Source: a virus
Taxonomy: Duplodnaviria; Heunggongvirae; Uroviricota; Caudoviricetes
Length of the DNA stretch: 34,352 nt
Strand: one strand, 5' to 3'
Virus record (IMG/VR): IMGVR_UViG_2660238524_000004
Positions 1 to 34,352 of the stretch are shown in pieces. The notes under the pieces were generated by a model, which saw only the letters and a list, made by a program, of their open reading frames with translations, ran no database searches and was not told the DNA's origin. The translations under genes were made by a program, and so were the position numbers. Numbering within the stretch: the first letter of the stretch is position 1; the number at the start of each line of letters is the position of its first letter.

Positions 1-996
1 TTATGGACGCATTATGGACATTCCTGACACCGGGTTAAGAGTCACAGCATCTTGTAAGAAATCCGGTGCAAAGTGTGCGTAGGTCATAGTTTGCTGAATG
101 TTAGAATGACCCAGGATGCGCTGCAATGTGATTATGTTACCTCCATTCATTATAAAATGTGTGGCAAATGTATGCCTCAAAACATGTACTGCTTGTCCGT
201 CAGGTAAATCGGGTTTTACTTCCCTGAGAGCGTTACGCACTTTGTAGTAACTGGCATTAAAAAGCCTGCCTGAATTTTTGGTCTTGATCCGTTTAATCAG
301 GTCCTGCGAAACGGGAATTGTCCTGCGTTTTCCGTTTTTAGTTTTCATAAACGTAACCATCTGGTTAATGATGTGTTCAGCTTTTAAATTAGACACTTCA
401 CTCCAGCGTCCACCAGTAGAAAGGCAGACCAGAGTTGCATTTAATTCATCACCATCAAGCATGGATAACAGCCGCGTAATCTCTTCACTGGACAAAAAAG
501 CCATTTCCGTAACAGCTTCACGTAACCGTTTAATCTCACGGAACGGGTTGTGGGAGTGGTATTCACCGGCGTCAATTAACTTGGTGAACATCCCGCTCAT
601 TATTGCCAGATGTCGATTTACGCTGGCTGGTTTTAGACCATCGTTCATCATTACAACGCGATAATCAGTTATCGTTTTCTTTGTTAGCTGGTCAGCTCTG
701 GACACTCCCATTTCTGCAAATTTGGCGATTATTGTCGTTAAACGCCCCCGTTCAATATCTCCACGCTCATGTGATTTTCCGTGATATATCCACCATCTAC
801 CTAACAACTCTGTAAGAGTTCGGCGGTCGGCTGGTTTCTCCAACCACTCTTTGTTGTGGTAGTTAACCAGTACATGACGTTCGAATGCCTGAGCTTCACC
901 TTTAGTTTTAAATTTCCGCCTGATACGTTTTCCATCTGCACCCTGCGGTCTGACGTCCACTTCATAACGACCATCATCGAGCTTTTTAATAGACAT
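1..996 (-). CDS. int: Tyrosine integrase, P2 Int-like (331 aa); stop codon is at window positions 1-3
   Basis: Full ORF on minus strand; C-terminal catalytic region with HxxR...Y pattern (VLRHTFATHF ... TMTYAHF) typical of tyrosine recombinases; position next to the C repressor as in P2. Confidence 0.9.
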   Translation of the reverse strand: MSIKKLDDGRYEVDVRPQGADGKRIRRKFKTKGEAQAFERHVLVNYHNKEWLEKPADRRTLTELLGRWWIYHGKSHERGDIERGRLTTIIAKFAEMGVSRADQLTKKTITDYRVVMMNDGLKPASVNRHLAIMSGMFTKLIDAGEYHSHNPFREIKRLREAVTEMAFLSSEEITRLLSMLDGDELNATLVCLSTGGRWSEVSNLKAEHIINQMVTFMKTKNGKRRTIPVSQDLIKRIKTKNSGRLFNASYYKVRNALREVKPDLPDGQAVHVLRHTFATHFIMNGGNIITLQRILGHSNIQQTMTYAHFAPDFLQDAVTLNPVSGMSIMRP

Positions 997-1089
997 AAAG
1001 CCCTCCGATGACGCTGTTTACTTCTACTACTTGAAAATTAATGCAATTTTCTTTCGTACATTTACTACACACATATGCTGAATAAATCG

Positions 1090-1407
1090 TCAGCCAGTCT
1101 TCTGGTCTGAGTGGTGCAAGGTTGTTGAGTCTTGCCCAATGTGTGCGAGAGCCGGGGCTATTTGTCCAGCTGCTGGATCTGTTTCATCAAACATGAACCA
1201 GTCACGATACTTGCGAAAGCGTGGATGCTTAAACAGCTTCATACCTGCTTCCATAGGCATTTTTGATTTTCCTGATTCATATCCATGATATGTGTAGTAA
1301 TTAATTCCAATTAATTCAGCAAGTTCCTTAGTTTTAAGGCGTTCGGATTCACGGATGAGCTTTAGTTTCTCACTTTGTTCACTTGACATAATTTTGCTAA
1401 TCTCCAA
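1090..1407 (-). CDS. C: Immunity repressor, P2 C-like HTH protein (105 aa)
   Basis: Small ORF divergent from cox; HTH segment (TKELAELIGINYYTYHGYESGKS); C-terminal GQIAPALAHIGQ...HSDQKTG closely resembles my recollection of the P2 C C-terminus. Confidence 0.8.
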   Translation of the reverse strand: MEISKIMSSEQSEKLKLIRESERLKTKELAELIGINYYTYHGYESGKSKMPMEAGMKLFKHPRFRKYRDWFMFDETDPAAGQIAPALAHIGQDSTTLHHSDQKTG

Positions 1408-1497
1408 TTATATTGCTACTTGGCAATTTGTGACTCACTCAAAAAGGCTCTAGATGGCTCCAGTTGGTGAATCGCAAATCTTATGGAGGATAGCAAA
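1408..1497. promoter_or_regulatory. C/cox divergent switch region (expected face-to-face Pc/Pe promoters and operators)
   Basis: Intergenic region between divergently oriented repressor and cox-like genes; architecture of P2-type lysis/lysogeny switch; individual -10/-35 elements not confidently assigned. Confidence 0.45.
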
Positions 1498-1854
1498 GTG
1501 ACGACAAATGTAGAAATTTCTTGTCCAACTAGCGATGAGGCAAGTTTCGAAAATGAAGCCAAACGTAAAAGCATTCAGATTTCAGAGCGCCCATCTGATT
1601 TGCTGTCGAAAGAAGGTTTTGCTCTTTACATCGGTAAGACACCACGCGCGGTGGCTGAAATGGCTAAAGCAGGAAAGCTGCCAGCCTTCTACATGACAGA
1701 CCCATTAAAACCAAGAGGGAAAGCTGAATTATGGATTAATCGCTGTGAGTGGGACAAGTACGCAGCCCAACTGGTTGATGAAGCTCCGACAGAATGGCAT
1801 GACTGGAAAAATCGCATTAGTTACAGCAAATCAAGACATGGCCGTGCGGCTTAA
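1498..1854 (+). CDS. cox: Cox-like excisionase / early transcriptional regulator
   Basis: ORF track 1483..1854; HTH-like segment FALYIGKTPRAVAEMAKAGKLPAFYMTDP resembles P2 Cox; strong GGAGGA (1486-1491) precedes GTG at 1498 so that start is preferred; start uncertain, and the product is longer than the 91-aa P2 Cox. Confidence 0.6.
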   Translation: MTTNVEISCPTSDEASFENEAKRKSIQISERPSDLLSKEGFALYIGKTPRAVAEMAKAGKLPAFYMTDPLKPRGKAELWINRCEWDKYAAQLVDEAPTEWHDWKNRISYSKSRHGRAA

Positions 1855-1864
1855 GGTGGAAAGG

Positions 1865-2035
1865 ATGAACGAGCCTCGTTGTATTGCTCAGTTATTGCGT
1901 AACGAAAGCCCCAGGGCGATTGACTTTACCATCACCCACGGGAAGGGACGCAAGGGAATCATTATCCGCACCAAAAAACAGAGTCCGTTAAAAAAGGCTC
2001 TGACCTTTCTGAAAAGCCAGAGGGTATGGAAATGA
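1865..2035 (+). CDS. Small hypothetical early protein (56 aa), position of P2 orf78
   Basis: ATG at 1865 preceded by GGAAAGG; upstream part of ORF-track ORF 1745..2035 overlaps cox in another frame and was trimmed. Confidence 0.3.
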   Translation: MNEPRCIAQLLRNESPRAIDFTITHGKGRKGIIIRTKKQSPLKKALTFLKSQRVWK

Positions 2036-2532
2036 CAGTGATGACGCTCAATCTCGTTGAAAAACAGCCAGCAACTATGCGCCGGATAATTGGTAAGCAT
2101 CTGGCCGTCCCTCGCTGGCAGGAGACATGCGATTATTATAATCAGATGATGGAACGTGAACGGCTAACGGTTTGCTTCCATGCGCAGTTAAAACAGCGTC
2201 ACGCAACGATGCGTTTTGAAGAAATGAACGACGTCGAACGTGAACGACTGGTATGTGCAATTGATGAATTGCGTGGGGCATTCTCAAAACGCCGTCAGGT
2301 TGGCGCAAGTGAGTATGCATATATTAGTTTTTTAACAGTCAGTCAGCGTCGCACTTTATTTATGCACGCTCGACTGACAGAAAAAGAATTTAACCAGCCA
2401 TACTGGCGAATTAATGAAGAATCATGTTACTGGCGTGATGCTTTATTCCGTGCATTACGTGAATTATTCAGTCTGTTTGAGTATGCACCGACAATTCTGA
2501 CGTCGGTAAAACCAGAGCAATATCTGCATTAA
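2026..2532 (+). CDS. B: Replication gene B-like protein (166-168 aa)
   Basis: Size and position (between cox/orf78 and orf80) match P2 gene B; alternative start at 2032 gives 166 aa; assignment by synteny, sequence not independently recognised. Confidence 0.5.
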   Translation: MEMTVMTLNLVEKQPATMRRIIGKHLAVPRWQETCDYYNQMMERERLTVCFHAQLKQRHATMRFEEMNDVERERLVCAIDELRGAFSKRRQVGASEYAYISFLTVSQRRTLFMHARLTEKEFNQPYWRINEESCYWRDALFRALRELFSLFEYAPTILTSVKPEQYLH

Positions 2533-2562
2533 GTAATTAACCAGAGTTTTCAACGCACTTAA

Positions 2563-2820
2563 TTGTGCGGGGCTTCTTTTTGCCTGGAGAAAGTCATGCA
2601 TACAGTTTCTGAAAATCAGTGCGGTATATACGCATTACTGCTGCAACAGGCCAGAACCGAAGCACAGGCCGACGCTGCGACGCGCTTTTCTTCTCATCTT
2701 GACGCCATGATTCGCCACATCACAAAGGCTGAGTTATCCCGCGTGGAGATAGTCGAGCTGCTCAGTCAGGAGTCGGAAAAATTTCACAATATCGGATTGT
2801 CTCGTGGGGAGGTGCTTTGA
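2563..2820 (+). CDS. Hypothetical early protein (85 aa), P2 orf80 position
   Basis: ORF in the co-directional early operon, abutting the next gene with a 4-nt overlap. Confidence 0.45.
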
Positions 2821-3122
2821 TGTCCTGTTCTCGTTCAATTGTATTACTGAATAACGCCTTAAAAATCGCCGTTATGGAAAATGGCGATTTGTCTCTTATT
2901 CAACTTGGTCTTGATAAAGAAAAGCGCGACATAACTGAATCTGTTATCGCGATTTATCAGAGCGAATTAAACCTCCTGTCTGATGTGATCAATTTACTTG
3001 TGAAACGCGCTGTATTTCACAAGCAAATTTCCTCAGTGGATGAACTGACAAAATTAACGACAGAACTCGCCAGCTATTGCGCTGATGAATTTAAAAAACT
3101 TAACGACAAAAGGAGCTGGTAA
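2817..3122 (+). CDS. Hypothetical early protein (101 aa), P2 orf81 position
   Basis: ORF with ATGA-type overlap to neighbours in the early operon. Confidence 0.45.
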
Positions 3123-3346
3123 TGCCGGACAACGTAGATTTTATTCAGGAACAACAGGCTGAATTACTGGAGCGTCAGATTAACGCGGCAAGGGTAAAAC
3201 ATTGCGGTGCTTCTGCGCTGGTTTGCGAAGAGTGTGACGCGCCAATACCTGCTGCCCGTCGTGCGGCTTATCCGTCAGCCACGCGTTGTGTTTCCTGTCA
3301 GTCAGTCTTTGAAGCAAAAAACAAACATTACCGGAGAACGGCATGA
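3122..3346 (+). CDS. TraR/DksA-family C4 zinc-finger protein (74 aa), P2 orf82 position
   Basis: Four cysteines in CxxC...CxxC arrangement (CEECDAPIPAARRAAYPSATRCVSC) after a short helical N-terminus, typical of phage TraR-like proteins. Confidence 0.7.
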   Translation: MPDNVDFIQEQQAELLERQINAARVKHCGASALVCEECDAPIPAARRAAYPSATRCVSCQSVFEAKNKHYRRTA

Positions 3347-3618
3347 GTATTCGTATCGAAATTGACGAACGTTATGTCGTTACCAGTGACAGCTTTCAGT
3401 TTATTCTCCACGAGAAAAAGAGAGCGGAAAGCGGTAAAAATGCCGGTCAGGAATGGCTGGCGGTGGTTGGTTATTACCCGAAATTAAGCCAGCTCGTTTC
3501 CGGCCTGATGCATCACGATATTCTGACCGGAAGCGCAAAATCTTTTGCCGATTTAAACGCGCAGGTTGAGCAACTCAGCAAGCGTTGTTCAGAGGCTTTT
3601 GGCTCACATGGCCGTTAA
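3343..3618 (+). CDS. Hypothetical early protein (91 aa), P2 orf83 position
   Basis: ORF overlapping upstream stop and the start of gene A. Confidence 0.5.
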   Translation: MSIRIEIDERYVVTSDSFQFILHEKKRAESGKNAGQEWLAVVGYYPKLSQLVSGLMHHDILTGSAKSFADLNAQVEQLSKRCSEAFGSHGR

Positions 3619-5893
3619 AGCCTCAGGGCGTTTTGTCCCTCCGTCAGCATTTGCTGCAGGCACCGGTAAGGCGTTTACTGGTGCTTATGCATGGAACGCG
3701 CCACGCGAGGCTGTCGGGCGCGAAAGACCTCTTACACGTGACGAGATGCGTCAGGTGCAAGGTGTTTTATCCACGATTAACCGCCTGCCTTACTTTTTGC
3801 GCTCGCTGTTTACTTCACGCTATGACTACATCCGGCGCAATAAAAGCCCGGTGCACGGGTTTTATTTCCTCACATCCACTTTTCAGCGTCGTTTATGGCC
3901 GCGCATTGAGCGTGTGAATCAGCGCCATGAAATGAACACCGACGCGTCGTTGCTGTTTCTGGCAGAGCGTGACCACTATGCGCGCCTGCCGGGAATGAAT
4001 GACAAGGAGCTGAAAAAGTTTGCTGCCCGTATCTCATCGCAGCTTTTCATGATGTATGAGGAACTCAGCGATGCCTGGGTGGATGCGCATGGCGAAAAAG
4101 AATCGCTGTTTACGGATGAGGCGCAGGCTCACCTCTATGGTCATGTTGCTGGCGCTGCACGTGCTTTCAATATTTCCCCGCTCTACTGGAAAAAATACCG
4201 TAAAGGGCAGATGACCACGAGGCAGGCATATTCTGCCATTGCCCGCCTGTTTAACGATGAGTGGTGGACTCATCAGCTTAAAGGCCAGCGTATGCGCTGG
4301 CATGAGGCGTTACTGATTGCTGTCGGGGAGGTGAATAAAGACCGTTCTCCTTATGCCAGTAAACATGCCATTCGTGATGTGCGTGCACGCCGCCAGGCAA
4401 ATCTGGAATTTCTTAAATCGTGTGACCTTGAAAACAGGGAAACCGGCGAGCGCATCGACCTTATCAGTAAGGTGATGGGCAGTATTTCTAATCCTGAAAT
4501 TCGCCGGATGGAGCTGATGAACACCATTGCCGGTATTGAGCGTTACGCCGCCGCAGAGGGTGATGTGGGGATGTTTATCACGCTGACCACGCCGTCAAAG
4601 TATCACCCGACACGTCAGGTCGGAAAAGGCGAAAGTAAAACCGTCCAGCTTAATCACGGCTGGAATGATGAGGCATTTAATCCAAAGGATGCGCAGCGTT
4701 ATCTCTGCCGTATCTGGAGCCTGATGCGCACGGCATTCAAGGATAATGATTTACAGGCCTACGGTTTGCGTGTTGTTGAACCACACCACGACGGAACGCC
4801 GCACTGGCATATGATGCTTTTTTGTAATCCACGCCAGCGTAACCAGATTATTGAAATCATGCGTCGCTATGCGCTCAAAGAGGATGGCGACGAAAGAGGA
4901 GCCGCGCGAAACCGTTTTCAGGCAAAACACCTTAACCGGGGCGGTGCTGCGGGATATATCGCGAAATACATCTCAAAAAACATCGACGGCTATGCACTGG
5001 ATGGTCAGCTCGATAATGATACCGGTAGGCCGCTGAAAGACACAGCTGCTGCTGTTACCGCATGGGCGTCAACGTGGCGCATTCCGCAATTTAAAACGGT
5101 TGGTCTGCCGACAATGGGGGCTTACCGTGAACTACGCAAATTGCCTCGCGGCGTCAGCATTGCTGATGAGTTTGACGAGCGCGTCGAGGCTGCACGCGCC
5201 GCTGCAGACAGTGGTGATTTTGCGTTGTATATCAGCGCGCAGGGCGGGGCAAATGTCCCGCGCGATTGCCAGACTGTCAGGGTCGCCCGTAGCCCGTCGG
5301 ATGACGTTAACGAGTACGAGGAAGAAGTCGAGAGAGTGGTCGGCATTTACGCGCCGCATCTCGGCGCGCGTCATATTCATATCACCAGAACGACGGACTG
5401 GCGCATTGTTCCGAAAGTGCCGGTCGTTGAGCCTTTGACTTTAAAAAGCGGCATCGCCGCGCCTCGGAGTCCTGTCAATAACTGTGGAAAGCTCACCGGT
5501 GGTGATACTTCGTTACCGGCTCCCACACCTTCTGAGCACGCCGCAGCCGTGCTTAATCTGGTTGATGACGGAGTTATTGAATGGAATGAACCGGAGGTCG
5601 TGAGGGCGCTCAGGGGCGCATTAAAACACGACCTGCGAACGCCAAACCGTCAGCAGAGAAACGGAAGCCCGTTAAAACTACATGAAATTGCACCATCGGC
5701 CAGACTGACCCGGTCGGAAAGAATGCAAATTACCCGTATCCGCGTTGACCTTGCTCAGAACTGTATCAGGCCGCAGCGATGGGAGTTTGAGGCGCTGGCG
5801 CGTGGCGCGACCGTAAATTATGACGGAAAAAAATTCACGTATCCGGTCGCTGATGAGTGGCCGGGATTCTCAACAGTAATGGAGTGGAAATGA
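3608..5893 (+). CDS. A: Rolling-circle replication initiator endonuclease, P2 gpA (about 761 aa)
   Basis: ORF track gives 3566..5893; N-terminus from the ATG at 3608 (MAVKASGRFVPPSAF...) and most of the protein match my recollection of P2 A; HUH-type motif region (PHWHMMLF) and paired active-site tyrosines (YIAKYISK) present. Confidence 0.9.
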   Translation: MAVKASGRFVPPSAFAAGTGKAFTGAYAWNAPREAVGRERPLTRDEMRQVQGVLSTINRLPYFLRSLFTSRYDYIRRNKSPVHGFYFLTSTFQRRLWPRIERVNQRHEMNTDASLLFLAERDHYARLPGMNDKELKKFAARISSQLFMMYEELSDAWVDAHGEKESLFTDEAQAHLYGHVAGAARAFNISPLYWKKYRKGQMTTRQAYSAIARLFNDEWWTHQLKGQRMRWHEALLIAVGEVNKDRSPYASKHAIRDVRARRQANLEFLKSCDLENRETGERIDLISKVMGSISNPEIRRMELMNTIAGIERYAAAEGDVGMFITLTTPSKYHPTRQVGKGESKTVQLNHGWNDEAFNPKDAQRYLCRIWSLMRTAFKDNDLQAYGLRVVEPHHDGTPHWHMMLFCNPRQRNQIIEIMRRYALKEDGDERGAARNRFQAKHLNRGGAAGYIAKYISKNIDGYALDGQLDNDTGRPLKDTAAAVTAWASTWRIPQFKTVGLPTMGAYRELRKLPRGVSIADEFDERVEAARAAADSGDFALYISAQGGANVPRDCQTVRVARSPSDDVNEYEEEVERVVGIYAPHLGARHIHITRTTDWRIVPKVPVVEPLTLKSGIAAPRSPVNNCGKLTGGDTSLPAPTPSEHAAAVLNLVDDGVIEWNEPEVVRALRGALKHDLRTPNRQQRNGSPLKLHEIAPSARLTRSERMQITRIRVDLAQNCIRPQRWEFEALARGATVNYDGKKFTYPVADEWPGFSTVMEWK

Positions 5894-6345
5894 TGGCAAA
5901 AATTCACGAGGTAAAGCTGCACGCCAAATATTTTGACCTTGTGCTGGAAGGAAAGAAACGCGCAGAGTTTCGGAAAAATGACCGTAATTATGAGCGCGGG
6001 GACACGTTGATTTTGCATGAATGGGTACAGGGTGTGTATACGGGGCGAAAGGTTGAAGCCCGGATAACAGATGTTACTGACCTGTCAGACTGGCTGGAAG
6101 ATTATGTCTTGCTAAGTATTGAGCTGCTTAATACAGGCGCATATGAGATTGTGAACTGGAAAGAACTTAGTGAGCGTGGTCTGGTATTCAGAATTAATCA
6201 TGAAATTATGCATCAGCTCGGCCTTTCTGTTATGTATGAACCAGAGACGGGGATGTCTGGCGGGGCAATGGTTGCCACGGATGGAGCATGGAACTATTCA
6301 GATGAACAGATGGAGCGTGCACAGCAAAACGGGTGGCTTGGATAA
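5890..6345 (+). CDS. ASCH/EVE-like small protein (about 151 aa), P2 orf91 position
   Basis: ATG overlapping gene A stop (ATGATG at 5890-5895); N-terminal beta-barrel-like segment (KIHEVKLHAKYFDLVLEGKKRAEFRKNDRNYERGDTLILHEW) resembles ASCH/DUF3850-type domains; fold assignment is an impression only. Confidence 0.55.
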   Translation: MMAKIHEVKLHAKYFDLVLEGKKRAEFRKNDRNYERGDTLILHEWVQGVYTGRKVEARITDVTDLSDWLEDYVLLSIELLNTGAYEIVNWKELSERGLVFRINHEIMHQLGLSVMYEPETGMSGGAMVATDGAWNYSDEQMERAQQNGWLG

Positions 6346-6551
6346 TGCACAGAATACCAGGCGAGATACCGCAACATAAAACTAAAAATATCAAGCTGAT
6401 GGCTATTGTTCACCGTCTACAGCAGATTATGGTTAACGAAAATCTGACGCCTGACGAGCTGGTCGGGTGTGCCGAAATAGTCCGGGATAATTACGGGCGG
6501 TTTAACCATATCGGTCAATCCAGAGTTATGCCACCACCACGCAGACGATAG
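6345..6551 (+). CDS. Small hypothetical protein (68 aa)
   Basis: ATG overlapping the orf91 stop (TAATG); no recognisable motif; could be spurious. Confidence 0.25.
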   Translation: MHRIPGEIPQHKTKNIKLMAIVHRLQQIMVNENLTPDELVGCAEIVRDNYGRFNHIGQSRVMPPPRRR

Positions 6552-6780
6552 AGAACGCCGCCAGTCGTGAAACTTGTTTTCAGGGCTGGCGGGGTTGAAC
6601 AACGAGCGAAGCGAGGCGTTAGTTGACAGTAATATTTTTACTGCGTTGGTGCTGGTTTTTGACGGTTGAAAGGAGTTAGCTCGGAGAGCTAAAGCTAACA
6701 ACTTACAAATATTCAAAAGTAAGCTTCCTGTTGCTAACATAAGGTCGATTTTTTATGTGGATGATGCAAAAAGGATAGCT

Positions 6781-7512
6781 ATGGATACTGTAATCGCTTT
6801 TCTATCACTCGCTTTTTTCGTTGCTTTTTTCATCGGGTTAATCAAACCATCACTGGTGCGGATGCCAAACCGTAAACGTGCAAGTGCGGTTTATCTCGGA
6901 GGAGGTTTTGTATTGAGCATAATTGGTTCAATACTCTATCCAACAGAAAAAAGCCAGCCAGTTGCTAAAACTGAAACATCAACCGTTGCAGAACACCAAG
7001 TCCAAAAAACATTCGAATATGGTGGAAAAACACTCAAGGAATATCGGAACGAGCCAAAGAAAACTCGACACGATATTGTAAATAGTTACATTGATTTTAA
7101 GGAAGTGCCAGTCACCGCATCAGATGCATTTTATGCCTGCATGAGTGAATATACTTTTACCAAAGATGATGAGTTGAAACTCGGTGATGTTCTTGGATGG
7201 TGCTTTAATGATTATGAAAAAGATCCGCAATCACTAAACAATAAAATCAACCTTGATACATTTCAGAGTAATTTTAGTGGTTGGGATGGTTCTTATCGAC
7301 CATTGGAAAAGTTAATTAAAGAGAATATGAACGATGATTCATCTTATAAACATGTGTCAACAGTGTATCATTTAATCCTGAATAAAGACCCTCACGCCAT
7401 TGTGAAAACCACATTTCGCGGTACTAATGCCTATGGTGGTGTCGTGAAGCAAACAATAGCAGCGCGTGTTAATGTGAAAACGGGTGAAATAGTTTCGATA
7501 CTAAATAATTGA
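6781..7512 (+). CDS. Cargo gene 1 at the tin/old-equivalent locus: predicted 2-TM membrane protein with about 180-aa soluble C-terminal domain, unknown function
   Basis: ORF track 6757..7512 (GTG); ATG at 6781 has AGGA 5 nt upstream and is preferred; two hydrophobic segments (VIAFLSLAFFVAFFIGLI and AVYLGGGFVLSIIGSILY); AT-rich relative to backbone; sits where P2 carries tin. Confidence 0.65.
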   Translation: MDTVIAFLSLAFFVAFFIGLIKPSLVRMPNRKRASAVYLGGGFVLSIIGSILYPTEKSQPVAKTETSTVAEHQVQKTFEYGGKTLKEYRNEPKKTRHDIVNSYIDFKEVPVTASDAFYACMSEYTFTKDDELKLGDVLGWCFNDYEKDPQSLNNKINLDTFQSNFSGWDGSYRPLEKLIKENMNDDSSYKHVSTVYHLILNKDPHAIVKTTFRGTNAYGGVVKQTIAARVNVKTGEIVSILNN

Positions 7513-7716
7513 TGGTGATGCCACCGATACTGAAGTTTGATATTGTGTCGGTGGCATTGAAAGATGATCTTAAAGCATGTCTATTTTTTTGTTTTACATG
7601 ATTTTTTTTTGATGTGTTGTGCGTTGTTTTGTTTGTAATTAGAGTGCTTGATGATTTAAATTTCGTTTAAATGTTGTGTGAAAATATTGTGATTTTCTAT
7701 ATCAAGGATTTGTTTC

Positions 7717-8415
7717 ATGAAGTATTGTGGGATAGCTTTAATAATATGTCTTTGCTTGTTTATGTTCGCATTTGGTTTTGTGTTGGGTGGAGTTCAATGG
7801 GCATGGGGCGAGAGTGAAAATAATAGCAAGGTCGCATTTTGGACAATGCTAGGAGGGTGGGTGTCAGGATTGGCTACTCTCGCGGCTGTGGGGGTTTCAT
7901 TATTTACAAGTTATTATGCGATGATTTCAGGCAAAGAGAAAGTTGACGTTGTTTTTGCGCCTATATATACGACCTCTACGGCAAAAAAAGCAGATAAGCT
8001 TTCATTGCAAGATTTGGCTAATATCAAAGTGACAAATTTACACGGTGTGAAGTGTACTATTGTTAATGTTTATATGAAGTTTAGTGATGTTAAGGAACCA
8101 TTAAAGATTAATAACCTTAAACAGGGAGGTAAGCCAATACCTTATACGCTATGTAATATAAGCGATATGTGGGAGTTTGCATTTGGGATGGAGTCAAACC
8201 CTAGATTGAGATTTCTATTGTCAGGGTTGAAATATGAAGGTCGACCATCCTTTAAAAAAGGGCATTTCATCATTGAAACAGCAATGAAACAATACAAGTT
8301 AAAGATGCGGAAAGACTTTCTCTCAATATTACAGAGTGAGTATCAAAGCATAGAGGAAGAATCTAAACGTAACTCAGTTAAATCAGGGTGGTCACGGTAT
8401 AAAAAACTGAATTAA
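7717..8415 (+). CDS. Cargo gene 2 at the tin/old-equivalent locus: predicted 2-TM membrane protein (232 aa) with about 150-aa soluble C-terminal domain, unknown function
   Basis: Clean ORF with its own AT-rich upstream region; hydrophobic segments IALIICLCLFMFAFGFVLGGV and WTMLGGWVSGLATLAAVGVSLF; strongly AT-rich codon usage; occupies the position of P2 old but is far too short to be an Old ATPase-nuclease (586 aa). Confidence 0.7.
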   Translation: MKYCGIALIICLCLFMFAFGFVLGGVQWAWGESENNSKVAFWTMLGGWVSGLATLAAVGVSLFTSYYAMISGKEKVDVVFAPIYTTSTAKKADKLSLQDLANIKVTNLHGVKCTIVNVYMKFSDVKEPLKINNLKQGGKPIPYTLCNISDMWEFAFGMESNPRLRFLLSGLKYEGRPSFKKGHFIIETAMKQYKLKMRKDFLSILQSEYQSIEEESKRNSVKSGWSRYKKLN

Positions 8416-8557
8416 TTACCTAATCAGTTATCATGCATACACAATATGCATGGATTTGCATGCGCAAGCAGCATTCACATTGGTTGTTTTAGTTCAGGAC
8501 TGGTGCTGTTTCGACGTGTTCATGCAACTGCATTAAAACCGACCCATGAAGCGGGCG

Positions 8558-8576
8558 GGCGAGGCGGGGAAAGCAC
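8558..8576. other. P2-type cos cohesive-end sequence (19 nt GGCGAGGCGGGGAAAGCAC)
   Basis: Exact 19-mer that I recall as the P2 cohesive end, at the expected place just beyond the 3' end of portal gene Q. Confidence 0.55.
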
Positions 8577-8745
8577 TGCGCGCTGGCGGTGGTGCTGATT
8601 TTATTTTTTCAGCGTCTGAGCGCGTCGTGACGGCGTTTAGATTGTTCGCCGGGGCGTTGGTGTGTCTGCGGGATGTTTTGTGCGGTGGTGAGCGTGTGAG
8701 GGCGTGATGGCGGGTTGTAAAAAAGCCGCCCGCAGGCGGCGATGT

Positions 8746-9780
8746 TCAGCCGTTGTCAGTGTCCAGTGAGTAGTTTTTAAAGCGGATGACCTCCTGACCG
8801 AGCCAGCCGTTTATCTCGCGGATCCTGTCCTGTAGCGGGATAAGCTCATTGCGGACAAAGACCTTTGCCACTTTCTCAATATCACCCAGCGACCCGACGT
8901 TCTCCGGCTTGCCGCCCATCAACTGAAAGGGGATGCGGTGCGCGTCCAGCAGGTCAGCGGCGCTGGCTTTTTTGATATTAAAAAAATCGTCCTTCGTTGC
9001 CACTTCACTGAGCGGGATAATTTTAATGCCGTCGGCTTTTCCCTGTGGGGCGTAGAGAAACAGGTTTTTAAAGTTGTTGCGGCCTTTCGACTTCACCATG
9101 TTTTCGCGAAGCATTTCGATATCGTTGCGATCCTGCACGGCATCGGTGACGTACATGATATATCCGGCATGAGCGCCGTTTTCGTAATACTTGCGGCGGA
9201 ACAGCGTGGCCGACTCATTCAGCCAGGCAGAGTTAAGGGCGCTGAGATATTCCGGCAGGCCGTACAGCTCCTGATTAATATCCGGCTCCAGCAGGTGAAA
9301 CACGGAGCCGGGCGTGAAAGCTGTCGGCTCGTTGAAGGACGGCACCCACCAGTAAACATCCTCCTCCACCCCACGGCGGGTATATTTTGCCGGTGAGGTT
9401 TCCAGTCTGATGACCTTACCGGTAGTGCTGTAACGCTTTTCCAGAAACGCATTACCGAACACCAGAAAATCCAGCACAAAGCGGCTGAAATCCTGCTGGG
9501 AAAGCCACGGGTGCGGGATAAACGTTGAGGCCAGAATATTACGTTTGACGTAAATCGGTGAGCTGTGATGCACGGCAGCACGCAGGCTTTTTGCCAGACC
9601 GGTAAAGCTGACCGGTGGCTCATACCATCTGCCGTTACTGATGCACTCAACGTAATCCAGAATGTCACGGCGGTCGAGTACCGGCACCGGCTCACCAAAG
9701 GTGAATGCCGCCATTTTCGGGGCGCTGGCGGTCATTGTTTTTGCCGCAGGTTGCGGTGTTTTCCCTTTTTTCTTGCTCAT
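8746..9780 (-). CDS. Q: Portal protein, P2 gpQ (344 aa)
   Basis: Size and sequence consistent with P2 Q; adjacent to and co-oriented with terminase large subunit; start overlaps the P stop. Confidence 0.9.
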   Translation of the reverse strand: MSKKKGKTPQPAAKTMTASAPKMAAFTFGEPVPVLDRRDILDYVECISNGRWYEPPVSFTGLAKSLRAAVHHSSPIYVKRNILASTFIPHPWLSQQDFSRFVLDFLVFGNAFLEKRYSTTGKVIRLETSPAKYTRRGVEEDVYWWVPSFNEPTAFTPGSVFHLLEPDINQELYGLPEYLSALNSAWLNESATLFRRKYYENGAHAGYIMYVTDAVQDRNDIEMLRENMVKSKGRNNFKNLFLYAPQGKADGIKIIPLSEVATKDDFFNIKKASAADLLDAHRIPFQLMGGKPENVGSLGDIEKVAKVFVRNELIPLQDRIREINGWLGQEVIRFKNYSLDTDNG

Positions 9781-11552
9781 CAGTAAAACTCCAGAATGGT
9801 GGATGTCAGCGGGGTGCTGATACCGGCGGTGAGTGGCTCATTTAACAGGGCGTGCATGGTCGCCCAGGCGAGGTCGGCATGGCTGGCTTCCTCGCTGCGG
9901 CTGGCCTCATAGGTGGCGCTGCGTCCGCTGCTGGTCATGGTCTTGCGGATAGCCATGAACGAGCTGGTGATGTCGGTGGCGCTGACGTCATATTCCAGAC
10001 AGCCACGGCGGATAACGTCTTTTGCCTTGAGCACCATTGCGGTTTTCATTTCCGGCGTGTAGCGGATATCGCGCGCGGCGGGATAGAACGAGCGCACGAG
10101 CTGGAACACGCCGACACCGAGGCCGGTGGCATCAATTCCGATGTATTCAACGTTGTATTTTTCGGTGAGTTTGCGGATGGATTCCGCCTGTGTGGCAAAG
10201 TCCATGCCTTTCCACTGGTGACGCTCAAGTATTCTGAATTTGCCACCGGCCACCACCGGCGGTGCCAGTACCACGCATCCGGCGCTGTCGCCACGGTGTG
10301 ACGGGTCGTAACCAATCCAGACCGGGCGGGAGCCGAACGGATTAGCGGCAAACGGCGCATAGTCTTCCCATTCTTCCAGCGTGTCGACCATGCAGCGTTG
10401 CAGCTCCTCGAACGGGAACACCGACGCCTTGTCGTCAACAAATTCACACATGAACAGGTTTTTAAAATCGTCGGCGCTGTTTTCACGTTTGAGCTGCTCA
10501 ATGTCGAACAGCGTGCAGCCGCCTTTCAGGGCGTCCTCAATGGTGACAATCTGCCGCCACTGGCCGTCCGCACAGAGAAGCCCACCGGCAAGGGCGTTAT
10601 GACTGACGTCGATTTCCACGCGTTCAGCGGCGCTGGCGCGTCCCCGGTTAAACAGTTCACCCGACCAGAACGGGTAGGCGTCGTGCGCCAGCGTGGACGG
10701 GGTGGAGAAATAGGTCGAACGCAGGTGACTCTGTGAGGCCATACCTGATGCCACCTTACGCAGTACCTGAAAATTCGGGATCCAGAAAATCTCATCGACG
10801 TACAGGTCGCCGTTATGGCTCTGTGCGGTGTTGGAGTTGGTGCCGAGAAAAATCAGTTTTGCGCCGTTATTGCCCAGGACAATCGGGTCACCGGTCAGGT
10901 CAACGTCAACCAGCCGGGCAAAGGCGATGATGTATTCACGGAACACATACGCCTGCGTTTTACTGGCCGACAGAAAAATCTGGTTATGGCCGGTTTTCAG
11001 GGCGCGCAGCAGCGCCTCGCGGGAAAAATAAAACGTCGCGCCAATCTGACGGGATTTCAGGATATCGCGGATGCGGTGCTCAAGCCCGGCGCGATACCAG
11101 TGCAACTGATATTCGAAAGACTGCTCAAAGAAAATCTGCTCCAGCTTTTCGATGGCCTCGTCACTGAAAAAATTCTTTTTCGGTTTGCGACGCCCGCCTT
11201 TGTTGCGGTTAGCGACGTTCGGATTAAGGTCTGCCTCGTTGCCGGTCTGGCTGTAGCGGTTGACCCGTGCCAGTCGTTCAATCTGGCGTCCCAGCAGGTC
11301 AATTTCCTTGAAGTCACTGCCGGTTTTCTGCGGTTTGATGATGAGCTGGGTCAGCCGCGCTTCCAGACTCATTTCGACACGGCTGATGGGGGCAACGCTG
11401 TCCCAGCCGTCGCGCTGTTTCCAGCTCTGCACCGTCGGGCGTTTCATCTGCAACATGGCGGCAATCTGCGGCACGGAAAACCCCTGCCAGTACAGCAGCG
11501 CCGCCTGACGACGCGGGTCGTGTAAAAGAGTGGTGTCTGTGGTGATGGTCAT
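9780..11552 (-). CDS. P: Terminase large subunit (ATPase/nuclease), P2 gpP (590 aa)
   Basis: ORF track 9780..11582; start taken at the Met giving MTITTDTT... (590 aa, matching P2 P length). Confidence 0.9.
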   Translation of the reverse strand: MTITTDTTLLHDPRRQAALLYWQGFSVPQIAAMLQMKRPTVQSWKQRDGWDSVAPISRVEMSLEARLTQLIIKPQKTGSDFKEIDLLGRQIERLARVNRYSQTGNEADLNPNVANRNKGGRRKPKKNFFSDEAIEKLEQIFFEQSFEYQLHWYRAGLEHRIRDILKSRQIGATFYFSREALLRALKTGHNQIFLSASKTQAYVFREYIIAFARLVDVDLTGDPIVLGNNGAKLIFLGTNSNTAQSHNGDLYVDEIFWIPNFQVLRKVASGMASQSHLRSTYFSTPSTLAHDAYPFWSGELFNRGRASAAERVEIDVSHNALAGGLLCADGQWRQIVTIEDALKGGCTLFDIEQLKRENSADDFKNLFMCEFVDDKASVFPFEELQRCMVDTLEEWEDYAPFAANPFGSRPVWIGYDPSHRGDSAGCVVLAPPVVAGGKFRILERHQWKGMDFATQAESIRKLTEKYNVEYIGIDATGLGVGVFQLVRSFYPAARDIRYTPEMKTAMVLKAKDVIRRGCLEYDVSATDITSSFMAIRKTMTSSGRSATYEASRSEEASHADLAWATMHALLNEPLTAGISTPLTSTILEFY

Positions 11553-11614
11553 GAATACCTCGCCGTGATGAATACACGGCAAGGCTACTGAGTCGCGCCC
11601 CGCGATTCGCTAAG

Positions 11615-11650
11615 GTGCTGTTGTGTCAGTGATAAGCCATCCGGGACTGA
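11615..11650 (+). promoter_or_regulatory. Candidate Ogr-dependent late promoter element in the divergent P/O intergenic region
   Basis: Sequence GTGCTGTTGtgtcaGTGATAAGCCATCCGGGAC about 80-110 nt upstream of O; the same composite motif recurs upstream of FI (27661-27685). Confidence 0.45.
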
Positions 11651-11725
11651 TGGCGGAGGATGCGCATCGTCGGGAAACTGATGCCGACATGTGACTCCTC
11701 TAATCACTATTCAGGACTCCTGACA

Positions 11726-12580
11726 ATGGCAAAAAAAGTCTCAAAATTCTTTCGTATCGGCGTTGAGGGTGACACCTGTGACGGGCGTGTCATCAGTGCG
11801 CAGGATATTCAGGAAATGGCCGAAACCTTTGACCCGCGTGTCTATGGTTGCCGCATTAACCTGGAACATCTGCGCGGCATCCTGCCTGACGGTATTTTTA
11901 AACGTTATGGCGATGTGGCCGAACTGAAGGCCGAAAAGATTGACGATGATTCGGCGCTGAAAGGCAAATGGGCGCTGTTTGCGAAAATCACCCCGACCGA
12001 TGACCTTATCGCGATGAACAAGGCCGCGCAGAAGGTCTATACCTCAATGGAAATTCAGCCGAACTTTGCCAATACAGGCAAATGTTATCTGGTGGGTCTG
12101 GCCGTCACCGATGACCCGGCAAGCCTCGGCACGGAATACCTGGAATTCTGCCGCACGGCAAAACACAACCCCCTGAACCGCTTCAAATTAAGCCCTGAAA
12201 ACCTGATTTCAGTGGCAACGCCCGTTGAGCTGGAATTTGAAGACCTGCCTGAAACCGTGTTCACCGCCCTGACCGAAAAGGTGAAGTCCATTTTTGGCCG
12301 CAAACAGGCCAGCGATGACGCCCGTCTGAATGACGTGCATGAAGCGGTGACCGCTGTTGCTGAACATGTGCAGGAAAAACTGAGCGCCACTGAGCAGCGC
12401 CTCGCTGAGATGGAAACCGCTTTTTCCGCACTTAAGCAGGATGTGACTGACAGGGCGGATGAAACCAGCCAGGCATTCACCCGCCTGAAAAACAGTCTCG
12501 ACCACACCGAAAGTCTGACCCAGCAGCGCCGCAGCAAGGCCACCGGTGGTGGCGGTGACGCCCTGATGACGAACTGCTGA
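11726..12580 (+). CDS. O: Capsid scaffolding protein, P2 gpO (284 aa)
   Basis: ORF track 11660..12580; internal start MAKKVSKFF gives 284 aa as in P2 O; precedes major capsid gene. Confidence 0.85.
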   Translation: MAKKVSKFFRIGVEGDTCDGRVISAQDIQEMAETFDPRVYGCRINLEHLRGILPDGIFKRYGDVAELKAEKIDDDSALKGKWALFAKITPTDDLIAMNKAAQKVYTSMEIQPNFANTGKCYLVGLAVTDDPASLGTEYLEFCRTAKHNPLNRFKLSPENLISVATPVELEFEDLPETVFTALTEKVKSIFGRKQASDDARLNDVHEAVTAVAEHVQEKLSATEQRLAEMETAFSALKQDVTDRADETSQAFTRLKNSLDHTESLTQQRRSKATGGGGDALMTNC

Positions 12581-12638
12581 CCGGCGTCAGTCAGTCCGGG
12601 AAAACCTTCACGATTAACCCTTAATTTCAGGAAAAACT

Positions 12639-13712
12639 ATGCGCCAGGAAACCCGCTTTAAATTTAATGCCTACCTGTCCCGTGTTGCCGAACTGAACGG
12701 CATCGACGCCGGTGATGTGTCGAAAAAATTCACCGTTGAACCGTCGGTCACCCAGACCCTGATGAACACCATGCAGGAGTCCTCTGACTTTCTGACCCGC
12801 ATCAACATTGTGCCGGTCAGCGAAATGAAAGGGGAAAAAATTGGCATCGGTGTCACCGGCTCCATCGCCAGCACCACCGACACCGCCGGTGGCACCGAGC
12901 GTCAGCCGAAGGACTTCTCGAAGCTGGCGTCAAACAAGTACGAATGCGACCAGATTAACTTCGATTTTTATATCCGCTACAAAACGCTGGACCTGTGGGC
13001 GCGTTATCAGGATTTCCAGCTCCGTGTCCGTAACGCCATTATCAAACGCCAGTCCCTTGATTTAATCATGGCCGGTTTTAACGGCGTGAGGCGTGCCGAA
13101 ACCTCTGACCGCAGCAGCAATCCGATGCTGCAGGATGTGGCGGTCGGCTGGCTGCAGAAATACCGCAATGAAGCCCCGGCGCGCGTGATGAGCAAGGTCA
13201 CTGACGAGGAAGGGCACACCACCTCTGAGGTTATCCGCGTGGGTAAGGGCGGTGATTATGTAAGCCTCGACGCACTGGTGATGGATGCGACCAACAACCT
13301 GATTGAACCGTGGTATCAGGAAGACCCTGACCTTGTGGTGATTGTGGGGCGTCAGCTACTGGCGGACAAGTATTTCCCCATCGTTAACAAGGAGCAGGAC
13401 AACAGCGAAATGCTGGCCGCTGACGTCATCATCAGCCAGAAACGCATCGGTAACCTGCCGGCGGTACGCGTCCCGTACTTCCCGGCGGATGCGATGCTCA
13501 TCACGAAGCTGGAAAACCTGTCCATCTACTACATGGATGACAGCCATCGCCGCGTGATTGTGGAAAACCCGAAACTCGACCGCGTGGAGAACTACGAGTC
13601 AATGAACATTGATTACGTGGTGGAAGACTACGCCGCCGGTTGTCTGGTGGAAAAAATCAAGGTCGGTGATTTCTCCACACCGGCTAAGGCGACCGCAGAG
13701 CCGGGAGCGTAA
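12639..13712 (+). CDS. N: Major capsid protein, P2 gpN (357 aa)
   Basis: Length identical to P2 N; position between scaffold and small terminase. Confidence 0.9.
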   Translation: MRQETRFKFNAYLSRVAELNGIDAGDVSKKFTVEPSVTQTLMNTMQESSDFLTRINIVPVSEMKGEKIGIGVTGSIASTTDTAGGTERQPKDFSKLASNKYECDQINFDFYIRYKTLDLWARYQDFQLRVRNAIIKRQSLDLIMAGFNGVRRAETSDRSSNPMLQDVAVGWLQKYRNEAPARVMSKVTDEEGHTTSEVIRVGKGGDYVSLDALVMDATNNLIEPWYQEDPDLVVIVGRQLLADKYFPIVNKEQDNSEMLAADVIISQKRIGNLPAVRVPYFPADAMLITKLENLSIYYMDDSHRRVIVENPKLDRVENYESMNIDYVVEDYAAGCLVEKIKVGDFSTPAKATAEPGA

Positions 13713-13715
13713 CCG

Positions 13716-14459
13716 ATGACGAGTCCCGCACAGCGCCACATGATGCGGGTCTCGGCAGCGATGACCGCGCAGCGGGAAGCCGCCCCGCTGCGACATGCAA
13801 CTGTCTATGAGCAGATGCTGGTCAAGCTGGCCGCAGACCAGCGCACACTGAAAGCGATTTATTCAAAAGAGCTTAAGGCCGCGAAAAAGCGCGAACTGCT
13901 GCCGTTCTGGTTGCCGTGGGTGAACGGTGTGCTGGAGCAGGGCAAAGGTGCACAGGATGACATTCTGATGACGGTCATGCTGTGGCGTCTGGATACCGGC
14001 GATATTGCCGGTGCGCTGGAGATTGCCCGTTATGCCCTGAAGTACGGTCTGACCATGCCGGGTAAACACCGCCGCACCCCGCCGTACATGTTCACCGAGG
14101 AGGTCGCACTCGCGGCCATGCGCGCTCACGCTGCCGGTGAATCTGTGGATATCCGCCTGCTGACGGAGACCCTTGAACTGACCGCCACGGCTGACATGCC
14201 TGATGAAGTGCGCGCAAAGCTGCACAAAATCACCGGTCTGTTTCTGCGTGACGCTGGTGATGCCGCAGGGGCGCTGGCGCACCTGCAACGCGCGACACTG
14301 CTCGACTGTCAGGCAGGCGTCAAAAAAGAGATTGAACGACTGGAGCGGGAGCTGAAACCGAAGCCGGAGCCGCAGCCCAAAGCGGCCACCCGTACCCCGC
14401 GTAAGACCCGGAGCGTGACACCGGCAAAACGTGGACGCCCGAAAAAGAAAGCCAGTTAA
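13716..14459 (+). CDS. M: Terminase small (endonuclease) subunit, P2 gpM (247 aa)
   Basis: Length and position as P2 M; basic C-terminal tail (KRGRPKKKAS). Confidence 0.85.
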   Translation: MTSPAQRHMMRVSAAMTAQREAAPLRHATVYEQMLVKLAADQRTLKAIYSKELKAAKKRELLPFWLPWVNGVLEQGKGAQDDILMTVMLWRLDTGDIAGALEIARYALKYGLTMPGKHRRTPPYMFTEEVALAAMRAHAAGESVDIRLLTETLELTATADMPDEVRAKLHKITGLFLRDAGDAAGALAHLQRATLLDCQAGVKKEIERLERELKPKPEPQPKAATRTPRKTRSVTPAKRGRPKKKAS

Positions 14460-14558
14460 CAACCGAATGCGCCCCGCGCCAGGGCGGCACGCCGGTCAGT
14501 GAGGGTGAATCACCTGACACTGTACCGGCGTCCACCGCCCGACTTTTCAGAGGTAGTC

Positions 14559-15068
14559 ATGATGACGCTGATTATTCCGCGAAAGGAGGCTCCTGTATCC
14601 GGTGAGGGTACGGTGGTCATCCCGCAACCGGCAGGCGACGAGCCGGTGATTAAAAACACGTTCTTTTTTCCCGATATCGACCCGAAGCGCGTCCGGGAAC
14701 GTATGCGCCTTGAGCAGACCGTCGCCCCCGCCCGTCTGCGTGAGGCCATCAAGTCAGGCATGGCGGAGACGAATGCGGAGCTGTACGAGTACCGCGAACA
14801 GAAAATTGCCGCCGGTTTTACGCGTCTGGCGAACGTCCCGGCGGACGATATCGACGGTGAAAGCATCAAAGTTTTTTACTACGAGCGCGCCGTGTGTGCG
14901 ATGGCGACCGCGTCGCTTTATGAGCGTTATCGCGGCGTGGATGCCAGTGCGAAAGGCGACAAGAAGGCCGACAGCATAGACAGCACCATTGATGAGCTGT
15001 GGCGGGATATGCGCTGGGCGGTGGCGCGTATCCAGGACAAGCCGCGCTGCATCGTGAGTCAAATCTGA
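14559..15068 (+). CDS. L: Head completion/stabilisation protein, P2 gpL (169 aa)
   Basis: ORF track 14499..15068; start at MMTLIIPRKEA gives 169 aa as P2 L. Confidence 0.8.
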   Translation: MMTLIIPRKEAPVSGEGTVVIPQPAGDEPVIKNTFFFPDIDPKRVRERMRLEQTVAPARLREAIKSGMAETNAELYEYREQKIAAGFTRLANVPADDIDGESIKVFYYERAVCAMATASLYERYRGVDASAKGDKKADSIDSTIDELWRDMRWAVARIQDKPRCIVSQI

Positions 15069-15271
15069 TGAAGACCTTTGCGCTACAGGGCGACACGCTC
15101 GACGCCATTTGTGTCCGGTATTACGGGCGCACTGAGGGCGTGGTTGAGACTGTGCTCGCCGCAAATCCGGGACTGGCTGAACTGGGGGCGGTGCTGCCAC
15201 ACGGCACCGCCGTCGAACTGCCTGACGTTCAGACCGCGCCCGTGGCTGAAACTGTCAATCTGTGGGAGTAA
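15068..15271 (+). CDS. X: Tail protein X (67 aa)
   Basis: ATG overlapping the L stop (TGATG); 67 aa as P2 X. Confidence 0.75.
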   Translation: MKTFALQGDTLDAICVRYYGRTEGVVETVLAANPGLAELGAVLPHGTAVELPDVQTAPVAETVNLWE

Positions 15272-15274
15272 CGC

Positions 15275-15556
15275 ATGACAGCAGAAGAAAAAAGCGTCCT
15301 GTCGCTTTTCATGATTGGAGTGCTGATTGTTGTCGGCAAGGTGCTTGCCGGTGGTGAACCCATCACCCCGCGTCTGTTTATCGGGCGCATGTTGCTCGGT
15401 GGTTTTGTCTCGATGGTTGCCGGTGTTGTTCTGGTGCAGTTTCCTGACCTGTCACTGCCTGCGGTGTGCGGCATCGGCTCCATGCTGGGTATCGCCGGTT
15501 ATCAGGTGATTGAGATTGCCATTCAGCGCCGCTTTAAGGGCAGGGGGAAACAGTAA
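15275..15556 (+). CDS. Y: Holin, P2 gpY (93 aa)
   Basis: Small protein with hydrophobic segments and charged C-terminus directly upstream of endolysin; GGGAG RBS. Confidence 0.8.
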   Translation: MTAEEKSVLSLFMIGVLIVVGKVLAGGEPITPRLFIGRMLLGGFVSMVAGVVLVQFPDLSLPAVCGIGSMLGIAGYQVIEIAIQRRFKGRGKQ

Positions 15557-16053
15557 TGCCGGTAATTAACACGCATCAGAATATCGCCGCCTTTCTCGAC
15601 ATGCTGGCCGTGTCCGAAGGGACGGCGAACCATCCGCTGACGAAAAACCGGGGCTATGACGTGATAGTCACCGGACTGGACGGGAAGCCGGAAATTTTCA
15701 CCGACTACAGTGACCACCCGTTCGCACATGGCCGACCGGCGAAGGTGTTTAACCGTCGCGGTGAAAAATCCACGGCCTCCGGTCGCTATCAGCAGCTTTA
15801 CCTGTTCTGGCCGCATTACCGCAAACAGCTTGCCCTGCCGGATTTCAGTCCGTTGTCACAGGACAGACTCGCCATTCATTTGATCCGCGAACGCGGTGCA
15901 CTGGATGACATCCGGGCGGGACGCATTGAACGCGCCATTTCACGCTGTCGCAATATCTGGGCGTCCCTGCCGGGTGCCGGTTACGGTCAGCGTGAGCATT
16001 CACTGGAAAAACTGGTCACCGTCTGGCGTACCGCTGGCGGCGTACCGGCTTAA
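15556..16053 (+). CDS. K: Endolysin (lysozyme-like), P2 gpK (165 aa)
   Basis: Length and position as P2 K; ATG overlaps holin stop (TAATG). Confidence 0.85.
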   Translation: MPVINTHQNIAAFLDMLAVSEGTANHPLTKNRGYDVIVTGLDGKPEIFTDYSDHPFAHGRPAKVFNRRGEKSTASGRYQQLYLFWPHYRKQLALPDFSPLSQDRLAIHLIRERGALDDIRAGRIERAISRCRNIWASLPGAGYGQREHSLEKLVTVWRTAGGVPA

Positions 16054-16067
16054 ACGGAGTAAACACC

Positions 16068-16493
16068 ATGAAGAAATTATCCCTTTCACTGATGCTGAAC
16101 GTGTCGCTGGCGCTGATGCTGGCACTGTCCCTGATTTACCCGCAGAGCGTGGCCGTCAGTTTTGTCGCCACCTGGGCGATTCTGGCGACGGTTATCTGTG
16201 TGGTTGCCGGTGGTGTCGGCATGTATGCCACTGAGTATGTACTGGAACGCTACGGACGGGAGCTTCCGCCGGAATCGCTGGCCGTGAAGATTGTCACGTC
16301 GCTGTTTTTGCAGCCGGTGCCGTGGCGCAGGCGGGCAGCGGCTCTGGTGGTGATGGTGGCGACGTTTATCTCGCTGGTCGCTGCCGGGTGGATTTTTACC
16401 GCACTGATTTATCTCGTGGCGTCGCTGTTCTTCCGGCTGATACGTACGGCCTGTCGTCAGCGTCTTGAGGGGCGGGAACTATGTCAAAGCTGA
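16068..16493 (+). CDS. lysA: Lysis-timing membrane protein LysA (141 aa)
   Basis: Multi-TM small protein following the endolysin, same size as P2 LysA. Confidence 0.7.
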   Translation: MKKLSLSLMLNVSLALMLALSLIYPQSVAVSFVATWAILATVICVVAGGVGMYATEYVLERYGRELPPESLAVKIVTSLFLQPVPWRRRAAALVVMVATFISLVAAGWIFTALIYLVASLFFRLIRTACRQRLEGRELCQS

Positions 16494-16906
16494 TGATTGT
16501 GCTGGTCGTGTTGCTATCGCTGGCGGTGGCCGGTCTGTTTCTGGCGAAGCATGAAAACGCCAGGCTGCGCGTCTCGCTGGACAGGGCGAACAACGTCGCC
16601 AGCGGGCAGCAGACGACCATCACCATGCTGAAAAACCAGCTTCATGTTGCCCTTACCAGGGCAGACAAAAACGAGCTGGCGCAGGTGGCACTGCGTCAGG
16701 AACTGGAGAACGCCGCGAAACGTGAAGCACAGCGCGAGAAAACCATCACGAGATTACTTAATGAAAACGAGGATTTTCGCCGCTGGTACGGCGCTGACCT
16801 GCCTGATGCTGTGCGCCGGTTGCACCAGCGTCCGGCCTGCACTGACGCCAGTGATTGTCCACAACGCCTGCCCGAAAGTGAGCCTTTGCCCGATGCCGGG
16901 CAGTGA
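16481..16906 (+). CDS. lysB: Inner-membrane spanin component (Rz-like), LysB (141 aa)
   Basis: N-terminal TM segment followed by coiled-coil/periplasmic region; size as P2 LysB. Confidence 0.7.
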   Translation: MSKLMIVLVVLLSLAVAGLFLAKHENARLRVSLDRANNVASGQQTTITMLKNQLHVALTRADKNELAQVALRQELENAAKREAQREKTITRLLNENEDFRRWYGADLPDAVRRLHQRPACTDASDCPQRLPESEPLPDAGQ

Positions 16907-17051
16907 CCCGCAGACGAACGGCGATTTAAGTGCTGATATCCGGCAGCTTGAGAACGCGCTGGCGCGCTGTGCCAGCCAGGTAAAAATGATTAAACACTGT
17001 CAGGACGAAAACGATGCTCAAACCCGACAGCCTGCGCAGGGCGCTGACTGA
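16761..17051 (+). CDS. lysC: Outer-membrane lipoprotein spanin component (Rz1-like), LysC (96 aa), in an alternative frame overlapping lysB and R
   Basis: Internal Met of ORF 16644..17051; lipoprotein signal with lipobox-like LCAGC; proline-rich mature region; overlapping frame arrangement typical of spanin pairs. Confidence 0.6.
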   Translation: MKTRIFAAGTALTCLMLCAGCTSVRPALTPVIVHNACPKVSLCPMPGSDPQTNGDLSADIRQLENALARCASQVKMIKHCQDENDAQTRQPAQGAD

Positions 17052-17481
17052 TGCCGTCACGGTGCTGAAAACTAACCCCGATATGCTGCGGATATTCGTG
17101 GATAACGGGAGTATTGCCTCCACGCTGGCGGCGTCGTTGTCATTCGAAAAGCGTTACATGCTCAATGTGATTGTGACCGACTTTACCGGTGATTTTGACC
17201 TGCTCATCGTGCCGGTGCTGGCGTGGCTGCGGGAAAATCAGCCCGACATCATGACCACCGACGAAGGCCAGAAAAAAGGTTTCACGTTTTATGCAGACAT
17301 CAACAATGACAGCAGCTTTGATATCAGCATCAGCCTGATGCTGACCGAGCGCACGCTGGTCAGTGAGGTGGACGGCGCGCTGCATGTGAAGAATATCCCG
17401 GAACCCCCGCCGCCGGAGCCGGTCACTCGCCCGATGGAGCTTTATATCAATGGCGAACTGGTGAGTAAGTGGGATGAATGA
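17014..17481 (+). CDS. R: Tail completion protein, P2 gpR (155 aa)
   Basis: Length and order as P2 R. Confidence 0.8.
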   Translation: MLKPDSLRRALTDAVTVLKTNPDMLRIFVDNGSIASTLAASLSFEKRYMLNVIVTDFTGDFDLLIVPVLAWLRENQPDIMTTDEGQKKGFTFYADINNDSSFDISISLMLTERTLVSEVDGALHVKNIPEPPPPEPVTRPMELYINGELVSKWDE

Positions 17482-17926
17482 GTTTAAGCGTTTTGAAGAC
17501 CGGCTGACCGGACTGATTGAATCGCTGTCACCGTCAGGGCGTCGACGACTGAGCGCCGAACTGGCGAAACGTCTGCGTCAGAGTCAGCAGCGTCGGGTGA
17601 TGGCACAGAAAGCCCCGGACGGCACACCCTACGCGCCACGCCAGCAGCAGAGCGCCAGAAAAAAGACCGGTCGCGTTAAGCGAAAAATGTTTGCGAAACT
17701 TATCACCAGTCGTTTTTTGCATATCCGCGCCAGCCCGGAACAGGCATCAATGGAGTTTTACGGCGGAAAGTCACCGAAAATCGCCAGTGTGCATCAGTTC
17801 GGTCTGTCGGAAGAAACCCGGAAAGACGGTAAGAAAATTGATTATCCGGCGCGTCCTATGCTCGGCTTTACCGGTGAGGATGTGCAGATGATTGAAGAGA
17901 TTATCCTGGCTCACCTCGACCGTTAG
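17474..17926 (+). CDS. S: Tail completion protein, P2 gpS (150 aa)
   Basis: Length and order as P2 S; start overlaps R. Confidence 0.8.
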   Translation: MNEFKRFEDRLTGLIESLSPSGRRRLSAELAKRLRQSQQRRVMAQKAPDGTPYAPRQQQSARKKTGRVKRKMFAKLITSRFLHIRASPEQASMEFYGGKSPKIASVHQFGLSEETRKDGKKIDYPARPMLGFTGEDVQMIEEIILAHLDR

Positions 17927-17992
17927 TTGTGCCATTCCCGACACCTCATCGTCACATTGCCGCCGGTATGACCCGGCGGCATCCTTCCCGTT

Positions 17993-18634
17993 ATGAACAC
18001 TCTCGCAAATATTCAGGAACTCGCGCGCGCACTGCGCAATATGATTCGCACCGGCGTTATCGTCGAAACCGACCTTAACGCCGGTCGCTGCCGTGTGCAG
18101 ACCGGCGGCATGTGCTCCGACTGGCTTCAGTGGCTGACCCATCGCGCCGGTCGTTCGCGCACATGGTGGGCACCTTCCGTGGGGGAACAGGTGCTGATTC
18201 TGGCTGTGGGCGGTGAACTCGACACGGCGTTCGTTCTGCCGGGGATTTATTCAGGTGATAACCCCGCGCCGTCTGCGTCGTCTGATGCCCTGCATATCCA
18301 TTTCCCTGACGGGGCGGTGATTGAGTATGAACCTGAAACCAGTGCACTGACGGTAAGTGGAATTAAAACGGCCAGCGTGACGGCTTCTGATTCTGTTACT
18401 GCCACGGTGCCGGTGGTCACGGTGAAAGCATCAACCCGCGTCACCCTGGACACACCGGAGGTGGTCTGCACTAACAAGCTGATTACCGGCACGCTGGAAG
18501 TGCAGAAGGGCGGGACGATGCGCGGCAACATTGAACACACCGGCGGGAAATTCACGTCTAACGGCGTTCAGGTTGATGACCACGGTCACGGTGGTGTTAA
18601 GTCAGGAGACAACTGGACACAGGGGACAAAATGA
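17993..18634 (+). CDS. V: Baseplate central spike protein, P2 gpV (213 aa)
   Basis: Length and order as P2 V, first gene of the V-W-J-I-H-G late operon. Confidence 0.8.
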   Translation: MNTLANIQELARALRNMIRTGVIVETDLNAGRCRVQTGGMCSDWLQWLTHRAGRSRTWWAPSVGEQVLILAVGGELDTAFVLPGIYSGDNPAPSASSDALHIHFPDGAVIEYEPETSALTVSGIKTASVTASDSVTATVPVVTVKASTRVTLDTPEVVCTNKLITGTLEVQKGGTMRGNIEHTGGKFTSNGVQVDDHGHGGVKSGDNWTQGTK

Positions 18635-18978
18635 CAGCGCGTTATCTCGGAATGAATCACAGTGATGGCCTGACTGTCACTGACCTTGAGCATATCAGCC
18701 AGAGTATCGGCGATATCCTGCGCACACCGCTCGGCTCACGGGTGATGCGTCGTGATTACGGCTCGTTGCTGGCATCAATGATTGACCAGCCGCAGACCCC
18801 GGCGCTTGAGTTGCAGATTAAGGTCGCCTGTTACATGGCGGTGCTGAAATGGGAACCCCGCGTCACCCTGTCATCCGTCACCACGGCGCGCAGCTTTGAC
18901 GGGCGAATGACAGTTACGCTAACCGGCCAGCACAACGACACCGGCCAGCCACTTTCGTTAACCATCCCTGTGAGTTGA
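18631..18978 (+). CDS. W: Baseplate wedge protein, P2 gpW (115 aa)
   Basis: Length identical to P2 W; 4-nt overlap with V. Confidence 0.8.
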   Translation: MTARYLGMNHSDGLTVTDLEHISQSIGDILRTPLGSRVMRRDYGSLLASMIDQPQTPALELQIKVACYMAVLKWEPRVTLSSVTTARSFDGRMTVTLTGQHNDTGQPLSLTIPVS

Positions 18979-18982
18979 AACC

Positions 18983-19891
18983 ATGCCGATTATCGACCTG
19001 AACCAGCTACCCGCACCGGATGTGGTCGAGGAGCTGGACTTTGAAACCATTCTTGCCGAACGCAAGGCGACACTGATTTCCCTTTACCCGGAAGACCAGC
19101 AGGAGGCGGTCGCCCGTACCCTGACGCTGGAATCTGAGCCTCTCGTCAAACTGCTGGAGGAAAATGCTTATCGTGAGCTTATCTGGCGTCAGCGTGTGAA
19201 TGAGGCCGCACGGGCGGTGATGCTGGCCTGTGCCGCCGGTAATGACCTTGATGTGATTGGTGCCAATTACAACACCACGCGCCTGATTATCACCCCGGCA
19301 GATGATTCGACTATCCCGCCGACACCGGCAGTGATGGAGTCTGACACCGATTATCGTCTGCGTATTCAGCAGGCGTTTGAGGGCTTAAGCGTCGCCGGGT
19401 CGGTGGGTGCCTATCAGTATCATGGCCGCAGTGCCGACGGGCGTGTCGCGGATATCTCTGTCACCAGTCCGTCTCCGGCCTGCGTCACCATCTCTGTGCT
19501 GTCACGTGAAAATAACGGTGTCGCATCCGAAGACCTGCTGGCGGTGGTGCGTAACGCTCTTAATGGCGAGGACGTCAGGCCGGTGGCCGACCGCGTGACC
19601 GTGCAGTCTGCCGCCATCGTTGAATACCAGATAAACGCCACGCTTTACCTTTACCCTGGTCCCGAAAGCGAACCCATTCGCGCTGCTGCTGTGAAAAAAC
19701 TGGAAGCGTATATCACGACACAGCACCGGCTGGGGCGTGACATCCGTCTGTCTGCCATTTATGCCGCTTTGCATGTGGAAGGCGTGCAGCGTGTCGAACT
19801 GGCTGCACCGCTGGCCGACATCGTGCTCAACAATACGCAGGCGTCTTTCTGTACCGAATACCGCGTCGTGACCGGAGGCTCGGATGAGTGA
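18983..19891 (+). CDS. J: Baseplate protein, P2 gpJ (302 aa)
   Basis: Length identical to P2 J. Confidence 0.85.
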   Translation: MPIIDLNQLPAPDVVEELDFETILAERKATLISLYPEDQQEAVARTLTLESEPLVKLLEENAYRELIWRQRVNEAARAVMLACAAGNDLDVIGANYNTTRLIITPADDSTIPPTPAVMESDTDYRLRIQQAFEGLSVAGSVGAYQYHGRSADGRVADISVTSPSPACVTISVLSRENNGVASEDLLAVVRNALNGEDVRPVADRVTVQSAAIVEYQINATLYLYPGPESEPIRAAAVKKLEAYITTQHRLGRDIRLSAIYAALHVEGVQRVELAAPLADIVLNNTQASFCTEYRVVTGGSDE

Positions 19892-20414
19892 TTCGCGACT
19901 GCTGCCGACCGGCTCATCACCACTTGAGGTCGCCGCTGCAAAAGCCTGTGCGGAAATTGAAAAAACGCCGGTCAGTATTCGTGAGCTGTGGAACCCGGAT
20001 ACCTGTCCGGCAAATCTGCTGCCGTGGCTGGCGTGGGCGTTTTCGGTCGACAGGTGGGATGAAAAGTGGCCGGAAGCAACAAAACGCGCCGTTATCCGCG
20101 ATGCCTATTTCATCCACTGTCATAAAGGCACTATCGGCGCAATCCGGCGTGTGGTGGAGCCGCTCGGCTATCTCATTAACGTAAAGGAATGGTGGGAGAC
20201 AAACGACCCGGCCGGAACCTTTCGCCTTGATATCGGTGTGCTGGAAAGCGGCATCACAGAGGAGATGTATCTGGAAATGGAACGGCTGATTGCCGATGCC
20301 AAACCCGCAAGTCGCCACCTTATCGGTCTGAACATTATCCAGGACATTCCCGGCTATCTGTATACAGGCGGTGTGGTCTGTGATGGTGATGTTATTACTG
20401 TTTATCCCGGATAA
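19884..20414 (+). CDS. I: Baseplate protein, P2 gpI (176 aa)
   Basis: Length identical to P2 I; overlaps J stop. Confidence 0.8.
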   Translation: MSDSRLLPTGSSPLEVAAAKACAEIEKTPVSIRELWNPDTCPANLLPWLAWAFSVDRWDEKWPEATKRAVIRDAYFIHCHKGTIGAIRRVVEPLGYLINVKEWWETNDPAGTFRLDIGVLESGITEEMYLEMERLIADAKPASRHLIGLNIIQDIPGYLYTGGVVCDGDVITVYPG

Positions 20415-20424
20415 GTGAGAAACA

Positions 20425-23049
20425 ATGAGCACGAAATTTAAAACCGTTATCACTACTGCCGGAGCCGCGAAGCTGGCAGCCGCCACTGTTCCCGGCGGGA
20501 AAAAAGTAAACCTGTCTGCAATGGCTGTGGGGGACGGTAATGGCCAATTGCCGGTGCCGGATGCCGGTCAGACGAAACTGGTGCATGAAGTCTGGCGTCA
20601 CGCTCTGAATAAAGTCAGCGTGGATAATAAGAATAAAAACTATATCGTGGCTGAACTGGTTGTTCCGCCCGAAGTGGGCGGCTTCTGGATGCGTGAGCTT
20701 GGTCTGTATGATGATGCCGGAACACTGATTGCGGTATCCAACATGGCAGAAAGCTATAAGCCAGAACTGGCTGAAGGCTCCGGACGTGCGCAGACCTGCC
20801 GCATGGTTATTATTCTCAGCAACGTGGCGTCCGTTGAGCTGAGTATTGATGCCAGCACAGTGATGGCGACGCAGGATTACGTCGATGACAAAATCGCAGA
20901 GCATGAGCAGTCCCGCCGCCATCCTGACGCCACGCTGACAGAAAAAGGTTTTACTCAGTTAAGCAGTGCAACAAACAGCACCAGTGAAAAGCTGGCGGCA
21001 ACGCCAAAGGCAGTAAAAGCAGCCTATGACAATGCTGAGAAACGTCTGCAGAAAGACCAGAACGGTGGCGATATTCCAGATAAGGGCGCTTTTCTGGACA
21101 ATGTTGGCGTTACCAGCCTGACGTTTATGAAACACAATGGAATGATTCCAACCACTGACAATCTTGACTCCTATGGCCCAGAAGAAAAATATCTTGGAAC
21201 GTGGTCATGCCCGTCACAATCCACTGCAAAACCAGAGTCTGGTTACCCTGAAGATAAAGGCAATGGGGTTCTGGAAGTATTCAATGCTGGTCGCTTTCAC
21301 TGCACACAACGCTACACCACCCGAACCGGTAATATTTACATTCGGATGATTGATGCAGAATGGAACCCTGTCAGTCCTGTATGGAGTGCATGGAGAGTTA
21401 TTACAAGCGGGACTCGCCCATTAAGCACGTCAATTGACCTGAATTCTTTAGGTGGTGCGGAACACCTGGGAATATGGCGCAATAGCAGTACATCAATAGC
21501 CTCATTTGACCGTCATTTCCCGGAGGAAGGGAGTTTTGGGCAGGGTATTCTGGAAGTCTTTGAAGGAGGTCTGTATGGGAGGATGCAACGTTACACCACC
21601 CGTAGTGGGACTATGTACATTCGCGGACTGACTGCCTCATGGGATGCAGAAAATCCACAATGGGAGGACTGGATTGCTGTTGGGTATCAGTCCACGGGAT
21701 GGACTTATTCAGGGGATCTTGATGACCTTTTAAAGCCTGGTATTTATAGCGTTACGAAACAGGCCACAAATGCACCTGTCACCGACTCTAAAGATCTTGC
21801 TGTTGGCTCAATAGTTGAAGTGAAAAAACGTTGTGATATTGAATCGTATATCCAGACATACACGACTGTTTCAGCAACGGATGCCTATAAAAACCGGACA
21901 TTTCAGCGAACCCGCGCCAGCGGTGAAACTGACTGGGGGGAATGGGCGGAAGTATACAACTCAAAATCATTACTCACTAAATTAGGTGTCGGCGGTGTTA
22001 CCGACAGGTTATCCAGTCTGGACTGGCAGACCTACGACTTTATACCGGGCAGCATGATAACTGTCAGGCTTTCAGATATGACCAATATTCCCGATGGGAT
22101 GGAATGGGGCGTCATTGATACTAACCTGATAAATATCACTGTTGGCCCCAGTGAAGGCGGAGGTGTCGCCCGTTCAATGCAGGTATGGCGCAGCACTTCA
22201 AACAAAACCAACTATCGTTTTTTTACAGTCCGCTTATATGGCAATCCTGGGGAGCGTAGCTTCAATATTCGTCGGCTACCAATTATCGACGAAGCCCAGA
22301 CATGGGAGGCAAAACAGACATTCAGTGCAGGCCTTTCTGGTGAACTGTCCGGCAATGCGGCTACAGCAACAAAGCTGAAAACGGCAAGGACAATTAACGG
22401 CGTAAAATTTGACGGCTCGGCAAATATTGAAGCGTTTCCGCCTGGTGTTCCGCTGCCGTGGCCATCAGATACACCACCTGCAGGATATGCAATCATGCAG
22501 GGGCAGACGTTTGATAAGACTGCATATCCGAAACTGGCTATTGCCTATCCTTCTGGTGTTATTCCAGATATGCGCGGCTGGACAATCAAGGGCAAACCCG
22601 CCAGTGGGCGTGCCGTATTGTCACAGGAACAGGACGGGATTAAATCGCATACTCACAGTGCCAGTGCGTCAAATACGGATTTGGGAACGAAAACAACCAG
22701 TTCGTTTGATTACGGGACGAAGACAGTCAGTACGTTTAACTACGGAACAAAAACCACTAATACCACTGGTAACCATACACATACCATTTACAGAGGGAAT
22801 GCCAATACTAATGGTGAAACCGGTAAAACAGGCTTTGACAACCCATCGTTTAATGGCACATCAGGAGCTGCCGGGAATCATGCCCACACGGTAGATATTG
22901 GCGCACATAATCATACGGTTGGTATTGGTGCACATTCACACACGGTTGCTATTGGCTCACACGGGCACTCTATTACCGTTAATGCTACAGGTAATACAGA
23001 AAACACCGTCAAAAACATCGCATTCAACTATATTGTGAGGCTTGCATAA
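20425..23049 (+). CDS. H: Tail fibre protein H (874 aa), mosaic: P2 H-like N-terminal anchor plus lambda Stf-like C-terminal receptor-binding region with HxH repeats
   Basis: First about 200 aa match my recollection of P2 H ([19 protein letters not shown]...); C-terminus ends ...[14 protein letters not shown] as in lambda Stf; His-rich GxHxH repeats ([33 protein letters not shown]). Confidence 0.85.
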
Positions 23050-23417
23050 TGGCTTTCAGAATGAGTGCAGAAGCACAAACTATCCGCGTTTTCAATTTAC
23101 TTGATGGAACCAATGAATTTATTGGCGAAAGTGATGCATATATTCCACCGTATACTGGCCTGCCTGCAAACAGTACAGATATTGCACCACCTGATATTCC
23201 TGCTGGTTATGCAGCCGTTTTCAATGCAGATGAAATGAAATGGGAGTTGATGGAAGATCATCGCGGAAAGACTGTCTACGAAACGAAAACGGGAGCAGCC
23301 ATTTATATTTCTGAACTTGGCGCATTACCTCCAGACGTGACAGCCATTTCCCCGGATGGGGATTATCAGAAATGGAACGGAAATGCGTGGGTGAATGATG
23401 AGTGCGTATTACCGTGA
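23049..23417 (+). pseudogene. tfa: Tail fibre assembly chaperone (lambda Tfa-like), N-terminal fragment truncated by IS insertion; last 15 nt, including the stop, come from the IS end
   Basis: N-terminus [51 protein letters not shown] closely resembles lambda Tfa; native reading frame ends at 23402 where the IS begins. Confidence 0.8.
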
Positions 23418-23487
23418 AGGAGATCGGTGAGTAACATCGATGGAGATCGGTTCGTGTCACTTTCACAGAACCGTTTTTAAATTACCT

Positions 23488-24237
23488 TCACTGATCTCCT
23501 TCGGTCAACGGAGATTGTATTTTCCGCATTGATTCTCCTTTAAGTTCGATCTTGATACTGCCATGAACCAGTCGATCTAGGATGGCATCCGCATGTGTGG
23601 AGTCTCCGATCATTTTGTACCAGTTTTCCACCGGCAACTGGCTCACTACGATGATTGAGCCTCGTTGGTACATCAGATCCACTATTTCCAGCAGGTCGCT
23701 ACGCTGTTCTGATGAGAGAGGTTCCAGCCCCCAGTCATCCAGAAGCAGCAGATCGCTATTATTCAGCCTGGTCAAAAGTTTGCTGTATCTTCCATCAGCA
23801 TGCCCCTGATAGCACTGTTCCATCAGCGCTTTAAGGCGATAATAGTAGACCTTGTATCCCTGTCGGCAGGCATTATGACCAAGTGCACATGCCAGGAACG
23901 TTTTACCGCTGCCGGTGGCCCCGGTCAGTAAAATATTTTGTTTCAGGGTTAACCAGTTTCCCTGACTGAGTGAACGGATGAGGGCCCTGTCCAGCCCTCT
24001 ATTGTTACGATAATCCAGCTTTGATAACTCAGCATTAAGTCTGAACCGTGCATGTTTGATCAGACGCTCTGCCTTCCTGTTTTCACGGCAGGTTAGTTCT
24101 TCTGCTGTCAGTAATGACAGGCGTTCTTCGAAGCCCAGCTCCTGGTATGTGCCCGGTTGAGCAAGTTGCTTTTTAAGCGCATCACGGAAGCCGGTGAGTT
24201 TAAGTGCGGTCAGTTGTTCGTAAAGATGATTCATCAT
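23488..24237 (-). CDS. istB: IS21-family helper ATPase IstB (249 aa)
   Basis: Walker A motif GATGSGKT and DnaA/DnaC-like AAA+ region; immediately downstream of istA. Confidence 0.9.
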   Translation of the reverse strand: MMNHLYEQLTALKLTGFRDALKKQLAQPGTYQELGFEERLSLLTAEELTCRENRKAERLIKHARFRLNAELSKLDYRNNRGLDRALIRSLSQGNWLTLKQNILLTGATGSGKTFLACALGHNACRQGYKVYYYRLKALMEQCYQGHADGRYSKLLTRLNNSDLLLLDDWGLEPLSSEQRSDLLEIVDLMYQRGSIIVVSQLPVENWYKMIGDSTHADAILDRLVHGSIKIELKGESMRKIQSPLTEGDQ

Positions 24238-24248
24238 TGGATCCCGTA

Positions 24249-25790
24249 TCAGTGGTAATACTCACTGCCGCGTACGTTTTCGTGTTCCATCGTGGATAAC
24301 AGATCTGGTTTTGGATCCTGAACAGGTTGTTTATCCAGACCTTTTTCCAGGATCGATTTAATACCTGACAGACGCCATACCTTTGTTTTCAGAGCTCTTG
24401 CACATGCTGCATTAAGTCTGGCTTTACTGTATTTTTTATGAAGGTTCAGGAGTCCAAGGCAGAAGCGATAGCTTTGTTCCGGATGTGGACGAGAGTTCAG
24501 TATATGAAGCACATAACTATGAGTTTCACTGCCTATGTGCCCCGCCCATTCCAGAAGACGCTCTGGCGTCCAGGTGGCATGCTGTCGATGAGCTTCAGGC
24601 ATGTGCTCGTTGCGGGTACTGTAGCCATAAGTACGCTTGCGCGGGTGCACAGCAACCTCCTGCCCCTGATTGAAGAGTCTTACCAGTTCTCCGGAGATCC
24701 ATGCTTCCAGTTGCTGGCCTAACAGCGAACATGGAACCGAGTAGTAATGTTTGTCGATTTCCACGTGGTAATCGGCATGAACTCTGACTTTCTTCACCAG
24801 GGTGTAACTGTAACTGGCTTCAGGAAGAGGCTTCAGTGCGGGTTTATCAAGCTGGATGAAGAGTTCTGCACGTGAATAACCCAACTTCTGCATTATTTTG
24901 TTATTCAGTCTTTCCAGCAACTCCCGAATGCGCTGATTAAGCGATGCAAGGCTGTAGAAGATCTCATGCCTGATTCGGGCCATGATCCAGCGTTCAACAA
25001 CCTGAACGCCAACTTCAGCTTTGGCTTTATCTTTCGGTTTACGTGGCCGCGCAGGCAAAACTGCGACATTATAATGCTCAAGCATCTGCTGGTAGGTAGG
25101 GTTAACGTCAGGATCATACTTACATGCCCTGGATGTGGCGCTTTTCAGATTGTCCGGAACAACAAGTTCAGGAACGCCACCCAACCACTGGAAGCAGCGA
25201 ACATGACTCATCACCCAGTCTTCAAGCTGCTGAGACCAGGTGGCCTCTGCCCATGTGTAACTTGATGCCCCGAGAACAGCTACGATGACCTGAGCAGTTC
25301 TTATTTCTCCGGTCTCAGGGTCGGTAACGCCAACGGTAGGTCCACAGTAATCAACGAAAAGTTTTTCGCCAGCTTTATGTACCTGACGCATTGATGGTGA
25401 AGTGGTTTTGAGCCATTCACGGTACATCCGGCAGTAATGGTTATAGCTGTAAAAACCGCCTGGATTACGCTCACAGTATTCTTCCCAGAGTAGCTGCAGC
25501 GTCACGCATTTATTACGCAGTTCCCGGTGTACTGTAGCCCAGTCAGGCAGAGAGTGCTTCTTCATCTTAACCTGGGTCTGAAGGAACGCATGTTTTAGTT
25601 TTGTATCATCCCATCCTGTAGGTAAGGGCCACTGCTTTATGCCAAGTTGAGCCGCCCGATTAGCATATCTGGATACAACGGAAGGGGAGATTGCAAGACT
25701 ACGACCAATTTGTCGATGGCTGAGTCCAACACCGTATTTAAGCCTAAGAATTTCTTTAAGTTTTCTCATAGAAATTGGAACTGTTGGCAT
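24249..25790 (-). CDS. istA: IS21-family transposase IstA (513 aa)
   Basis: N-terminal HTH, central DDE-type integrase core; followed by istB with a short spacer as in IS21-family elements. Confidence 0.9.
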   Translation of the reverse strand: MPTVPISMRKLKEILRLKYGVGLSHRQIGRSLAISPSVVSRYANRAAQLGIKQWPLPTGWDDTKLKHAFLQTQVKMKKHSLPDWATVHRELRNKCVTLQLLWEEYCERNPGGFYSYNHYCRMYREWLKTTSPSMRQVHKAGEKLFVDYCGPTVGVTDPETGEIRTAQVIVAVLGASSYTWAEATWSQQLEDWVMSHVRCFQWLGGVPELVVPDNLKSATSRACKYDPDVNPTYQQMLEHYNVAVLPARPRKPKDKAKAEVGVQVVERWIMARIRHEIFYSLASLNQRIRELLERLNNKIMQKLGYSRAELFIQLDKPALKPLPEASYSYTLVKKVRVHADYHVEIDKHYYSVPCSLLGQQLEAWISGELVRLFNQGQEVAVHPRKRTYGYSTRNEHMPEAHRQHATWTPERLLEWAGHIGSETHSYVLHILNSRPHPEQSYRFCLGLLNLHKKYSKARLNAACARALKTKVWRLSGIKSILEKGLDKQPVQDPKPDLLSTMEHENVRGSEYYH

Positions 25791-25983
25791 AGGTATCCTT
25801 TACCGGAATGGCAAAAGATACAGATCAACACACCTGTGAAGTTCCAATAACATTGATGGAGATCACTGAATAACAAAATGAGTCAAAAGTGATCTCCATC
25901 GATGTTATTCAGCGATCTGTTCAAATGTTATTACCCGATCTCGATGGAAGTTATTGAGTGATCTCCTTTCATGAAAATACGCA

Positions 25984-26213
25984 ATGAGAATGCAGAGCGT
26001 GATGCACTTGTCAGAGCGGCGGAGTCTCAGAAGAAAGAGCAGATTGCATATGCCGGTGAAATTATTGCCACGCTGCAGGATGCTGTCGATTTAGATATGG
26101 CTACCGAGGAAGAAAAGTTAAGTCTGACACACTGGAAAAAATACCGTGTGCTACTGAATCGCGTTCAGCCGGAAGATGCTCCGGATATAGAATGGCCGGA
26201 AATGCCGCGATAA
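25984..26213 (+). pseudogene. tfa: Tail fibre assembly chaperone (lambda Tfa-like), C-terminal fragment downstream of the IS
   Basis: Frame continuing from the target duplication encodes ...NAERDALVRAAESQKKEQIAYAGEIIATLQDAVDLDMATEEEKLSLTHWKKYRVLLNRVQPEDAPDIEWPEMPR, resembling the lambda Tfa C-terminus; joining 23049-23402 to 25989-26213 restores a 192-aa ORF. Confidence 0.8.
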
Positions 26214-26469
26214 ATTGTATTAGCTCGGATGTGAGTTTACACATCTATAGCACAGAGTAAAACCTAATCTGGCTGTCCGCTCTGTGCTAGGAGCGGACAT
26301 TACCAAGTAACATGCCTTAATCAAAAGGAAATGGTTAATATATGCCATCATTGTTTGAAAAATACGCAGTCATATATTGCTATGAACATTGTTGGTGCAT
26401 TAACTTGCTTAAGAAACTACAATTAAGCATCATAAAATACTCTTATGACTTTTAAGGCTCTACCGTATC

Positions 26470-26877
26470 ATGGCTAAGCGGATTCCTGGTGTTAGTAAAG
26501 AATGGTCTAACTATCTCCTTTGTTTATTATTACATATGTCTTTACCTCTCTTACCTTTGGGGTTCGAGACACTTGTGCGTTCCGATCACTTGCCATCAAT
26601 ACAAACATTAAACATTACAGCGGCGTTTTATGCGATCTCGATAGGGCTTTCTTCTAAGAACGTTGCTATGTTTGGTTTGGGTATATTCGTGAGCATTTGT
26701 TTCTCTGTTGTATTTGGGATTGTTTCTTCAAATCCTAATTCTGATCCTAATCTTAATTTTAATGATAACTTGTATTTTTATTCTCCAATTGCGTGTATTG
26801 TTGCTATATTTGTTATACATGCATGTGAACGATATAACAGGCATGTTGCTGATTGTACACCATTTTTTGAGTTTTAA
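26470..26877 (+). CDS. Cargo gene at the Z/fun-equivalent locus: small multi-pass membrane protein (up to 135 aa), unknown function
   Basis: AT-rich ORF with several hydrophobic segments (LLCLLLHMSLPLLPLGF, AAFYAISIGL, FGLGIFVSICFSVVFGIV, IACIVAIFVI); no clear RBS at the first ATG so the start is uncertain. Confidence 0.45.
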   Translation: MAKRIPGVSKEWSNYLLCLLLHMSLPLLPLGFETLVRSDHLPSIQTLNITAAFYAISIGLSSKNVAMFGLGIFVSICFSVVFGIVSSNPNSDPNLNFNDNLYFYSPIACIVAIFVIHACERYNRHVADCTPFFEF

Positions 26878-26886
26878 GGGGGTGCT

Positions 26887-27378
26887 ATGATTGATACAAT
26901 TATCCCAGTAATACTATCAATTCTCCCGGCAATACTATCTATATTTAGCTTAGTAGCTGTTTCTATAGGTGCATTAGTATCTATCAGGTCTGTTAAAAAA
27001 AGACGTGAAATAGAAGTTCAGCTTTTTAATGAGATAATAAATCAACAAATTAAACAAACTAAAAGCAACCGTAAAAAGGATCTTGAAAATAGTGTTAATG
27101 AAATAGAAAATGAACTCAAGAGAAGAGTTGATATTTTGAATAAAATGCAAAAAGATCTAGAAGCAGTTTCAGAGAACAAATACTATTTTGATAAAGCAAA
27201 ATATCTTCGAAATGTCAAGTATGGAGAGTATTTATTAGAGATAAATGAAGCTGTGAATAATATTGATAATAAAAACAAACACTTACTAAATAACGCTCTT
27301 AATCAAAGCTCTGAGATTGGAAAAGTAAGATATCTTGGAAGAATAACAAAGGAAGCACTGGAAAAAACAGTAGGCTGA
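26887..27378 (+). CDS. Cargo gene at the Z/fun-equivalent locus: single-TM protein with long K/E/N-rich coiled-coil-like domain (163 aa), unknown function
   Basis: RBS AAGGGGG 6 nt upstream of the ATG; N-terminal hydrophobic segment IIPVILSILPAILSIFSLVAVSIGALV then charged helical region; very AT-rich. Confidence 0.65.
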   Translation: MIDTIIPVILSILPAILSIFSLVAVSIGALVSIRSVKKRREIEVQLFNEIINQQIKQTKSNRKKDLENSVNEIENELKRRVDILNKMQKDLEAVSENKYYFDKAKYLRNVKYGEYLLEINEAVNNIDNKNKHLLNNALNQSSEIGKVRYLGRITKEALEKTVG

Positions 27379-27620
27379 TCATTTTTTCCGCTCGTAATAG
27401 ATAAACTCAAAGGTTCTTTTTGAGAGCCTTTGAGTTTCAATCTTACCAATATTACTCACCATTTCTTTAGCAGCAATTTGGGGACTATAACTTCTACTTC
27501 TTGCTGTGAGTTCAACCGATGGATACAACACATTGGCTAAAACGCCCTGTGGGTGATTCATAGTCTAGCGTTTGGACTCCGTAAATTCACAGTTGGAAAC
27601 TGAGCGAGTACAAATCAAGG

Positions 27621-27650
27621 CCGGCGGGCTGATTGCCCGCCTTTTCTTTA
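27621..27650 (+). terminator. Rho-independent terminator-like hairpin between cargo locus 2 and the FI late promoter
   Basis: GGCGGGC-tgatt-GCCCGCC stem-loop followed by TTTTCTTT. Confidence 0.5.
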
Positions 27651-27660
27651 CCGGTGGTTG

Positions 27661-27690
27661 TGCTGTTGATTAGCCAACCGGGACAAATAG
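27661..27690 (+). promoter_or_regulatory. Candidate Ogr-dependent late promoter element for the FI-FII-E-T-U-D operon
   Basis: GTGCTGTTGATTAGCCAACCGGGACA about 65-90 nt upstream of the FI ATG; shares the GTGCTGTTG ... GAT(A/T)AGCCA(A/T)CCGGGAC motif with the P/O region. Confidence 0.45.
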
Positions 27691-27749
27691 CCTGACATCT
27701 CCGGCACAACTGAAAATACCACTCACCCATTAACCACGGAGTTAAACGG

Positions 27750-28940
27750 ATGAGTGACTATCATCACGGCGTGCAGGTGCTGGAGATTAACGACGGCACC
27801 CGCGTCATTTCCACCGTATCCACGGCCATTGTCGGCATGGTCTGCACAGCCAGCGATGCGGATGCGGAAACCTTCCCCCTCAATAAACCGGTGCTGATTA
27901 CCAATGTGCAGAGCGCAATTGCAAAGGCTGGTAAAAAAGGCACGCTGGCGGCGTCGTTGCAGGCCATCGCTGACCAGTCAAAACCGGTCACCGTTGTCGT
28001 GCGTGTTGAAGACGGCACAGGCGACGACGAAGAAACGAAACTCGCGCAGACCGTTTCCAATATCATCGGCACCACCGACGAAAACGGTCAGTACACCGGA
28101 CTGAAAGCCCTGATGGGGGCTGAGTCGGTTACCGGCGTTAAACCGCGCATTCTTGGTGTGCCGGGGCTGGACACCAAAGAGGTTGCCGTCGCACTGGCAT
28201 CGGTATGCCAGGAACTGAATGCATTCGGGTATATCAGCGCATGGGGCTGTAAAACCATTTCCGAGGTGAAAGCCTACCGCCAGAATTTCAGCCAGCGTGA
28301 GCTGATGGTTATCTGGCCGGATTTCCTCGCATGGGATACGGTCACCAGTACCACCGCCACCGCGTATGCCACCGCCCGTGCGCTGGGGCTGCGCGCTAAA
28401 ATCGACCAGGAGCAGGGCTGGCATAAAACGCTGTCCAACGTCGGGGTAAACGGTGTTACCGGCATCAGTGCATCTGTATTCTGGGATTTGCAGAAGTCTG
28501 GCACTGATGCTGACCTGCTGAACGAGGCAGGCGTCACAACGCTGGTTCGCCGCGACGGTTTCCGTTTCTGGGGTAACCGTACCTGCTCCGATGACCCACT
28601 GTTCCTCTTTGAAAGCTACACACGCACTGCGCAGGTACTGGCCGACACGATGGCTGAGGCGCACATGTGGGCTATTGATAAGCCCATCACCGCAACGCTG
28701 ATTCGCGACATCATTGACGGCATCAATGCCAAATTCCGCGAACTGAAAAACAACGGTTATATCGTGGATGGCACATGCTGGTTCAGTGAAGAATCCAACG
28801 ATGCGGAAACCCTCAAGGCCGGAAAACTGTATATCGACTACGACTATACCCCGGTGCCTCCCCTCGAAAACCTGACCCTGCGCCAGCGTATTACTTCAAG
28901 ATACCTGGCAAGTCTGGTCACCTCGGTTAACAGCAATTAA
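27750..28940 (+). CDS. FI: Tail sheath protein, P2 gpFI (396 aa)
   Basis: Length identical to P2 FI; followed by tube, E/E', tape measure. Confidence 0.9.
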   Translation: MSDYHHGVQVLEINDGTRVISTVSTAIVGMVCTASDADAETFPLNKPVLITNVQSAIAKAGKKGTLAASLQAIADQSKPVTVVVRVEDGTGDDEETKLAQTVSNIIGTTDENGQYTGLKALMGAESVTGVKPRILGVPGLDTKEVAVALASVCQELNAFGYISAWGCKTISEVKAYRQNFSQRELMVIWPDFLAWDTVTSTTATAYATARALGLRAKIDQEQGWHKTLSNVGVNGVTGISASVFWDLQKSGTDADLLNEAGVTTLVRRDGFRFWGNRTCSDDPLFLFESYTRTAQVLADTMAEAHMWAIDKPITATLIRDIIDGINAKFRELKNNGYIVDGTCWFSEESNDAETLKAGKLYIDYDYTPVPPLENLTLRQRITSRYLASLVTSVNSN

Positions 28941-28952
28941 GGAGCCTGACCG

Positions 28953-29471
28953 ATGGCAATGCCGCGCAAACTCAAGTTAATGAACGTCTTTCTGAACGGC
29001 TACAGCTATCAGGGCGTTGCAAAGTCCGTCACGCTGCCAAAACTGACCCGTAAGCTCGAAAACTATCGCGGTGCGGGGATGAACGGCAGCGCACCGGTAG
29101 ACCTCGGCCTTGATGACGATGCGCTGTCAATGGAGTGGTCGCTCGGTGGCTTCCCGGATTCGGTTATCTGGGAGCTTTACGCCGCAACCGGCGTGGATGC
29201 CGTGCCGATTCGGTTTGCAGGCTCTTACCAGCGTGATGATACCGGCGAAACGGTGGCCGTCGAAGTGGTCATGCGTGGACGTCAGAAAGAAATCGACACC
29301 GGCGAGGGTAAACAGGGAGAAGACACCGAGTCGAAAATCTCCGTGGTCTGCACCTATTTCCGGCTGACGATGGACGGTAAGGAGCTGGTCGAAATCGACA
29401 CCATCAACATGATTGAGAAGGTGAACGGCGTCGACCGGCTGGAGCAACACCGCCGCAATATCGGCCTGTGA
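28953..29471 (+). CDS. FII: Tail tube protein, P2 gpFII (172 aa)
   Basis: Length identical to P2 FII. Confidence 0.9.
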   Translation: MAMPRKLKLMNVFLNGYSYQGVAKSVTLPKLTRKLENYRGAGMNGSAPVDLGLDDDALSMEWSLGGFPDSVIWELYAATGVDAVPIRFAGSYQRDDTGETVAVEVVMRGRQKEIDTGEGKQGEDTESKISVVCTYFRLTMDGKELVEIDTINMIEKVNGVDRLEQHRRNIGL

Positions 29472-29527
29472 TTTTCATCCGGTCAGCCAGGCTGACCGGT
29501 TAACCCCGATTCAGATGTGAGAAAACC

Positions 29528-29803
29528 ATGAACAAAGAAAATGTGATTACCCTGGAAAATCCGGTCAAACGTGGTGAGCAGGTTATCAAACAGGTCACGC
29601 TGATGAAACCTAATGCCGGGACGCTTCGCGGTGTCAGTCTGGCTTCGGTCGCACACTCCGAAGTCGATGCACTTATTAAGGTGCTGCCGCGCATGACGGC
29701 ACCGATGCTGACCGAGCAGGAAGTCGCCGCGCTGGAACTGCCTGACCTTGTGGAACTGGCCGGTAAGGTGGTCGGTTTTTTGTCGCCGAACTCGGTGCAG
29801 TGA
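29528..29803 (+). CDS. E: Tail assembly chaperone E (91 aa)
   Basis: Length identical to P2 E; immediately upstream of the tape measure gene. Confidence 0.8.
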   Translation: MNKENVITLENPVKRGEQVIKQVTLMKPNAGTLRGVSLASVAHSEVDALIKVLPRMTAPMLTEQEVAALELPDLVELAGKVVGFLSPNSVQ

Positions 29804-29955
29804 CGTTTCCGAAAAATCTGTCGGTCGATGACCTGATGGCGGATGTGGCAGTGATATTTCACTGGCCGCCATCAGAACTGTATCCCATGAGTCTGAGCGA
29901 ACTCATCACATGGCGCGAAAAGGCGCTCCGGCGAAGCGGAAACACGAATGAGTAA
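29528..29955 (+). CDS. E': Tail assembly chaperone E+E' fusion (142 aa) made by programmed -1 frameshift near 29774-29783
   Basis: Slippery run G GTT TTT TG at the 3' end of E; shifting to the -1 frame there gives an open frame to a TAA at 29953-29955, total 142 aa, the size reported for P2 E+E'. Confidence 0.6.
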
Positions 29956-32395
29956 CAATGTAAAATTAAAGGTATTGCTCAGGGCTGTTGACCAGGCATC
30001 CCGCCCGTTTAAATCCATCCGCACAGCGAGTAAGTCGCTGTCGGGGGACATCCGGGAAACACAAAAATCGCTGCGCGAGCTGAACGGTCACGCATCCCGT
30101 ATTGAGGGATTCCGCAAGACCAGTGCACAGCTAGCCGTGACTGGTCAGGAACTGAAAAAAGCCAGACAGGAAGCCGCAGCTCTGGCTGTCCAGTTTACAA
30201 ATACTGAACGACCGACAAATGCACAGGCAAAGGCAATGGAAGCCGCGCGTAAAAACGCGTCTGAGTTACAGGCGAAATATAACAGCCTGAGATTGTCGGT
30301 ACAGCGCCAGCGTCAGGAATTGAGTCAGGCGGGTATTAATACCCGTAATCTGGCGCATGATGAACGAGGGCTGAAAAATCGTATCAGCGAAACCACCACA
30401 CAGCTTAACCGTCAGCGTGATGCGCTGGCGCGTGTCAGTGCGCAACAGGCAAAACTTAATGCAGTAAAACAGCGTTATCAGGTCGGAAAGGAACTGGCCG
30501 GAAATATGGCCTCGGTGGGCGCTGCCGGTGTGGGTATTGCGGCGGCGGGAACGATGGCCGGAGTTAAGCTGCTGATGCCCGGTTATGAGTTTGCGCAGAA
30601 AAACTCAGAATTACAGGCCGTGCTCGGTGTGGAAAAAGACTCTGCCGAAATGGCCGCGCTACGCAAGCAGGCGCGCCAGCTCGGCGACAATACCGCCGCC
30701 TCGGCAGATGATGCAGCCGGTGCACAGATTATCATCGCGAAAGCGGGTGGGGATGTTGATGCCATTCAGGCGGCAACGCCGGTCACGCTGAATATGGCGC
30801 TGGCGAACCGTCGCACGATGGAAGAAAACGCCGCCCTGCTGATGGGGATGAAATCCGCCTTTCAGCTTTCAAACGATAAGGTCGCTCATATCGGGGATGT
30901 TCTCTCCATGACGATGAACAAAACCGCCGCCGATTTTGACGGTATGAGCGATGCGCTGACCTATGCCGCACCTGTGGCAAAAAATGCCGGTGTCAGCATT
31001 GAAGAAACCGCCGCAATGGTCGGGGCGCTGCATGATGCAAAAATTACCGGTTCAATGGCGGGGACGGGAAGCCGTGCCGTGTTAAGCCGTCTGCAGTCAC
31101 CGACGGGAAAAGCATGGGATGCACTCAAAGAGCTTGGCGTGAAAACCTCAGACAGCAAGGGAAACACCCGGCCAGTATTTACCATTCTGAAAGAAATGCA
31201 GGCCAGTTTTGAGAAAAACCGACTCGGTACTGCCCAGCAGGCTGAATACATGAAAACCATTTTCGGGGAGGAGGCCAGCTCAGCCGCCGCTGTGCTGATG
31301 ACTGCCGCCTCAACCGGAAAGCTGGACAAACTGACCGCTGCGTTTAAAGCCTCAGACGGGAAAACTGCAGAGCTGGTAAATATCATGCAGGACAATCTCG
31401 GCGGTGACTTTAAGGAGTTTCAGTCCGCTTATGAGGCGGTGGGGACAGACCTGTTTGACCAGCAGGAAGGCGCACTGCGTAATCTCACGCAGACGGCCAC
31501 AAAGTATGTGTTAAAACTCGACGGCTGGATCCAGAAAAACAAATCACTGGCGTCAACCATCGGCATCATTGCCGGTGGTGCACTGGCACTGACTGGTGTC
31601 ATCGGTGCCATTGGCCTCGTAGCCTGGCCGGTTATCACCGGCATCAATGCCATCATCGCGGCAGCAGGCGCAATGGGGGCAATTTTCACGACGGTTGGCA
31701 GTGCTGTTATGGCCGCCATCGGGGCGATTAGCTGGCCGGTTGTGGCCGTGGTGGCCGCCATTGTCGCCGGGGCGTTGCTTATCCGTAAATACTGGGAGCC
31801 TGTCAGCGCATTCTTTGGCGGTGTGGTGGAAGGGCTGAAAGCGGCATTTGCGCCGGTGGGGGAACTGTTCACGCCACTGAAGCCGGTGTTTGACTGGCTG
31901 GGCGAAAAGTTACAGGCCGCGTGGCAGTGGTTTAAAAACCTGATTGCCCCGGTTAAAGCAACACAGGACACCCTGAACCGTTGCCGTGACACGGGCGTCA
32001 TGTTCGGGCAGGCACTGGCTGACGCGTTGATGCTGCCGCTTAATGCGTTCAACAAACTGCGCAGCGGTATTGACTGGGTACTGGAAAAGCTCGGGGTCAT
32101 CAACAAAGAGTCAGACACACTTGACCAGACCGCCGCCAGAACTCATGCCGCCACGTATGGCACCGGTGGTTATATTCCGGCGACCAGCTCTTATGCAGGC
32201 TATCAGGCTTATCAGCCGGTTACGGCACCGGCTGGCCGCTCTTATGTAGACCAGAGTAAAAACGAATATCACATTAACCTGACGGGTGGTTCTGCGCCGG
32301 GAACACAGCTTGACCGCCAGTTACAGGATGCGCTCGAAAAATACGAGCGGGATAAACGTGCGCGCGCCCGTGCCAGCATGATGCATGACGGTTAA
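29948..32395 (+). CDS. T: Tail tape measure protein, P2 gpT (815 aa)
   Basis: Length identical to P2 T; coiled-coil N-terminal half, Gly/Ala-rich hydrophobic segment. Confidence 0.9.
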   Translation: MSNNVKLKVLLRAVDQASRPFKSIRTASKSLSGDIRETQKSLRELNGHASRIEGFRKTSAQLAVTGQELKKARQEAAALAVQFTNTERPTNAQAKAMEAARKNASELQAKYNSLRLSVQRQRQELSQAGINTRNLAHDERGLKNRISETTTQLNRQRDALARVSAQQAKLNAVKQRYQVGKELAGNMASVGAAGVGIAAAGTMAGVKLLMPGYEFAQKNSELQAVLGVEKDSAEMAALRKQARQLGDNTAASADDAAGAQIIIAKAGGDVDAIQAATPVTLNMALANRRTMEENAALLMGMKSAFQLSNDKVAHIGDVLSMTMNKTAADFDGMSDALTYAAPVAKNAGVSIEETAAMVGALHDAKITGSMAGTGSRAVLSRLQSPTGKAWDALKELGVKTSDSKGNTRPVFTILKEMQASFEKNRLGTAQQAEYMKTIFGEEASSAAAVLMTAASTGKLDKLTAAFKASDGKTAELVNIMQDNLGGDFKEFQSAYEAVGTDLFDQQEGALRNLTQTATKYVLKLDGWIQKNKSLASTIGIIAGGALALTGVIGAIGLVAWPVITGINAIIAAAGAMGAIFTTVGSAVMAAIGAISWPVVAVVAAIVAGALLIRKYWEPVSAFFGGVVEGLKAAFAPVGELFTPLKPVFDWLGEKLQAAWQWFKNLIAPVKATQDTLNRCRDTGVMFGQALADALMLPLNAFNKLRSGIDWVLEKLGVINKESDTLDQTAARTHAATYGTGGYIPATSSYAGYQAYQPVTAPAGRSYVDQSKNEYHINLTGGSAPGTQLDRQLQDALEKYERDKRARARASMMHDG

Positions 32396-32409
32396 GGAGG
32401 TGACGAAAA

Positions 32410-32889
32410 ATGATGCTCGCGTTAGGTATGTTTGTTTTTATGCGCCAGACGCTGCCACACCAGACCATGCAGCGTGAATCAGATTATCGCTGGCCGTCAA
32501 ATTCCCGTATCGGTAAACGGGATGCCTACCAGTTTCTCGGTGTTGGCGAGGAAAACATGACGCTTGCCGGTGTGCTTTATCCCGAACTGACCGGCGGCAA
32601 GCTGACGATGACCACGCTCAGGATGATGGCTGAGGAAGGCCGGGCGTGGCCGTTGCTGGATGGCACCGGCATGATTTACGGCATGTATGTCATCAGCAGG
32701 GTGAGTGAAACAGGGAGTATTTTCTTTGCAGACGGCACACCCCGAAAAATTGATTTTACGCTGTCGCTCACCCGCGTTGATGAATCACTGGCCGCGCTTT
32801 ATGGCGATATCGGTAAACAGGCGGAATCGCTCATCGGTAAGGCTGGCAGTATGGCGACCAGATTCACAGGTATGACGGGGGCGGGATAA
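32410..32889 (+). CDS. U: Tail protein U (159 aa)
   Basis: Length identical to P2 U. Confidence 0.85.
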   Translation: MMLALGMFVFMRQTLPHQTMQRESDYRWPSNSRIGKRDAYQFLGVGEENMTLAGVLYPELTGGKLTMTTLRMMAEEGRAWPLLDGTGMIYGMYVISRVSETGSIFFADGTPRKIDFTLSLTRVDESLAALYGDIGKQAESLIGKAGSMATRFTGMTGAG

Positions 32890-34052
32890 TGCTGGATGCG
32901 CTGACATTTGATGCAGGCAGTACGCTGACGCCGGATTACATGCTGATGCTCGACAGCAGGGATATTACCGGCAATATCAGCGACCGTCTGATGAGCATGA
33001 CCCTGACGGATAACCGGGGCTTTGAGGCTGACCAGCTTGATATTGAACTGAACGATGCCGACGGGCAGGTCGGGCTGCCGGTTCGTGGCGCTGTCCTGAC
33101 GGTGTATATCGGCTGGAAAGGTTTTGCCCTGGTATGCAAAGGGGAATTTACCGTTGATGAGGTTGAACACCGGGGCGCACCGGATGTGGTCACCATCCGC
33201 GCCCGGAGTGCAGATTTTCGCGGGACGCTCAATTCCCGCCGTGAAGGCTCCTGGCATGACACCACGCTCGGTGCGATTGTTGAAGCGATAGCCTCCCGTA
33301 ACAGGCTGGAAGCCAGTGTCGCGCCGTCACTGGCCGGAATTAAAATTCCGCACATCGACCAGTCGCAGGAGTCTGATGCGAAATTCCTGACCCGCCTTGC
33401 TGAACGCAACGGCGGTGAGGTGTCGGTAAAAATGGGAAAACTGCTGTTTCTCAAAGCGGGGCAGGGGGTGACGGCCAGCGGTAAAAAAATCCCGCATATT
33501 ACCATCACCCGCAGCGACGGCGACCGTCATCATTTTGCGATTGCTGACCGTGGAGCTTACACCGGCGTAACGGCAAAGTGGTTACACACCAAAGACCCGA
33601 AGCCGCAAAAGCAGAAGGTAAAACTGAAACGCAAAAAGAAAGAGAAACACCTGCGCGCACTGGAGCACCCGAAAGCGAAACCGGTCACGCAGAAGAAAGC
33701 GCCAAAAGTACCGGAAGCGCGCGAAGGTGAATACATGGCCGGTGAGGCTGACAACGTTTTTGCCCTGACTACGGTATATGCCACAAAAGCGCAGGCCATG
33801 CGTGCCGCTCAGGCGAAGTGGGATAAACTGCAACGGGGCGTTGCGGAGTTCTCCATCATCCTGGCTACCGGTCGTGCAGATATTTACACGGAAACGCCGG
33901 TCAAAGTGTCAGGCTTTAAGCGCGTCATAGACGAGCAGGACTGGACAATCACTAAGGTGACACATTTTCTGAATAATAGCGGCTTCACGACGTCCTTAGA
34001 GCTTGAGGTCAGGCTTTCTGATGTGGAGTACGAAACAGAAGATAATGAGTAA
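32889..34052 (+). CDS. D: Tail protein D (387 aa)
   Basis: Length identical to P2 D; ATG overlaps the U stop (TAATG). Confidence 0.85.
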   Translation: MLDALTFDAGSTLTPDYMLMLDSRDITGNISDRLMSMTLTDNRGFEADQLDIELNDADGQVGLPVRGAVLTVYIGWKGFALVCKGEFTVDEVEHRGAPDVVTIRARSADFRGTLNSRREGSWHDTTLGAIVEAIASRNRLEASVAPSLAGIKIPHIDQSQESDAKFLTRLAERNGGEVSVKMGKLLFLKAGQGVTASGKKIPHITITRSDGDRHHFAIADRGAYTGVTAKWLHTKDPKPQKQKVKLKRKKKEKHLRALEHPKAKPVTQKKAPKVPEAREGEYMAGEADNVFALTTVYATKAQAMRAAQAKWDKLQRGVAEFSIILATGRADIYTETPVKVSGFKRVIDEQDWTITKVTHFLNNSGFTTSLELEVRLSDVEYETEDNE

Positions 34053-34133
34053 TATGTTTTGTTTATCTGTTTGTTTTATAAGGATAAATTAACTAAAATG
34101 GCACCATCAACAAAACCGGAAGAGGTGCTCGCG

Positions 34134-34352
34134 ATGTTTCATTGTCCTTTATGCCAGCATGCCGCACATGCGCGTACAAGTCGCTATATCACTGACACGA
34201 CAAAAGAGCGTTATCACCAGTGCCAGAACGTGAATTGCAGCGCCACGTTCATCACTTATGAGTCGGTACAGCGATACATCGTGAAGCCGGGAGAAGTCCA
34301 CGCCGTAAGGCCGCACCCGTTGCCGTCAGGGCAGCAAATTATGTGGATGTAA
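34134..34352 (+). CDS. ogr: Late-gene transcriptional activator Ogr, zinc-finger protein (72 aa); stop codon is the last three bases of the window
   Basis: ORF track 34059..34352; start taken at MFHCPLCQHAAHARTSRYITDTTKERYHQCQNVNCSATF..., which matches my recollection of P2 Ogr with its CxxC...CxxxxC zinc-binding motif. Confidence 0.85.
   Translation: MFHCPLCQHAAHARTSRYITDTTKERYHQCQNVNCSATFITYESVQRYIVKPGEVHAVRPHPLPSGQQIMWM

Follow-up and report, generated by a model that had tools for sequence, protein, structure and literature searches.

The slot between gene A/orf91 and cos of phage P2 is an experimentally established defence hotspot (Rousset et al. 2022), and in the P2-like virus analyzed here (IMG/VR record IMGVR_UViG_2660238524_000004) it is filled with two genes encoding membrane proteins. 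This locus raises the question of what the two genes do and whether they work together as one system. Throughout the text, the window means the whole stretch of DNA analyzed, with a length of 34,352 nucleotides. On balance, we favour the view that the segment 6552-8557 of the window carries two independent single-gene cargo cassettes that phage growth does not require and that do not make up one system, with gene 1 probably acting in superinfection exclusion and gene 2 being a candidate defence gene.

A preliminary description of this DNA, made from the sequence alone, regarded the two genes as a possible undescribed defence or exclusion module. The word "undescribed" was too strong, since the proteins of the present locus are already listed as "hypothetical" in Table S5 of Rousset et al. 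(2022) and both fall within PHROG families. In the same study, three of eight additional candidates from the P2 hotspot were protective against the phage panel. At the equivalent hotspot of P4, six of eight random loci of unknown genes were phage-protective, and in about one fifth of P2-like phages the main defence hotspot contains unknown genes only (bioRxiv 10.64898/2026.02.27.708500).

Gene content and boundaries of the locus

The genes are arranged in the order gene A, a DUF3850/ASCH gene, an ORF of 68-72 aa, gene 1, gene 2, cos and the minus-strand gene Q. Gene A (3608..5893, +), annotated in RefSeq as the replication endonuclease gene in an identical E. coli locus (GC 53%), is the left backbone flank of the hotspot. 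The DUF3850/ASCH gene (5893..6345, +; Pfam PF12961, 8e-18; PF24187, 2e-13; PF04266, 9e-11; annotation) is the equivalent of P2 orf91, which is itself a DUF3850 gene, and encodes an extra C-terminal DUF7415. The small conserved ORF (6345..6551, +), which matches phrog_11386 at 3.5e-41 and is annotated in RefSeq, is conserved alongside gene 1 in E. coli loci. It is followed by a 69-bp stem-loop element (6554..6622, +; folding at -30.6 kcal/mol), a boundary marker of the orf97 cassette, and then by gene 1 (6781..7512, +; 243 aa) and gene 2 (7717..8415, +; 232 aa). The right boundary is the 19-mer cohesive end of cos (8558..8576, +), which exactly matches P2 cosR (GGCGAGGCGGGGAAAGCAC), and the portal gene Q (8746..9780, -; an ORF with the RefSeq name "phage portal protein") is the right backbone flank. 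The linear record of Peduovirus P24A7b, which is nearly identical to the window, as is E. coli NZ_OZ039410, has its end at window position 8557.

Both co-oriented membrane-protein genes of the preliminary description were recovered at the same coordinates. The ORF of gene 1 spans 6757/6781..7512 (+), and the ATG at 6781 is backed as its start by the match to positions 1-243 of phrog_3403 and by RefSeq. The absence of an Old-sized ORF also held, with no ORF longer than 251 aa on either strand of 6552-8557 and a best E of 0.97 in a tblastn search of the whole window with Old. The GC contents of gene 1, the intergenic region and gene 2 are 37.8%, 30.4% and 37.3%, respectively, compared with 53.4% in gene A, 53.5% in Q and 51.2% in the whole window. 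The claimed AT-richness relative to the backbone (~53% GC) was thereby confirmed by computation, and horizontally acquired cargo inside a known P2 anti-phage hotspot is supported.

In P2, the same slot is occupied by tin and old. Gene 1 had been suspected to be a Tin homologue, which was not borne out: BLASTP against P2 Tin (NP_046797, 253 aa) gave E = 1.2 for gene 1 and E = 62 for gene 2, the best tblastn hit of Tin over the whole window (E = 0.14) lies elsewhere than these genes, and neither gene is similar to Tin or Old. The two loci share the hotspot and, presumably, prophage-encoded exclusion, whereas Tin and Old are soluble cytoplasmic proteins made from a single old-tin transcript on the opposite strand, and the present genes encode membrane proteins on the plus strand.

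No recognised motif had been reported for either protein, and this agrees with our searches of Pfam, PADLOC and NCBIfam, which returned no significant match for gene 1 or gene 2. In PADLOC-DB v2.0.0 (2023), neither protein had a match at E ≤ 1, and 186 Orf97 and two further gene 2 alleles had no significant match. None of the superinfection-exclusion families in Pfam and PHROG (Imm, SieB, Cor, etc.) was matched by either protein, sequence-profile searches of the PDB gave no match for either, and no AAA or TOPRIM Pfam domain was matched at the locus. As described before, models of both proteins show two N-terminal helices and a soluble domain (~160 aa).

Relationship of gene 1 to orf97 of coliphage 186

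The protein encoded by gene 1 is 79% identical to 186 Orf97 (NP_052294; 243/243 residues aligned, E = 7e-153) and matches phrog_3403 over its full length (3e-145, profile positions 1-243). Judged by this similarity, gene 1 represents orf97 of coliphage 186 in the P2 lineage. The GenBank entry of 186 orf97 carries the one-line note "expression from plasmid blocks 186 infection", so the term "uncharacterised" does not hold for gene 1. As a caveat on this phenotype, a membrane protein over-expressed from a plasmid can block infection non-specifically. We found no published description of the Orf97 mechanism, literature searches by protein accession retrieved nothing, and homologues collected with a profile of the periplasmic domain bear only the names "hypothetical", "membrane protein" and "zinc ribbon".

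Gene 1 and 186 orf97 share their family (Peduoviridae), their cos-proximal position between gene A and cos, a leader of ~85 bp and the 69-bp element. They differ in what precedes them: tum and the LexA-controlled p95 promoter in 186, and the DUF3850 gene and the small ORF here.

Predicted architecture of the gene 1 protein

Within the gene 1 family, the loop between the two TM helices has a mean net charge of +4.65, versus -0.76 for the N-terminus. Residues C120 and C141 do not vary among 55 family members or in the Vibrio and Oxalobacter homologues, and the Oxalobacter homologue has a lipobox signal peptide (LAGC) in place of the TM anchor. The Xenorhabdus homologues possess a zinc ribbon and one TM helix. 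Given the basic inter-TM loop, the invariant cysteines and the lipoprotein signal peptide in Oxalobacter, the soluble domain of gene 1 is predicted to be periplasmic, where C120 and C141 probably form a disulfide. The best structural matches of the predicted fold are periplasmic HdeA and HdeB, together with small phage lipoproteins. The model gives the helical subdomain a putative HdeA-like fold, with 6-16% identity to HdeA/HdeB and no match to Pfam HdeA. Unlike HdeA and HdeB, the gene 1 protein is membrane-anchored and has an extra alpha/beta subdomain.

We propose that the gene 1 protein sits in the inner membrane with its N-terminus outside and a strongly basic cytoplasmic loop joining the two TM helices. 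A flexible, disordered linker would then lead to a periplasmic domain of ~165 aa, predicted to consist of an HdeA-like helical bundle with the probable disulfide, a helix and a four-stranded sheet. Such a protein would probably exclude superinfecting phages of the P2/186 type at an envelope step after adsorption, acting in the periplasm against the penetration of the tail tip or the ejection of DNA. Small inner-membrane proteins that stop DNA entry after adsorption include T4 Imm and Sp and HK97 gp15, which are functional analogies only. P22 SieA is likewise a phage-encoded inner-membrane protein that stops the DNA entry of related phages post-adsorption (PMC10883804). No fold match to Imm/Sp, SieA or gp15 was obtained, and gene 1 differs from them in its much larger folded periplasmic domain.

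Regulatory context of gene 1

In 186, orf97 belongs to a LexA-controlled SOS operon together with tum, transcribed from the LexA-repressed p95 promoter and located downstream of a partial terminator; its natural role may therefore belong to the induction phase and not to the stable lysogen. In the window, no DinI/tum gene was found upstream of gene 1 by Pfam and annotation. The LexA-box scan gave no match within 6310-9562 and window-wide counts at chance level, and the sigma-70 promoter scan near gene 1 gave nothing convincing. About 85 bp of the 186 orf97 leader are still recognisable upstream of gene 1, where the t95a hairpin is degraded and unconserved. Missing membership of the SOS operon is a feature of regulation and not of the protein. 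In the transcriptome paper on phage BTP5, tum expression is reported, and the orf97 homologue is given no specific mention.

The 69-bp element lies upstream of gene 1 here, immediately follows orf97 in 186 and 186-like phages, and flanks gene 1 on both sides in loci L003, L025 and L027-L029. A search of this element against Rfam returned no family at threshold.

Gene 2 belongs to a diversifying phage family

The protein encoded by gene 2 matches phrog_16957 (E = 1e-51; residues 6-216 on profile positions 18-221 of 223), a family of roughly 128 clusters, and the match spans both the TM hairpin and the beta domain. No function is annotated for phrog_16957, and distant relatives of gene 2 matched no annotated family when scanned against Pfam and PHROG. 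The gene 2 alleles found beside a 93-96% conserved gene 1 are just 28-40% identical to one another. The variation is unevenly spread: identity is 75% in TM2 versus 47% in the sandwich, invariant residues concentrate in TM2 with only two within the soluble domain, and TM2 has a conserved motif rich in Gly and other small residues. Gene 2 represents a single allele of a phage cargo family that is rare, diversifies rapidly and here occupies the cos-proximal slot. In other phage types, its distant relatives are situated after the lysis cassette or amid head genes. A role of gene 2 in lysis was considered because some relatives sit behind holin-endolysin-Rz; for P2-like phages this was rejected, as the gene lies far from their lysis genes.

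We propose that a conserved TM hairpin anchors a variable Ig-like beta-sandwich and a C-terminal helix. The sandwich is probably cytoplasmic, a placement drawn from close relatives, in which the positive-inside signal is weak, and from basic segments behind the TM helices in distant ones. The two N-terminal TM helices followed by a small C-terminal all-beta domain are a layout also seen in CBASS effectors of the Cap15 type. With low confidence, we infer that gene 2 encodes a stand-alone membrane-acting anti-phage protein, in which some component of the phage would be recognised by the variable domain, with the conserved helix as the effector. Such a helix might oligomerise and cause membrane leakage, or block an inner-membrane entry factor. 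This proposed layout of conserved effector and variable sensor suits allele swapping.

Independence of the two genes and their possible roles

Gene 1 and gene 2 are independent of each other. In loci L004-L006, gene 1 is the sole occupant of the hotspot, and unrelated genes stand behind it in L007/L052, L053, L054, L055, L015 and L018, so that across loci it is paired with at least five different unrelated downstream genes. In 186-like phages it is placed behind tum/DinI, and in Photorhabdus it adjoins ogr at the prophage end. Relatives of gene 2 with 30-51% identity occur in A-Q hotspots that lack gene 1. In the window, the two genes are separated by a strong hairpin right behind the gene 1 stop codon (7515..7560, +; RNA fold of 7510-7575 at -25.2 kcal/mol, stem ~14 bp long, U tract absent) and an AT-rich spacer of 204 bp in total (30% GC, reaching to 7716). 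DNA homology among gene 1 loci stops at the stop codon (~7510) and restarts ~40 bp ahead of cos. Gene 2 is a swappable cassette of the cos-proximal slot, with gene 1 semi-fixed to its left. A paralogous origin of gene 1 and gene 2 was rejected on the basis of an hhalign comparison of their profiles (probability 4%).

These data bear directly on the earlier proposal of one two-component defence or exclusion module, in which, for example, gene 1 would sense the incoming phage and gene 2 would be the effector. The genes are adjacent and in the same orientation, the gene 2 alleles of the 28-40% identity group all lie directly behind gene 1 in P2-like genomes of E. coli, Salmonella and IMG/VR (7/7 viral contigs), and the adjacency recurs in L002, L003 and the phages S164 and BIS20. 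Nevertheless, gene 1 also occurs alone or beside unrelated genes, 186 orf97 blocks infection by itself, gene 2 relatives persist in the hotspot without gene 1, and hairpin and spacer intervene, which makes a module very unlikely. The adjacency is accounted for by the semi-fixed position of gene 1 to the left of a slot that is truly swapped. The exclusion role proposed earlier is plausible, with the precedent of 186 orf97 in the case of gene 1; the pairing fails on co-occurrence, hairpin and spacer. Alternatively, the two genes might be lysogenic-conversion genes that serve host fitness instead of working against phages, gene 1 as a periplasmic stress or chaperone-like protein and gene 2 as an Ig-like envelope or adhesion protein. 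The top structural matches of the gene 1 helical subdomain (HdeA and HdeB) and the lack of a match in the defence database fit this alternative, as does the presence of partition systems and cytolethal distending toxin in the hotspot (Rousset et al. 2022); we consider it unlikely.

Another alternative concerns gene 1 only, namely that it serves the phage's own lytic cycle, being expressed upon induction or early in infection, by barring re-injection of the committed cell by sibling or progeny phages or by tuning the envelope before lysis, rather than by protecting the lysogen. Its control by p95 together with tum in 186, the retained leader, and its co-orientation with the early operon (gene A) without a clear promoter of its own are consistent with such a role. 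Against this, tum and the LexA box are absent here, and gene 1 has been retained in prophage remnants and also at prophage sites other than this one, which suggests a benefit to the host; we rate a purely lytic role as quite improbable.

Under the favoured reading of two independent cassettes, the locus offers two tractable single-gene candidates. Gene 1 connects a 30-year-old exclusion phenotype (186 orf97) with a predicted periplasmic active domain, and the way in which Orf97 blocks a contractile-tailed phage would inform the poorly understood passage of P2/186 genomes across the periplasm. A bolder possibility, which we put forward only tentatively, is that the gene 2 family represents a class of anti-phage systems not described before, each made of a single membrane-anchored protein, with a conserved Gly/small-residue TM helix as effector and, as phage sensor, an Ig-like sandwich that is cytoplasmic and hypervariable, cassette-swapped next to cos, and that the Orf97 periplasmic domain represents a new structural class of superinfection exclusion blocking genome delivery of Peduoviridae. 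As for gene 1, the lytic-cycle alternative and the favoured reading both amount to superinfection exclusion, and timing alone separates them.

Two low-GC genes in the tin/old slot of a P2-like prophage

The window is a P2-like (Peduovirus) prophage, and positions 6300-8700 share 99.9% identity with Peduovirus P24A7b and 100% with E. coli NZ_OZ039410. In the annotation of the latter, replication endonuclease A is followed by a DUF3850 protein, a small hypothetical protein, two further hypothetical proteins and, on the opposite strand, the portal protein. The two hypothetical proteins are encoded by gene 1 (6781..7512, + strand), whose ATG start at 6781 is backed by an end-to-end match to phrog_3403, and gene 2 (7717..8415, + strand). 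Given this order and the exact P2 cohesive-end 19-mer at 8558-8576, the two genes therefore sit in the tin/old slot of P2, although tin and old in P2 itself lie on the strand opposite to that of genes 1 and 2 here.

The GC contents of gene 1 (37.8%), gene 2 (37.3%) and the spacer (30.4%) contrast with ~53.5% in the flanking backbone genes. No longer ORF was found on either strand of the segment, Tin and Old as queries found nothing in the window, and neither protein matched a Pfam, NCBIfam or PADLOC model. The preliminary description of two co-oriented low-GC genes with no Old-sized ORF and no recognisable motif was therefore correct, and this observation is confirmed, while its interpretation as an uncharacterised two-gene defence or exclusion module is partly supported. 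A 107-aa antisense ORF (6417-6740, - strand), which overlaps the small ORF and the spacer 5′ of gene 1 and is absent from the RefSeq annotation, is probably spurious.

That this locus is an anti-phage hotspot was established by Rousset et al. (2022), who catalogued its contents; the very proteins described here appear in their Table S5 as “DUF3850/ASCH + hypothetical + hypothetical + hypothetical”, and their main-text account of tested systems names none like genes 1 and 2. A 2026 follow-up (bioRxiv 10.64898/2026.02.27.708500) found only unknown genes in the main hotspot of 19% of P2-like phages, and reported phage protection by six of eight unknown-gene loci, the tested loci coming from P4 and none from P2.

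Gene 1 is a homolog of coliphage 186 orf97

A translated search of phage genomes aligned gene 1 with coliphage 186 Orf97 over all 243 residues (79% identity); a gene of Peduovirus P22H4 that already bears the name Orf97 shares 95% identity with it. These alignments identify gene 1 as orf97 of phage 186; the Tin homolog that had been considered is not supported, Tin having found nothing in the window. The 186 reference record places orf97 in a LexA-controlled SOS operon (p95, tum, partial terminator t95a, orf97, terminator t95b) and notes in one line that “expression from plasmid blocks 186 infection”, which is our sole source for the phenotype; the source paper, as cited in PMC5322425, is Brumby et al. 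1996 (Virology 219:105). About 85 bp 5′ of the gene 1 start codon can be aligned to the 186 leader, but the t95a hairpin has decayed. Whereas orf97 of 186 follows tum in the SOS operon, neither a tum gene nor a LexA box was found near gene 1. Among 5,426 complete E. coli genomes, 84 carry gene 1.

The AlphaFold model of the gene 1 protein (mean pLDDT 84; >90 at residues 80-243) contains two N-terminal transmembrane (TM) helices, a disordered linker of variable composition (residues 56-73), a helical subdomain (residues 85-163) and a helix with a four-stranded sheet (residues 173-241). Four lines of evidence place the folded domain, by prediction, in the periplasm. Over 55 homologs, the mean net charge is +4.65 in the inter-TM loop and -0.76 at the N-terminus; C120 and C141 are invariant throughout the family, Vibrio and Oxalobacter members included; the Oxalobacter homolog carries a lipoprotein signal peptide (…LAGC) instead of the TM anchor, and Xenorhabdus homologs have a cytoplasmic zinc ribbon and a single TM helix; and in Firmicutes the anchor module is joined to other domains that look extracytoplasmic by eye. 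The two-TM N-terminus thus appears to be a reusable membrane-anchor module. Its motif AF[IV]xGLIKPS recurs in these Gram-positive proteins (Firmicutes loci L022, L023 and L024) with unrelated C-terminal regions, of which, by eye, one is ComEA-type helix-hairpin-helix-like and one DUF4352-type-like.

Gene 2 encodes a rare membrane protein

The gene 2 protein matched phrog_16957 (E = 1e-51), a family without known function. An exhaustive scan of 1.84 billion cluster representatives with a profile yielded 128 clusters at E ≤ 0.001, of which 19 reached E ≤ 1e-30, so the family is rare; this allele occurs in 7 of the complete E. coli genomes counted above (5,426). Almost every invariant position falls within the membrane part, above all in the second TM helix, TM2 (M44, G46, W48-G51, A53, T54, A57, V58 and S61), with only two in the soluble domain; mean pairwise identity is 75% in TM2 versus 47% in the Ig-like beta-sandwich, the inverse of a typical anchored protein. 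The N-terminus has one basic residue, the inter-TM loop is acidic, and distant relatives have a strongly basic segment after the conserved helix (RNPK…, DKQRRED…). By rule, this points to both termini inside and a cytoplasmic sandwich, a topology less certain than that of gene 1.

The two genes occur independently

In Kluyvera, Citrobacter and Erwinia prophages, gene 1 is the sole occupant of the hotspot; across loci of E. coli and other Enterobacterales, it is followed by at least five different unrelated genes. In 186-like prophages its upstream neighbour is tum/DinI, in Photorhabdus it adjoins ogr and gpD at a prophage end, and in Yersinia it persists beside an integrase fragment. Relatives of gene 2 (30-51% identity) occupy the hotspot between genes A and Q without gene 1 in Citrobacter, E. 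coli, Enterobacter and Serratia prophages and in one metagenome contig; in one phage type, more distant relatives come after holin-endolysin-Rz and ahead of the terminase genes, and in another their place is between the portal and scaffold genes. Where the two genes are adjacent (E. coli, Salmonella and IMG/VR P2-like phages), gene 1 DNA is 93-96% conserved, but the gene 2 allele downstream is only 28-40% identical to that of the window. DNA homology between loci ends at the gene 1 stop codon and restarts ~40 bp before cos. Between the two genes lie a hairpin of -25 kcal/mol and a spacer of 204 bp with 30% GC.

Genes 1 and 2 are thus not a unit, and a true two-gene module, as first proposed from their pairing, is unlikely, each gene occurring without the other in many loci. 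Given this distribution and the homology break, gene 1 is an accessory gene that is semi-fixed; what is actually swapped is the slot from 7513 to ~8515, with gene 2 as one among many alternative occupants. In the metagenome P2-like contig L067 (2394-4145), a SocA/Panacea-domain gene and a 191-aa gene precede a gene 2 relative, so the hotspot can stack a toxin-antitoxin-like pair and a gene 2 cassette.

Possible functions

The segment is ordinary hotspot cargo, with one gene from a family that has an old, unexplained exclusion phenotype and one candidate gene of a rare family; “uncharacterised” holds for gene 2, whose family function is unannotated, but not for gene 1, a member of the 186 Orf97 family with its exclusion phenotype. 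For gene 1, the most likely role is superinfection exclusion of the Orf97 type, exerted in the periplasm and probably directed at P2/186-type phages. Taking as established the homology, the homolog's recorded phenotype and, on sequence grounds, the periplasmic location, we infer that the step blocked would be tail-tip penetration or DNA ejection. Alternatively, gene 1 might act only during induction, as SOS regulation of orf97 in 186 would suggest, or both genes might be conversion genes for host fitness. Gene 2 would be a stand-alone membrane protein with the conserved helix as its working part and the variable cytoplasmic sandwich as the source of specificity. Such an arrangement is consistent with abortive infection or exclusion, for which gene 2 is a tentative candidate, the role being possible but somewhat doubtful.

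Other features of the window

A 69-bp element (6554-6622) folds into a stem-loop of -30.6 kcal/mol and matched no Rfam family at threshold. Further copies lie, in local coordinates, at 4345-4413 in locus L063, 1755-1823 and 2728-2781 in L003, and 3917-3985 and 4884-4952 in L028. In E. coli P2-like phages it stands 5′ of gene 1, in 186 and 186-like phages it directly follows orf97, and several loci carry it on both flanks of the orf97 cassette as direct repeats. The element may be a recombination site, or a terminator, that defines this cassette.

A second low-GC island (26470-27378, 30-35% GC), in what we take to be the P2 Z/fun position, lies between the tail-fibre assembly gene and backbone genes of 53-57% GC. 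Its two ORFs, neither matching Pfam or PADLOC, encode membrane proteins of 135 aa (multi-TM by eye) and 163 aa (a TM helix at the N-terminus and a C-terminal part that is charged and helix-like).

An IS21-family element of ~2.58 kb (~23402-25983) with rve and Mu-transposase C-terminal domains and an istA ORF (24249-25790, - strand) is an insertion relative to phage P24A7b, where the sequences on either side of it are contiguous. Since an 80-aa ORF (25971-26213) matches a tail-fibre assembly protein over the C-terminal half only, that gene appears to be interrupted by the element, which may leave the prophage incapable of producing infectious particles.

Follow-up and report, generated by a model that had tools for sequence, protein, structure and literature searches.

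A hairpin between the orf97 homologue and the cargo gene of a P2-like prophage is probably a decayed copy of an apparently undescribed junction element

In the 34,352-nt stretch of prophage DNA analysed here (the window), the inverted repeat that separates gene 1 from gene 2 forms the stem of a plus-strand hairpin, probably the remnant of a second copy of E, a conserved element of which an intact copy lies upstream of gene 1. The explanation that we favour, with somewhat more confidence than doubt, combines a decayed E after gene 1, co-transcription of the two genes and a role for the hairpin as a barrier between them. By itself the hairpin is an unremarkable, eroded stem-loop; what makes it worthwhile is that it drew attention to E, an element that apparently has not been described, covaries strongly and borders a major hotspot of defence systems.

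The locus and its inverted repeat

By its gpA and portal matches the window is a P2-like (Peduovirus) prophage, and an ORF on its minus strand (1-996) stands where P2 has int. The region between the replication and portal genes contains the following features.

3566-5893: replication gene A
5857-6345: DUF3850 gene
6333-6551, plus strand: orf72, a small conserved gene (PHROG 11386; 76% aa to PSP3 gp37)
6548-6628, plus strand: intact E, with hairpin 1, the tail GGGGTTGAACAAC, small hairpin 2 and the end GCGAGGCGTTAG
6781-7512, plus strand: gene 1, homologue of phage 186 orf97 (243 aa from ATG 6781; tblastn 79% aa; PHROG 3403)
7512-7590, plus strand: probable degenerate E (17.3 bits with the E model R1, E about 0.009 on a rough calibration; third-best match in the 34-kb window)
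7517-7558, plus strand: hairpin of 14 pairs (7 G-C, 5 A-U, 2 G·U) with a 14-nt loop, -22.9 kcal/mol (RNA fold)
7591-7716, plus strand: AT-rich leader of gene 2, containing the T9 run and the Shine-Dalgarno sequence AAGGA at about 7704-7708
7717-8415, plus strand: gene 2, variable cargo, encoding a 232-aa membrane-type protein (PHROG 16957)
8558-8576, plus strand: cos cohesive-end sequence GGCGAGGCGGGGAAAGCAC, right-hand border of the cargo slot
8725-8740, minus strand: canonical terminator of the convergent P-Q late operon, GCCGCCTGCGGGCGGC then T6, matching tQ of the P2 record
8746-9780, minus strand: portal gene Q

We take 8558-8576 to be the P2 cos overhang; the P2 record itself lists only the coordinates of cosL and cosR. 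An identical locus is found in phage P24A7b (LR595887), whose linear record stops at window position 8557, and in seven complete E. coli genomes. A query spanning 6500-8750, with gene 1 inside, matched about 2,180 of 5,426 E. coli genomes, and this gene 2 was present in only seven.

Genes 1 and 2 had been taken for two cargo genes in the preliminary description. Among 54 IMG/VR loci carrying a gene 1 homologue (60-95% aa), however, the gene after orf97 belonged to at least 10 unrelated families, nearly always in the same orientation and with the portal gene next, so that the variable slot is taken up by gene 2 alone. Gene 1 is the conserved counterpart of orf97 of phage 186, for which the 186 record notes that 'expression from plasmid blocks 186 infection', and orf72 closes the backbone ahead of the first junction element. 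By these comparisons orf97 is a backbone exclusion gene, not cargo, and gene 2 alone is cargo. Gene 2 is 27-40% identical at the amino acid level to 14 other copies behind orf97, and its family of membrane-type proteins is present in 16 of the 54 loci. Neither gene had a Pfam, PADLOC or NCBIfam match, their PHROGs being families of unknown function only, and a protein-pattern search of genome contigs with gene 1 gave no matches. The variable slot is the known P2 'tin/old' hotspot, and 1,650 gene arrangements have been reported at this cos-proximal position in P2-like prophages by a study that explicitly left open cargo exchange and expression at the slot (PMC9122126).

The inverted repeat, the T-runs and the AT-rich spacer were all present as first described. 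Direct reading gave two perfect 10-bp arms, ATGCCACCGA (7518-7527) and TCGGTGGCAT (7548-7557), with 20 nt between them and the left arm beginning 6 nt after the gene 1 stop (TGA 7510-7512), as well as plus-strand T-runs at 7584-7590 (T7) and 7602-7610 (T9); the GC content of 7500-7725 is 0.29. Perfect inverted repeats 10 bp or longer, with loops no larger than 30 nt, arose in only 0.45% of 2000 dinucleotide shuffles of 7513-7716, so that the repeat is non-random. A repeat finder widened the arms to 13 nt (7518-7530/7545-7557, 92% complementary), and the resulting hairpin has its first base 5 nt downstream of the orf97 stop. Since the extra pairs extend the stem beyond the 10-bp arms, the '20-nt spacer' of the earlier account holds as the distance between the arms but not as a loop size, the loop being 14 nt. 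RNA folding of 7505-7620 yielded a stable structure (z = -4.2; equal stability in 0 of 200 shuffles) with this smaller loop, and the DNA fold of 7513-7562 had z = -6.75. The repeat is the stem of a real and non-random plus-strand hairpin in the 3' UTR of the orf97 homologue.

Structure, constraint and distribution of element E

Most relatives carry directly after the orf97 stop a conserved stretch of about 75 nt, E, which is described by the covariance model R1. Its sequence reads ...AACGCCGCCGGTGCTGAAACTTGTTTTCAGTGCTGGCGGGGTTGAACAACGAGCnnnGCGAGGCGTTAG, beyond which the sequences of the relatives are unrelated. RNAalifold gave a 16-pair hairpin with a 5-nt loop followed by the small hairpin 2, and the parts of E comprise an upper stem GAAA/UUUC, the tail GGGGUUGAACAAC, hairpin 2 and the end GCGAGGCGUUAG, the sequence-conserved tail terminating in GCGAGGCGTTAG. 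The window's intact copy matched R1 with 98.8 bits (E 1e-23) and had an RNA fold of -34.6 kcal/mol.

Base pairing in E has been maintained through sequence change. In an alignment of 30 sequences, 10 of 22 pairs showed compensatory change and 97.6% of cells paired, values reached by 0 of 500 shuffles, with slid controls pairing at 26-49%. When 63 distinct sequences were used, 13 of the 16 hairpin-1 pairs were compensatory (117 compensatory cells) and 97% of cells paired, again reached by 0 of 500 shuffles, with slid controls at 28-45%. Hairpin 2 hardly varies, so that its conservation is one of sequence and is not demonstrated by covariation. The non-Watson-Crick cells of the 30-sequence alignment comprised 73 G·U versus 3 A·C, and the plus strand of E folded far better than the minus strand (-20.3 versus -13.1 kcal/mol for the DNA fold of the intact copy), from which it follows that the fold belongs to the plus strand, as RNA or single-stranded DNA. 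Between divergent locus pairs, identity was 80% in the E core, versus 57% at orf97 synonymous third positions and 31% in the next 80 nt. Judged from these alignments, E is conserved beyond neutral expectation and is constrained as a folded plus-strand single strand.

These observations bear on the proposal of the preliminary description that the repeat is a protein-binding dyad, an operator on duplex DNA that would control gene 2. The perfect 10-bp dyad with its spacer fits such a site, and a half-site-like GT(T/G)ATGCCACC recurs at 6525-6535, although 11-nt repeats with one mismatch are common here (14 families in a 2.5-kb region). In the relatives, however, the arms covary (13 of 16 pairs, 63 sequences) and the half-site sequence is not conserved; the compensatory changes and the excess of G·U over A·C cells indicate a single-stranded structure of the plus strand rather than a dyad bound by protein. 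The stem extension, moreover, relies on G·U (G·T-type) pairs on the plus strand only, which makes the symmetry unequal between the strands, the dyad sits right at the orf97 stop, with 160 nt separating it from the beginning of gene 2, and no regulator gene is adjacent. We regard an operator as very improbable, and the data caution against calling the dyad an infection-responsive operator.

An exact 29-nt pattern of the tail was searched across 185,579 species genomes and was found in 29, from Citrobacter, Enterobacter, Pantoea, Erwinia, Serratia, Kluyvera, Mixta and others. All 29 genome matches lay inside P2/186-like prophages, with one or two copies each, and the gpA of E-bearing prophages was often only 31-42% identical to that of the window. 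E lies on the strand of the upstream gene, 2-17 nt past the stop of tum (or a tum-like gene), orf97 or orf72, which are three unrelated genes; the window's intact copy directly follows the orf72 stop. In phage 186 the same element (U32222, 30342-30422, between orf97 and t95b; 97 bits) lies directly after orf97 on the same strand, and we found no published function for this stretch. E was not found in P2, where old and tin are on the opposite strand, or in P4, and this absence led us to reject E as an essential replication or packaging element. Rfam gave no meaningful match for the window, 186 or PSP3 copies, even at E values up to 5-10, and searches of the literature by text and by sequence string returned no description of E.

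Three features, the sequence-conserved tail, the strand bias and the persistence of E in 186 without cargo downstream, suggest that some factor recognises E on the plus strand. Several known signals were considered and rejected, the first three by eye on an alignment of E. Against the nut boxA (C/U)GCUCUUUAACAA, the E tail offers only UUGAACAA, 7 of 8 positions of the 3' half, without GCUCU; the window remnant has UUGAAAGA. GCTGGCGG has one mismatch to Chi, in addition to which the arms covary, and for the RfaH ops element a key base is mismatched (GGCGTTAG versus GGCGGTAG). A promoter inside E (TTGAAC-N19-TAGnnT) would be poorly spaced, with its last base outside the conserved part; the spacing of CTG-N11-CAG, found in the top of E, is wrong for a LexA box; and the annotated ori nick regions of P2 and 186 are unlike the E tail, which speaks against a secondary nick site of the HUH replication protein A. 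A trans pairing target for the tail was sought in the window, and no other match was found at up to 3 mismatches.

Two side observations concern the tail. Its invariant part GCGAGGCG (window 6611-6618) equals 8 nt of the cos cohesive end (8559-8566) in the same orientation, for which a back-of-the-envelope chance is about 0.025; the two sites each lie at an edge of the cargo slot. In L003/L015/L016 and L033/L034, the gene 2 start codon lies 2-3 nt past E. GAGG of the conserved tail is then at Shine-Dalgarno distance, and in L003 and L033 it serves the start codon as its Shine-Dalgarno sequence; hairpin 2 could therefore hide the site at which ribosomes bind for the cargo gene that follows.

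The probable copy behind orf97 and the expression of gene 2

The stretch 7512-7590 is probably a decayed second copy of E. Its placement is that of bona fide E in L002, L003, L006, L013, L015, L016, L024 and L025, and it keeps the GC-rich lower stem of hairpin 1 (model positions 8-19/37-48), with changed bases that still pair. The upper stem is unpaired, the tail is cut to CAUUGAAAG, hairpin 2 is eroded and GCGAGGCGTTAG is absent. We consider homology probable rather than proven because similarity in sequence only is marginal: 44-47 of 79 positions are identical to E (56-59%), which is not clearly above shuffles under a crude pairwise scoring scheme. Homology is supported by two observations in other close relatives, which have assorted hairpins after orf97 that share a YTGAA loop-entry motif and, in the L009 type, a hairpin that matches that of the window arm for arm save for a matched 3-nt indel in both arms. 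The 7517-7558 hairpin could nevertheless have originated independently. In 186 an intact E precedes a separate canonical terminator and cos, without any cargo gene, whereas the window's copy after orf97 has decayed and gives way to an AT-rich leader and gene 2; the window's intact copy (6548-6628) is the homologue of the 186 element, and the 7517-7558 hairpin occupies the orthologous position.

Two further repeats were recorded elsewhere in the window. At 27397-27476 (plus strand; E model 13.5 bits, E 0.08) an 11-bp perfect repeat, AAACTCAAAGG/CCTTTGAGTTT, forms a hairpin at 27403-27437 that to the eye resembles an ordinary two-way terminator, and at 25855-25900 a 13-bp perfect repeat with a 20-nt spacer, GATGGAGATCACT/AGTGATCTCCATC, is the longest in the window with a short spacer.

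A stem placed after a stop codon on the transcribed strand, with 14 pairs, 7 of them G-C, and -22.9 kcal/mol, resembles a Rho-independent terminator, in which GC-rich stems have about 5-14 pairs. The loop of 14 nt differs from the usual size of about 3-8 nt, however, and where a U-tract would be expected to begin within about 2 nt, the stem is followed by UUGAAAGA/TTGAAAGATG, with T7 26 nt and T9 44 nt downstream; consensus E is followed by GGGGUUGAAC, and in relatives genes abut E. A terminator scan made no plus-strand call in 7513-7716, while it found both the P-Q terminator (8725-8740) and the control, 186 t95a. The original judgement that the structure is not a compact terminator is thus borne out by the loop size, the lack of an adjacent U-tract and the empty plus-strand scan.

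These results also weigh on the idea of two transcription units, in which the hairpin and T-runs would end the orf97 transcript and gene 2 would have a promoter in 7590-7716, possibly with separate regulation. In the L009 type, T7 comes immediately after the homologous hairpin, which makes it a canonical terminator, and the gene 2 beyond it is a different one; this lineage of hairpins can therefore terminate. In the window, a second, weak fold of A/U pairs (-10.3 kcal/mol) ends in T9. AT-rich leaders often harbour promoters, and the 126-nt leader is exclusive to this cargo variant, having been found in 7 E. coli genomes plus phage P24A7b; it contains weak -35/-10 candidates (TTGTGC-17-TAGAGT at 7617/7640 and TTGTAA-18-TAAATT at 7633/7657), and gene 2 has its own Shine-Dalgarno sequence. 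Gene 2 is a separately acquired unit with this ribosome-binding site and AT-rich leader, just upstream of which the T7 run lies inside the degenerate E copy.

The claim that gene 2 probably has its own promoter fared less well. The best -35/-10 pairs in 7560-7725 were equalled or beaten in 61% of composition-matched shuffles, and a promoter consensus scan of 7513-7716 found none, so that a separate gene 2 promoter, though possible within the window-specific 126-nt leader, is unsupported. In relatives, gene 2 of the same family begins 2-25 nt after E, which leaves no space for a promoter and makes co-transcription of orf97 and gene 2 the family default; for the same reason E is no strong terminator there. 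Together with the distance of the T-run from the stem, the large loop and the empty terminator scan, this leads us to consider two transcription units possible, though unlikely.

Some further observations concern nearby sequences. The best sigma-70-like match near the cargo region, TTCAAA-17-TGcTAACAT (6712/6735; 6712-6740, plus strand), has an extended TG, and ranks in the top 0.01% of window scores. Some 40 nt separate it from the ATG of orf97, for which it is a promoter candidate; it may serve gene 2 too. In two bovine strains, E. coli E94 (L093) and E92, IS5 has gone in some 17 nt ahead of the gene 2 start codon (about 7700), which cuts gene 2 off from the whole leader and the hairpin; their leader also has a 7-nt deletion and a T-run 1 nt shorter. 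The LexA box pattern CTGT-N8-ACAG had 10 matches versus 11.4 expected, none of them in 6550-6780 or 7513-7716.

Erosion of the upper stem, tail and hairpin 2, and a score of 17 bits against 99 for the intact copy, would also suit a neutral relic, a decaying duplicate that is redundant beside 6548-6628 and no longer functional. Other group I relatives likewise hold assorted, unrelated-looking hairpins at the same spot, and P2 is viable without any E. On the other hand, a perfectly paired 14-pair stem has survived while the rest decayed, and some hairpin stands directly after orf97 in every relative. A comparison with E92/E94 (94% identical) weakly points the same way, none of about 7 intergenic differences falling in the 42-nt hairpin where about 1.6 would be expected by chance. 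We judge a functionless relic to be decidedly unlikely.

The P24A7b record (LR595887) annotates a CDS at 7512-7601 (plus strand), a 29-codon ORF whose TGATG overlap with the orf97 stop is typical of translational coupling, and the region might on that ground be a small translated gene. The RefSeq annotations of the locus, which list three hypothetical proteins and the portal, do not call it, and neither does the E94 feature table; relatives have non-coding E in its place, and in E92/E94 the T-run shorter by 1 nt causes a frameshift and the ATG is altered, all of which render a coding role extremely improbable. A second P24A7b CDS, 6417-6740 (minus strand), likewise uncalled by RefSeq, overlaps the intact E as 7512-7601 overlaps the degenerate one, and both CDSs are probably over-predictions.

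The comparisons establish the gene identities and the conservation, covariation, strand bias and position of E, and around them we place the explanation that we hold to be somewhat the more probable, in which the decayed E would serve as an intercistronic barrier. P2/186-like prophages across Enterobacterales bear E just past the stop codon of the final backbone gene, where the cos-proximal cargo slot has its left border. The prophage in the window has kept an intact E upstream of orf97, and its downstream copy would have been stripped of the upper stem, the tail and hairpin 2. Both T-runs and the AT-rich stretch would be a 5' leader that arrived with this gene 2, outside E. We infer that orf97 and gene 2 are largely carried on one transcript from a promoter upstream of orf97, in which the -23 kcal/mol hairpin would stall 3' exonucleases or weakly attenuate transcription, leaving the orf97 message more stable or abundant than that of gene 2. 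The hairpin would act neither as an operator nor as a strong terminator; in 186, the annotated position of the terminator t95b is about 20 nt beyond E.

REP/BIME intercistronic stem-loops, which stabilise upstream mRNA, are a precedent for such a barrier. Like them, the window hairpin is strand-specific and stable, lies between co-oriented genes and could plausibly block 3'-5' exonucleases, giving differential expression within an operon. E differs in that it is not dispersed over chromosomes (29 of 29 in P2/186-like prophages), does not have the REP consensus and has a long, sequence-conserved single-stranded tail.

Possible module exchange at the border of the cargo slot

The distribution of E also resembles that of a junction at which modules are exchanged. 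In PSP3, L083 and L085 it occurs in a two-copy array, tum-E-orf72-E, that resembles a cassette array (copies at 2100-2179 and 2504-2584 in L061, which is PSP3; 5826-5906 and 6223-6303 in L083; 1251-1331 and 1656-1734 in L085), and eight E. coli-type loci have the order E-orf97-E. Homology of the window to PSP3, L083 and L085 extends over the [orf72 + E] unit, from 6345 (orf72 start) to about 6622 (E end). A total of 3,439 locus pairs without related sequence on either flank still show 81% identity over the final 30 nt of E, while 180 pairs share only the upstream flank and 15 only the downstream one; homology stops sharply at ...GTTAG.

One reading of this pattern is a DNA recombination junction, with E and its remnant as the patch where [gene + E] modules swap, duplicate and vanish, the hairpin forming in single-stranded plus-strand DNA in the manner of integron attC. 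The identity island, its abrupt end, the arrays and the persistence of E beside gpA proteins of low identity are in keeping with it. No dedicated recombinase was identified, however (IntI-type enzymes being outside what was scanned), homologous recombination in any conserved patch gives equally sharp edges, the 5' side is unlike the attC inverse core and the A-protein nick site at ori is unlike E. The reading is also compatible with an RNA role, the two not being exclusive, and as the explanation of the hairpin we hold it to be improbable.

In integrons, an attC site forms an imperfect hairpin after each ORF, and its inverse core RYYYAAC pairs with the core GTTRRRY. E shares with attC the [ORF + hairpin] modules in arrays and the break in homology right after a GTT-containing 3' end, and downstream start codons sometimes follow 2-3 nt on (L003, L033). 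The 3' GTTGAAC of E fits the core, whereas its 5' GACAAAC does not fit RYYYAAC, and the break falls after GTTAG, not within G|TTRRRY; the comparison gave no evidence of site-specific exchange. Lambdoid phages offer another parallel in their conserved 'linker' or boundary sequences between modules (Botstein-type modular exchange). E is likewise a short conserved patch between unrelated modules at a site of gene exchange, but it differs in its strong base-pair covariation and strand bias, which imply that it is constrained as a folded single strand and is not merely a patch of homology.

Going further, E, with the repeat as its remnant, might be a dedicated cassette-junction site, whose strand-specific hairpin and conserved tail a phage or host factor would recognise as single-stranded DNA or RNA, and which would direct how [gene + E] modules are precisely swapped, stacked and lost at the cos-proximal defence hotspot of P2/186-like phages. 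Such a site would amount to an integron-like system that lacks the integron integrase; we think this reading improbable. A junction role as such would fit E because of its island-like conservation and the [gene + E] arrays, and E as an exchange junction and E as a factor-recognised element would not be mutually exclusive.

For the locus itself, the analysis corrects the gene model, with orf97 as a backbone exclusion gene and gene 2 as the only cargo. The cos-proximal slot of P2-like prophages is among the best-documented reservoirs of E. coli anti-phage systems, and a covarying element of about 75 nt at its left border provides a testable handle on how cargo may be expressed, with E as insulator, stabiliser or attenuator, or on how modules may be exchanged.

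Follow-up and report, generated by a model that had tools for sequence, protein, structure and literature searches.

The window, the whole stretch of 34,352 nt that was analysed, is a complete P2-like prophage and corresponds to the prophage form of Peduovirus P24A7b (NC_049390). It aligns to P24A7b in four blocks of 99.98%, 99.57%, 97.95% and 99.99% identity, with a sole large interruption at 23403-25983, where the window carries a copy of ISEc12 within tfa. Two further differences distinguish the genomes: a 786-nt ORF between S and V is missing from the window, and a patch over V-J is ~98% identical, against 99.6-99.98% elsewhere outside the IS. A literature search on P24A7b found nothing relevant, and PADLOC and Pfam gave no assignment for the low-GC cargo ORFs. 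As in P2, the genes are ordered I, H and fibre assembly gene, with gene I (Tail_P2_I, E = 1.7e-54) at 19884-20414, directly 5′ of the tail fibre gene H, and a tfa start at 23049. GC content is 0.56-0.58 across the baseplate genes and lower, 0.47-0.50, in distal H. The H product and its P24A7b counterpart (gp21) are both 874 aa long and 99.9% identical, with a single change (I309L), and the fibre is thus already known, having been deposited in a sequenced phage and annotated there as a tail fibre protein. The features of the locus are as follows.

20425-23049, + strand: tail fibre gene H, intact ORF, 874 aa
20425-21030, + strand: module 1 of H, P2-type N-terminal anchor, aa 1 to ~202/207 (Pfam, P2 H alignment, P2 DNA similarity)
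21031-22397, + strand: module 2 of H, L-413C-type shaft, aa ~203-658 (found in neither P2 H nor lambda Stf)
22345-22425, + strand: left junction in a conserved motif ending (T/K)IN(G/N)V(K/S)FDG, aa 641-667 (drop in L-413C identity)
22432-23049, + strand: module 3 of H, receptor-binding tip of T4 gp37/lambda Stf type, aa ~660/670-874 (2XGF, lambda orf-314, Collar)
22648-22656, 22774-22782, 22879-22887, 22906-22914, 22933-22941 and 22960-22968, + strand: six HxH motifs, starting at aa 742, 784, 819, 828, 837 and 846
22783-22878, + strand: hypervariable tip insert, aa 787-818, between the second and third HxH (gap in lambda DNA similarity at 22770-22878)
23049-23402, + strand: 5′ part of tfa, codons 1-118, identical to P24A7b (phrog_105 'tail fiber assembly', E = 3.2e-57)
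23403-25983, − strand: ISEc12 (IS21 family), 2,581 bp, with boundaries set by comparison with the uninterrupted tfa of P24A7b
23488-24237, − strand: istB, AAA+ helper (Pfam IstB_IS21, E = 2.2e-67)
24249-25790, − strand: istA, DDE transposase (Pfam rve and Mu-transpos_C_2)
25984-26213, + strand: 3′ part of tfa, codons 117-192, conserved C-terminal domain, identical to P24A7b

The N-terminal module of H contains Pfam Phage_tail_fib (PF12571) at aa 1-151 (E = 2.5e-57) and a Phage_fiber_2 repeat at aa 170-210 (E = 2.8e-21). Canonical P2 H (NC_001895, 669 aa) aligns to aa 1-207 only, at 83% identity, and DNA similarity to P2 (84%) stops at 21030. No significant alignment to canonical P2 H was found beyond residue 207, so that the two proteins have in common the N-terminal 207 aa and a gene position after I, whereas the remaining 667 residues of the fibre are unrelated to P2 H. 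The initial annotation had proposed a P2 H-like region of about 200 residues followed by a different and longer remainder, and both points agree with these alignments. Full colinearity with P2 was hinted at by a record named 'Peduovirus P2' (OU784746), which matches aa 1-675 at 73.6% identity; it is absent in canonical P2 H. Judging from its family, the segment up to residue ~207 would plug the fibre into the baseplate.

The closest relative of the shaft is gpH of Yersinia phage L-413C (913 aa), which is 96% identical to the fibre over aa 1 to ~658/675. L-413C gpH is described, in a passage of PMC7460101 that cites Garcia et al. 2008, as a mosaic in which precisely the N-terminal 207 residues are shared with P2 H, and the fibre analysed here has the same residue-207 junction followed by the same knob-bearing shaft. 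The two proteins part at the distal end, since the C-terminal ~240 aa of L-413C gpH resemble P2 H and go with a P2-type G, whereas a gp37/Stf-type tip and a Tfa-type chaperone are found here. The receptor of L-413C is the GlcNAc of the LPS core (PMC7460101).

Within the shaft, aa 240-327 and 333-418 form a clear tandem duplication (z = 29.6, Smith-Waterman with shuffling). The third and fourth shaft segments gave no supported sequence duplication in Smith-Waterman pairs (z < 2), and a BLASTP self-comparison of the shaft showed no internal repeat. The duplicated segments are predicted to be tandem pyocin-fibre-like knobs and aa ~423-512 a third, knob-like domain; shaft homologues in the database are named 'pyocin knob domain-containing protein'. 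No confident fold was obtained for aa 513-635 (pLDDT < 35 in an AF2 monomer model). Searches of the shaft against Pfam at E ≤ 10 gave no match, and those against PDB sequences gave only chance kinesin matches (E ~0.1). A sequence-level family match between the fibre and R-type pyocin fibres (PDB 6CL5, 6CL6, 6CU2) was likewise not detected, and the C-terminal foot of the pyocin fibres is different. Nearly identical in L-413C, this part of the protein (aa ~208-658) would constitute a shaft bearing three predicted pyocin-fibre-like knobs.

At the distal end, the T4 gp37 tip structure (PDB 2XGF) matches aa 655-874 (E = 3.7e-76), and the C-terminal part of lambda Stf, orf-314, can be aligned with aa 660-874 (E = 8e-98, 59% identity including a 41-aa gap). 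The fibre and lambda Stf have the same C-terminal ending, as initially proposed, and the last 11 residues are common to T4 gp37 as well. A Collar domain (PF07484) at aa 674-721 (E = 2.4e-10) is followed by stem strands with His boxes. Protein identity over the tip is about equal for T4 gp37 (66-68%) and lambda Stf (66-69%), and DNA similarity to lambda extends over 22432-22769 (78%) and 22879-23399 (73.5%); at only 73-78% DNA identity, lambda itself was not the donor of the tip. The homology to Stf covers its C-terminal ~215 aa, the rest being unrelated except for a 40-aa fibre repeat (orf-401, Phage_fiber_2). The setting of the tip also differs among the three phages: in T4 it follows gp36, and in lambda it belongs to a side fibre that is dispensable and binds OmpC (PMC12617516), whereas here it is joined to a P2-type fibre that is the only fibre of the phage.

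Composition alone would give 0.44 HxH motifs against the six present, a number that no shuffle out of 20,000 attained. The last four are exactly 9 aa apart, corresponding to a 27-nt period over 22885-22961 in Tandem Repeats Finder, and 12 of the 20 histidines of the fibre lie within aa 740-850. The HxH repeats noted earlier at 22780-22980 are present, with five of the six motifs in that interval and the sixth upstream. Two motifs precede the tip insert, on the outgoing strand, and four follow it on the returning strand; their columns are invariant across six fibres, and each motif has an HxH counterpart in both T4 gp37 and lambda Stf. T4 gp37 has seven iron sites, at each of which an HxH from three chains coordinates one iron (PMC6957217). 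By homology, the six motifs found here are predicted metal-coordinating sites of a trimeric needle: the collar would lead into a long β-strand needle, and each HxH would form one octahedral metal (iron) site in the trimer. With six HxH here compared with seven in T4 and eight in lambda, in which the tip insert is also ~41 aa longer, the geometry of the needle differs in detail.

The most variable part of the tip is the insert at aa 787-818. This segment of ~30 aa is unlike T4 and lambda, and the P2-like phage Chuche has an almost identical version; Chlobot and phiNP carry an unrelated sequence of the same length in its place, within a conserved flanking framework. Its position corresponds to that of the 'tip' subdomain (932-959) of T4 gp37, which is set between the stem halves and binds LPS and OmpC (PMC6957217). 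By analogy with T4, the insert is the predicted receptor-contacting end of the fibre. It is shorter than the T4 subdomain and unrelated to it in sequence; as the two cannot be aligned, the T4 residues that contact OmpC and LPS have no recognisable equivalents here. P2 binds the LPS core (PMC9594776), and a receptor different from this is plausible for the fibre described here. Because the insert resembles neither T4 nor lambda, homology does not identify the receptor, and this applies to OmpC also, which would be only a guess.

A long-held view of the adhesins of T-even phages is that His boxes act as recombination points on either side of specificity segments. The break in lambda DNA similarity exactly at the insert fits this view, and at a second level of exchange the insert alone is probably swapped between two His boxes. 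A more speculative extension, which we consider possible but doubtful, is that the shortened six-His-box needle with its Chuche-type cassette recognises a receptor that is neither the LPS core of P2 nor the OmpC/LPS-glucose of T4 and lambda, and that the inserts make up a family of equal-length, exchangeable receptor cassettes. If so, a catalogue of the inserts between the second and third His boxes could be drawn up and applied to the reprogramming of P2-type particles.

The chaperone gene is closely coupled to H, as the tfa start overlaps the H stop by one base (TAATG), an arrangement also found in lambda stf/tfa. The intact Tfa (P24A7b gp22, 192 aa) has 65% identity to lambda Tfa along its full length and 29% identity to T4 gp38, and it matches Mu Tfa in 5YVQ_B (E = 1.3e-9); an NCBIfam search with the fibre and Tfa gave no match. 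Similarity to P2 G is limited to the last 70 aa (44% identity), the N-terminal half being unrelated. The proposal that the chaperone is Tfa-like rather than G-like thus applies to its N-terminal, fibre-binding half and does not extend to the C-terminal domain, which is common to both proteins, P2 G belonging to the same Pfam family (Caudo_TAP). In the modular model, as outlined in the section of PMC9608196 that cites North et al. 2019, a variable N domain of Tfa attaches to the end of the fibre, and trimerisation is the task of a conserved C-terminal helical domain.

The limits of the exchanged block were located at the DNA level. At the left junction, identity to L-413C falls from 97% through 63% to 40% across 22314-22434: DNA identity is 92-100% up to ~22340 and is gone by 22400, and the proteins diverge after aa ~665. 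At the right junction, DNA similarity to the P2/L-413C backbone resumes at 26190, 24 nt before the tfa stop. The exchanged block therefore spans 21031-26189 relative to P2 and ~22398-26189 relative to L-413C, and the junctions at 21030, ~22397 and 26190 bear out the earlier suggestion that the distal end was exchanged by recombination. Lambda-like DNA extends unbroken from 22879 to 23399, past the H stop codon and as far as the IS edge. Together with the resumption of the backbone at the end of tfa, this indicates that tip and chaperone moved together; the tip and its cognate Tfa-type chaperone would have arrived as one recombination block. The N-terminal half of Tfa would be matched to the type of tip, and its conserved C-terminal helical domain would drive trimerisation.

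In the window, tfa is split after codon 118 by ISEc12, and no intact tfa ORF is present. The element has imperfect terminal inverted repeats, both ends of which begin TGCGTATT, and is flanked by a 5-bp target duplication (ATGAG) at 23398-23402 and 25984-25988; its removal in silico exactly restores the tfa of P24A7b. Matching genes carry the RefSeq label 'IS21-like element ISEc12 family', and 100% identical copies of ISEc12 occur elsewhere. The 5′ tfa ORF runs into the IS and ends at 23417 (118 codons plus 4 aa), while 3′ tfa forms part of an 80-aa ORF that starts at an in-frame ATG within the IS end (25971). Both halves of tfa are still open reading frames, and complementation by a second Tfa encoded elsewhere in the genome is conceivable. 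The two fragments cover positions 1-53 and 57-131 of the Caudo_TAP profile (PF02413; E = 7.7e-27 for the latter). The same IS insertion in other genomes was considered and ruled out, as the sites differ (one in H, one at tfa nt 66).

Fibres depend for their folding on chaperones of this kind, which include P2 G, lambda Tfa and T4 gp38. Because ISEc12 separates the fibre-binding half of tfa from its trimerisation half, this copy most likely cannot make functional fibres, and a prophage bearing it would in all likelihood be unable to fold fibres or produce adsorbing particles.

Taken together, these data argue that H very probably encodes the trimeric tail fibre of a Peduovirus prophage in which a P2-type anchor, an L-413C-type shaft and a gp37/Stf-type tip that arrived with its Tfa are combined, and in which tfa is broken by ISEc12. 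The initial annotation had described H as a P2/lambda mosaic ending in the lambda Stf C-terminus. Mosaicism involving a P2 anchor and an Stf-type tip is upheld, but the number of parents and the specific attribution to lambda are not. Direct joining of a P2 H head to lambda Stf and Tfa would account for the N terminus, which matches P2 H, and for the C terminus and chaperone, which match lambda. It is nevertheless highly improbable and already refuted by the alignments: the ~450 residues between (aa ~208-658) resemble neither parent but L-413C gpH (96% identity), lambda DNA identity is only 73-78% and breaks off at the tip insert, lambda is no closer than T4 gp37, and what lambda orf-401 has in common with the fibre is the 40-aa Phage_fiber_2 repeat only. 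A different question is whether the knob-bearing shaft, rather than the HxH tip, sets host range or adds a second receptor, in which case the tip swap would leave the primary receptor as in L-413C-type fibres. The strong conservation of the shaft with L-413C and its three predicted lectin-like knobs, which resemble those of pyocin fibres, point in this direction. The receptor contacts of T4 gp37 map to the distal tip subdomain, however (PMC6957217), variation among relatives is concentrated in the tip insert and not in the framework, and homologous shafts are joined to many different C-termini, so we consider a determining role for the shaft quite unlikely.

The fibre could also still be functional, if the tfa fragments acted in trans as a split chaperone or if the Tfa of another prophage complemented the defect. 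The state of the two fragments allows for this, as each is an open reading frame and the split falls roughly between the N- and C-terminal parts of the Caudo_TAP profile, and several Tfa genes are common in E. coli, with a median of 2 matching places per genome. Against it, the modular model (PMC9608196) calls for a single chain that carries both the fibre-binding and the trimerising domain, and Tfa N domains are fibre-specific; residual function is thus unlikely. Our preferred reading remains the three-module fibre with its chaperone gene disrupted.

The arrangement of shaft, tip and tfa was found in 20 of 5,426 complete E. coli genomes at a coverage of at least 80%, and two of these 20 genomes have it 100% identical and without the IS. 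The tip type is more widespread, with 629 phage records from P2-like, lambda-like, T4-like and other groups. That P2, lambda, Mu, P1 and T-even phages trade fibre modules has been recognised since the early 1990s and is textbook mosaicism, and the fibre accordingly carries little weight as a discovery. For annotation, the prophage copy should be flagged as probably fibre-defective through ISEc12. The natural fusion points are now mapped in a fibre that works in P24A7b, namely residue ~207, the left-junction motif, the His boxes and the last tfa codons. The mapping, useful for both annotation and engineering, also shows that the tip must travel with its own Tfa.

The window carries an identical 2,581-bp copy of the IS21-family element ISEc12 at one of three different sites in the tail fibre and fibre assembly genes (H-tfa) of P2-like E. 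coli prophages. Copies lie at the following positions, L006 and L007 being loci from other genomes:

23403-25983, window, ISEc12
2512-5092, L006, ISEc12
4817-7397, L007, ISEc12

In the window, the element interrupts tfa at codon 118 and is flanked by the target duplication ATGAG. In strain S3 it lies within H, ~387 nt into the gene (target duplication GTTAT), and about a dozen more genomes give an S3-like match pattern, apparently reflecting the same site, S3 alone having been inspected. In LS4 the element is found in reversed orientation at tfa nt 66 (target duplication ACCAATG), a site and orientation probably shared by CCUG 73778. Insertion at three H-tfa sites could represent repeated inactivation of the fibre module, or simply the encounter of an active insertion sequence with an abundant target.

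At the boundary between the P2-type N-terminal anchor and the shaft resembling that of Yersinia phage L-413C, positions 20994-21084 (aa ~190-220, where the Phage_fiber_2 repeat ends) share only 72-80% identity with L-413C, as opposed to 96-100% in the flanking stretch. At the protein level this patch is similar to the repeat of the Mu S fibre (8JU3/5YVQ, E from 1e-15 to 3e-17), suggesting a mini-exchange where the two modules meet. Upstream, the window at 17929-17992 lacks a ~0.9-kb segment, present at P24A7b 9368-10305, which in both P24A7b and P2 holds an orf30-like gene on the minus strand between S and V. Since mean identity to P24A7b is only 97.95% over block 17993-23402 but 99.8% over sub-block 19884-23402, the V-W-J genes contain, judging from these alignments, a separate recombination patch.

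Two low-GC regions were also delineated. The first (26305-27565, GC 0.32-0.38), a cargo segment flanked by tfa and by FI, the sheath gene, occupies the position of Z/fun in P2, which in P2-like phages is a hotspot for anti-phage genes. It contains two ORFs, neither assigned by Pfam or PADLOC:

26470-26877, plus strand, 135 aa, hydrophobic and membrane-like
26887-27378, plus strand, 163 aa, hydrophobic stretch at the N-terminus

The pair is also present in E. coli NZ_OZ039410, and the whole stretch is 99.99% identical in P24A7b, where the first ORF is annotated at only 69 aa. The second island (6417-8415, GC 0.36-0.40), which separates the replication gene A region from the portal gene, corresponds in position to the tin/old cargo locus in P2. 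Its three ORFs had no match in Pfam or PADLOC:

6417-6740, minus strand, 107 aa
6757-7512, plus strand, 251 aa
7717-8415, plus strand, 232 aa

The adjoining ORF 5857-6345 contains ASCH/DUF3850 and DUF7415 domains.

H proteins that align colinearly with aa 1-675 of the fibre encoded here (~73% identity) were found in OU784746 / NC_070906 (“Peduovirus P2”, 31,490 bp) and in several Yersinia pestis P2-like phages. H of canonical P2 (NC_001895), unlike that of OU784746 / NC_070906, shows no such colinearity. The database name “P2” is therefore no guarantee of a canonical H.

Follow-up and report, generated by a model that had tools for sequence, protein, structure and literature searches.

An ISEc12 insertion splits the tail fibre assembly gene of a P2-like prophage

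Tail fibre assembly (Tfa) proteins, such as gpG of phage P2, Tfa of lambda and U of Mu, are encoded just downstream of their fibre gene. They are built of modules: the N-terminal domain binds the fibre, and a conserved, helical domain at the C terminus mediates trimerisation (PMC9608196). The assembly of P2 fibres requires gpG (PMC9594776). Elements of the IS21 family, such as IS21 and IS5376, encode a DDE transposase, IstA, and an AAA+ ATPase, IstB. Their termini are TG...CA, with several repeats located just inside them, and their insertion generates direct target duplications of 4-8 bp. One of these elements, ISEc12, was described in tssM of Escherichia coli ST131 clade C, with a target duplication of 5 bp (PMC10711316). 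We analyzed a viral DNA stretch of 34,352 nucleotides (IMG/VR record IMGVR_UViG_2660238524_000004), referred to as the window, in which ISEc12 lies within the tfa gene of a prophage (Table 1). The copy in tssM has the identical 2581 bp, the same istA-istB genes and the same duplication length, and in both cases the element splits a structural gene that belongs to a machine of the contractile-tail type. The element differs between the two cases solely in its target site; however, the insertion in tssM has reached fixation in a global clone, whereas that in tfa is rare.

Table 1. Positions in the window of ISEc12, its ends and genes, and the interrupted tfa gene
Feature	Position	Strand	Basis
Tail fibre gene (P2 gpH equivalent), 874 aa, client of Tfa	20425..23049	+	ORF, Pfam, annotated relative
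tfa 5' fragment (P2 gpG equivalent), codons 1-118	23049..23402	+	ORF, Pfam
Left target-site duplication copy, ATGAG	23398..23402		Single occurrence at empty site
ISEc12 (IS21 family), complete copy	23403..25983	-	100% identity to PGAP-annotated copies
IRR, istB-proximal terminal inverted repeat, ~50 nt	23403..23452		End alignment
istB, AAA+ helper ATPase, 249 aa	23488..24237	-	NF038214, PF01695, IS5376 structures
istA, DDE transposase, 513 aa	24249..25790	-	NF033546, Pfam rve + Mu-transpos_C_2, IS5376 structures
IRL, istA-proximal terminal inverted repeat, ~51 nt	25933..25983		End alignment
Right target-site duplication copy, ATGAG	25984..25988		Sequence
tfa 3' fragment, codons 119-192 + stop, conserved C-terminal helical region	25989..26213	+	ORF, Pfam, Mu Tfa alignment

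A preliminary description of the window had reported an IS21-family element of 2581 bp with istA and istB genes of 513 and 249 codons, and the ORFs, the curated IS21 models and the identity to ISEc12 all agree with this. The element is complete, has 5'-TG...CA-3' termini and matches, at 100% identity along its entire 2581 nt, many copies located on plasmids and chromosomes of E. coli; its name is the PGAP label on identical RefSeq copies ("IS21-like element ISEc12 family"). As in the two-gene order of IS21, istA precedes istB on the same strand, with 11 nt between them. IstA scored 310.5 bits against the model of IS21 family transposases (NF033546, cutoff 160), matched the Pfam families rve and Mu-transpos_C_2 and could be aligned to the IstA structures of IS5376 (8Q4D/8B4H). 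In the alignment with 8Q4D, the motifs vD(y/w), DN(l/m)K and K(a/g)K(a/v)E are conserved and the catalytic core is thus kept. IstB scored 270 bits against NF038214 (cutoff 200) and 227 bits against PF01695, contains Walker A (GATGSGKT) and Walker B (LLLLDD) motifs, and was aligned to the IS5376 IstB structures 8Q3W/5BQ5. Compared with IS21/IS5376, ISEc12 is longer (2581 bp) and has a larger IstA (513 aa), and the alignment of the latter with the IS5376 protein is limited to residues 107-389 (E = 3e-13).

The two ends of the element form imperfect inverted repeats of 50 and 51 nt, with one gap and 39 of 51 columns identical. The score of this alignment was 26, whereas 2000 shuffles averaged -9.1 (sd 3.9) and reached at most 5; it is thus some 9 sd above the shuffles. 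The length of about 48 bp given originally was therefore a fair estimate, and a failure of the ends to align, named earlier as grounds for refuting the insertion, did not occur. Six of the seven GGAGATC motifs in the window are located no more than 130 nt from an IS end, namely, two repeats (23419 and 23442) and an inverted copy (23493) on the IRR side, and two repeats (25960(-) and 25891(-)) and an inverted copy (25858(+)) on the IRL side. The direct repeat of ATGAG on both flanks, also noted previously, was found at the same positions.

The tfa gene is located directly downstream of the tail fibre gene, with the stop codon of the latter overlapping the tfa start at 23049 (TAATG). The preliminary description had proposed that the gene was split after codon 118 and that an ORF of 192 amino acids could be restored. 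Indeed, removal of the IS and one ATGAG in silico resulted in a 192-aa ORF identical to the annotated protein WP_106023090.1. The rejoined protein matched the whole PF02413 profile (positions 1-131; 136.3 bits, cutoff 22.1), which is that of the Caudo_TAP family of P2 gpG, lambda Tfa and Mu U, and the phrog_105 family "tail fiber assembly" (E = 4e-90), whereas the two fragments match consecutive stretches of PF02413, positions 1-53 and 57-131. Residues 74-191 align to Tfa of phage Mu (PDB 5YVQ), and on the basis of this homology and the literature, the protein probably acts as chaperone of its cognate fibre. Judging from sequence alignment, the insertion appears to fall near the boundary of two segments, the variable, fibre-binding N-terminal one (residues 1-118) and the conserved, helical C-terminal one (residues 119-192), and to part them. 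The two ORFs labelled "tail fiber assembly" and "hypothetical" that lie beside the IS are the halves of one gene.

The prophage is P2-like (Peduovirus) and not lambdoid. Its gene order follows that of P2, with int, C, cox, A, Q-P, O-N-M-L, X and the lysis genes, continuing with R-S, V-W-J-I-H-G, FI-FII-E-E'-T-U-D and ogr, as read from the annotation of a 100%-identical prophage and Pfam matches on locus L021. The window is colinear with the classified Peduovirus P24A7b at 99.2-99.98% identity. The interrupted gene had initially been called lambda Tfa-like, which holds for the protein family but not for the phage: since the prophage is P2-like, the gene is the equivalent of that of gpG. In the DNA, the stretch from the last part of the fibre gene into the beginning of tfa shares 79% identity with lambda stf/tfa. 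The myovirus analyzed here needs its fibres for adsorption, whereas stf/tfa are dispensable in laboratory lambda.

An empty site was found in E. coli NZ_OZ039410.1, isolate 30348_2#316. Without the IS and one ATGAG, the window corresponds to 31,766 bp that align without a single mismatch to an intact prophage in this genome, in which tfa is uninterrupted (579 nt) and ATGAG occurs once. The same intact 579-nt gene is present in AR_0081, in Peduovirus P24A7b (NC_049390.1) and in about 120 complete genomes. The possibility that homologous prophages carry the same sequence at this site without the IS genes, raised earlier as a sign that there had been no insertion, was thus not borne out. Both P24A7b and the NZ_OZ039410.1 prophage (100% identity) lack the IS; they are colinear over their whole length and contain the same fibre, tfa and cargo genes, and P24A7b has, in addition, a gene of 786 nt that lies between the equivalents of S and V. 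P24A7b is probably viable, as suggested by the naming scheme and by the fact that it was deposited as a phage genome. The Nat Commun 2020 coliphage paper includes seven plaque-forming P2virus isolates, named by strain; P2_4A7b is not named in its main text, and searches of the literature for P24A7b/4A7b/LR595887 or PhiR12 retrieved nothing relevant. An IS-free isogenic lysogen and a deposited phage genome exist as natural controls.

Short-read assemblies are often broken or mis-joined by IS copies, and in GCA_004566555.1 one contig ends just inside the IS. A chimeric join at an IS copy, with no real insertion, would account for such a juxtaposition. However, both junctions are present, the 5-bp sequence that is single at the empty site is perfectly duplicated at them, and the flanks are two in-frame halves of one gene. 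In addition, the left junction was found as an exact match to the window in three independent data sets, namely, a Logan contig and two assemblies, one of them with a 3.97-Mb scaffold that extends across the entire IS. An assembly artefact is thus so improbable that it can be set aside. Considering the identity of the empty-site prophage over 31,766 bp, the intact tfa in other genomes and the small number of carrier contigs, the insertion is proven, recent and rare. The 122-aa product specific to the junction was found in only 5 to 7 contigs, as compared to 46 contigs with the identical intact protein, and it did not occur in any of 5,426 complete E. coli genomes. Of the 128 genomes that contain this tfa family, nearly all have the gene intact. 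The event is thus restricted to a lineage and is most simply regarded as neutral for the host.

Taken together, these data indicate, with little room for doubt, that ISEc12 transposed into tfa of a resident prophage near-identical to P24A7b, that the full-length chaperone would be lost and that the particles are expected not to adsorb. By analogy to the IS21 family, IstA would bind the repeated GGAGATC-containing sites in both ends, IstB would assist in the capture of target DNA, and a cut with a 5-bp stagger followed by repair would give rise to the ATGAG duplication. Full-length Tfa would then no longer be made, gpH fibres would fail to assemble, any particles released would be unable to adsorb and the prophage would be inherited only vertically. 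The requirement for gpG in P2 fibre assembly makes this loss of infectivity likely. The immunity, replication and lysis genes as well as the cargo cassette are untouched by the insertion. Accordingly, although otherwise complete, this prophage is best classed as very probably unable to spread. If the added 2.6 kb by itself affected packaging, as it might, this would confound a simple account of the infectivity defect based on tfa.

We also considered that Tfa function survives and the phage remains infectious, either through the cooperation of the two fragments or through complementation by tfa of another prophage. The split near the boundary of the two modules would suit the former. The left ORF encodes 118 native residues and then CVLP before a stop at 23417 supplied by the IS, resulting in 122 aa, and beside the right fragment of 74 codons, an ORF of 80 aa opens in frame at an ATG at 25971 inside the IS end and spans the whole C-terminal region. 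However, this ATG is not preceded by a Shine-Dalgarno sequence (...GATCTCCTTTC), and a consensus scan found no outward promoter-like site at either IS end, so that transcription of the 3' tfa fragment or of the cargo genes from an outward IS promoter was rejected. Furthermore, in the chaperone model the fibre-binding and trimerising modules are on one chain (PMC9608196). As for complementation, tfa of this allele family is present twice in some E. coli genomes, and a compatible Tfa from other prophages in the same host could act in trans. The viable lambdoid PhiR12 phages tolerate ISEc12 in a gene of the fibre region, but the interrupted gene encodes a DUF4376 protein of a J-dependent siphophage and not the Caudo_TAP chaperone of an essential fibre; they were therefore discarded as a like-for-like precedent. 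On balance, retention of Tfa function is improbable, though less so than any other alternative considered here.

A different matter is whether the insertion was selected, with the disabled fibre chaperone as a step toward domestication that locks in the adjacent AT-rich cargo cassette. The preliminary description had suggested such an effect on cargo retention, and some observations agree with it: the disrupted prophage was inherited by several sequenced isolates, a low-GC cassette is located directly downstream, at 26470-27378, and in related P2-like prophages ISEc12 independently entered two further positions of tfa, nt 67 and nt 500. These tfa insertions, however, came from queries centred on tfa and are subject to ascertainment bias, and ISEc12 also occupies numerous further accessory loci, which share no target consensus. 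The rest of the prophage is undecayed, without any difference from the intact relative, and the allele is rare, as reflected in its absence from the complete genomes and the intact tfa in nearly all members of the family. The cassette appears to be transcriptionally autonomous, since a promoter-like site and a strong terminator are part of the cassette itself, and would thus be independent of the state of tfa. Judging from P2 biology, the loss of tfa should block neither excision, replication nor lysis, and for this reason the host would not be protected from induction. The proposal is thus unsupported, and we consider selection for domestication very unlikely. The cargo genes and a second variable region had no matches in Pfam, NCBIfam or PADLOC.

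The behavior of ISEc12 at other loci is in line with that observed here. Copies were found at many unrelated sites, each with its own duplication, which reflects the mobility of the element. The duplication had 5 bp in 14 of the 17 independent insertions sampled, but duplications of 6, 7 and 8 bp were also seen. Both ISEc12 and its mode of action are known, and the event, though real, is ordinary and of low significance. It provides one clean, dated example of IS-mediated prophage inactivation, and its importance beyond annotation is slight.

With respect to target choice, copies selected for matches to 10-20 nt of the flank suggested a consensus (e.g., GGGT.AATGA), which we rejected as a ranking artefact because the copies had been ranked by that very similarity. 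When sites were sampled without this bias, via the identical IstB, neither the flanks nor the duplications (GCCGC, TCACC, ACTGC, ACGTA, CCCGG, ACTTT, and ATAAG) showed a consensus. Separately, ISEc12 was observed to have entered P2-like (Peduovirus) prophages independently at at least eight sites, three of which are in the 579-bp tfa (nt 67, 354 and 500). That ISEc12 enters tfa of P2-like prophages more often than expected by chance, either through a regional bias of IstB-mediated capture or through selection for a non-spreading prophage, is very unlikely. If an unbiased census showed recurrent insertion of ISEc12 in Peduovirus tail genes to be true, the gain for the understanding of IS21-family target choice and prophage decay would be modest. 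A scan with the 41-nt IS end in a collection that contains one genome per species retrieved one contig, from E. albertii.

The window comprises a whole P2-like prophage, bounded by int (1-996, minus strand) and ogr, and the analysis confirmed the structural reading that a copy of ISEc12 is inserted in its tail fibre assembly gene, tfa. The element between the two ATGAG copies measures 2581 bp. Its ends form imperfect inverted repeats of 50/51 nt: a one-gap alignment has 39 identical columns out of 51 and scores 26, as compared with a mean of -9.1 (standard deviation, 3.9) and a maximum of 5 for 2000 shuffles. Furthermore, six of the seven copies of the heptamer GGAGATC in the 34-kb window are located within ~130 nt of the IS ends, in mirrored orientation. 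The curated IS21 transposase model was matched by IstA with 310.5 bits (cutoff, 160) and the IS21 helper-ATPase model by IstB with 270 bits (cutoff, 200), and each protein aligns to the solved structure of its IS5376 counterpart. As far as they can be read from sequence, the defining features of the IS21 family are all present. Many complete E. coli chromosomes, as well as conjugative plasmids from Escherichia, Shigella, and Klebsiella, contain copies with 100% identity to the element over its full length, and PGAP labels all of these copies as IS21-like element ISEc12. The ORFs, family models, and repeats thus bear out the preliminary description, which had reported an IS21-family element of this length and position with inverted-repeat ends and an ATGAG duplication.

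Features of the ISEc12 insertion in tfa, the neighbouring cassette, and ISEc12 insertions in P2-like prophages and PhiR12 phages
Feature	Location	Strand	Details
Target duplication, left copy	23398-23402		ATGAG
Target duplication, right copy	25984-25988		ATGAG
istA ORF	25790-24249	minus	513 aa
istB ORF	24237-23488	minus	249 aa
5' tfa fragment	23049-23402		118 native codons, then CVLP-stop read from the IS
3' tfa fragment	25989-26213		74 codons
Two-gene cargo cassette	26470-27378		AT-rich; ORFs 26470-26877 and 26887-27378
ISEc12 at tfa nt 354	window 23403-25983		duplication ATGAG
ISEc12 at tfa nt 500	strains 20377 and 22919		duplication CACTG
ISEc12 at tfa nt 67	LS4 and CCUG 73778	opposite orientation	duplication ACCAATG (7 bp)
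ISEc12 in tape-measure gene, first event	AR_0081
ISEc12 in tape-measure gene, second event	FDAARGOS_1286		duplication GCGGG
ISEc12 in gpW	MS20653		duplication ACGGT
ISEc12 between L and M equivalents	L011 (comparison locus)		duplication GCCGC
ISEc12 between Q and P equivalents	MS7163		duplication CTCATC (6 bp)
ISEc12 in phages PhiR12_2_star/PhiR12_1	L027/L028 (PV340551/PV340549) 6001-8581		94 nt into 193-aa DUF4376 gene downstream of J; duplication GGCGG

The two tfa fragments match consecutive stretches of the Pfam profile PF02413 (positions 1-53 and 57-131). Rejoining them without one ATGAG copy yielded a 192-aa ORF with a 136-bit match to the entire profile, in agreement with the split after codon 118 and the restorable ORF noted initially. 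The gene directly follows an 874-aa gpH-type fibre gene, with a stop/start overlap of TAATG, and since the window is a P2-like prophage, the interrupted gene is the gpG equivalent. It had been termed lambda Tfa-like, which holds for the protein family but not for the phage, which has the canonical P2 late-gene order; lambda stf/tfa shares 79% DNA identity with the fibre-tip/tfa junction of the window, whereas the phage itself is not lambdoid. An in-frame ATG at 25971, inside the IS end, begins an 80-aa ORF that includes the C-terminal part of Tfa. This start lacks a Shine-Dalgarno sequence, and neither of the IS ends showed an outward promoter-like site.

After removal of the IS and one ATGAG, the remaining 31,766 bp did not differ at any position from a prophage of E. 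coli NZ_OZ039410.1 (within 10172-45368), which is integrated intergenically between pflA and pflB, contains an uninterrupted tfa of 579 nt, and has no genes flagged as defective. Strain AR_0081 and the deposited genome of phage Peduovirus P24A7b also have the intact gene at 100% identity, as do ~120 further complete genomes at ≥95% identity. Homologous prophages thus carry the empty site, and the insertion stands. An assembly artefact was ruled out by the recurrence of the junction in independent assemblies and data sets, together with the presence at each of the two junctions of a copy of ATGAG, which occurs once at the empty site. The exact IS/tfa junction was absent among 5,426 complete E. 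coli genomes, and its specific 122-aa product was present on only 5-7 contigs (the identical intact protein, on 46), one of them a 3.97-Mb scaffold of GCA_001030365.1 that contains the entire IS and is an exact match to window positions 13049-33417. Of the 128 complete genomes that have this tfa allele family, the gene was split in only ~5 records, corresponding to 2 events. The insertion is recent and lineage-restricted, since the IS does not differ from copies elsewhere and its flanks show no divergence. It is thus a case of a catalogued IS with the usual behaviour of its family, in what is essentially a known phage.

In P2, assembly of the gpH fibre needs gpG (PMC9594776). Tfa proteins are modular, with a variable N-terminal domain for fibre binding and a conserved C-terminal helical domain for trimerisation (PMC9608196). 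Residues 74-191 of the reconstructed Tfa align to phage Mu Tfa (PDB 5YVQ), which places the break after residue 118 at about the start of the helical C-terminal region, so that the insertion would separate the two modules. Our best inference is that no functional chaperone would be made, that fibres would fail to assemble, and that released particles would be unable to adsorb, leaving the prophage to vertical inheritance only. This plausible outcome could be altered by trans complementation from the tfa of another prophage or by an effect of the extra 2.6 kb on packaging. Four deposited lambdoid phages, grown on MG1655 or E. coli C, carry the full ISEc12 with one mismatch, PhiR12_2_star and PhiR12_1 among them; virions can therefore hold the element when the interrupted gene is dispensable.

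The preliminary description had also suggested that the prophage is becoming domesticated, which would favour retention of its cargo genes. This idea found no support, as the rest of the prophage is base-for-base that of the intact one and the split allele is rare. From P2 biology, loss of the fibre chaperone would leave excision, replication, and lysis unblocked, so that the host would gain no protection from induction. Also arguing against domestication, ISEc12 resides in many kinds of accessory DNA, including CP4-type islands, a lambdoid lom gene, tssM, and sites near fimbrial genes, with no target consensus in an unbiased sample of its sites. Moreover, the cargo cassette appears not to depend on the state of tfa, as a promoter-like site of its own (26409-26438) precedes it and a strong terminator (27623-27641) follows. 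Its GC content is 0.29-0.35, versus 0.51 for the window, and it encodes small proteins with hydrophobic segments. The cassette returned no matches in Pfam, NCBIfam, or PADLOC; its first protein corresponds to phrog_22626 (function unknown). The cassette may represent an uncharacterised module for lysogenic conversion or defence. The cargo region (26214-27749) occupies the P2 Z/fun position, with tfa on one side and the sheath gene on the other.

ISEc12 was found independently inserted at no fewer than eight sites in P2-like prophages (the window and loci L001, L002, L005, L006, L011, L025, and L026). Three sites in the 579-bp tfa looks high, but the searches were centred on tfa and this count is therefore not evidence of enrichment. 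The target duplication is not fixed in length: it was 5 bp in 14 of the 17 independent events extracted, and 6 bp (CTCATC), 7 bp (ACCAATG), and 8 bp (ATGATGCG) in one event each, these odd lengths setting loci L010, L025, and L026 apart from the other ISEc12 loci. A 5-bp duplication has likewise been published for an ISEc12 copy in the tssM gene of ST131 (PMC10711316).

The window extends from the int stop codon to the ogr stop, and the att sites are thus located outside it. A second variable region (5857-8415), between the replication and portal genes at the P2 old/tin position, encodes a DUF3850 protein along with two products of unknown function (phrog_3403 and phrog_16957), with no PADLOC matches; the related prophages of LS4 and MS7163 have different genes at this position. 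Peduovirus P24A7b is colinear with the window at 99.2-99.98% identity. Between its S and V equivalents (9367-10306), it carries an extra 786-nt minus-strand gene, the hypothetical HYP17_gp16, whereas the window has only a 64-nt spacer (17928-17993); the S-V gap is thus a further point of variable insertion among these phages.

Follow-up and report, generated by a model that had tools for sequence, protein, structure and literature searches.

What is carried between the tail-fibre assembly gene and the FI gene of this P2-type prophage, and could it shield the lysogen from other phages? The question was raised by the DNA analysed here, a stretch of 34,352 nucleotides (IMG/VR record IMGVR_UViG_2660238524_000004; hereafter, the window), in which the place occupied by fun in P2 holds two other genes, ORF1 and ORF2. 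Experiments have identified the P2 tail-gene (Z/fun) locus as a defence hotspot (Vassallo 2022; Moura de Sousa 2026), as the original prediction had supposed when it read the two products as a plausible abortive-infection or exclusion module. The analysis presented here makes the pair a credible candidate for a new phage-defence module, and places it on a mobile cassette.

Position and limits of the island

The insert occupies about 1.4 kb (positions 26216–27612 of the window) between the tfa stop codon (26211–26213) and the promoter of the tail sheath gene FI, whose start lies at 27750, and an identical tfa-cargo-FI arrangement is seen in P24A7b. As anticipated for foreign cargo at the Z/fun position, it is markedly AT-rich: the GC fraction of successive 300-nt bins from 26401 to 27600 is 0.377, 0.317, 0.263 and 0.383, versus 0.54–0.58 downstream, which corresponds to a range of 0.26–0.38 for the island and approximately 0.55 for its flanks. 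Codon usage likewise departs from that of the rest of the prophage (GC3 of 0.28 for ORF1 and 0.20 for ORF2, versus 0.66 for FI). The tfa gene upstream is interrupted by an IS21-family element, and the open reading frame ending at 26213 is the C-terminal part of tfa only.

Inverted-repeat ends at 26216 and approximately 27612 mark where the insert actually begins and stops. The left terminal inverted repeat (26216–26300) is complete, with a terminal block that begins TGTATTAGCTCGGA... and an inner block, AATCTGGCTGTCCGCTCTGTGCTAGGAGCGGA (26266–26297); it can be aligned with both ends of the cassette at L036 and L040 in Escherichia coli, and also with the termini of P2-like phage cassettes that hold other cargo. 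The right repeat (27560–27612), defined from an alignment of all ends, consists of the terminal block only (...CAGTTGGAAACTGAGCGAGTACA) and is without the inner block that other copies have. This right-end stretch is common to P2-like prophages with other cargo. The island had been predicted to end in a terminator-like hairpin at 27621–27650, and a terminator scan does return a GC-rich hairpin there on the plus strand (27623–27641, with a T tract, the whole feature spanning 27623–27650), but it is part of the P2 backbone, upstream of the FI promoter and outside the cargo. The segment 27566–27650, which comprises this hairpin and 50 nt before it, is present at 85–92% identity in about 290 E. 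coli genomes without this cargo, and the hairpin with its T tract also occurs in several P2-like phages that have neither ORF1 nor ORF2.

Within these limits, a consensus scan identified a promoter-like site, TTAAGA-18-TAAAAT (26409–26438, plus strand), some 30 nt upstream of ORF1, which may serve as a working promoter; the 170-nt non-coding leader around it is conserved in four cassette copies (L036, L040, L042 and L003). The module has a terminator-like hairpin of its own at 27403–27440 on the plus strand (inverted repeat I3; CTCAAAGGTTCT / AGAGCCTTTGAG, then TTTCA), and this is kept in L036 and L040. The scan for GC-rich terminators missed this second hairpin. Small upstream open reading frames at 26331–26455 and a minus-strand frame at 27379–27561 were rejected as genes, since their starts or frames are not conserved across cassette copies.

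The island is one copy of a mobile cassette

Inverted repeats of about 85 nt, each composed of two blocks, enclose both genes in the window as well as at loci L036–L041 of E. coli. At L037 the cassette measures 1331 bp, adjoins qatA and is bordered by a 7-bp target duplication, TTTTATC, and the empty site with a single TTTTATC is found in E. coli strain 300709. No clear target duplication was seen around the copy in this window. The same repeats also enclose unrelated cargo, including fun in P2 itself. They are the repeats of the 'Z-region' of P2-like coliphages, which Nilsson, Karlsson and Haggard-Ljungquist annotated earlier (2004). GenBank entries AJ512679–AJ512685 annotate homologous sequence as 'left inverted repeat', and inverted repeats are also annotated in AJ512681 and AJ512683. 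What the window holds here is a single copy of a non-autonomous mobile cassette, bounded by inverted repeats and of the 'Z-region' type of P2-like phages; its structure is evident from the repeats and its mobility from the sister copy at L037. Neither this organization nor the wide occurrence of the gene pair described below had formed part of the original prediction.

The cassette copies examined hold no transposase gene, and no autonomous element with the cassette's repeats was found among loci with near-identical ends. The neighbouring IS21-family element was considered as a possible sharer of the cassette ends and rejected, because it differs in its ends (TGCGTATTACC...) and in its duplication, which is 5 bp long. 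The insertion is precise, it is accompanied by a 7-bp duplication, and an empty site corresponds to it; in this the Z-region repeats behave like the ends of a transposable cargo carrier, and this behaviour offers a testable mechanism for the swapping of hotspot content.

The cargo encodes two predicted membrane proteins

The two co-oriented reading frames expected in the island are both present, ORF2 starting 9 nt after ORF1 and preceded by a good ribosome-binding site (AGGGGG). ORF1 (26470–26877, plus strand) encodes 135 amino acids and is predicted to be an inner-membrane protein. The several hydrophobic helices noted earlier are resolved in its AF2 model into four transmembrane helices (pLDDT 88.6), and the positive-inside rule predicts an N-in/C-in topology. 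Residues invariant in the alignment are H22, P26, P29, E33, Y54, S62, G83 and the motif H117-xx-E-R-Y-N-x-H125; the polar ones among them lie in helix 1 (H22 and E33) and at the cytoplasmic end of helix 4 (H117, E120, R121, Y122, N123 and H125).

ORF2 (26887–27378, plus strand) encodes 163 amino acids and is predicted to be bitopic, with an N-terminal transmembrane helix, which in this copy carries a 7-residue tandem duplication, and a helical cytoplasmic domain. Its AF2 model is all helical (pLDDT 73.6), with a K/E/N-rich part after the hydrophobic N-terminal helix. The earlier description of a single N-terminal transmembrane segment followed by a K/E/N-rich helical region therefore holds, but the monomer model is a helical bundle and does not establish a coiled coil. 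The invariant residues are R39, E43 and the C-terminal motif Q140-x-S142-xx-G145-xxx-Y149. By the positive-inside rule, the conserved loops of ORF1 and the ORF2 domain would both face the cytoplasm.

Both are real genes held under purifying selection, with dN/dS of 0.03–0.20 for ORF1 and 0.16–0.38 for ORF2. This includes ORF1, for which a non-coding origin had been entertained. The values for ORF2 are the higher, its domain evolving faster; a search by segment returned no positive selection in ORF2, with a dN/dS of 0.65 for the fastest segment.

Relatives of the two proteins

Searches with both proteins against Pfam and NCBIfam returned nothing above threshold, and profile searches against PDB sequences returned nothing. 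With PADLOC-DB v2.0.0, ORF1 had no match at E≤1 and ORF2 gave noise only (DpdH, E 0.29; LeoBC, E 0.30). Fold comparisons, viral fold libraries included, gave no match for either protein, whether to a defence protein, a pore or otherwise, and the pair shows no domain recognisable as a nuclease, an NTPase or another kind of sensor. ORF1 matches phrog_22626 at 4e-68, a PHROGs family labelled 'unknown function'. MAPEG proteins, CPBP/Abi proteases, colicin immunity proteins and LrgA-type holins were considered for ORF1 and rejected on finding no Pfam or fold match. Literature searches by accession, phage name and architecture returned no characterisation of the pair. Neither protein, judged by these searches, belongs to a described family, in line with the earlier impression that neither was recognisable.

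One label in these searches bears on a different reading, in which the pair times lysis in the prophage's own life cycle in the manner of a holin and antiholin. ORF2 has a weak, sub-threshold PHROGs match labelled 'hol-like' (E 0.027), and small helical membrane proteins in a prophage would suit such a role. This reading is very improbable, however, since the locus is a non-essential tail-gene hotspot with phage-variable cargo that lies outside the P2 lysis cassette, most copies of the pair are not in phages, and there is no match to a holin family in Pfam.

The two genes are strictly paired across phyla

The homologue search returned 58 homologues of ORF1, and the family comprises 661 clusters at 50% identity. 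Among the best 150 relatives of ORF1 no domain fusion was found, all being stand-alone proteins of 97–223 residues. In most species-representative loci an ORF2-type gene directly follows the ORF1 homologue, abutting or overlapping its stop codon. Among the 22 such loci with a complete ORF1 homologue, the ORF2-type motif is canonical in approximately 18, variant in two from Acinetobacter and absent from two. These loci come from Gamma- and Betaproteobacteria, Gemmatimonadota, Dehalococcoidia, Stahlbacteria, Verrucomicrobia, Planctomycetes and Cyanobacteria, the gene pair being present in at least eight phyla, and all four of the viral contigs checked also carry both genes. The overlap between stop and start codons hints at translational coupling of the two genes.

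Phages seldom carry the pair (6 of 2.9 million viral contigs; one phage among 50,697 records), and most copies lie outside them. The homologous pair is a lambdoid moron in one setting and cargo of an ICE in another, and several copies of the family are solitary insertions. In Vibrio anguillarum the homologue (L012) is a superintegron cassette with VCR-like (attC-like) repeats on both sides; attC sites bounding the island were not found in this window.

This habitat is also that of addiction modules, which are at home in integron cassettes, prophages, ICEs and transposon-like cassettes, and the pair could conceivably be a membrane toxin and antidote that stabilises its mobile elements, with either ORF1 as a membrane-damaging toxin checked by ORF2 or the roles exchanged, and without dedicated phage sensing. 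A compact, self-promoted and translationally coupled two-gene unit in which ORF2 evolves faster than ORF1 would be compatible with that arrangement. We nevertheless consider it improbable: the two products are alike in size and both integral to the membrane, neither labile-antitoxin features nor a DNA-binding autoregulator are present, and there is no resemblance to known toxin-antitoxin families. The addiction reading partly overlaps the main explanation given below, as addiction and abortive infection are not mutually exclusive.

Genomic neighbourhood and proposed function

Close homologues lie directly beside HamAB (Hachiman), AbiGi and a resolvase (L040), beside QatABCD and CBASS (L037), beside NERD-UvrD and T5orf172 (L038), beside DUF4760 and Mrr (L042) and beside an MmeI-family restriction-modification gene with T5orf172 (L009). 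Location of the pair in defence islands and hotspots is recurrent in Enterobacterales and weak in distant phyla, where the neighbours are mostly housekeeping genes and PADLOC models are matched by only about 7–9 of the 107 nearest neighbours. Integron cassettes are themselves rich in defence systems. The proximity of close homologues to Hachiman with AbiG, to QatABCD with CBASS, to Mrr and to MmeI-family restriction-modification, together with the occurrence of homologues as integron cassettes, strengthens a reading in terms of defence.

From this context we tentatively favour, at somewhat less than even confidence, the view that the two genes form an anti-phage module expressed in the lysogen and acting at the membrane, ORF2 serving as sensor and ORF1 as effector, carried on a Z-region cassette. 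The cargo would constitute a self-sufficient operon of two genes, equipped with a promoter-like leader and a terminator of its own and expressed by the prophage in the lysogen, where the two inner-membrane proteins may interact physically and act together at the membrane to protect the lysogen against other phages. ORF2 would be the sensor or regulator that, upon infection, releases or activates ORF1, and ORF1 could then either collapse membrane integrity or potential (abortive infection) or block genome entry (exclusion). Of the abortive-infection or exclusion module first proposed, the hotspot setting stands and is joined by the defence-system neighbours; a link to defence proteins by homology or fold was not found. 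The absence of sequence or fold likeness to defence proteins or pores, the lack of a recognisable sensor domain, the housekeeping neighbours in distant phyla, the solitary insertions and the rarity in phages all count against defence, as does the lack in ORF2 of the positive-selection signal expected in an arms race.

Several of these points would also suit an accessory membrane role other than defence, brought in as lysogenic-conversion cargo, such as the handling of ions, metals or protons, protection from envelope stress, or immunity towards a bacteriocin that targets membranes or a contact-dependent toxin, with ORF1 as the working component and ORF2 as regulator or scaffold. Invariant His and Glu residues placed within the membrane and at its margin would be suited to binding metals or protons. 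The family is ancient and widely distributed (the clusters are spread over many phyla), with many copies among housekeeping genes and few in phages. One E. coli copy, moreover, adjoins T6SS genes, and Z-region cassettes elsewhere hold cargo that does not look defensive, for example a NUDIX gene with a phosphatase. Against this stand the repeated placement of Enterobacterales pairs beside defence systems and in hotspots, the lack of a match to any transporter, immunity or stress family, and the absence of a toxin or bacteriocin gene alongside, and we regard an accessory function of this kind as unlikely, though more probable than the other alternatives to defence.

The defence reading can be taken further, in a form that we consider doubtful on balance. 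The pair may represent an undescribed and broad two-protein membrane machine that detects phage attack at the inner membrane and then aborts infection or excludes it in a way not related to RexAB, Kiwa or Zorya, its hallmarks being an invariant intramembrane His-Pro-Pro-Glu helix in the four-helix protein, the cytoplasmic H-xx-ERYN-x-H motif and the LxQxSxxGxxxY of the bitopic partner. Inverted-repeat cassettes mobilised in trans would spread it as their cargo, and the refilling of the P2 Z/fun hotspot would find an explanation in the same process.

Should the pair prove anti-phage, it would be a compact membrane-acting system of about 300 residues in total, without relatives among known defence proteins, of wide phyletic spread and with sharply defined invariant residues for mutagenesis. 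One module ties together three reservoirs of small defence genes, namely P2 hotspots, integron cassettes and defence islands. If not defensive, the pair still represents a large and so far uncharacterised family of membrane proteins, whose motif plainly resembles an active site.

Comparison with known systems

A parallel in logic is RexAB of lambda, also a prophage-expressed two-gene module, in which RexB is a small inner-membrane protein (144 residues, four transmembrane segments) like ORF1, and for which the combination of a sensor with a membrane effector matches that proposed here. Homology is not detectable (hhalign probability of the ORF1 profile to RexB, 0.2%; of the ORF2 profile to RexA, 0.3%), the gene order is opposite, the membrane protein ORF1 being encoded first here, and ORF2, in contrast to RexA, is itself membrane-anchored and half the size. 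The mycobacteriophages Butters and Sbash reportedly encode prophage two-protein defences (gp30/gp31 in each) in which a four-pass membrane protein has a partner, the partner being cytoplasmic and the hosts Actinobacteria; they are likened to the present pair by architecture and not by sequence. Kiwa (KwaA/KwaB) and other membrane-anchored systems in PADLOC also combine a small multi-pass membrane protein with a second protein, and ORF1 matches none of their models at E≤1.

Sucellos (sclAB) and Brigantia, from the chromosomal integron of V. cholerae, are small membrane-associated anti-phage systems that occur as integron cassettes, as does the Vibrio homologue of the pair. Sucellos is described as structurally RexAB-like and Brigantia as a single gene (Darracq et al. 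2024 preprint), and it is by these descriptions, not by sequence, that both are set apart from a pair with four and one transmembrane segments.

The cargo is unrelated to the T5-exclusion protein Fun(Z) of P2 (hhalign probability of 0.1% or lower for both proteins), and neither a tie to Fun nor one to T5 resistance was seen. The P2 Z-region cassettes, those with fun(Z) included, nevertheless share with the present island the site between the tail-fibre assembly gene G and FI, the flanking inverted repeats and the character of AT-rich foreign cargo with its own expression signals, and the same cassette with the cargo described here is also found inserted outside P2, with a 7-bp target duplication.

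Location and composition of the island

The window is a P2-like prophage, in which an AT-rich insert lies between the tfa stop (26211–26213) and FI (from 27750). Its GC content is 0.26–0.38 (bins 26401–27600) versus 0.54–0.58 downstream. The insert carries two co-oriented reading frames, ORF1 (26470–26877, 135 aa) and ORF2 (26887–27378, 163 aa), the latter preceded by an AGGGGG ribosome-binding site; GC3 is 0.28 for ORF1, 0.20 for ORF2 and 0.66 for FI. Coordinates, composition and ribosome-binding site all agree with the original prediction, which had further taken a terminator-like hairpin as the end of the island. A terminator scan locates this GC-rich hairpin at 27623–27641, but it and the preceding 50 nt are present at 85–92% identity in ~290 E. 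coli genomes without this cargo, and are therefore P2 backbone. The module's own AT-rich hairpin, which is conserved, is found at ~27403–27440.

Among 50,697 phage records, Peduovirus P24A7b (LR595887) is the sole match with more than 6% query cover, and is identical to the window across the island. The entire island is present in two of 5,426 complete E. coli genomes, and an ORF1 identical to that of the window occurs in Escherichia ruysiae (locus L010).

The tfa gene is split by an IS21-family element (23403–25983) encoding istA (24249–25790) and istB (23488–24237), both on the minus strand, and bordered by a 5-bp target duplication, ATGAG (23398–23402 and 25984–25988). The ORF ending at 26213 is therefore the C-terminal piece of tfa alone and, as the gene is intact in P24A7b, tail-fibre assembly is probably defective in this copy of the prophage. 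Within the C-terminal piece (25985–26176), Rfam gives a sub-threshold match to IS009 (RF02111; 42.5 bits versus a gathering score of 117, E 5e-8), which probably stems from tfa-derived sequence among the Rfam seed entries and not from an RNA gene.

The first AT-rich island of the prophage (6400–8450, GC 0.31–0.40), at the gpA–portal hotspot, is another uncharacterised hotspot cargo. Its ORFs of 251 aa (6757–7512), 232 aa (7717–8415) and 107 aa (6417–6740, minus strand) returned no matches in PADLOC or Pfam.

Inverted-repeat ends and mobility

In alignments with close homologues from other contexts, nucleotide conservation begins exactly at 26216 and reaches ~230 nt beyond ORF2. The ends of the island are imperfect inverted repeats of ~85 nt, each built of two blocks, one terminal (TGTATTAGCTCAGA..CTGACA) and one inner (AATCTGACAGnCnGCT..AGCGGA); the right end of the window copy retains the terminal block alone. 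The same repeats enclose other cargo at the same P2 position, namely fun in P2, NUDIX and phosphatase genes in P24C9 and, in phage 569R9 and E. coli strain 5-1, genes for proteins of 183 aa and 359 aa, respectively. The repeats themselves are already known, since AJ512679–AJ512685 label them as 'left/right inverted repeat' of the 'Z-region'. Nilsson et al. 2004 is presumably the source of this annotation. Sequence resembling the left repeat occurs, usually in single copy, in 1,457 of 5,426 E. coli genomes, and also in Stx and Klebsiella phages.

In the E. coli loci L036–L039 a 1331-bp unit lies between 7-bp direct repeats, TTTTATC. One such sister copy is situated ~55 nt upstream of qatA (L037:5347–6677), and the same site is uninterrupted in E. 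coli 300709, with a single TTTTATC (L051:1560–1830). The duplication and empty site are the signature of transposition, probably by an enzyme acting in trans, and the Z-region repeats thus behave as the ends of a putatively trans-mobilised transposable element. A transposase gene is absent from every cassette copy examined, and a search among loci with near-identical ends for an autonomous partner with these repeats found none. To our knowledge, evidence for transposition of a Z-region cassette with a 7-bp duplication is new.

Conservation and pairing of the two genes

ORF1 matches PHROG 22626 (unknown function) over its full length (4e-68). A word-indexed search gave 58 homologues, and a full profile search across 1.84 billion representatives gave 661 clusters at E≤1e-3, of which 461 also pass E≤1e-10; among the matches listed, all relatives are stand-alone proteins of ~100–220 aa. 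Both genes are under purifying selection, with dN/dS of 0.03–0.20 for ORF1 and 0.16–0.38 for ORF2, never rising above 0.65 in any segment of the latter. This conservation and selection exclude the possibility, raised at the outset, that the 135-aa ORF is non-coding. The GenBank record of P24A7b (LR595887; 4455–4664, 5166–5348) shortens ORF1 to 69 aa, a mis-annotation, as comparative data back 135 aa. A further call in the record, a minus-strand ORF of 60 aa in the cassette's non-coding right arm (window 27379–27561), finds no support as a gene in comparative data. Relative to its nearest homologues, ORF1 has a 6-aa insert (NSDPNL) in the periplasmic loop (26740–26760) and ORF2 a 7-aa tandem duplication (PVILSIL/PAILSIF) in the transmembrane helix (26887–26990); each variant is found on dozens of contigs.

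As sole query, ORF2 recovered 13 relatives, all enterobacterial. The gene directly downstream of distant ORF1 homologues has the same design, in which a basic juxtamembrane stretch follows an N-terminal transmembrane helix and a helical linker, variable in length, leads to a conserved C-terminal motif. A profile built from such partners recovered 36 proteins, many sharing contigs with ORF1 homologues. A species-level survey (one genome per species) returned 26 loci with ORF1 homologues, from Gamma- and Betaproteobacteria, Gemmatimonadota, Dehalococcoidia, Stahlbacteria, Verrucomicrobia, Gemmataceae, Saprospiraceae and Prochloron. ORF listing shows that nearly every locus has an ORF2-type gene that abuts or overlaps the ORF1 stop, except for one Saprospiraceae and one Verrucomicrobia locus without the motif and two Acinetobacter loci with a variant of it. 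Four viral contigs also carry the pair.

Predicted architecture and search for relatives

The high-confidence model of ORF1 (pLDDT 88.6) consists of four helices (residues 10–36, 44–61, 65–87 and 99–127), and the charge distribution of the protein places both termini and the turn at 62–64 in the cytoplasm. Residues invariant in the alignment comprise five in helix 1 (H22, P26, L27, P29 and E33), three at the cytoplasmic turn (Y54, I58 and S62), G83, and six where helix 4 ends on the cytoplasmic side (H117, E120, R121, Y122, N123 and H125). The ORF2 model is all-helical and of moderate confidence (pLDDT 73.6); RSVKKRRE follows the hydrophobic N-terminus and so assigns the remainder, with invariant R39, E43, Q140, S142, G145 and Y149, to the cytoplasm. 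The two proteins thus present their conserved faces to the same side of the membrane and this, together with the frequent stop/start overlap, suggests that ORF1 and ORF2 form a complex. We hold with high confidence that the island belongs to the Z-region type of inverted-repeat cassette and carries an operon of two genes, whose products are a probably interacting pair of inner-membrane proteins.

PADLOC, NCBIfam and a PDB sequence profile search returned nothing for either protein, every Pfam match fell under the gathering score, and neither Foldseek against the PDB (ORF2) nor BFVD gave a hit. Comparison by hhalign with lambda RexB, lambda RexA and P2 Fun yielded probabilities below 1%. The two proteins thus resemble nothing in these collections. 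Neither had been recognised on first reading, and the pair is undescribed in the literature searched. What is new is a cargo family that is undescribed, widespread, paired in nearly all loci and without fold relatives.

Genomic neighbourhoods and proposed function

Elsewhere the pair occupies varied contexts. In Morganella it is a lambdoid-prophage moron situated between dam and the nin/Q region, and in Vibrio anguillarum a cassette with VCR-like attC sites on either side; a Luteimonas copy sits in a lengthy series of small ORFs in the same orientation, most of them unannotated (L005:1–16405), which looks like a chromosomal integron cassette array. Small defence systems are abundant in integron cassettes (Darracq et al.). 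In Pectobacterium polaris the pair adjoins type IV secretion genes of an ICE, where the same repeats span ~4 kb (L048:6750–10768); this cassette holds two extra genes (331 and 345 aa), neither with a match in Pfam. E. coli copies adjoin T6SS genes, NERD-UvrD and T5orf172, or QatABCD and CBASS. Further copies lie immediately after HamA-HamB, AbiGi and a resolvase (locus L040), after DUF4760 and Mrr in Klebsiella, and after an MmeI-family RM gene, a helicase and T5orf172 in Budviciaceae.

In Aeromonas and one metagenomic contig the pair is a solitary insertion amid housekeeping genes. Across 19 loci from distant phyla, ~7–9 of 107 nearest neighbours match PADLOC models (type IV DinG, bSEFIR, type III RM, PDC-S11, PDC-S54 and mad3), the others being mostly housekeeping genes, and ORF1 occurs on only six of 2.9 million viral contigs. 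The main rival reading is a non-defence membrane function, which we consider somewhat unlikely; the His/Glu motif, the wide spread of the family and the many copies among housekeeping genes would fit it. It is improbable that the pair is a membrane addiction module, and a role in lysis timing is very improbable indeed.

Protection of the lysogen from other phages at the membrane is the most likely role, held tentatively since all arguments for it come from context. The P2 hotspot is already known and candidate defence cargo there is expected. The hotspot itself has support in the literature: at the fun locus Vassallo et al. discovered three new systems, and Moura de Sousa et al. place 16% of P2 defence systems in the tail-gene hotspot that lies downstream of GpL. 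The pair is a well-defined and cheaply testable candidate rather than a demonstrated surprise. The more conserved ORF1 could be the effector and the faster-evolving ORF2 a sensor or regulator, and protection would, as in RexAB-type systems, take the form of abortive infection or exclusion.

Follow-up and report, generated by a model that had tools for sequence, protein, structure and literature searches.

The hairpin region at the left border of the P2 Z/fun cargo slot as a probable core site for cassette exchange

Phage and island hotspots are now intensively mined for anti-phage defence, and the Z/fun slot of phage P2 is the textbook case; the entry and exit of cargo at hotspots have so far mostly been ascribed to unspecified recombination. 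The closest described element is the pair of left and right inverted repeats of the P2 Z/fun region (GenBank AJ512676–AJ512683). The Z-region records annotate only repeats of ~113 and ~91 nt: a 'left inverted repeat' at positions 3–115 of AJ512680, AJ512676 and AJ512682, and a right repeat that is labelled 'right inverted repeat' in AJ512680 and AJ512682 and is unlabelled in AJ512676. A simple tyrosine-recombinase core, such as loxP, FRT or dif, consists of inverted arms around a short asymmetric spacer. A paper by Nilsson, Karlsson and Haggard-Ljungquist (Mol Biol Evol 2004) reportedly invokes in its title site-specific recombination linking P2-like phages with pathogenic enterobacteria.

The window analysed here (34,352 nt, IMG/VR record IMGVR_UViG_2660238524_000004) carries the same element. 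Positions 26190–26308 align to positions 7–129 of AJ512680 with 85% identity, and the annotated left repeat ends exactly where a 24-bp palindrome ends, which we call site B (92–115 in AJ512680). The right repeat starts at a related palindrome, site A, in AJ512680, the one of the three records whose sequence was read. Judged by alignment, the window feature is the P2 Z-region 'left inverted repeat', annotated in GenBank since 2004. We add to that annotation the 24-bp core with its arms and spacer, which matches the simple recombinase anatomy, as well as a putative partner recombinase, cassette arrays and breakpoints; the 2004 paper may already contain them. The feature is the left end of an insertion filling the Z/fun cargo slot between genes G and FI, and we hypothesize, with a probability of roughly 0.6, that site B is a lox/FRT-like core for recombinase-mediated cassette exchange.

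The original prediction described two overlapping, mutually exclusive hairpins just downstream of tfa. Both are present and perfect (100%): TAGCACAGAG (26248–26257) pairs over 10 nt with CTCTGTGCTA (26280–26289), forming stem 1, and TGTCCGCTC (26274–26282) pairs over 9 nt with GAGCGGACA (26291–26299), forming stem 2 (hairpin 2), with 26280–26282 common to the two. The position after tfa also holds, although the gene (gene G) is split by an IS21-family element, which separates an N-terminal part (23049–23417) from a C-terminal part (25971–26213, + strand; Pfam Caudo_TAP, 7.7e-27), and only the C-terminal 80 codons precede the hairpins. The C-terminal part marks the left end of the conserved phage backbone. 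The window contains a total of 26 perfect 9-mer inverted repeats with loops of 3–30 nt, against 4.3 ± 2.8 in 200 dinucleotide shuffles, and thus has more of them than expected by chance.

Site B (26275–26298, no strand assigned) coincides with hairpin 2. It is a perfect inverted repeat of 24 bp, GTCCGCT-CTGTGCTAGG-AGCGGAC, which we propose as a tyrosine recombinase core site and the left boundary of the cassette. The arms of 7 bp surround an N10 spacer; in the window copy the pairing extends to arms of 9 bp with a spacer of 8 bp. In its general form the site has inverted arms of 7–9 bp (TGTCCGCT / AGCGGACA) and an asymmetric spacer of 8–10 bp, CTGTGCYAGG, while site A combines the same arms with a different spacer, YYTCGCTCAA. 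A point against the proposal is that a spacer of 8–10 bp lies at or above the upper end of the range used by known tyrosine recombinases. The overlapping stem 1 exists because the left arm of the element, outside the site, holds an inverted partial copy of the site B spacer (TGGCACAGAG); stem 1 is a by-product of this copy in a conserved arm.

This left arm, the outer part of the 'left inverted repeat', spans 26214–26274 on the + strand and includes TAGCACAGAG of stem 1. It overlaps the repeat_region 3–115 of AJ512680, AJ512676 and AJ512682, has a mean column identity of 89% among 34 distinct P2-like copies and is missing from empty P2-like sites; E. coli islands of the CP4-like and T6SS-adjacent kinds have related arms ahead of site B. 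The cargo cassette (26300–27487, + strand) contains two genes of unknown function, encoding a membrane-like protein of 135 aa (26470–26877, +) and a protein of 163 aa (26887–27378, +), and an internal inverted repeat (27394–27446). Neither protein has a match in Pfam or PADLOC. The cassette is known from phage P24A7b and from only 2 of 5426 E. coli genomes. A module 79% identical at the protein level lies between B and A in non-P2 E. coli islands (loci L294–L297), where the two genes are bracketed by the left arm with B and by A with TGTCAGATTTGATAG. Homologues of the cargo in Morganella lambdoid prophages and Pectobacterium islands have no detectable A or B sites, so the module travels by other routes too.

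The right border of the window cassette is damaged. A 5′ fragment of an IS30-family transposase gene (27488–27561, − strand; ~84% DNA identity to IS30-family transposase genes) occupies the expected place of site A and of the first 12 nt of the right arm. In the alignment with L294, homology stops at this fragment, where L294 shows AACTTCCGCTTCTCGCTCATAGCAGAC-TGTCAGATTTGATAG, and a scan of the window found no A-type site, which is either lost or unrecognisable. Of the 'right inverted repeat', the outer 57 nt are left ahead of FI (27566–27622, + strand), matching the sequence TAGCGTTTGGGCTATGTAAATTGTCAG...GAGTACAAATCA that comes after site A in other P2-like loci. An intrinsic terminator, GGCGGGCTGATTGCCCGCC with a T-run (27623–27650, + strand), follows; it is supported by the terminator scan and by the empty-site sequences. 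The tail sheath gene FI (27750–28940, + strand, from the ORF list) is the right-hand start of the conserved backbone; it has 597 relatives in IMG/VR, of which 80, identical to it at 85–100%, were kept.

The P2-like loci sampled number 55, of which 48 are occupied and 7 empty. In the empty loci the G stop codon is followed by ACACA and directly by the terminator GGCGGGCTGATTGCCCGCC, with no A, B or arms. Among the occupied loci, site B is found at G stop +54/+66 in 40 of 48 and site A at FI −204 to −220 in 36 of 48; those of the remaining loci that were inspected have degenerate copies. Cargo sits between B on the left and A, summarised as lying at FI −216, on the right, and loci L183 and L185 carry multi-cassette arrays of the form B/c1/A–18 nt–B/c2/A. 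In P2-like copies of the sites the cargo-side arm varies with the cargo, whereas the arm on the backbone side, like most of the spacer, goes with the backbone. The orientation of the B palindrome is fixed relative to the cassette and not to the direction of the cargo genes. No target-site duplications are evident at the borders of the arm-B...A-arm insertion in comparison with the empty sites. Within 26100–26470 of the window, most of 80 phage records lose similarity at ~26298–26308, where the 3′ arm of B lies. One suggestion of the original prediction, that the hairpins are left over from the recombination junction by which the cargo arrived, is therefore essentially right: phages with unlike cargo cease to be homologous at this arm, and cassette breakpoints fall inside B.

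The original prediction also suggested an attenuator-like RNA switch or a processing site. In its full form, this explanation would place the mutually exclusive hairpins in the late V-W-J-I-H-G read-through transcript, where, between tail genes and cargo, they would attenuate or switch expression, direct processing or stabilise a 3′ end. The late transcript probably does read through the hairpins, because P2's own annotated terminator lies ~365 nt further on, and the region resembles a Rho-independent terminator or attenuator in that a G+C-rich stem-loop comes after an operon's last gene and that either of two pairings can form. In the window both stems are perfect, stem 1 is 94.8% paired across P2-like copies, and the 117-nt region around the hairpins folds at −34.7 kcal/mol, better than its shuffles on either strand (z = −3.1 on the + strand, −3.3 on the − strand). 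The minimum-energy fold of the + strand uses only hairpin 2. However, the scan for terminators and promoters gave no site at 26249–26310 on either strand, and the sequence after hairpin 2 is TTACCAAGTAAC, with no U-tract; as originally stated, this is not a classical intrinsic terminator. The only terminator-like site of the region is at 27623–27641, and the empty phages, which lack site B altogether, have their canonical terminator directly after the G stop. Nor is site B accompanied by a leader peptide or other known sensor.

Comparative data point in the same direction. The RNA family search (25900–27800, E ≤ 10) produced no Rfam match at the hairpins. A separate, sub-threshold match of this search, to IS009, falls inside the tfa coding sequence. 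No compensatory change was found in either stem among the 34 distinct P2-like copies, and the covariation tests of both stems were negative. In stem 1, double changes occur in 1 of 9 pairs, the count measures do not exceed those of shuffles, and the high degree of pairing comes from the sequence itself being invariant; in stem 2, variants disrupt pairs, always without compensation. Among more distant copies that were inspected, stem 1 is not preserved, with an uncompensated T>C in L183 and L294, nor is it in CP4-like copies. The arm variants GTCTGCT and AGCAGAC are independent of each other in the 536 alphaproteobacterial sites: they are found singly 49 and 36 times and together 5 times, with ~4.4 expected. 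As arm variants are uncompensated and independent, nothing indicates selection for pairing. The palindrome also occurs in unrelated, non-transcriptional contexts, and cargo genes on the + strand have it upstream while those on the − strand have it downstream, so that its relation to transcription is not fixed. We regard an RNA-level role as very improbable, and neither the switch nor the processing site finds support in these data, so that the original interpretation stands in part, for its recombination relic. An attC-like or REP-like single-stranded DNA hairpin was considered as well and abandoned, given the independent arm variants and the conserved spacer sequence.

The arms and palindromes could also be passive leftovers of one ancient insertion, serving as patches of short homology or as hairpin- or cruciform-prone places of breakage where cargo is swapped, with no dedicated recombinase. 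The arm-B...A-arm unit is absent from empty sites and would therefore have entered once as an insertion, with the arms (~89% conserved) preserved by descent. Exchange among P2-like phages needs no special site, because homologous recombination in the flanking G and FI suffices; many cargo-side arm copies are degenerate, and no recombinase gene is present in the window. Microhomology-mediated or hairpin-stimulated illegitimate recombination could, moreover, also place breakpoints at conserved palindromes of this short length. What makes this explanation unlikely is the behaviour of the sites on other backbones, where the exchanging replicons have only the 24-bp site in common.

The same sites are found in CP4-like islands, adjoining yeeP-like GTPase genes, in a SIR2/restriction-enzyme island, in Pantoea, Phytobacter, Klebsiella, Leclercia, Mixta and Ewingella, and on plasmids, with immediate divergence 3′ of B in every non-P2 case. 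E. coli genomes with a match have 1–3 such places each. An island of CFT073 has the order B/c1/A*-int-B*/c2/A/c3/A-B/c4/A, in which cassette c4 is a 5.7-kb iron-uptake operon; Nissle 1917 is another strain with arrays. Two recent cross-backbone exchanges were mapped, and these two only. At the A end, P2-like locus L161 and cassette c3 of CFT073 are identical through the 5′ arm of A and the spacer CCTCGCTC and then diverge. P2-like locus L196 and non-P2 locus L227 are 98.9% identical over 1961 bp, and both ends could be mapped: the left breakpoint lies inside B (the two loci have different flanks but share the 5′ arm, spacer positions 1 and 7 differ, and from the 3′ arm into the cargo the sequences are identical), and the right breakpoint follows the A spacer CCTCGCTCA. 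In both pairs the exchanged DNA therefore breaks inside the sites, at both ends where both were mapped, which a passive relic would not lead one to expect. It would likewise not account for a site conserved, spacer included, from E. coli to Alphaproteobacteria. The arms are near-invariant across hundreds of copies, and the spacer, the 'loop' of the hairpin, retains the sequence GTGCCA across classes, as one would expect if it served in crossover or recognition and not as the loop of a hairpin. The window copy of B is a variant with GTGCTA in place of GTGCCA.

A candidate enzyme is encoded among the sites. A protein of 200 aa, with PF00589 as its only domain, has the invariant residues R51, K79, H148, R151, H174 and Y183 (the catalytic R-K-H-R-H-Y of tyrosine recombinases) and an N-terminus of ~33 residues before the catalytic domain. 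A profile search matched XerD, XerC, XerA and XerH; a direct phmmer search against PDB gave no match. The CFT073 protein is WP_001305361.1. The gene lies inside a site doublet in CFT073, in the P2-like Z-region L184, in Phytobacter and on a Klebsiella plasmid, and homologues with 52–57% identity are located among sites in two alphaproteobacterial loci. The B half-site GTGCCANNAGCGGAC follows the last aligned codon by 28–30 nt in 17 of 17 distinct gamma-type gene flanks, against a background rate of 0.011 per 90 nt, and an A-like site lies upstream of the gene. This linkage of recombinase and site is a property of related loci and not of the window, from which the recombinase gene is absent. 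The gene is present in 928 of 5426 complete E. coli genomes (17%), and the family comprises at least 7,998 protein clusters that maintain the intact catalytic hexad. Both the fixed spacing behind the gene and the preserved hexad argue against a passive relic.

The architecture, its conservation, the breakpoints and the physical linkage of gene and half-sites are observations; linkage and breakpoints together suggest that B and A are substrates of the ~200-aa recombinase and that cassettes are exchanged by conservative, site-specific recombination. In the cassette-exchange reading, this Xer-like tyrosine recombinase, encoded elsewhere, would bind the arms and exchange strands in the spacer. B would recombine with B and A with A, and the B-cargo-A segment would therefore be swappable between replicons, much as in engineered cassette exchange with heterospecific lox sites. 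The segment could also be excised or inserted as a circle, giving arrays of the type ...A-B/cargo/A-B.... The ~66-nt arms outside the sites, and the first entry of the arm-B...A-arm unit into an empty G–FI site, are not explained by this model. Site B of the window is an orphan: its A has been lost beside the IS30 fragment, and the recombinase gene is absent. The cassette is therefore probably frozen, and nothing in the window indicates present-day activity.

The abundance of sites differs between bacterial groups. Genomes of Enterobacterales have few of them, nearly all at the boundaries of cassettes in mobile elements, and the order is always B-cargo-A. Alphaproteobacterial loci (Xanthobacteraceae, Pseudolabrys, Methyloceanibacter) contain 536 sites in 678 kb, or 0.79 per kb of sampled loci, arranged as doublets and triplets of three spacer classes in both orientations. 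Such a pattern suits a mobile repeat as well as the cassette model. A and B might accordingly be REP- or REPIN-like palindromes that spread by themselves via a transposase or the small recombinase and collect in intergenic space and at the borders of islands, where they might also stabilise mRNA or bind nucleoid proteins, without contributing to cargo movement. The alphaproteobacterial loci indeed recall REP/BIME and REPIN-RAYT systems in their multicopy intergenic palindrome doublets and in the gene for a putative mobilising enzyme flanked by repeats, as RAYT genes are by REPs; the enterobacterial A-~18 nt-B doublets resemble deletion derivatives of A-int-B. However, the linked enzyme is an integrase-family tyrosine recombinase and not an HUH Y1 transposase, there is no GTAG-type 5′ tetranucleotide, and the enterobacterial copies are few and tied to cassette borders in a constant order. 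The breakpoints of identical cassettes also fall within the sites. We therefore consider self-spreading repeats without a cargo role quite improbable. End hairpins of the IS200/IS605 type were rejected separately: the arrangements B-cargo-A and A-spacer-B are mutually incompatible as left end...right end orders of a single strand, and the enzyme linked to the sites is a tyrosine recombinase.

More tentatively, and with somewhat less than even confidence, we speculate that A, B and the ~200-aa Xer-like recombinase constitute a natural and widespread system of cassette exchange, not previously described in those terms, with integron- or pdif-like logic and lox-like anatomy. Such a system would move cassettes of defence, virulence and metabolic genes, some of them entire operons, between P2-like prophages, islands of the CP4 and other types, and plasmids throughout Gammaproteobacteria, with REP-like proliferation of its sites in some Alphaproteobacteria; P2 Z/fun would be one docking platform. 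Full-text literature searches returned nothing relevant for the site sequences, the leader of the recombinase gene or the spurious peptide MSALPPKAD, and keyword searches for a described cassette system of this kind returned only integron and Xer papers.

Two hairpins that had no explanation can now be described as a defined 24-bp site with a partner, with breakpoints mapped to the sites and a candidate enzyme encoded in 17% of complete E. coli genomes. The window itself is modest in this respect, being an orphan boundary of a cassette probably immobilised by IS activity. If the proposal is true, cassette boundaries would become predictable from sequence, offering a new way to delimit and discover cargo systems, and the occurrence of identical cassettes in prophages, pathogenicity islands and plasmids would be explained. 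It would also supply a concrete, testable mechanism for cargo exchange at a classic phage 'moron' or defence hotspot, and a compact natural recombinase/site pair with heterospecific spacers for genome engineering.

Among known systems, integrons (IntI, attI/attC) share with these loci promiscuous cassette arrays, imperfect-palindrome separators, an array-linked tyrosine recombinase gene and a cargo rich in defence, virulence and unknown genes. However, attC sites are about 57–141 nt long, with R''-L''...L'-R' boxes (RYYYAAC...GTTRRRY) and extrahelical bases, and IntI recognises their folded bottom strand, whereas site B, compared by site description, has 24 bp, near-perfect arms, a conserved spacer and no pairing constraint. 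Downstream of B comes RTT and then sequence that varies, such as GTTGCTAAC, and this flank does not fit GTTRRRY. Size, perfect arms, flank, freedom from pairing and the 200-aa Xer-like recombinase together led us to reject an identity of site B with attC. In addition, each cassette here has two site types and its own promoters, stands in either orientation and may comprise a multi-gene operon; unlike IntI, the recombinase is only 200 aa long, and its nearest solved relatives by profile are Xer proteins.

The pdif (Xer) modules of Acinetobacter plasmids are similar in consisting of discrete modules between paired short Xer-type sites of alternating orientation, common to several replicons and served by a recombinase in trans. 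They differ from the present loci, in which a dedicated small recombinase gene is embedded in the A/B arrays and the hosts are Enterobacterales prophages and islands and Alphaproteobacteria. To our knowledge, the arms bear no resemblance to the consensus of the dif XerC/XerD half-sites. With Cre/loxP and Flp/FRT the sites have in common the inverted arms and an asymmetric spacer that sets compatibility and direction. Unlike those, the present system is natural and its activity predicted; its recombinase is unrelated to Cre and Flp (the profile search returned Xer proteins only), and its arms measure 7–9 bp instead of 13 bp. The arrangement of a cassette between two sites with the same arms and different spacers is nevertheless the one used in engineered cassette exchange.

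The window is a P2-like prophage, identical at the repeat locus to Peduovirus P24A7b and E. coli AR_0081. Gene H ends at 23049. An IS21-family insertion sequence (23418–25970; IstB_IS21 2.2e-67, with rve and Mu-transposase C-terminal domains), carrying istB (23488–24237) and istA (24249–25790) on the minus strand, interrupts the tail fibre assembly gene G (tfa) and leaves it in two parts, 23049–23417 and 25971–26213. The terminal repeats of this element lie at about 25850–25965, and several short inverted repeats near 25855–25904 resemble IS21-type multiple terminal repeats. The C-terminal part of G, 80 codons ending at 26213, matches Caudo_TAP. Functional tail fibres are probably not made by this prophage. 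A sub-threshold Rfam IS009 match on the plus strand at 25985–26176, within the tfa coding sequence (42.5 bits, gathering score 117, E = 5e-8), probably reflects homology of the tail fibre assembly gene, not RNA.

Both overlapping inverted repeats of the original prediction are present downstream of G and perfect, joining 26248–26257 to 26280–26289 (stem 1, 10 nt) and 26274–26282 to 26291–26299 (stem 2, 9 nt). Its observation that they lack a U-tract also holds, as no T-run follows the repeats and a terminator scan was empty at the site. The repeat region folds with z = -3.1, and the window contains 26 perfect 9-mer short-loop inverted repeats versus 4.3 ± 2.8 in dinucleotide shuffles. The suggested RNA switch, on the other hand, is not borne out: an Rfam search at the repeat site gave no match, the stems show no covariation, and orientation is tied to the cassette. 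When 34 distinct P2-like left arms are aligned, stem 1 is paired at 94.8%, owing only to near-invariant sequence; double changes occur in one pair, and count measures do not rise above shuffles. In the same alignment, pairing is 74–100% at the seven core base pairs of stem 2, where all variants break pairs and none compensates. The palindrome of stem 2 forms what we call site B (26275–26298). Its spacer carries a T>C change in more distant copies (L183, a two-cassette P2-like locus; L294, an E. coli island; and CP4-like islands), and the upstream segment has no matching change. Stem 1 itself exists because the left arm holds TGGCACAGAG, which repeats in inverted form the sequence where the B 5′ arm meets its spacer. 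Site B is found upstream of plus-strand cargo genes in some phages and downstream of minus-strand genes in others, and its position is therefore fixed relative to the cassette, not to transcription. The repeat feature is not an RNA element.

DNA similarity between the window and most other P2-like phages ends at about 26298–26308, the 3′ end of the second palindrome. The feature is already known as the left inverted repeat of the P2 Z-region: a stretch matching the window repeats is annotated 'left inverted repeat' in four P2 Z-region GenBank records, AJ512676, AJ512680, AJ512682 and AJ512683. These records are those of Nilsson et al. 2004. In the three that were opened (AJ512676, AJ512680, AJ512682) the annotated repeat ends exactly where the palindrome ends, and in the sequence of AJ512680 a related palindrome opens the right repeat. 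In P2, site B lies at 15335–15358 of NC_001895, and the annotated V operon terminator about 365 nt 3′ of G, beside the 3′ end of the opposite-strand fun(Z).

Eighty IMG/VR loci were fetched via the tail sheath protein FI, and the G end and FI start could be placed in 55 loci, namely 52 of these 80 together with the window, P2 and P2-EC46. Seven of the 55 are empty: in these, ACACA and a terminator, GGCGGGCTGATTGCCCGCC-T(n), come after the G stop, 132–142 nt separate FI from a G-end marker placed 5 nt ahead of the stop codon, and both palindromes and both arms are missing. The other 48 are occupied: a conserved arm of ~66 or 54 nt separates the G stop from site B, and variable cargo, site A, a second conserved arm of ~70 nt, the terminator and FI follow in succession. 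Consensus sequences in the occupied loci are GTCCGCT-CTGTGCCARR-AGCGGAC for B and GTCCGCT-YYTCGCTCAA-AGCAGAC for A, the latter at FI -216. At the thresholds used, B was detected in 40 and A in 36 of the 48, and the other occupied loci inspected hold degenerate copies at the same position. Some loci (L183, L185) carry two cassettes in the order B, c1, A, 18 nt, B, c2, A. The standard G end is missing in many P2-like IMG/VR loci (L134, L138, L139, L156, L157, L163, L166, L173, L177 and L180–L182), which have tail-fibre/tfa segments, in either orientation, in common with unrelated prophages (L275–L278, L232, L233) that also carry small recombinase family members or fragments; this suggests invertible or swapped tail-fibre modules beside the same hotspot.

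The same sites extend well beyond P2. A 71-nt blastn query taken from around the feature matched 1609 of 5426 complete E. coli genomes, many matches lying outside P2 prophages, as next to yeeP-like GTPase genes in CP4-type islands or in a SIR2/restriction-enzyme/TPR island; in each of these settings, divergence begins directly 3′ of B. Among the matches listed in an exact-pattern scan of one genome per species, doublets, in which A stands ~18–22 nt before B, are frequent in Pantoea, Phytobacter, Klebsiella, Leclercia, Mixta, Ewingella and others, and some of them occur twice within 0.7–4 kb. Multiple copies occur in Xanthobacteraceae, Pseudolabrys and Methyloceanibacter genomes, where the sampled loci (678 kb) hold 536 sites, arranged as doublets or triplets with three spacer classes (GTGCCA, GGGTCA, ACCCCC). 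Among these copies, the arm variants GTCTGCT (49) and AGCAGAC (36) coincide in 5, with ~4.4 joint occurrences expected; the variants are independent, and therefore pairing is not under selection. Conservation of the GTGCCA motif in the spacer extends from Gamma- to Alphaproteobacteria. Judged by sequence, conserved arms around a conserved asymmetric spacer have the look of a protein-recognised recombination site. A rival explanation is a self-spreading REP-like repeat. In the same three taxa and Hyphomicrobiales (genome contigs L009–L128, e.g., L115:860-6330, L074, L114) the 7-bp arms form multicopy intergenic repeats at ~0.8 sites per kb of sampled loci, whose translation yields spurious peptides of the MSALPPKADM... 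type; they may be either cassette-array markers or REP-like repeats.

An island of E. coli CFT073 (L291:11571-21582, chromosome 4111570-4121581) is organized as B, c1, A*-int-B*, c2 (ETEC_3214 family), A, c3, A-B, c4, A, where c1–c4 are cassettes and int encodes a ~200-aa tyrosine recombinase. Cassette c4, between B and A, is a 5.7 kb iron-uptake operon with a TonB-dependent siderophore receptor and a three-gene ABC transporter, and small cassettes of unknown function share the array with the recombinase gene. Two recent transfers were mapped. Cassette c3 equals the cargo of a P2-like phage (L161), identical through the A 5′ arm and spacer CCTCGCTC, after which each follows its own backbone. 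The cassette of another P2-like locus (L196) is 98.9% identical over 1961 bp to one in a non-P2 locus (L227), where it lies between a doublet and the recombinase gene. At the left end of this pair the flanks are wholly different, the B 5′ arm is common, spacer positions 1 and 7 differ, and identity runs from the B 3′ arm onward; at the right end it persists through the A 5′ arm and spacer CCTCGCTCA and is then lost. Across P2-like phages, the cargo-side arm varies with the cargo; the arm on the backbone side, along with most of the spacer, tracks the backbone lineage. Breakpoints of this type, together with the arm and spacer variation, place the crossover at the spacer end beside the 3′ arm of each site. 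Alternatively, the sites could be a passive relic on which homologous or illegitimate recombination acts.

A candidate enzyme emerged from comparison of all loci: a ~700-bp segment common to four backbones (the CFT073 island, the P2-like Z-region L184, Phytobacter and a Klebsiella plasmid) encodes a 200-aa protein whose sole domain is the Phage_integrase catalytic domain. The family comprises at least 7,998 protein clusters at E ≤ 1e-10 (8,000 scored); the best 120 matches listed have 76–96% identity across gammaproteobacterial genera, and two alphaproteobacterial loci have homologues (52–57% identity) among their sites. Residues R51, K79, H148, R151, H174 and Y183 are invariant, and the family profile matched the solved structures of XerD, XerC, XerA and XerH. 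The gene always lies within a doublet, with an A-like site (GTCCRCT-YYTCGCTCATA-AGGGAC) and a conserved leader on its 5′ side and, directly 3′ of the stop codon, a stem-loop fused to CTGTGCCANNAGCGGAC, the B spacer and 3′ arm. This half-site stands at +28 to +30 nt in 17 of 17 distinct gamma-type gene flanks (background 0.011 per 90 nt), and distant family members retain the variant GGCCAGAAGCGGAT. The leader, AACCATACTCAAATCTCC-CACATTGC-AGGAGATTTGAGT-ATG (L005:5540-5579; all gamma-type loci, e.g., L224:3960-4000), contains an 8-bp inverted repeat, AAATCTCC / GGAGATTT, overlapping the ribosome-binding site, which may serve as an operator or as a hairpin controlling translation. In marine Gammaproteobacteria (L209–L216, marine metagenome and genome contigs) an 84% identical gene at 5001–5603 lies between arsenic-resistance and copper-resistance modules of an element with a Toprim primase gene; the B half-site follows directly 3′, and an IS (DDE_Tnp_1) is often inserted just beyond. 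The recombinase gene was not found in the window. With 928 of 5426 E. coli genomes carrying it, supply of the enzyme in trans would often be possible.

The window cargo (26300–27487) consists of two genes, for 135 and 163 aa, neither product matching Pfam or PADLOC. It is rare; a version with 79% protein identity occurs in non-P2 E. coli islands (L294–L297) in the vicinity of T6SS VasL and Qat, flanked on one side by a left-arm homologue with B and on the other by A with TGTCAGATTTGATAG. Homology to this cassette ends at about 27488, where a 5′ fragment of an IS30-family transposase gene starts (minus strand, within 27379–27561, especially 27488–27561; about 84% DNA identity to plasmid IS30/ISCfr4 genes). 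The fragment sits exactly at the expected position of site A, and the deletion removed site A together with 12 nt from the start of the right arm, which resumes at 27566. Site B is therefore an orphan in this prophage, and the cassette is probably fixed in place. Positions 27489–27512 (AACTTCTACTTCTTGCTGTGAG) resemble site A at 16 of 22 positions, which may be chance or a hint of IS targeting of the palindrome. Homologues of the cargo pair (62% protein identity) were found in L298–L302, between Dam methylase and DUF1367/NinG-like genes of a Morganella lambdoid prophage and adjoining T6SS Hcp genes in Pectobacterium islands. No A or B sites were detectable at these homologues. The two genes thus form an accessory module that travels widely and may be a defence or membrane effector.

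We propose that A and B are heterospecific core sites of the small Xer-like recombinase, with the same arms and different spacers. Recombination of B with B and of A with A would let two replicons exchange their B-cargo-A segments. Inside an array, directly repeated like sites would recombine to release a circle with cargo and doublet, and this circle could insert at any like site. Such a mechanism would account for the exact constant boundaries, the conservation of the 'loop' sequence, the arrays, the shared cassettes and the breakpoints. It leaves unexplained the ~66-nt arms and the first entry of an arm-B...A-arm unit into the empty G–FI site.

The Z/fun slot is a recognised hotspot, with flanking inverted repeats annotated since 2004. 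The title of Nilsson et al. 2004 proposes site-specific recombination. In the literature searched, we found neither the site sequences nor a description of a small recombinase with lox-like sites bounding prophage or island cassettes. We file the A/B picture as a variant of the known cassette systems, integrons and pdif modules, relative to which its mechanism would be new, subject to the content of Nilsson et al. 2004.
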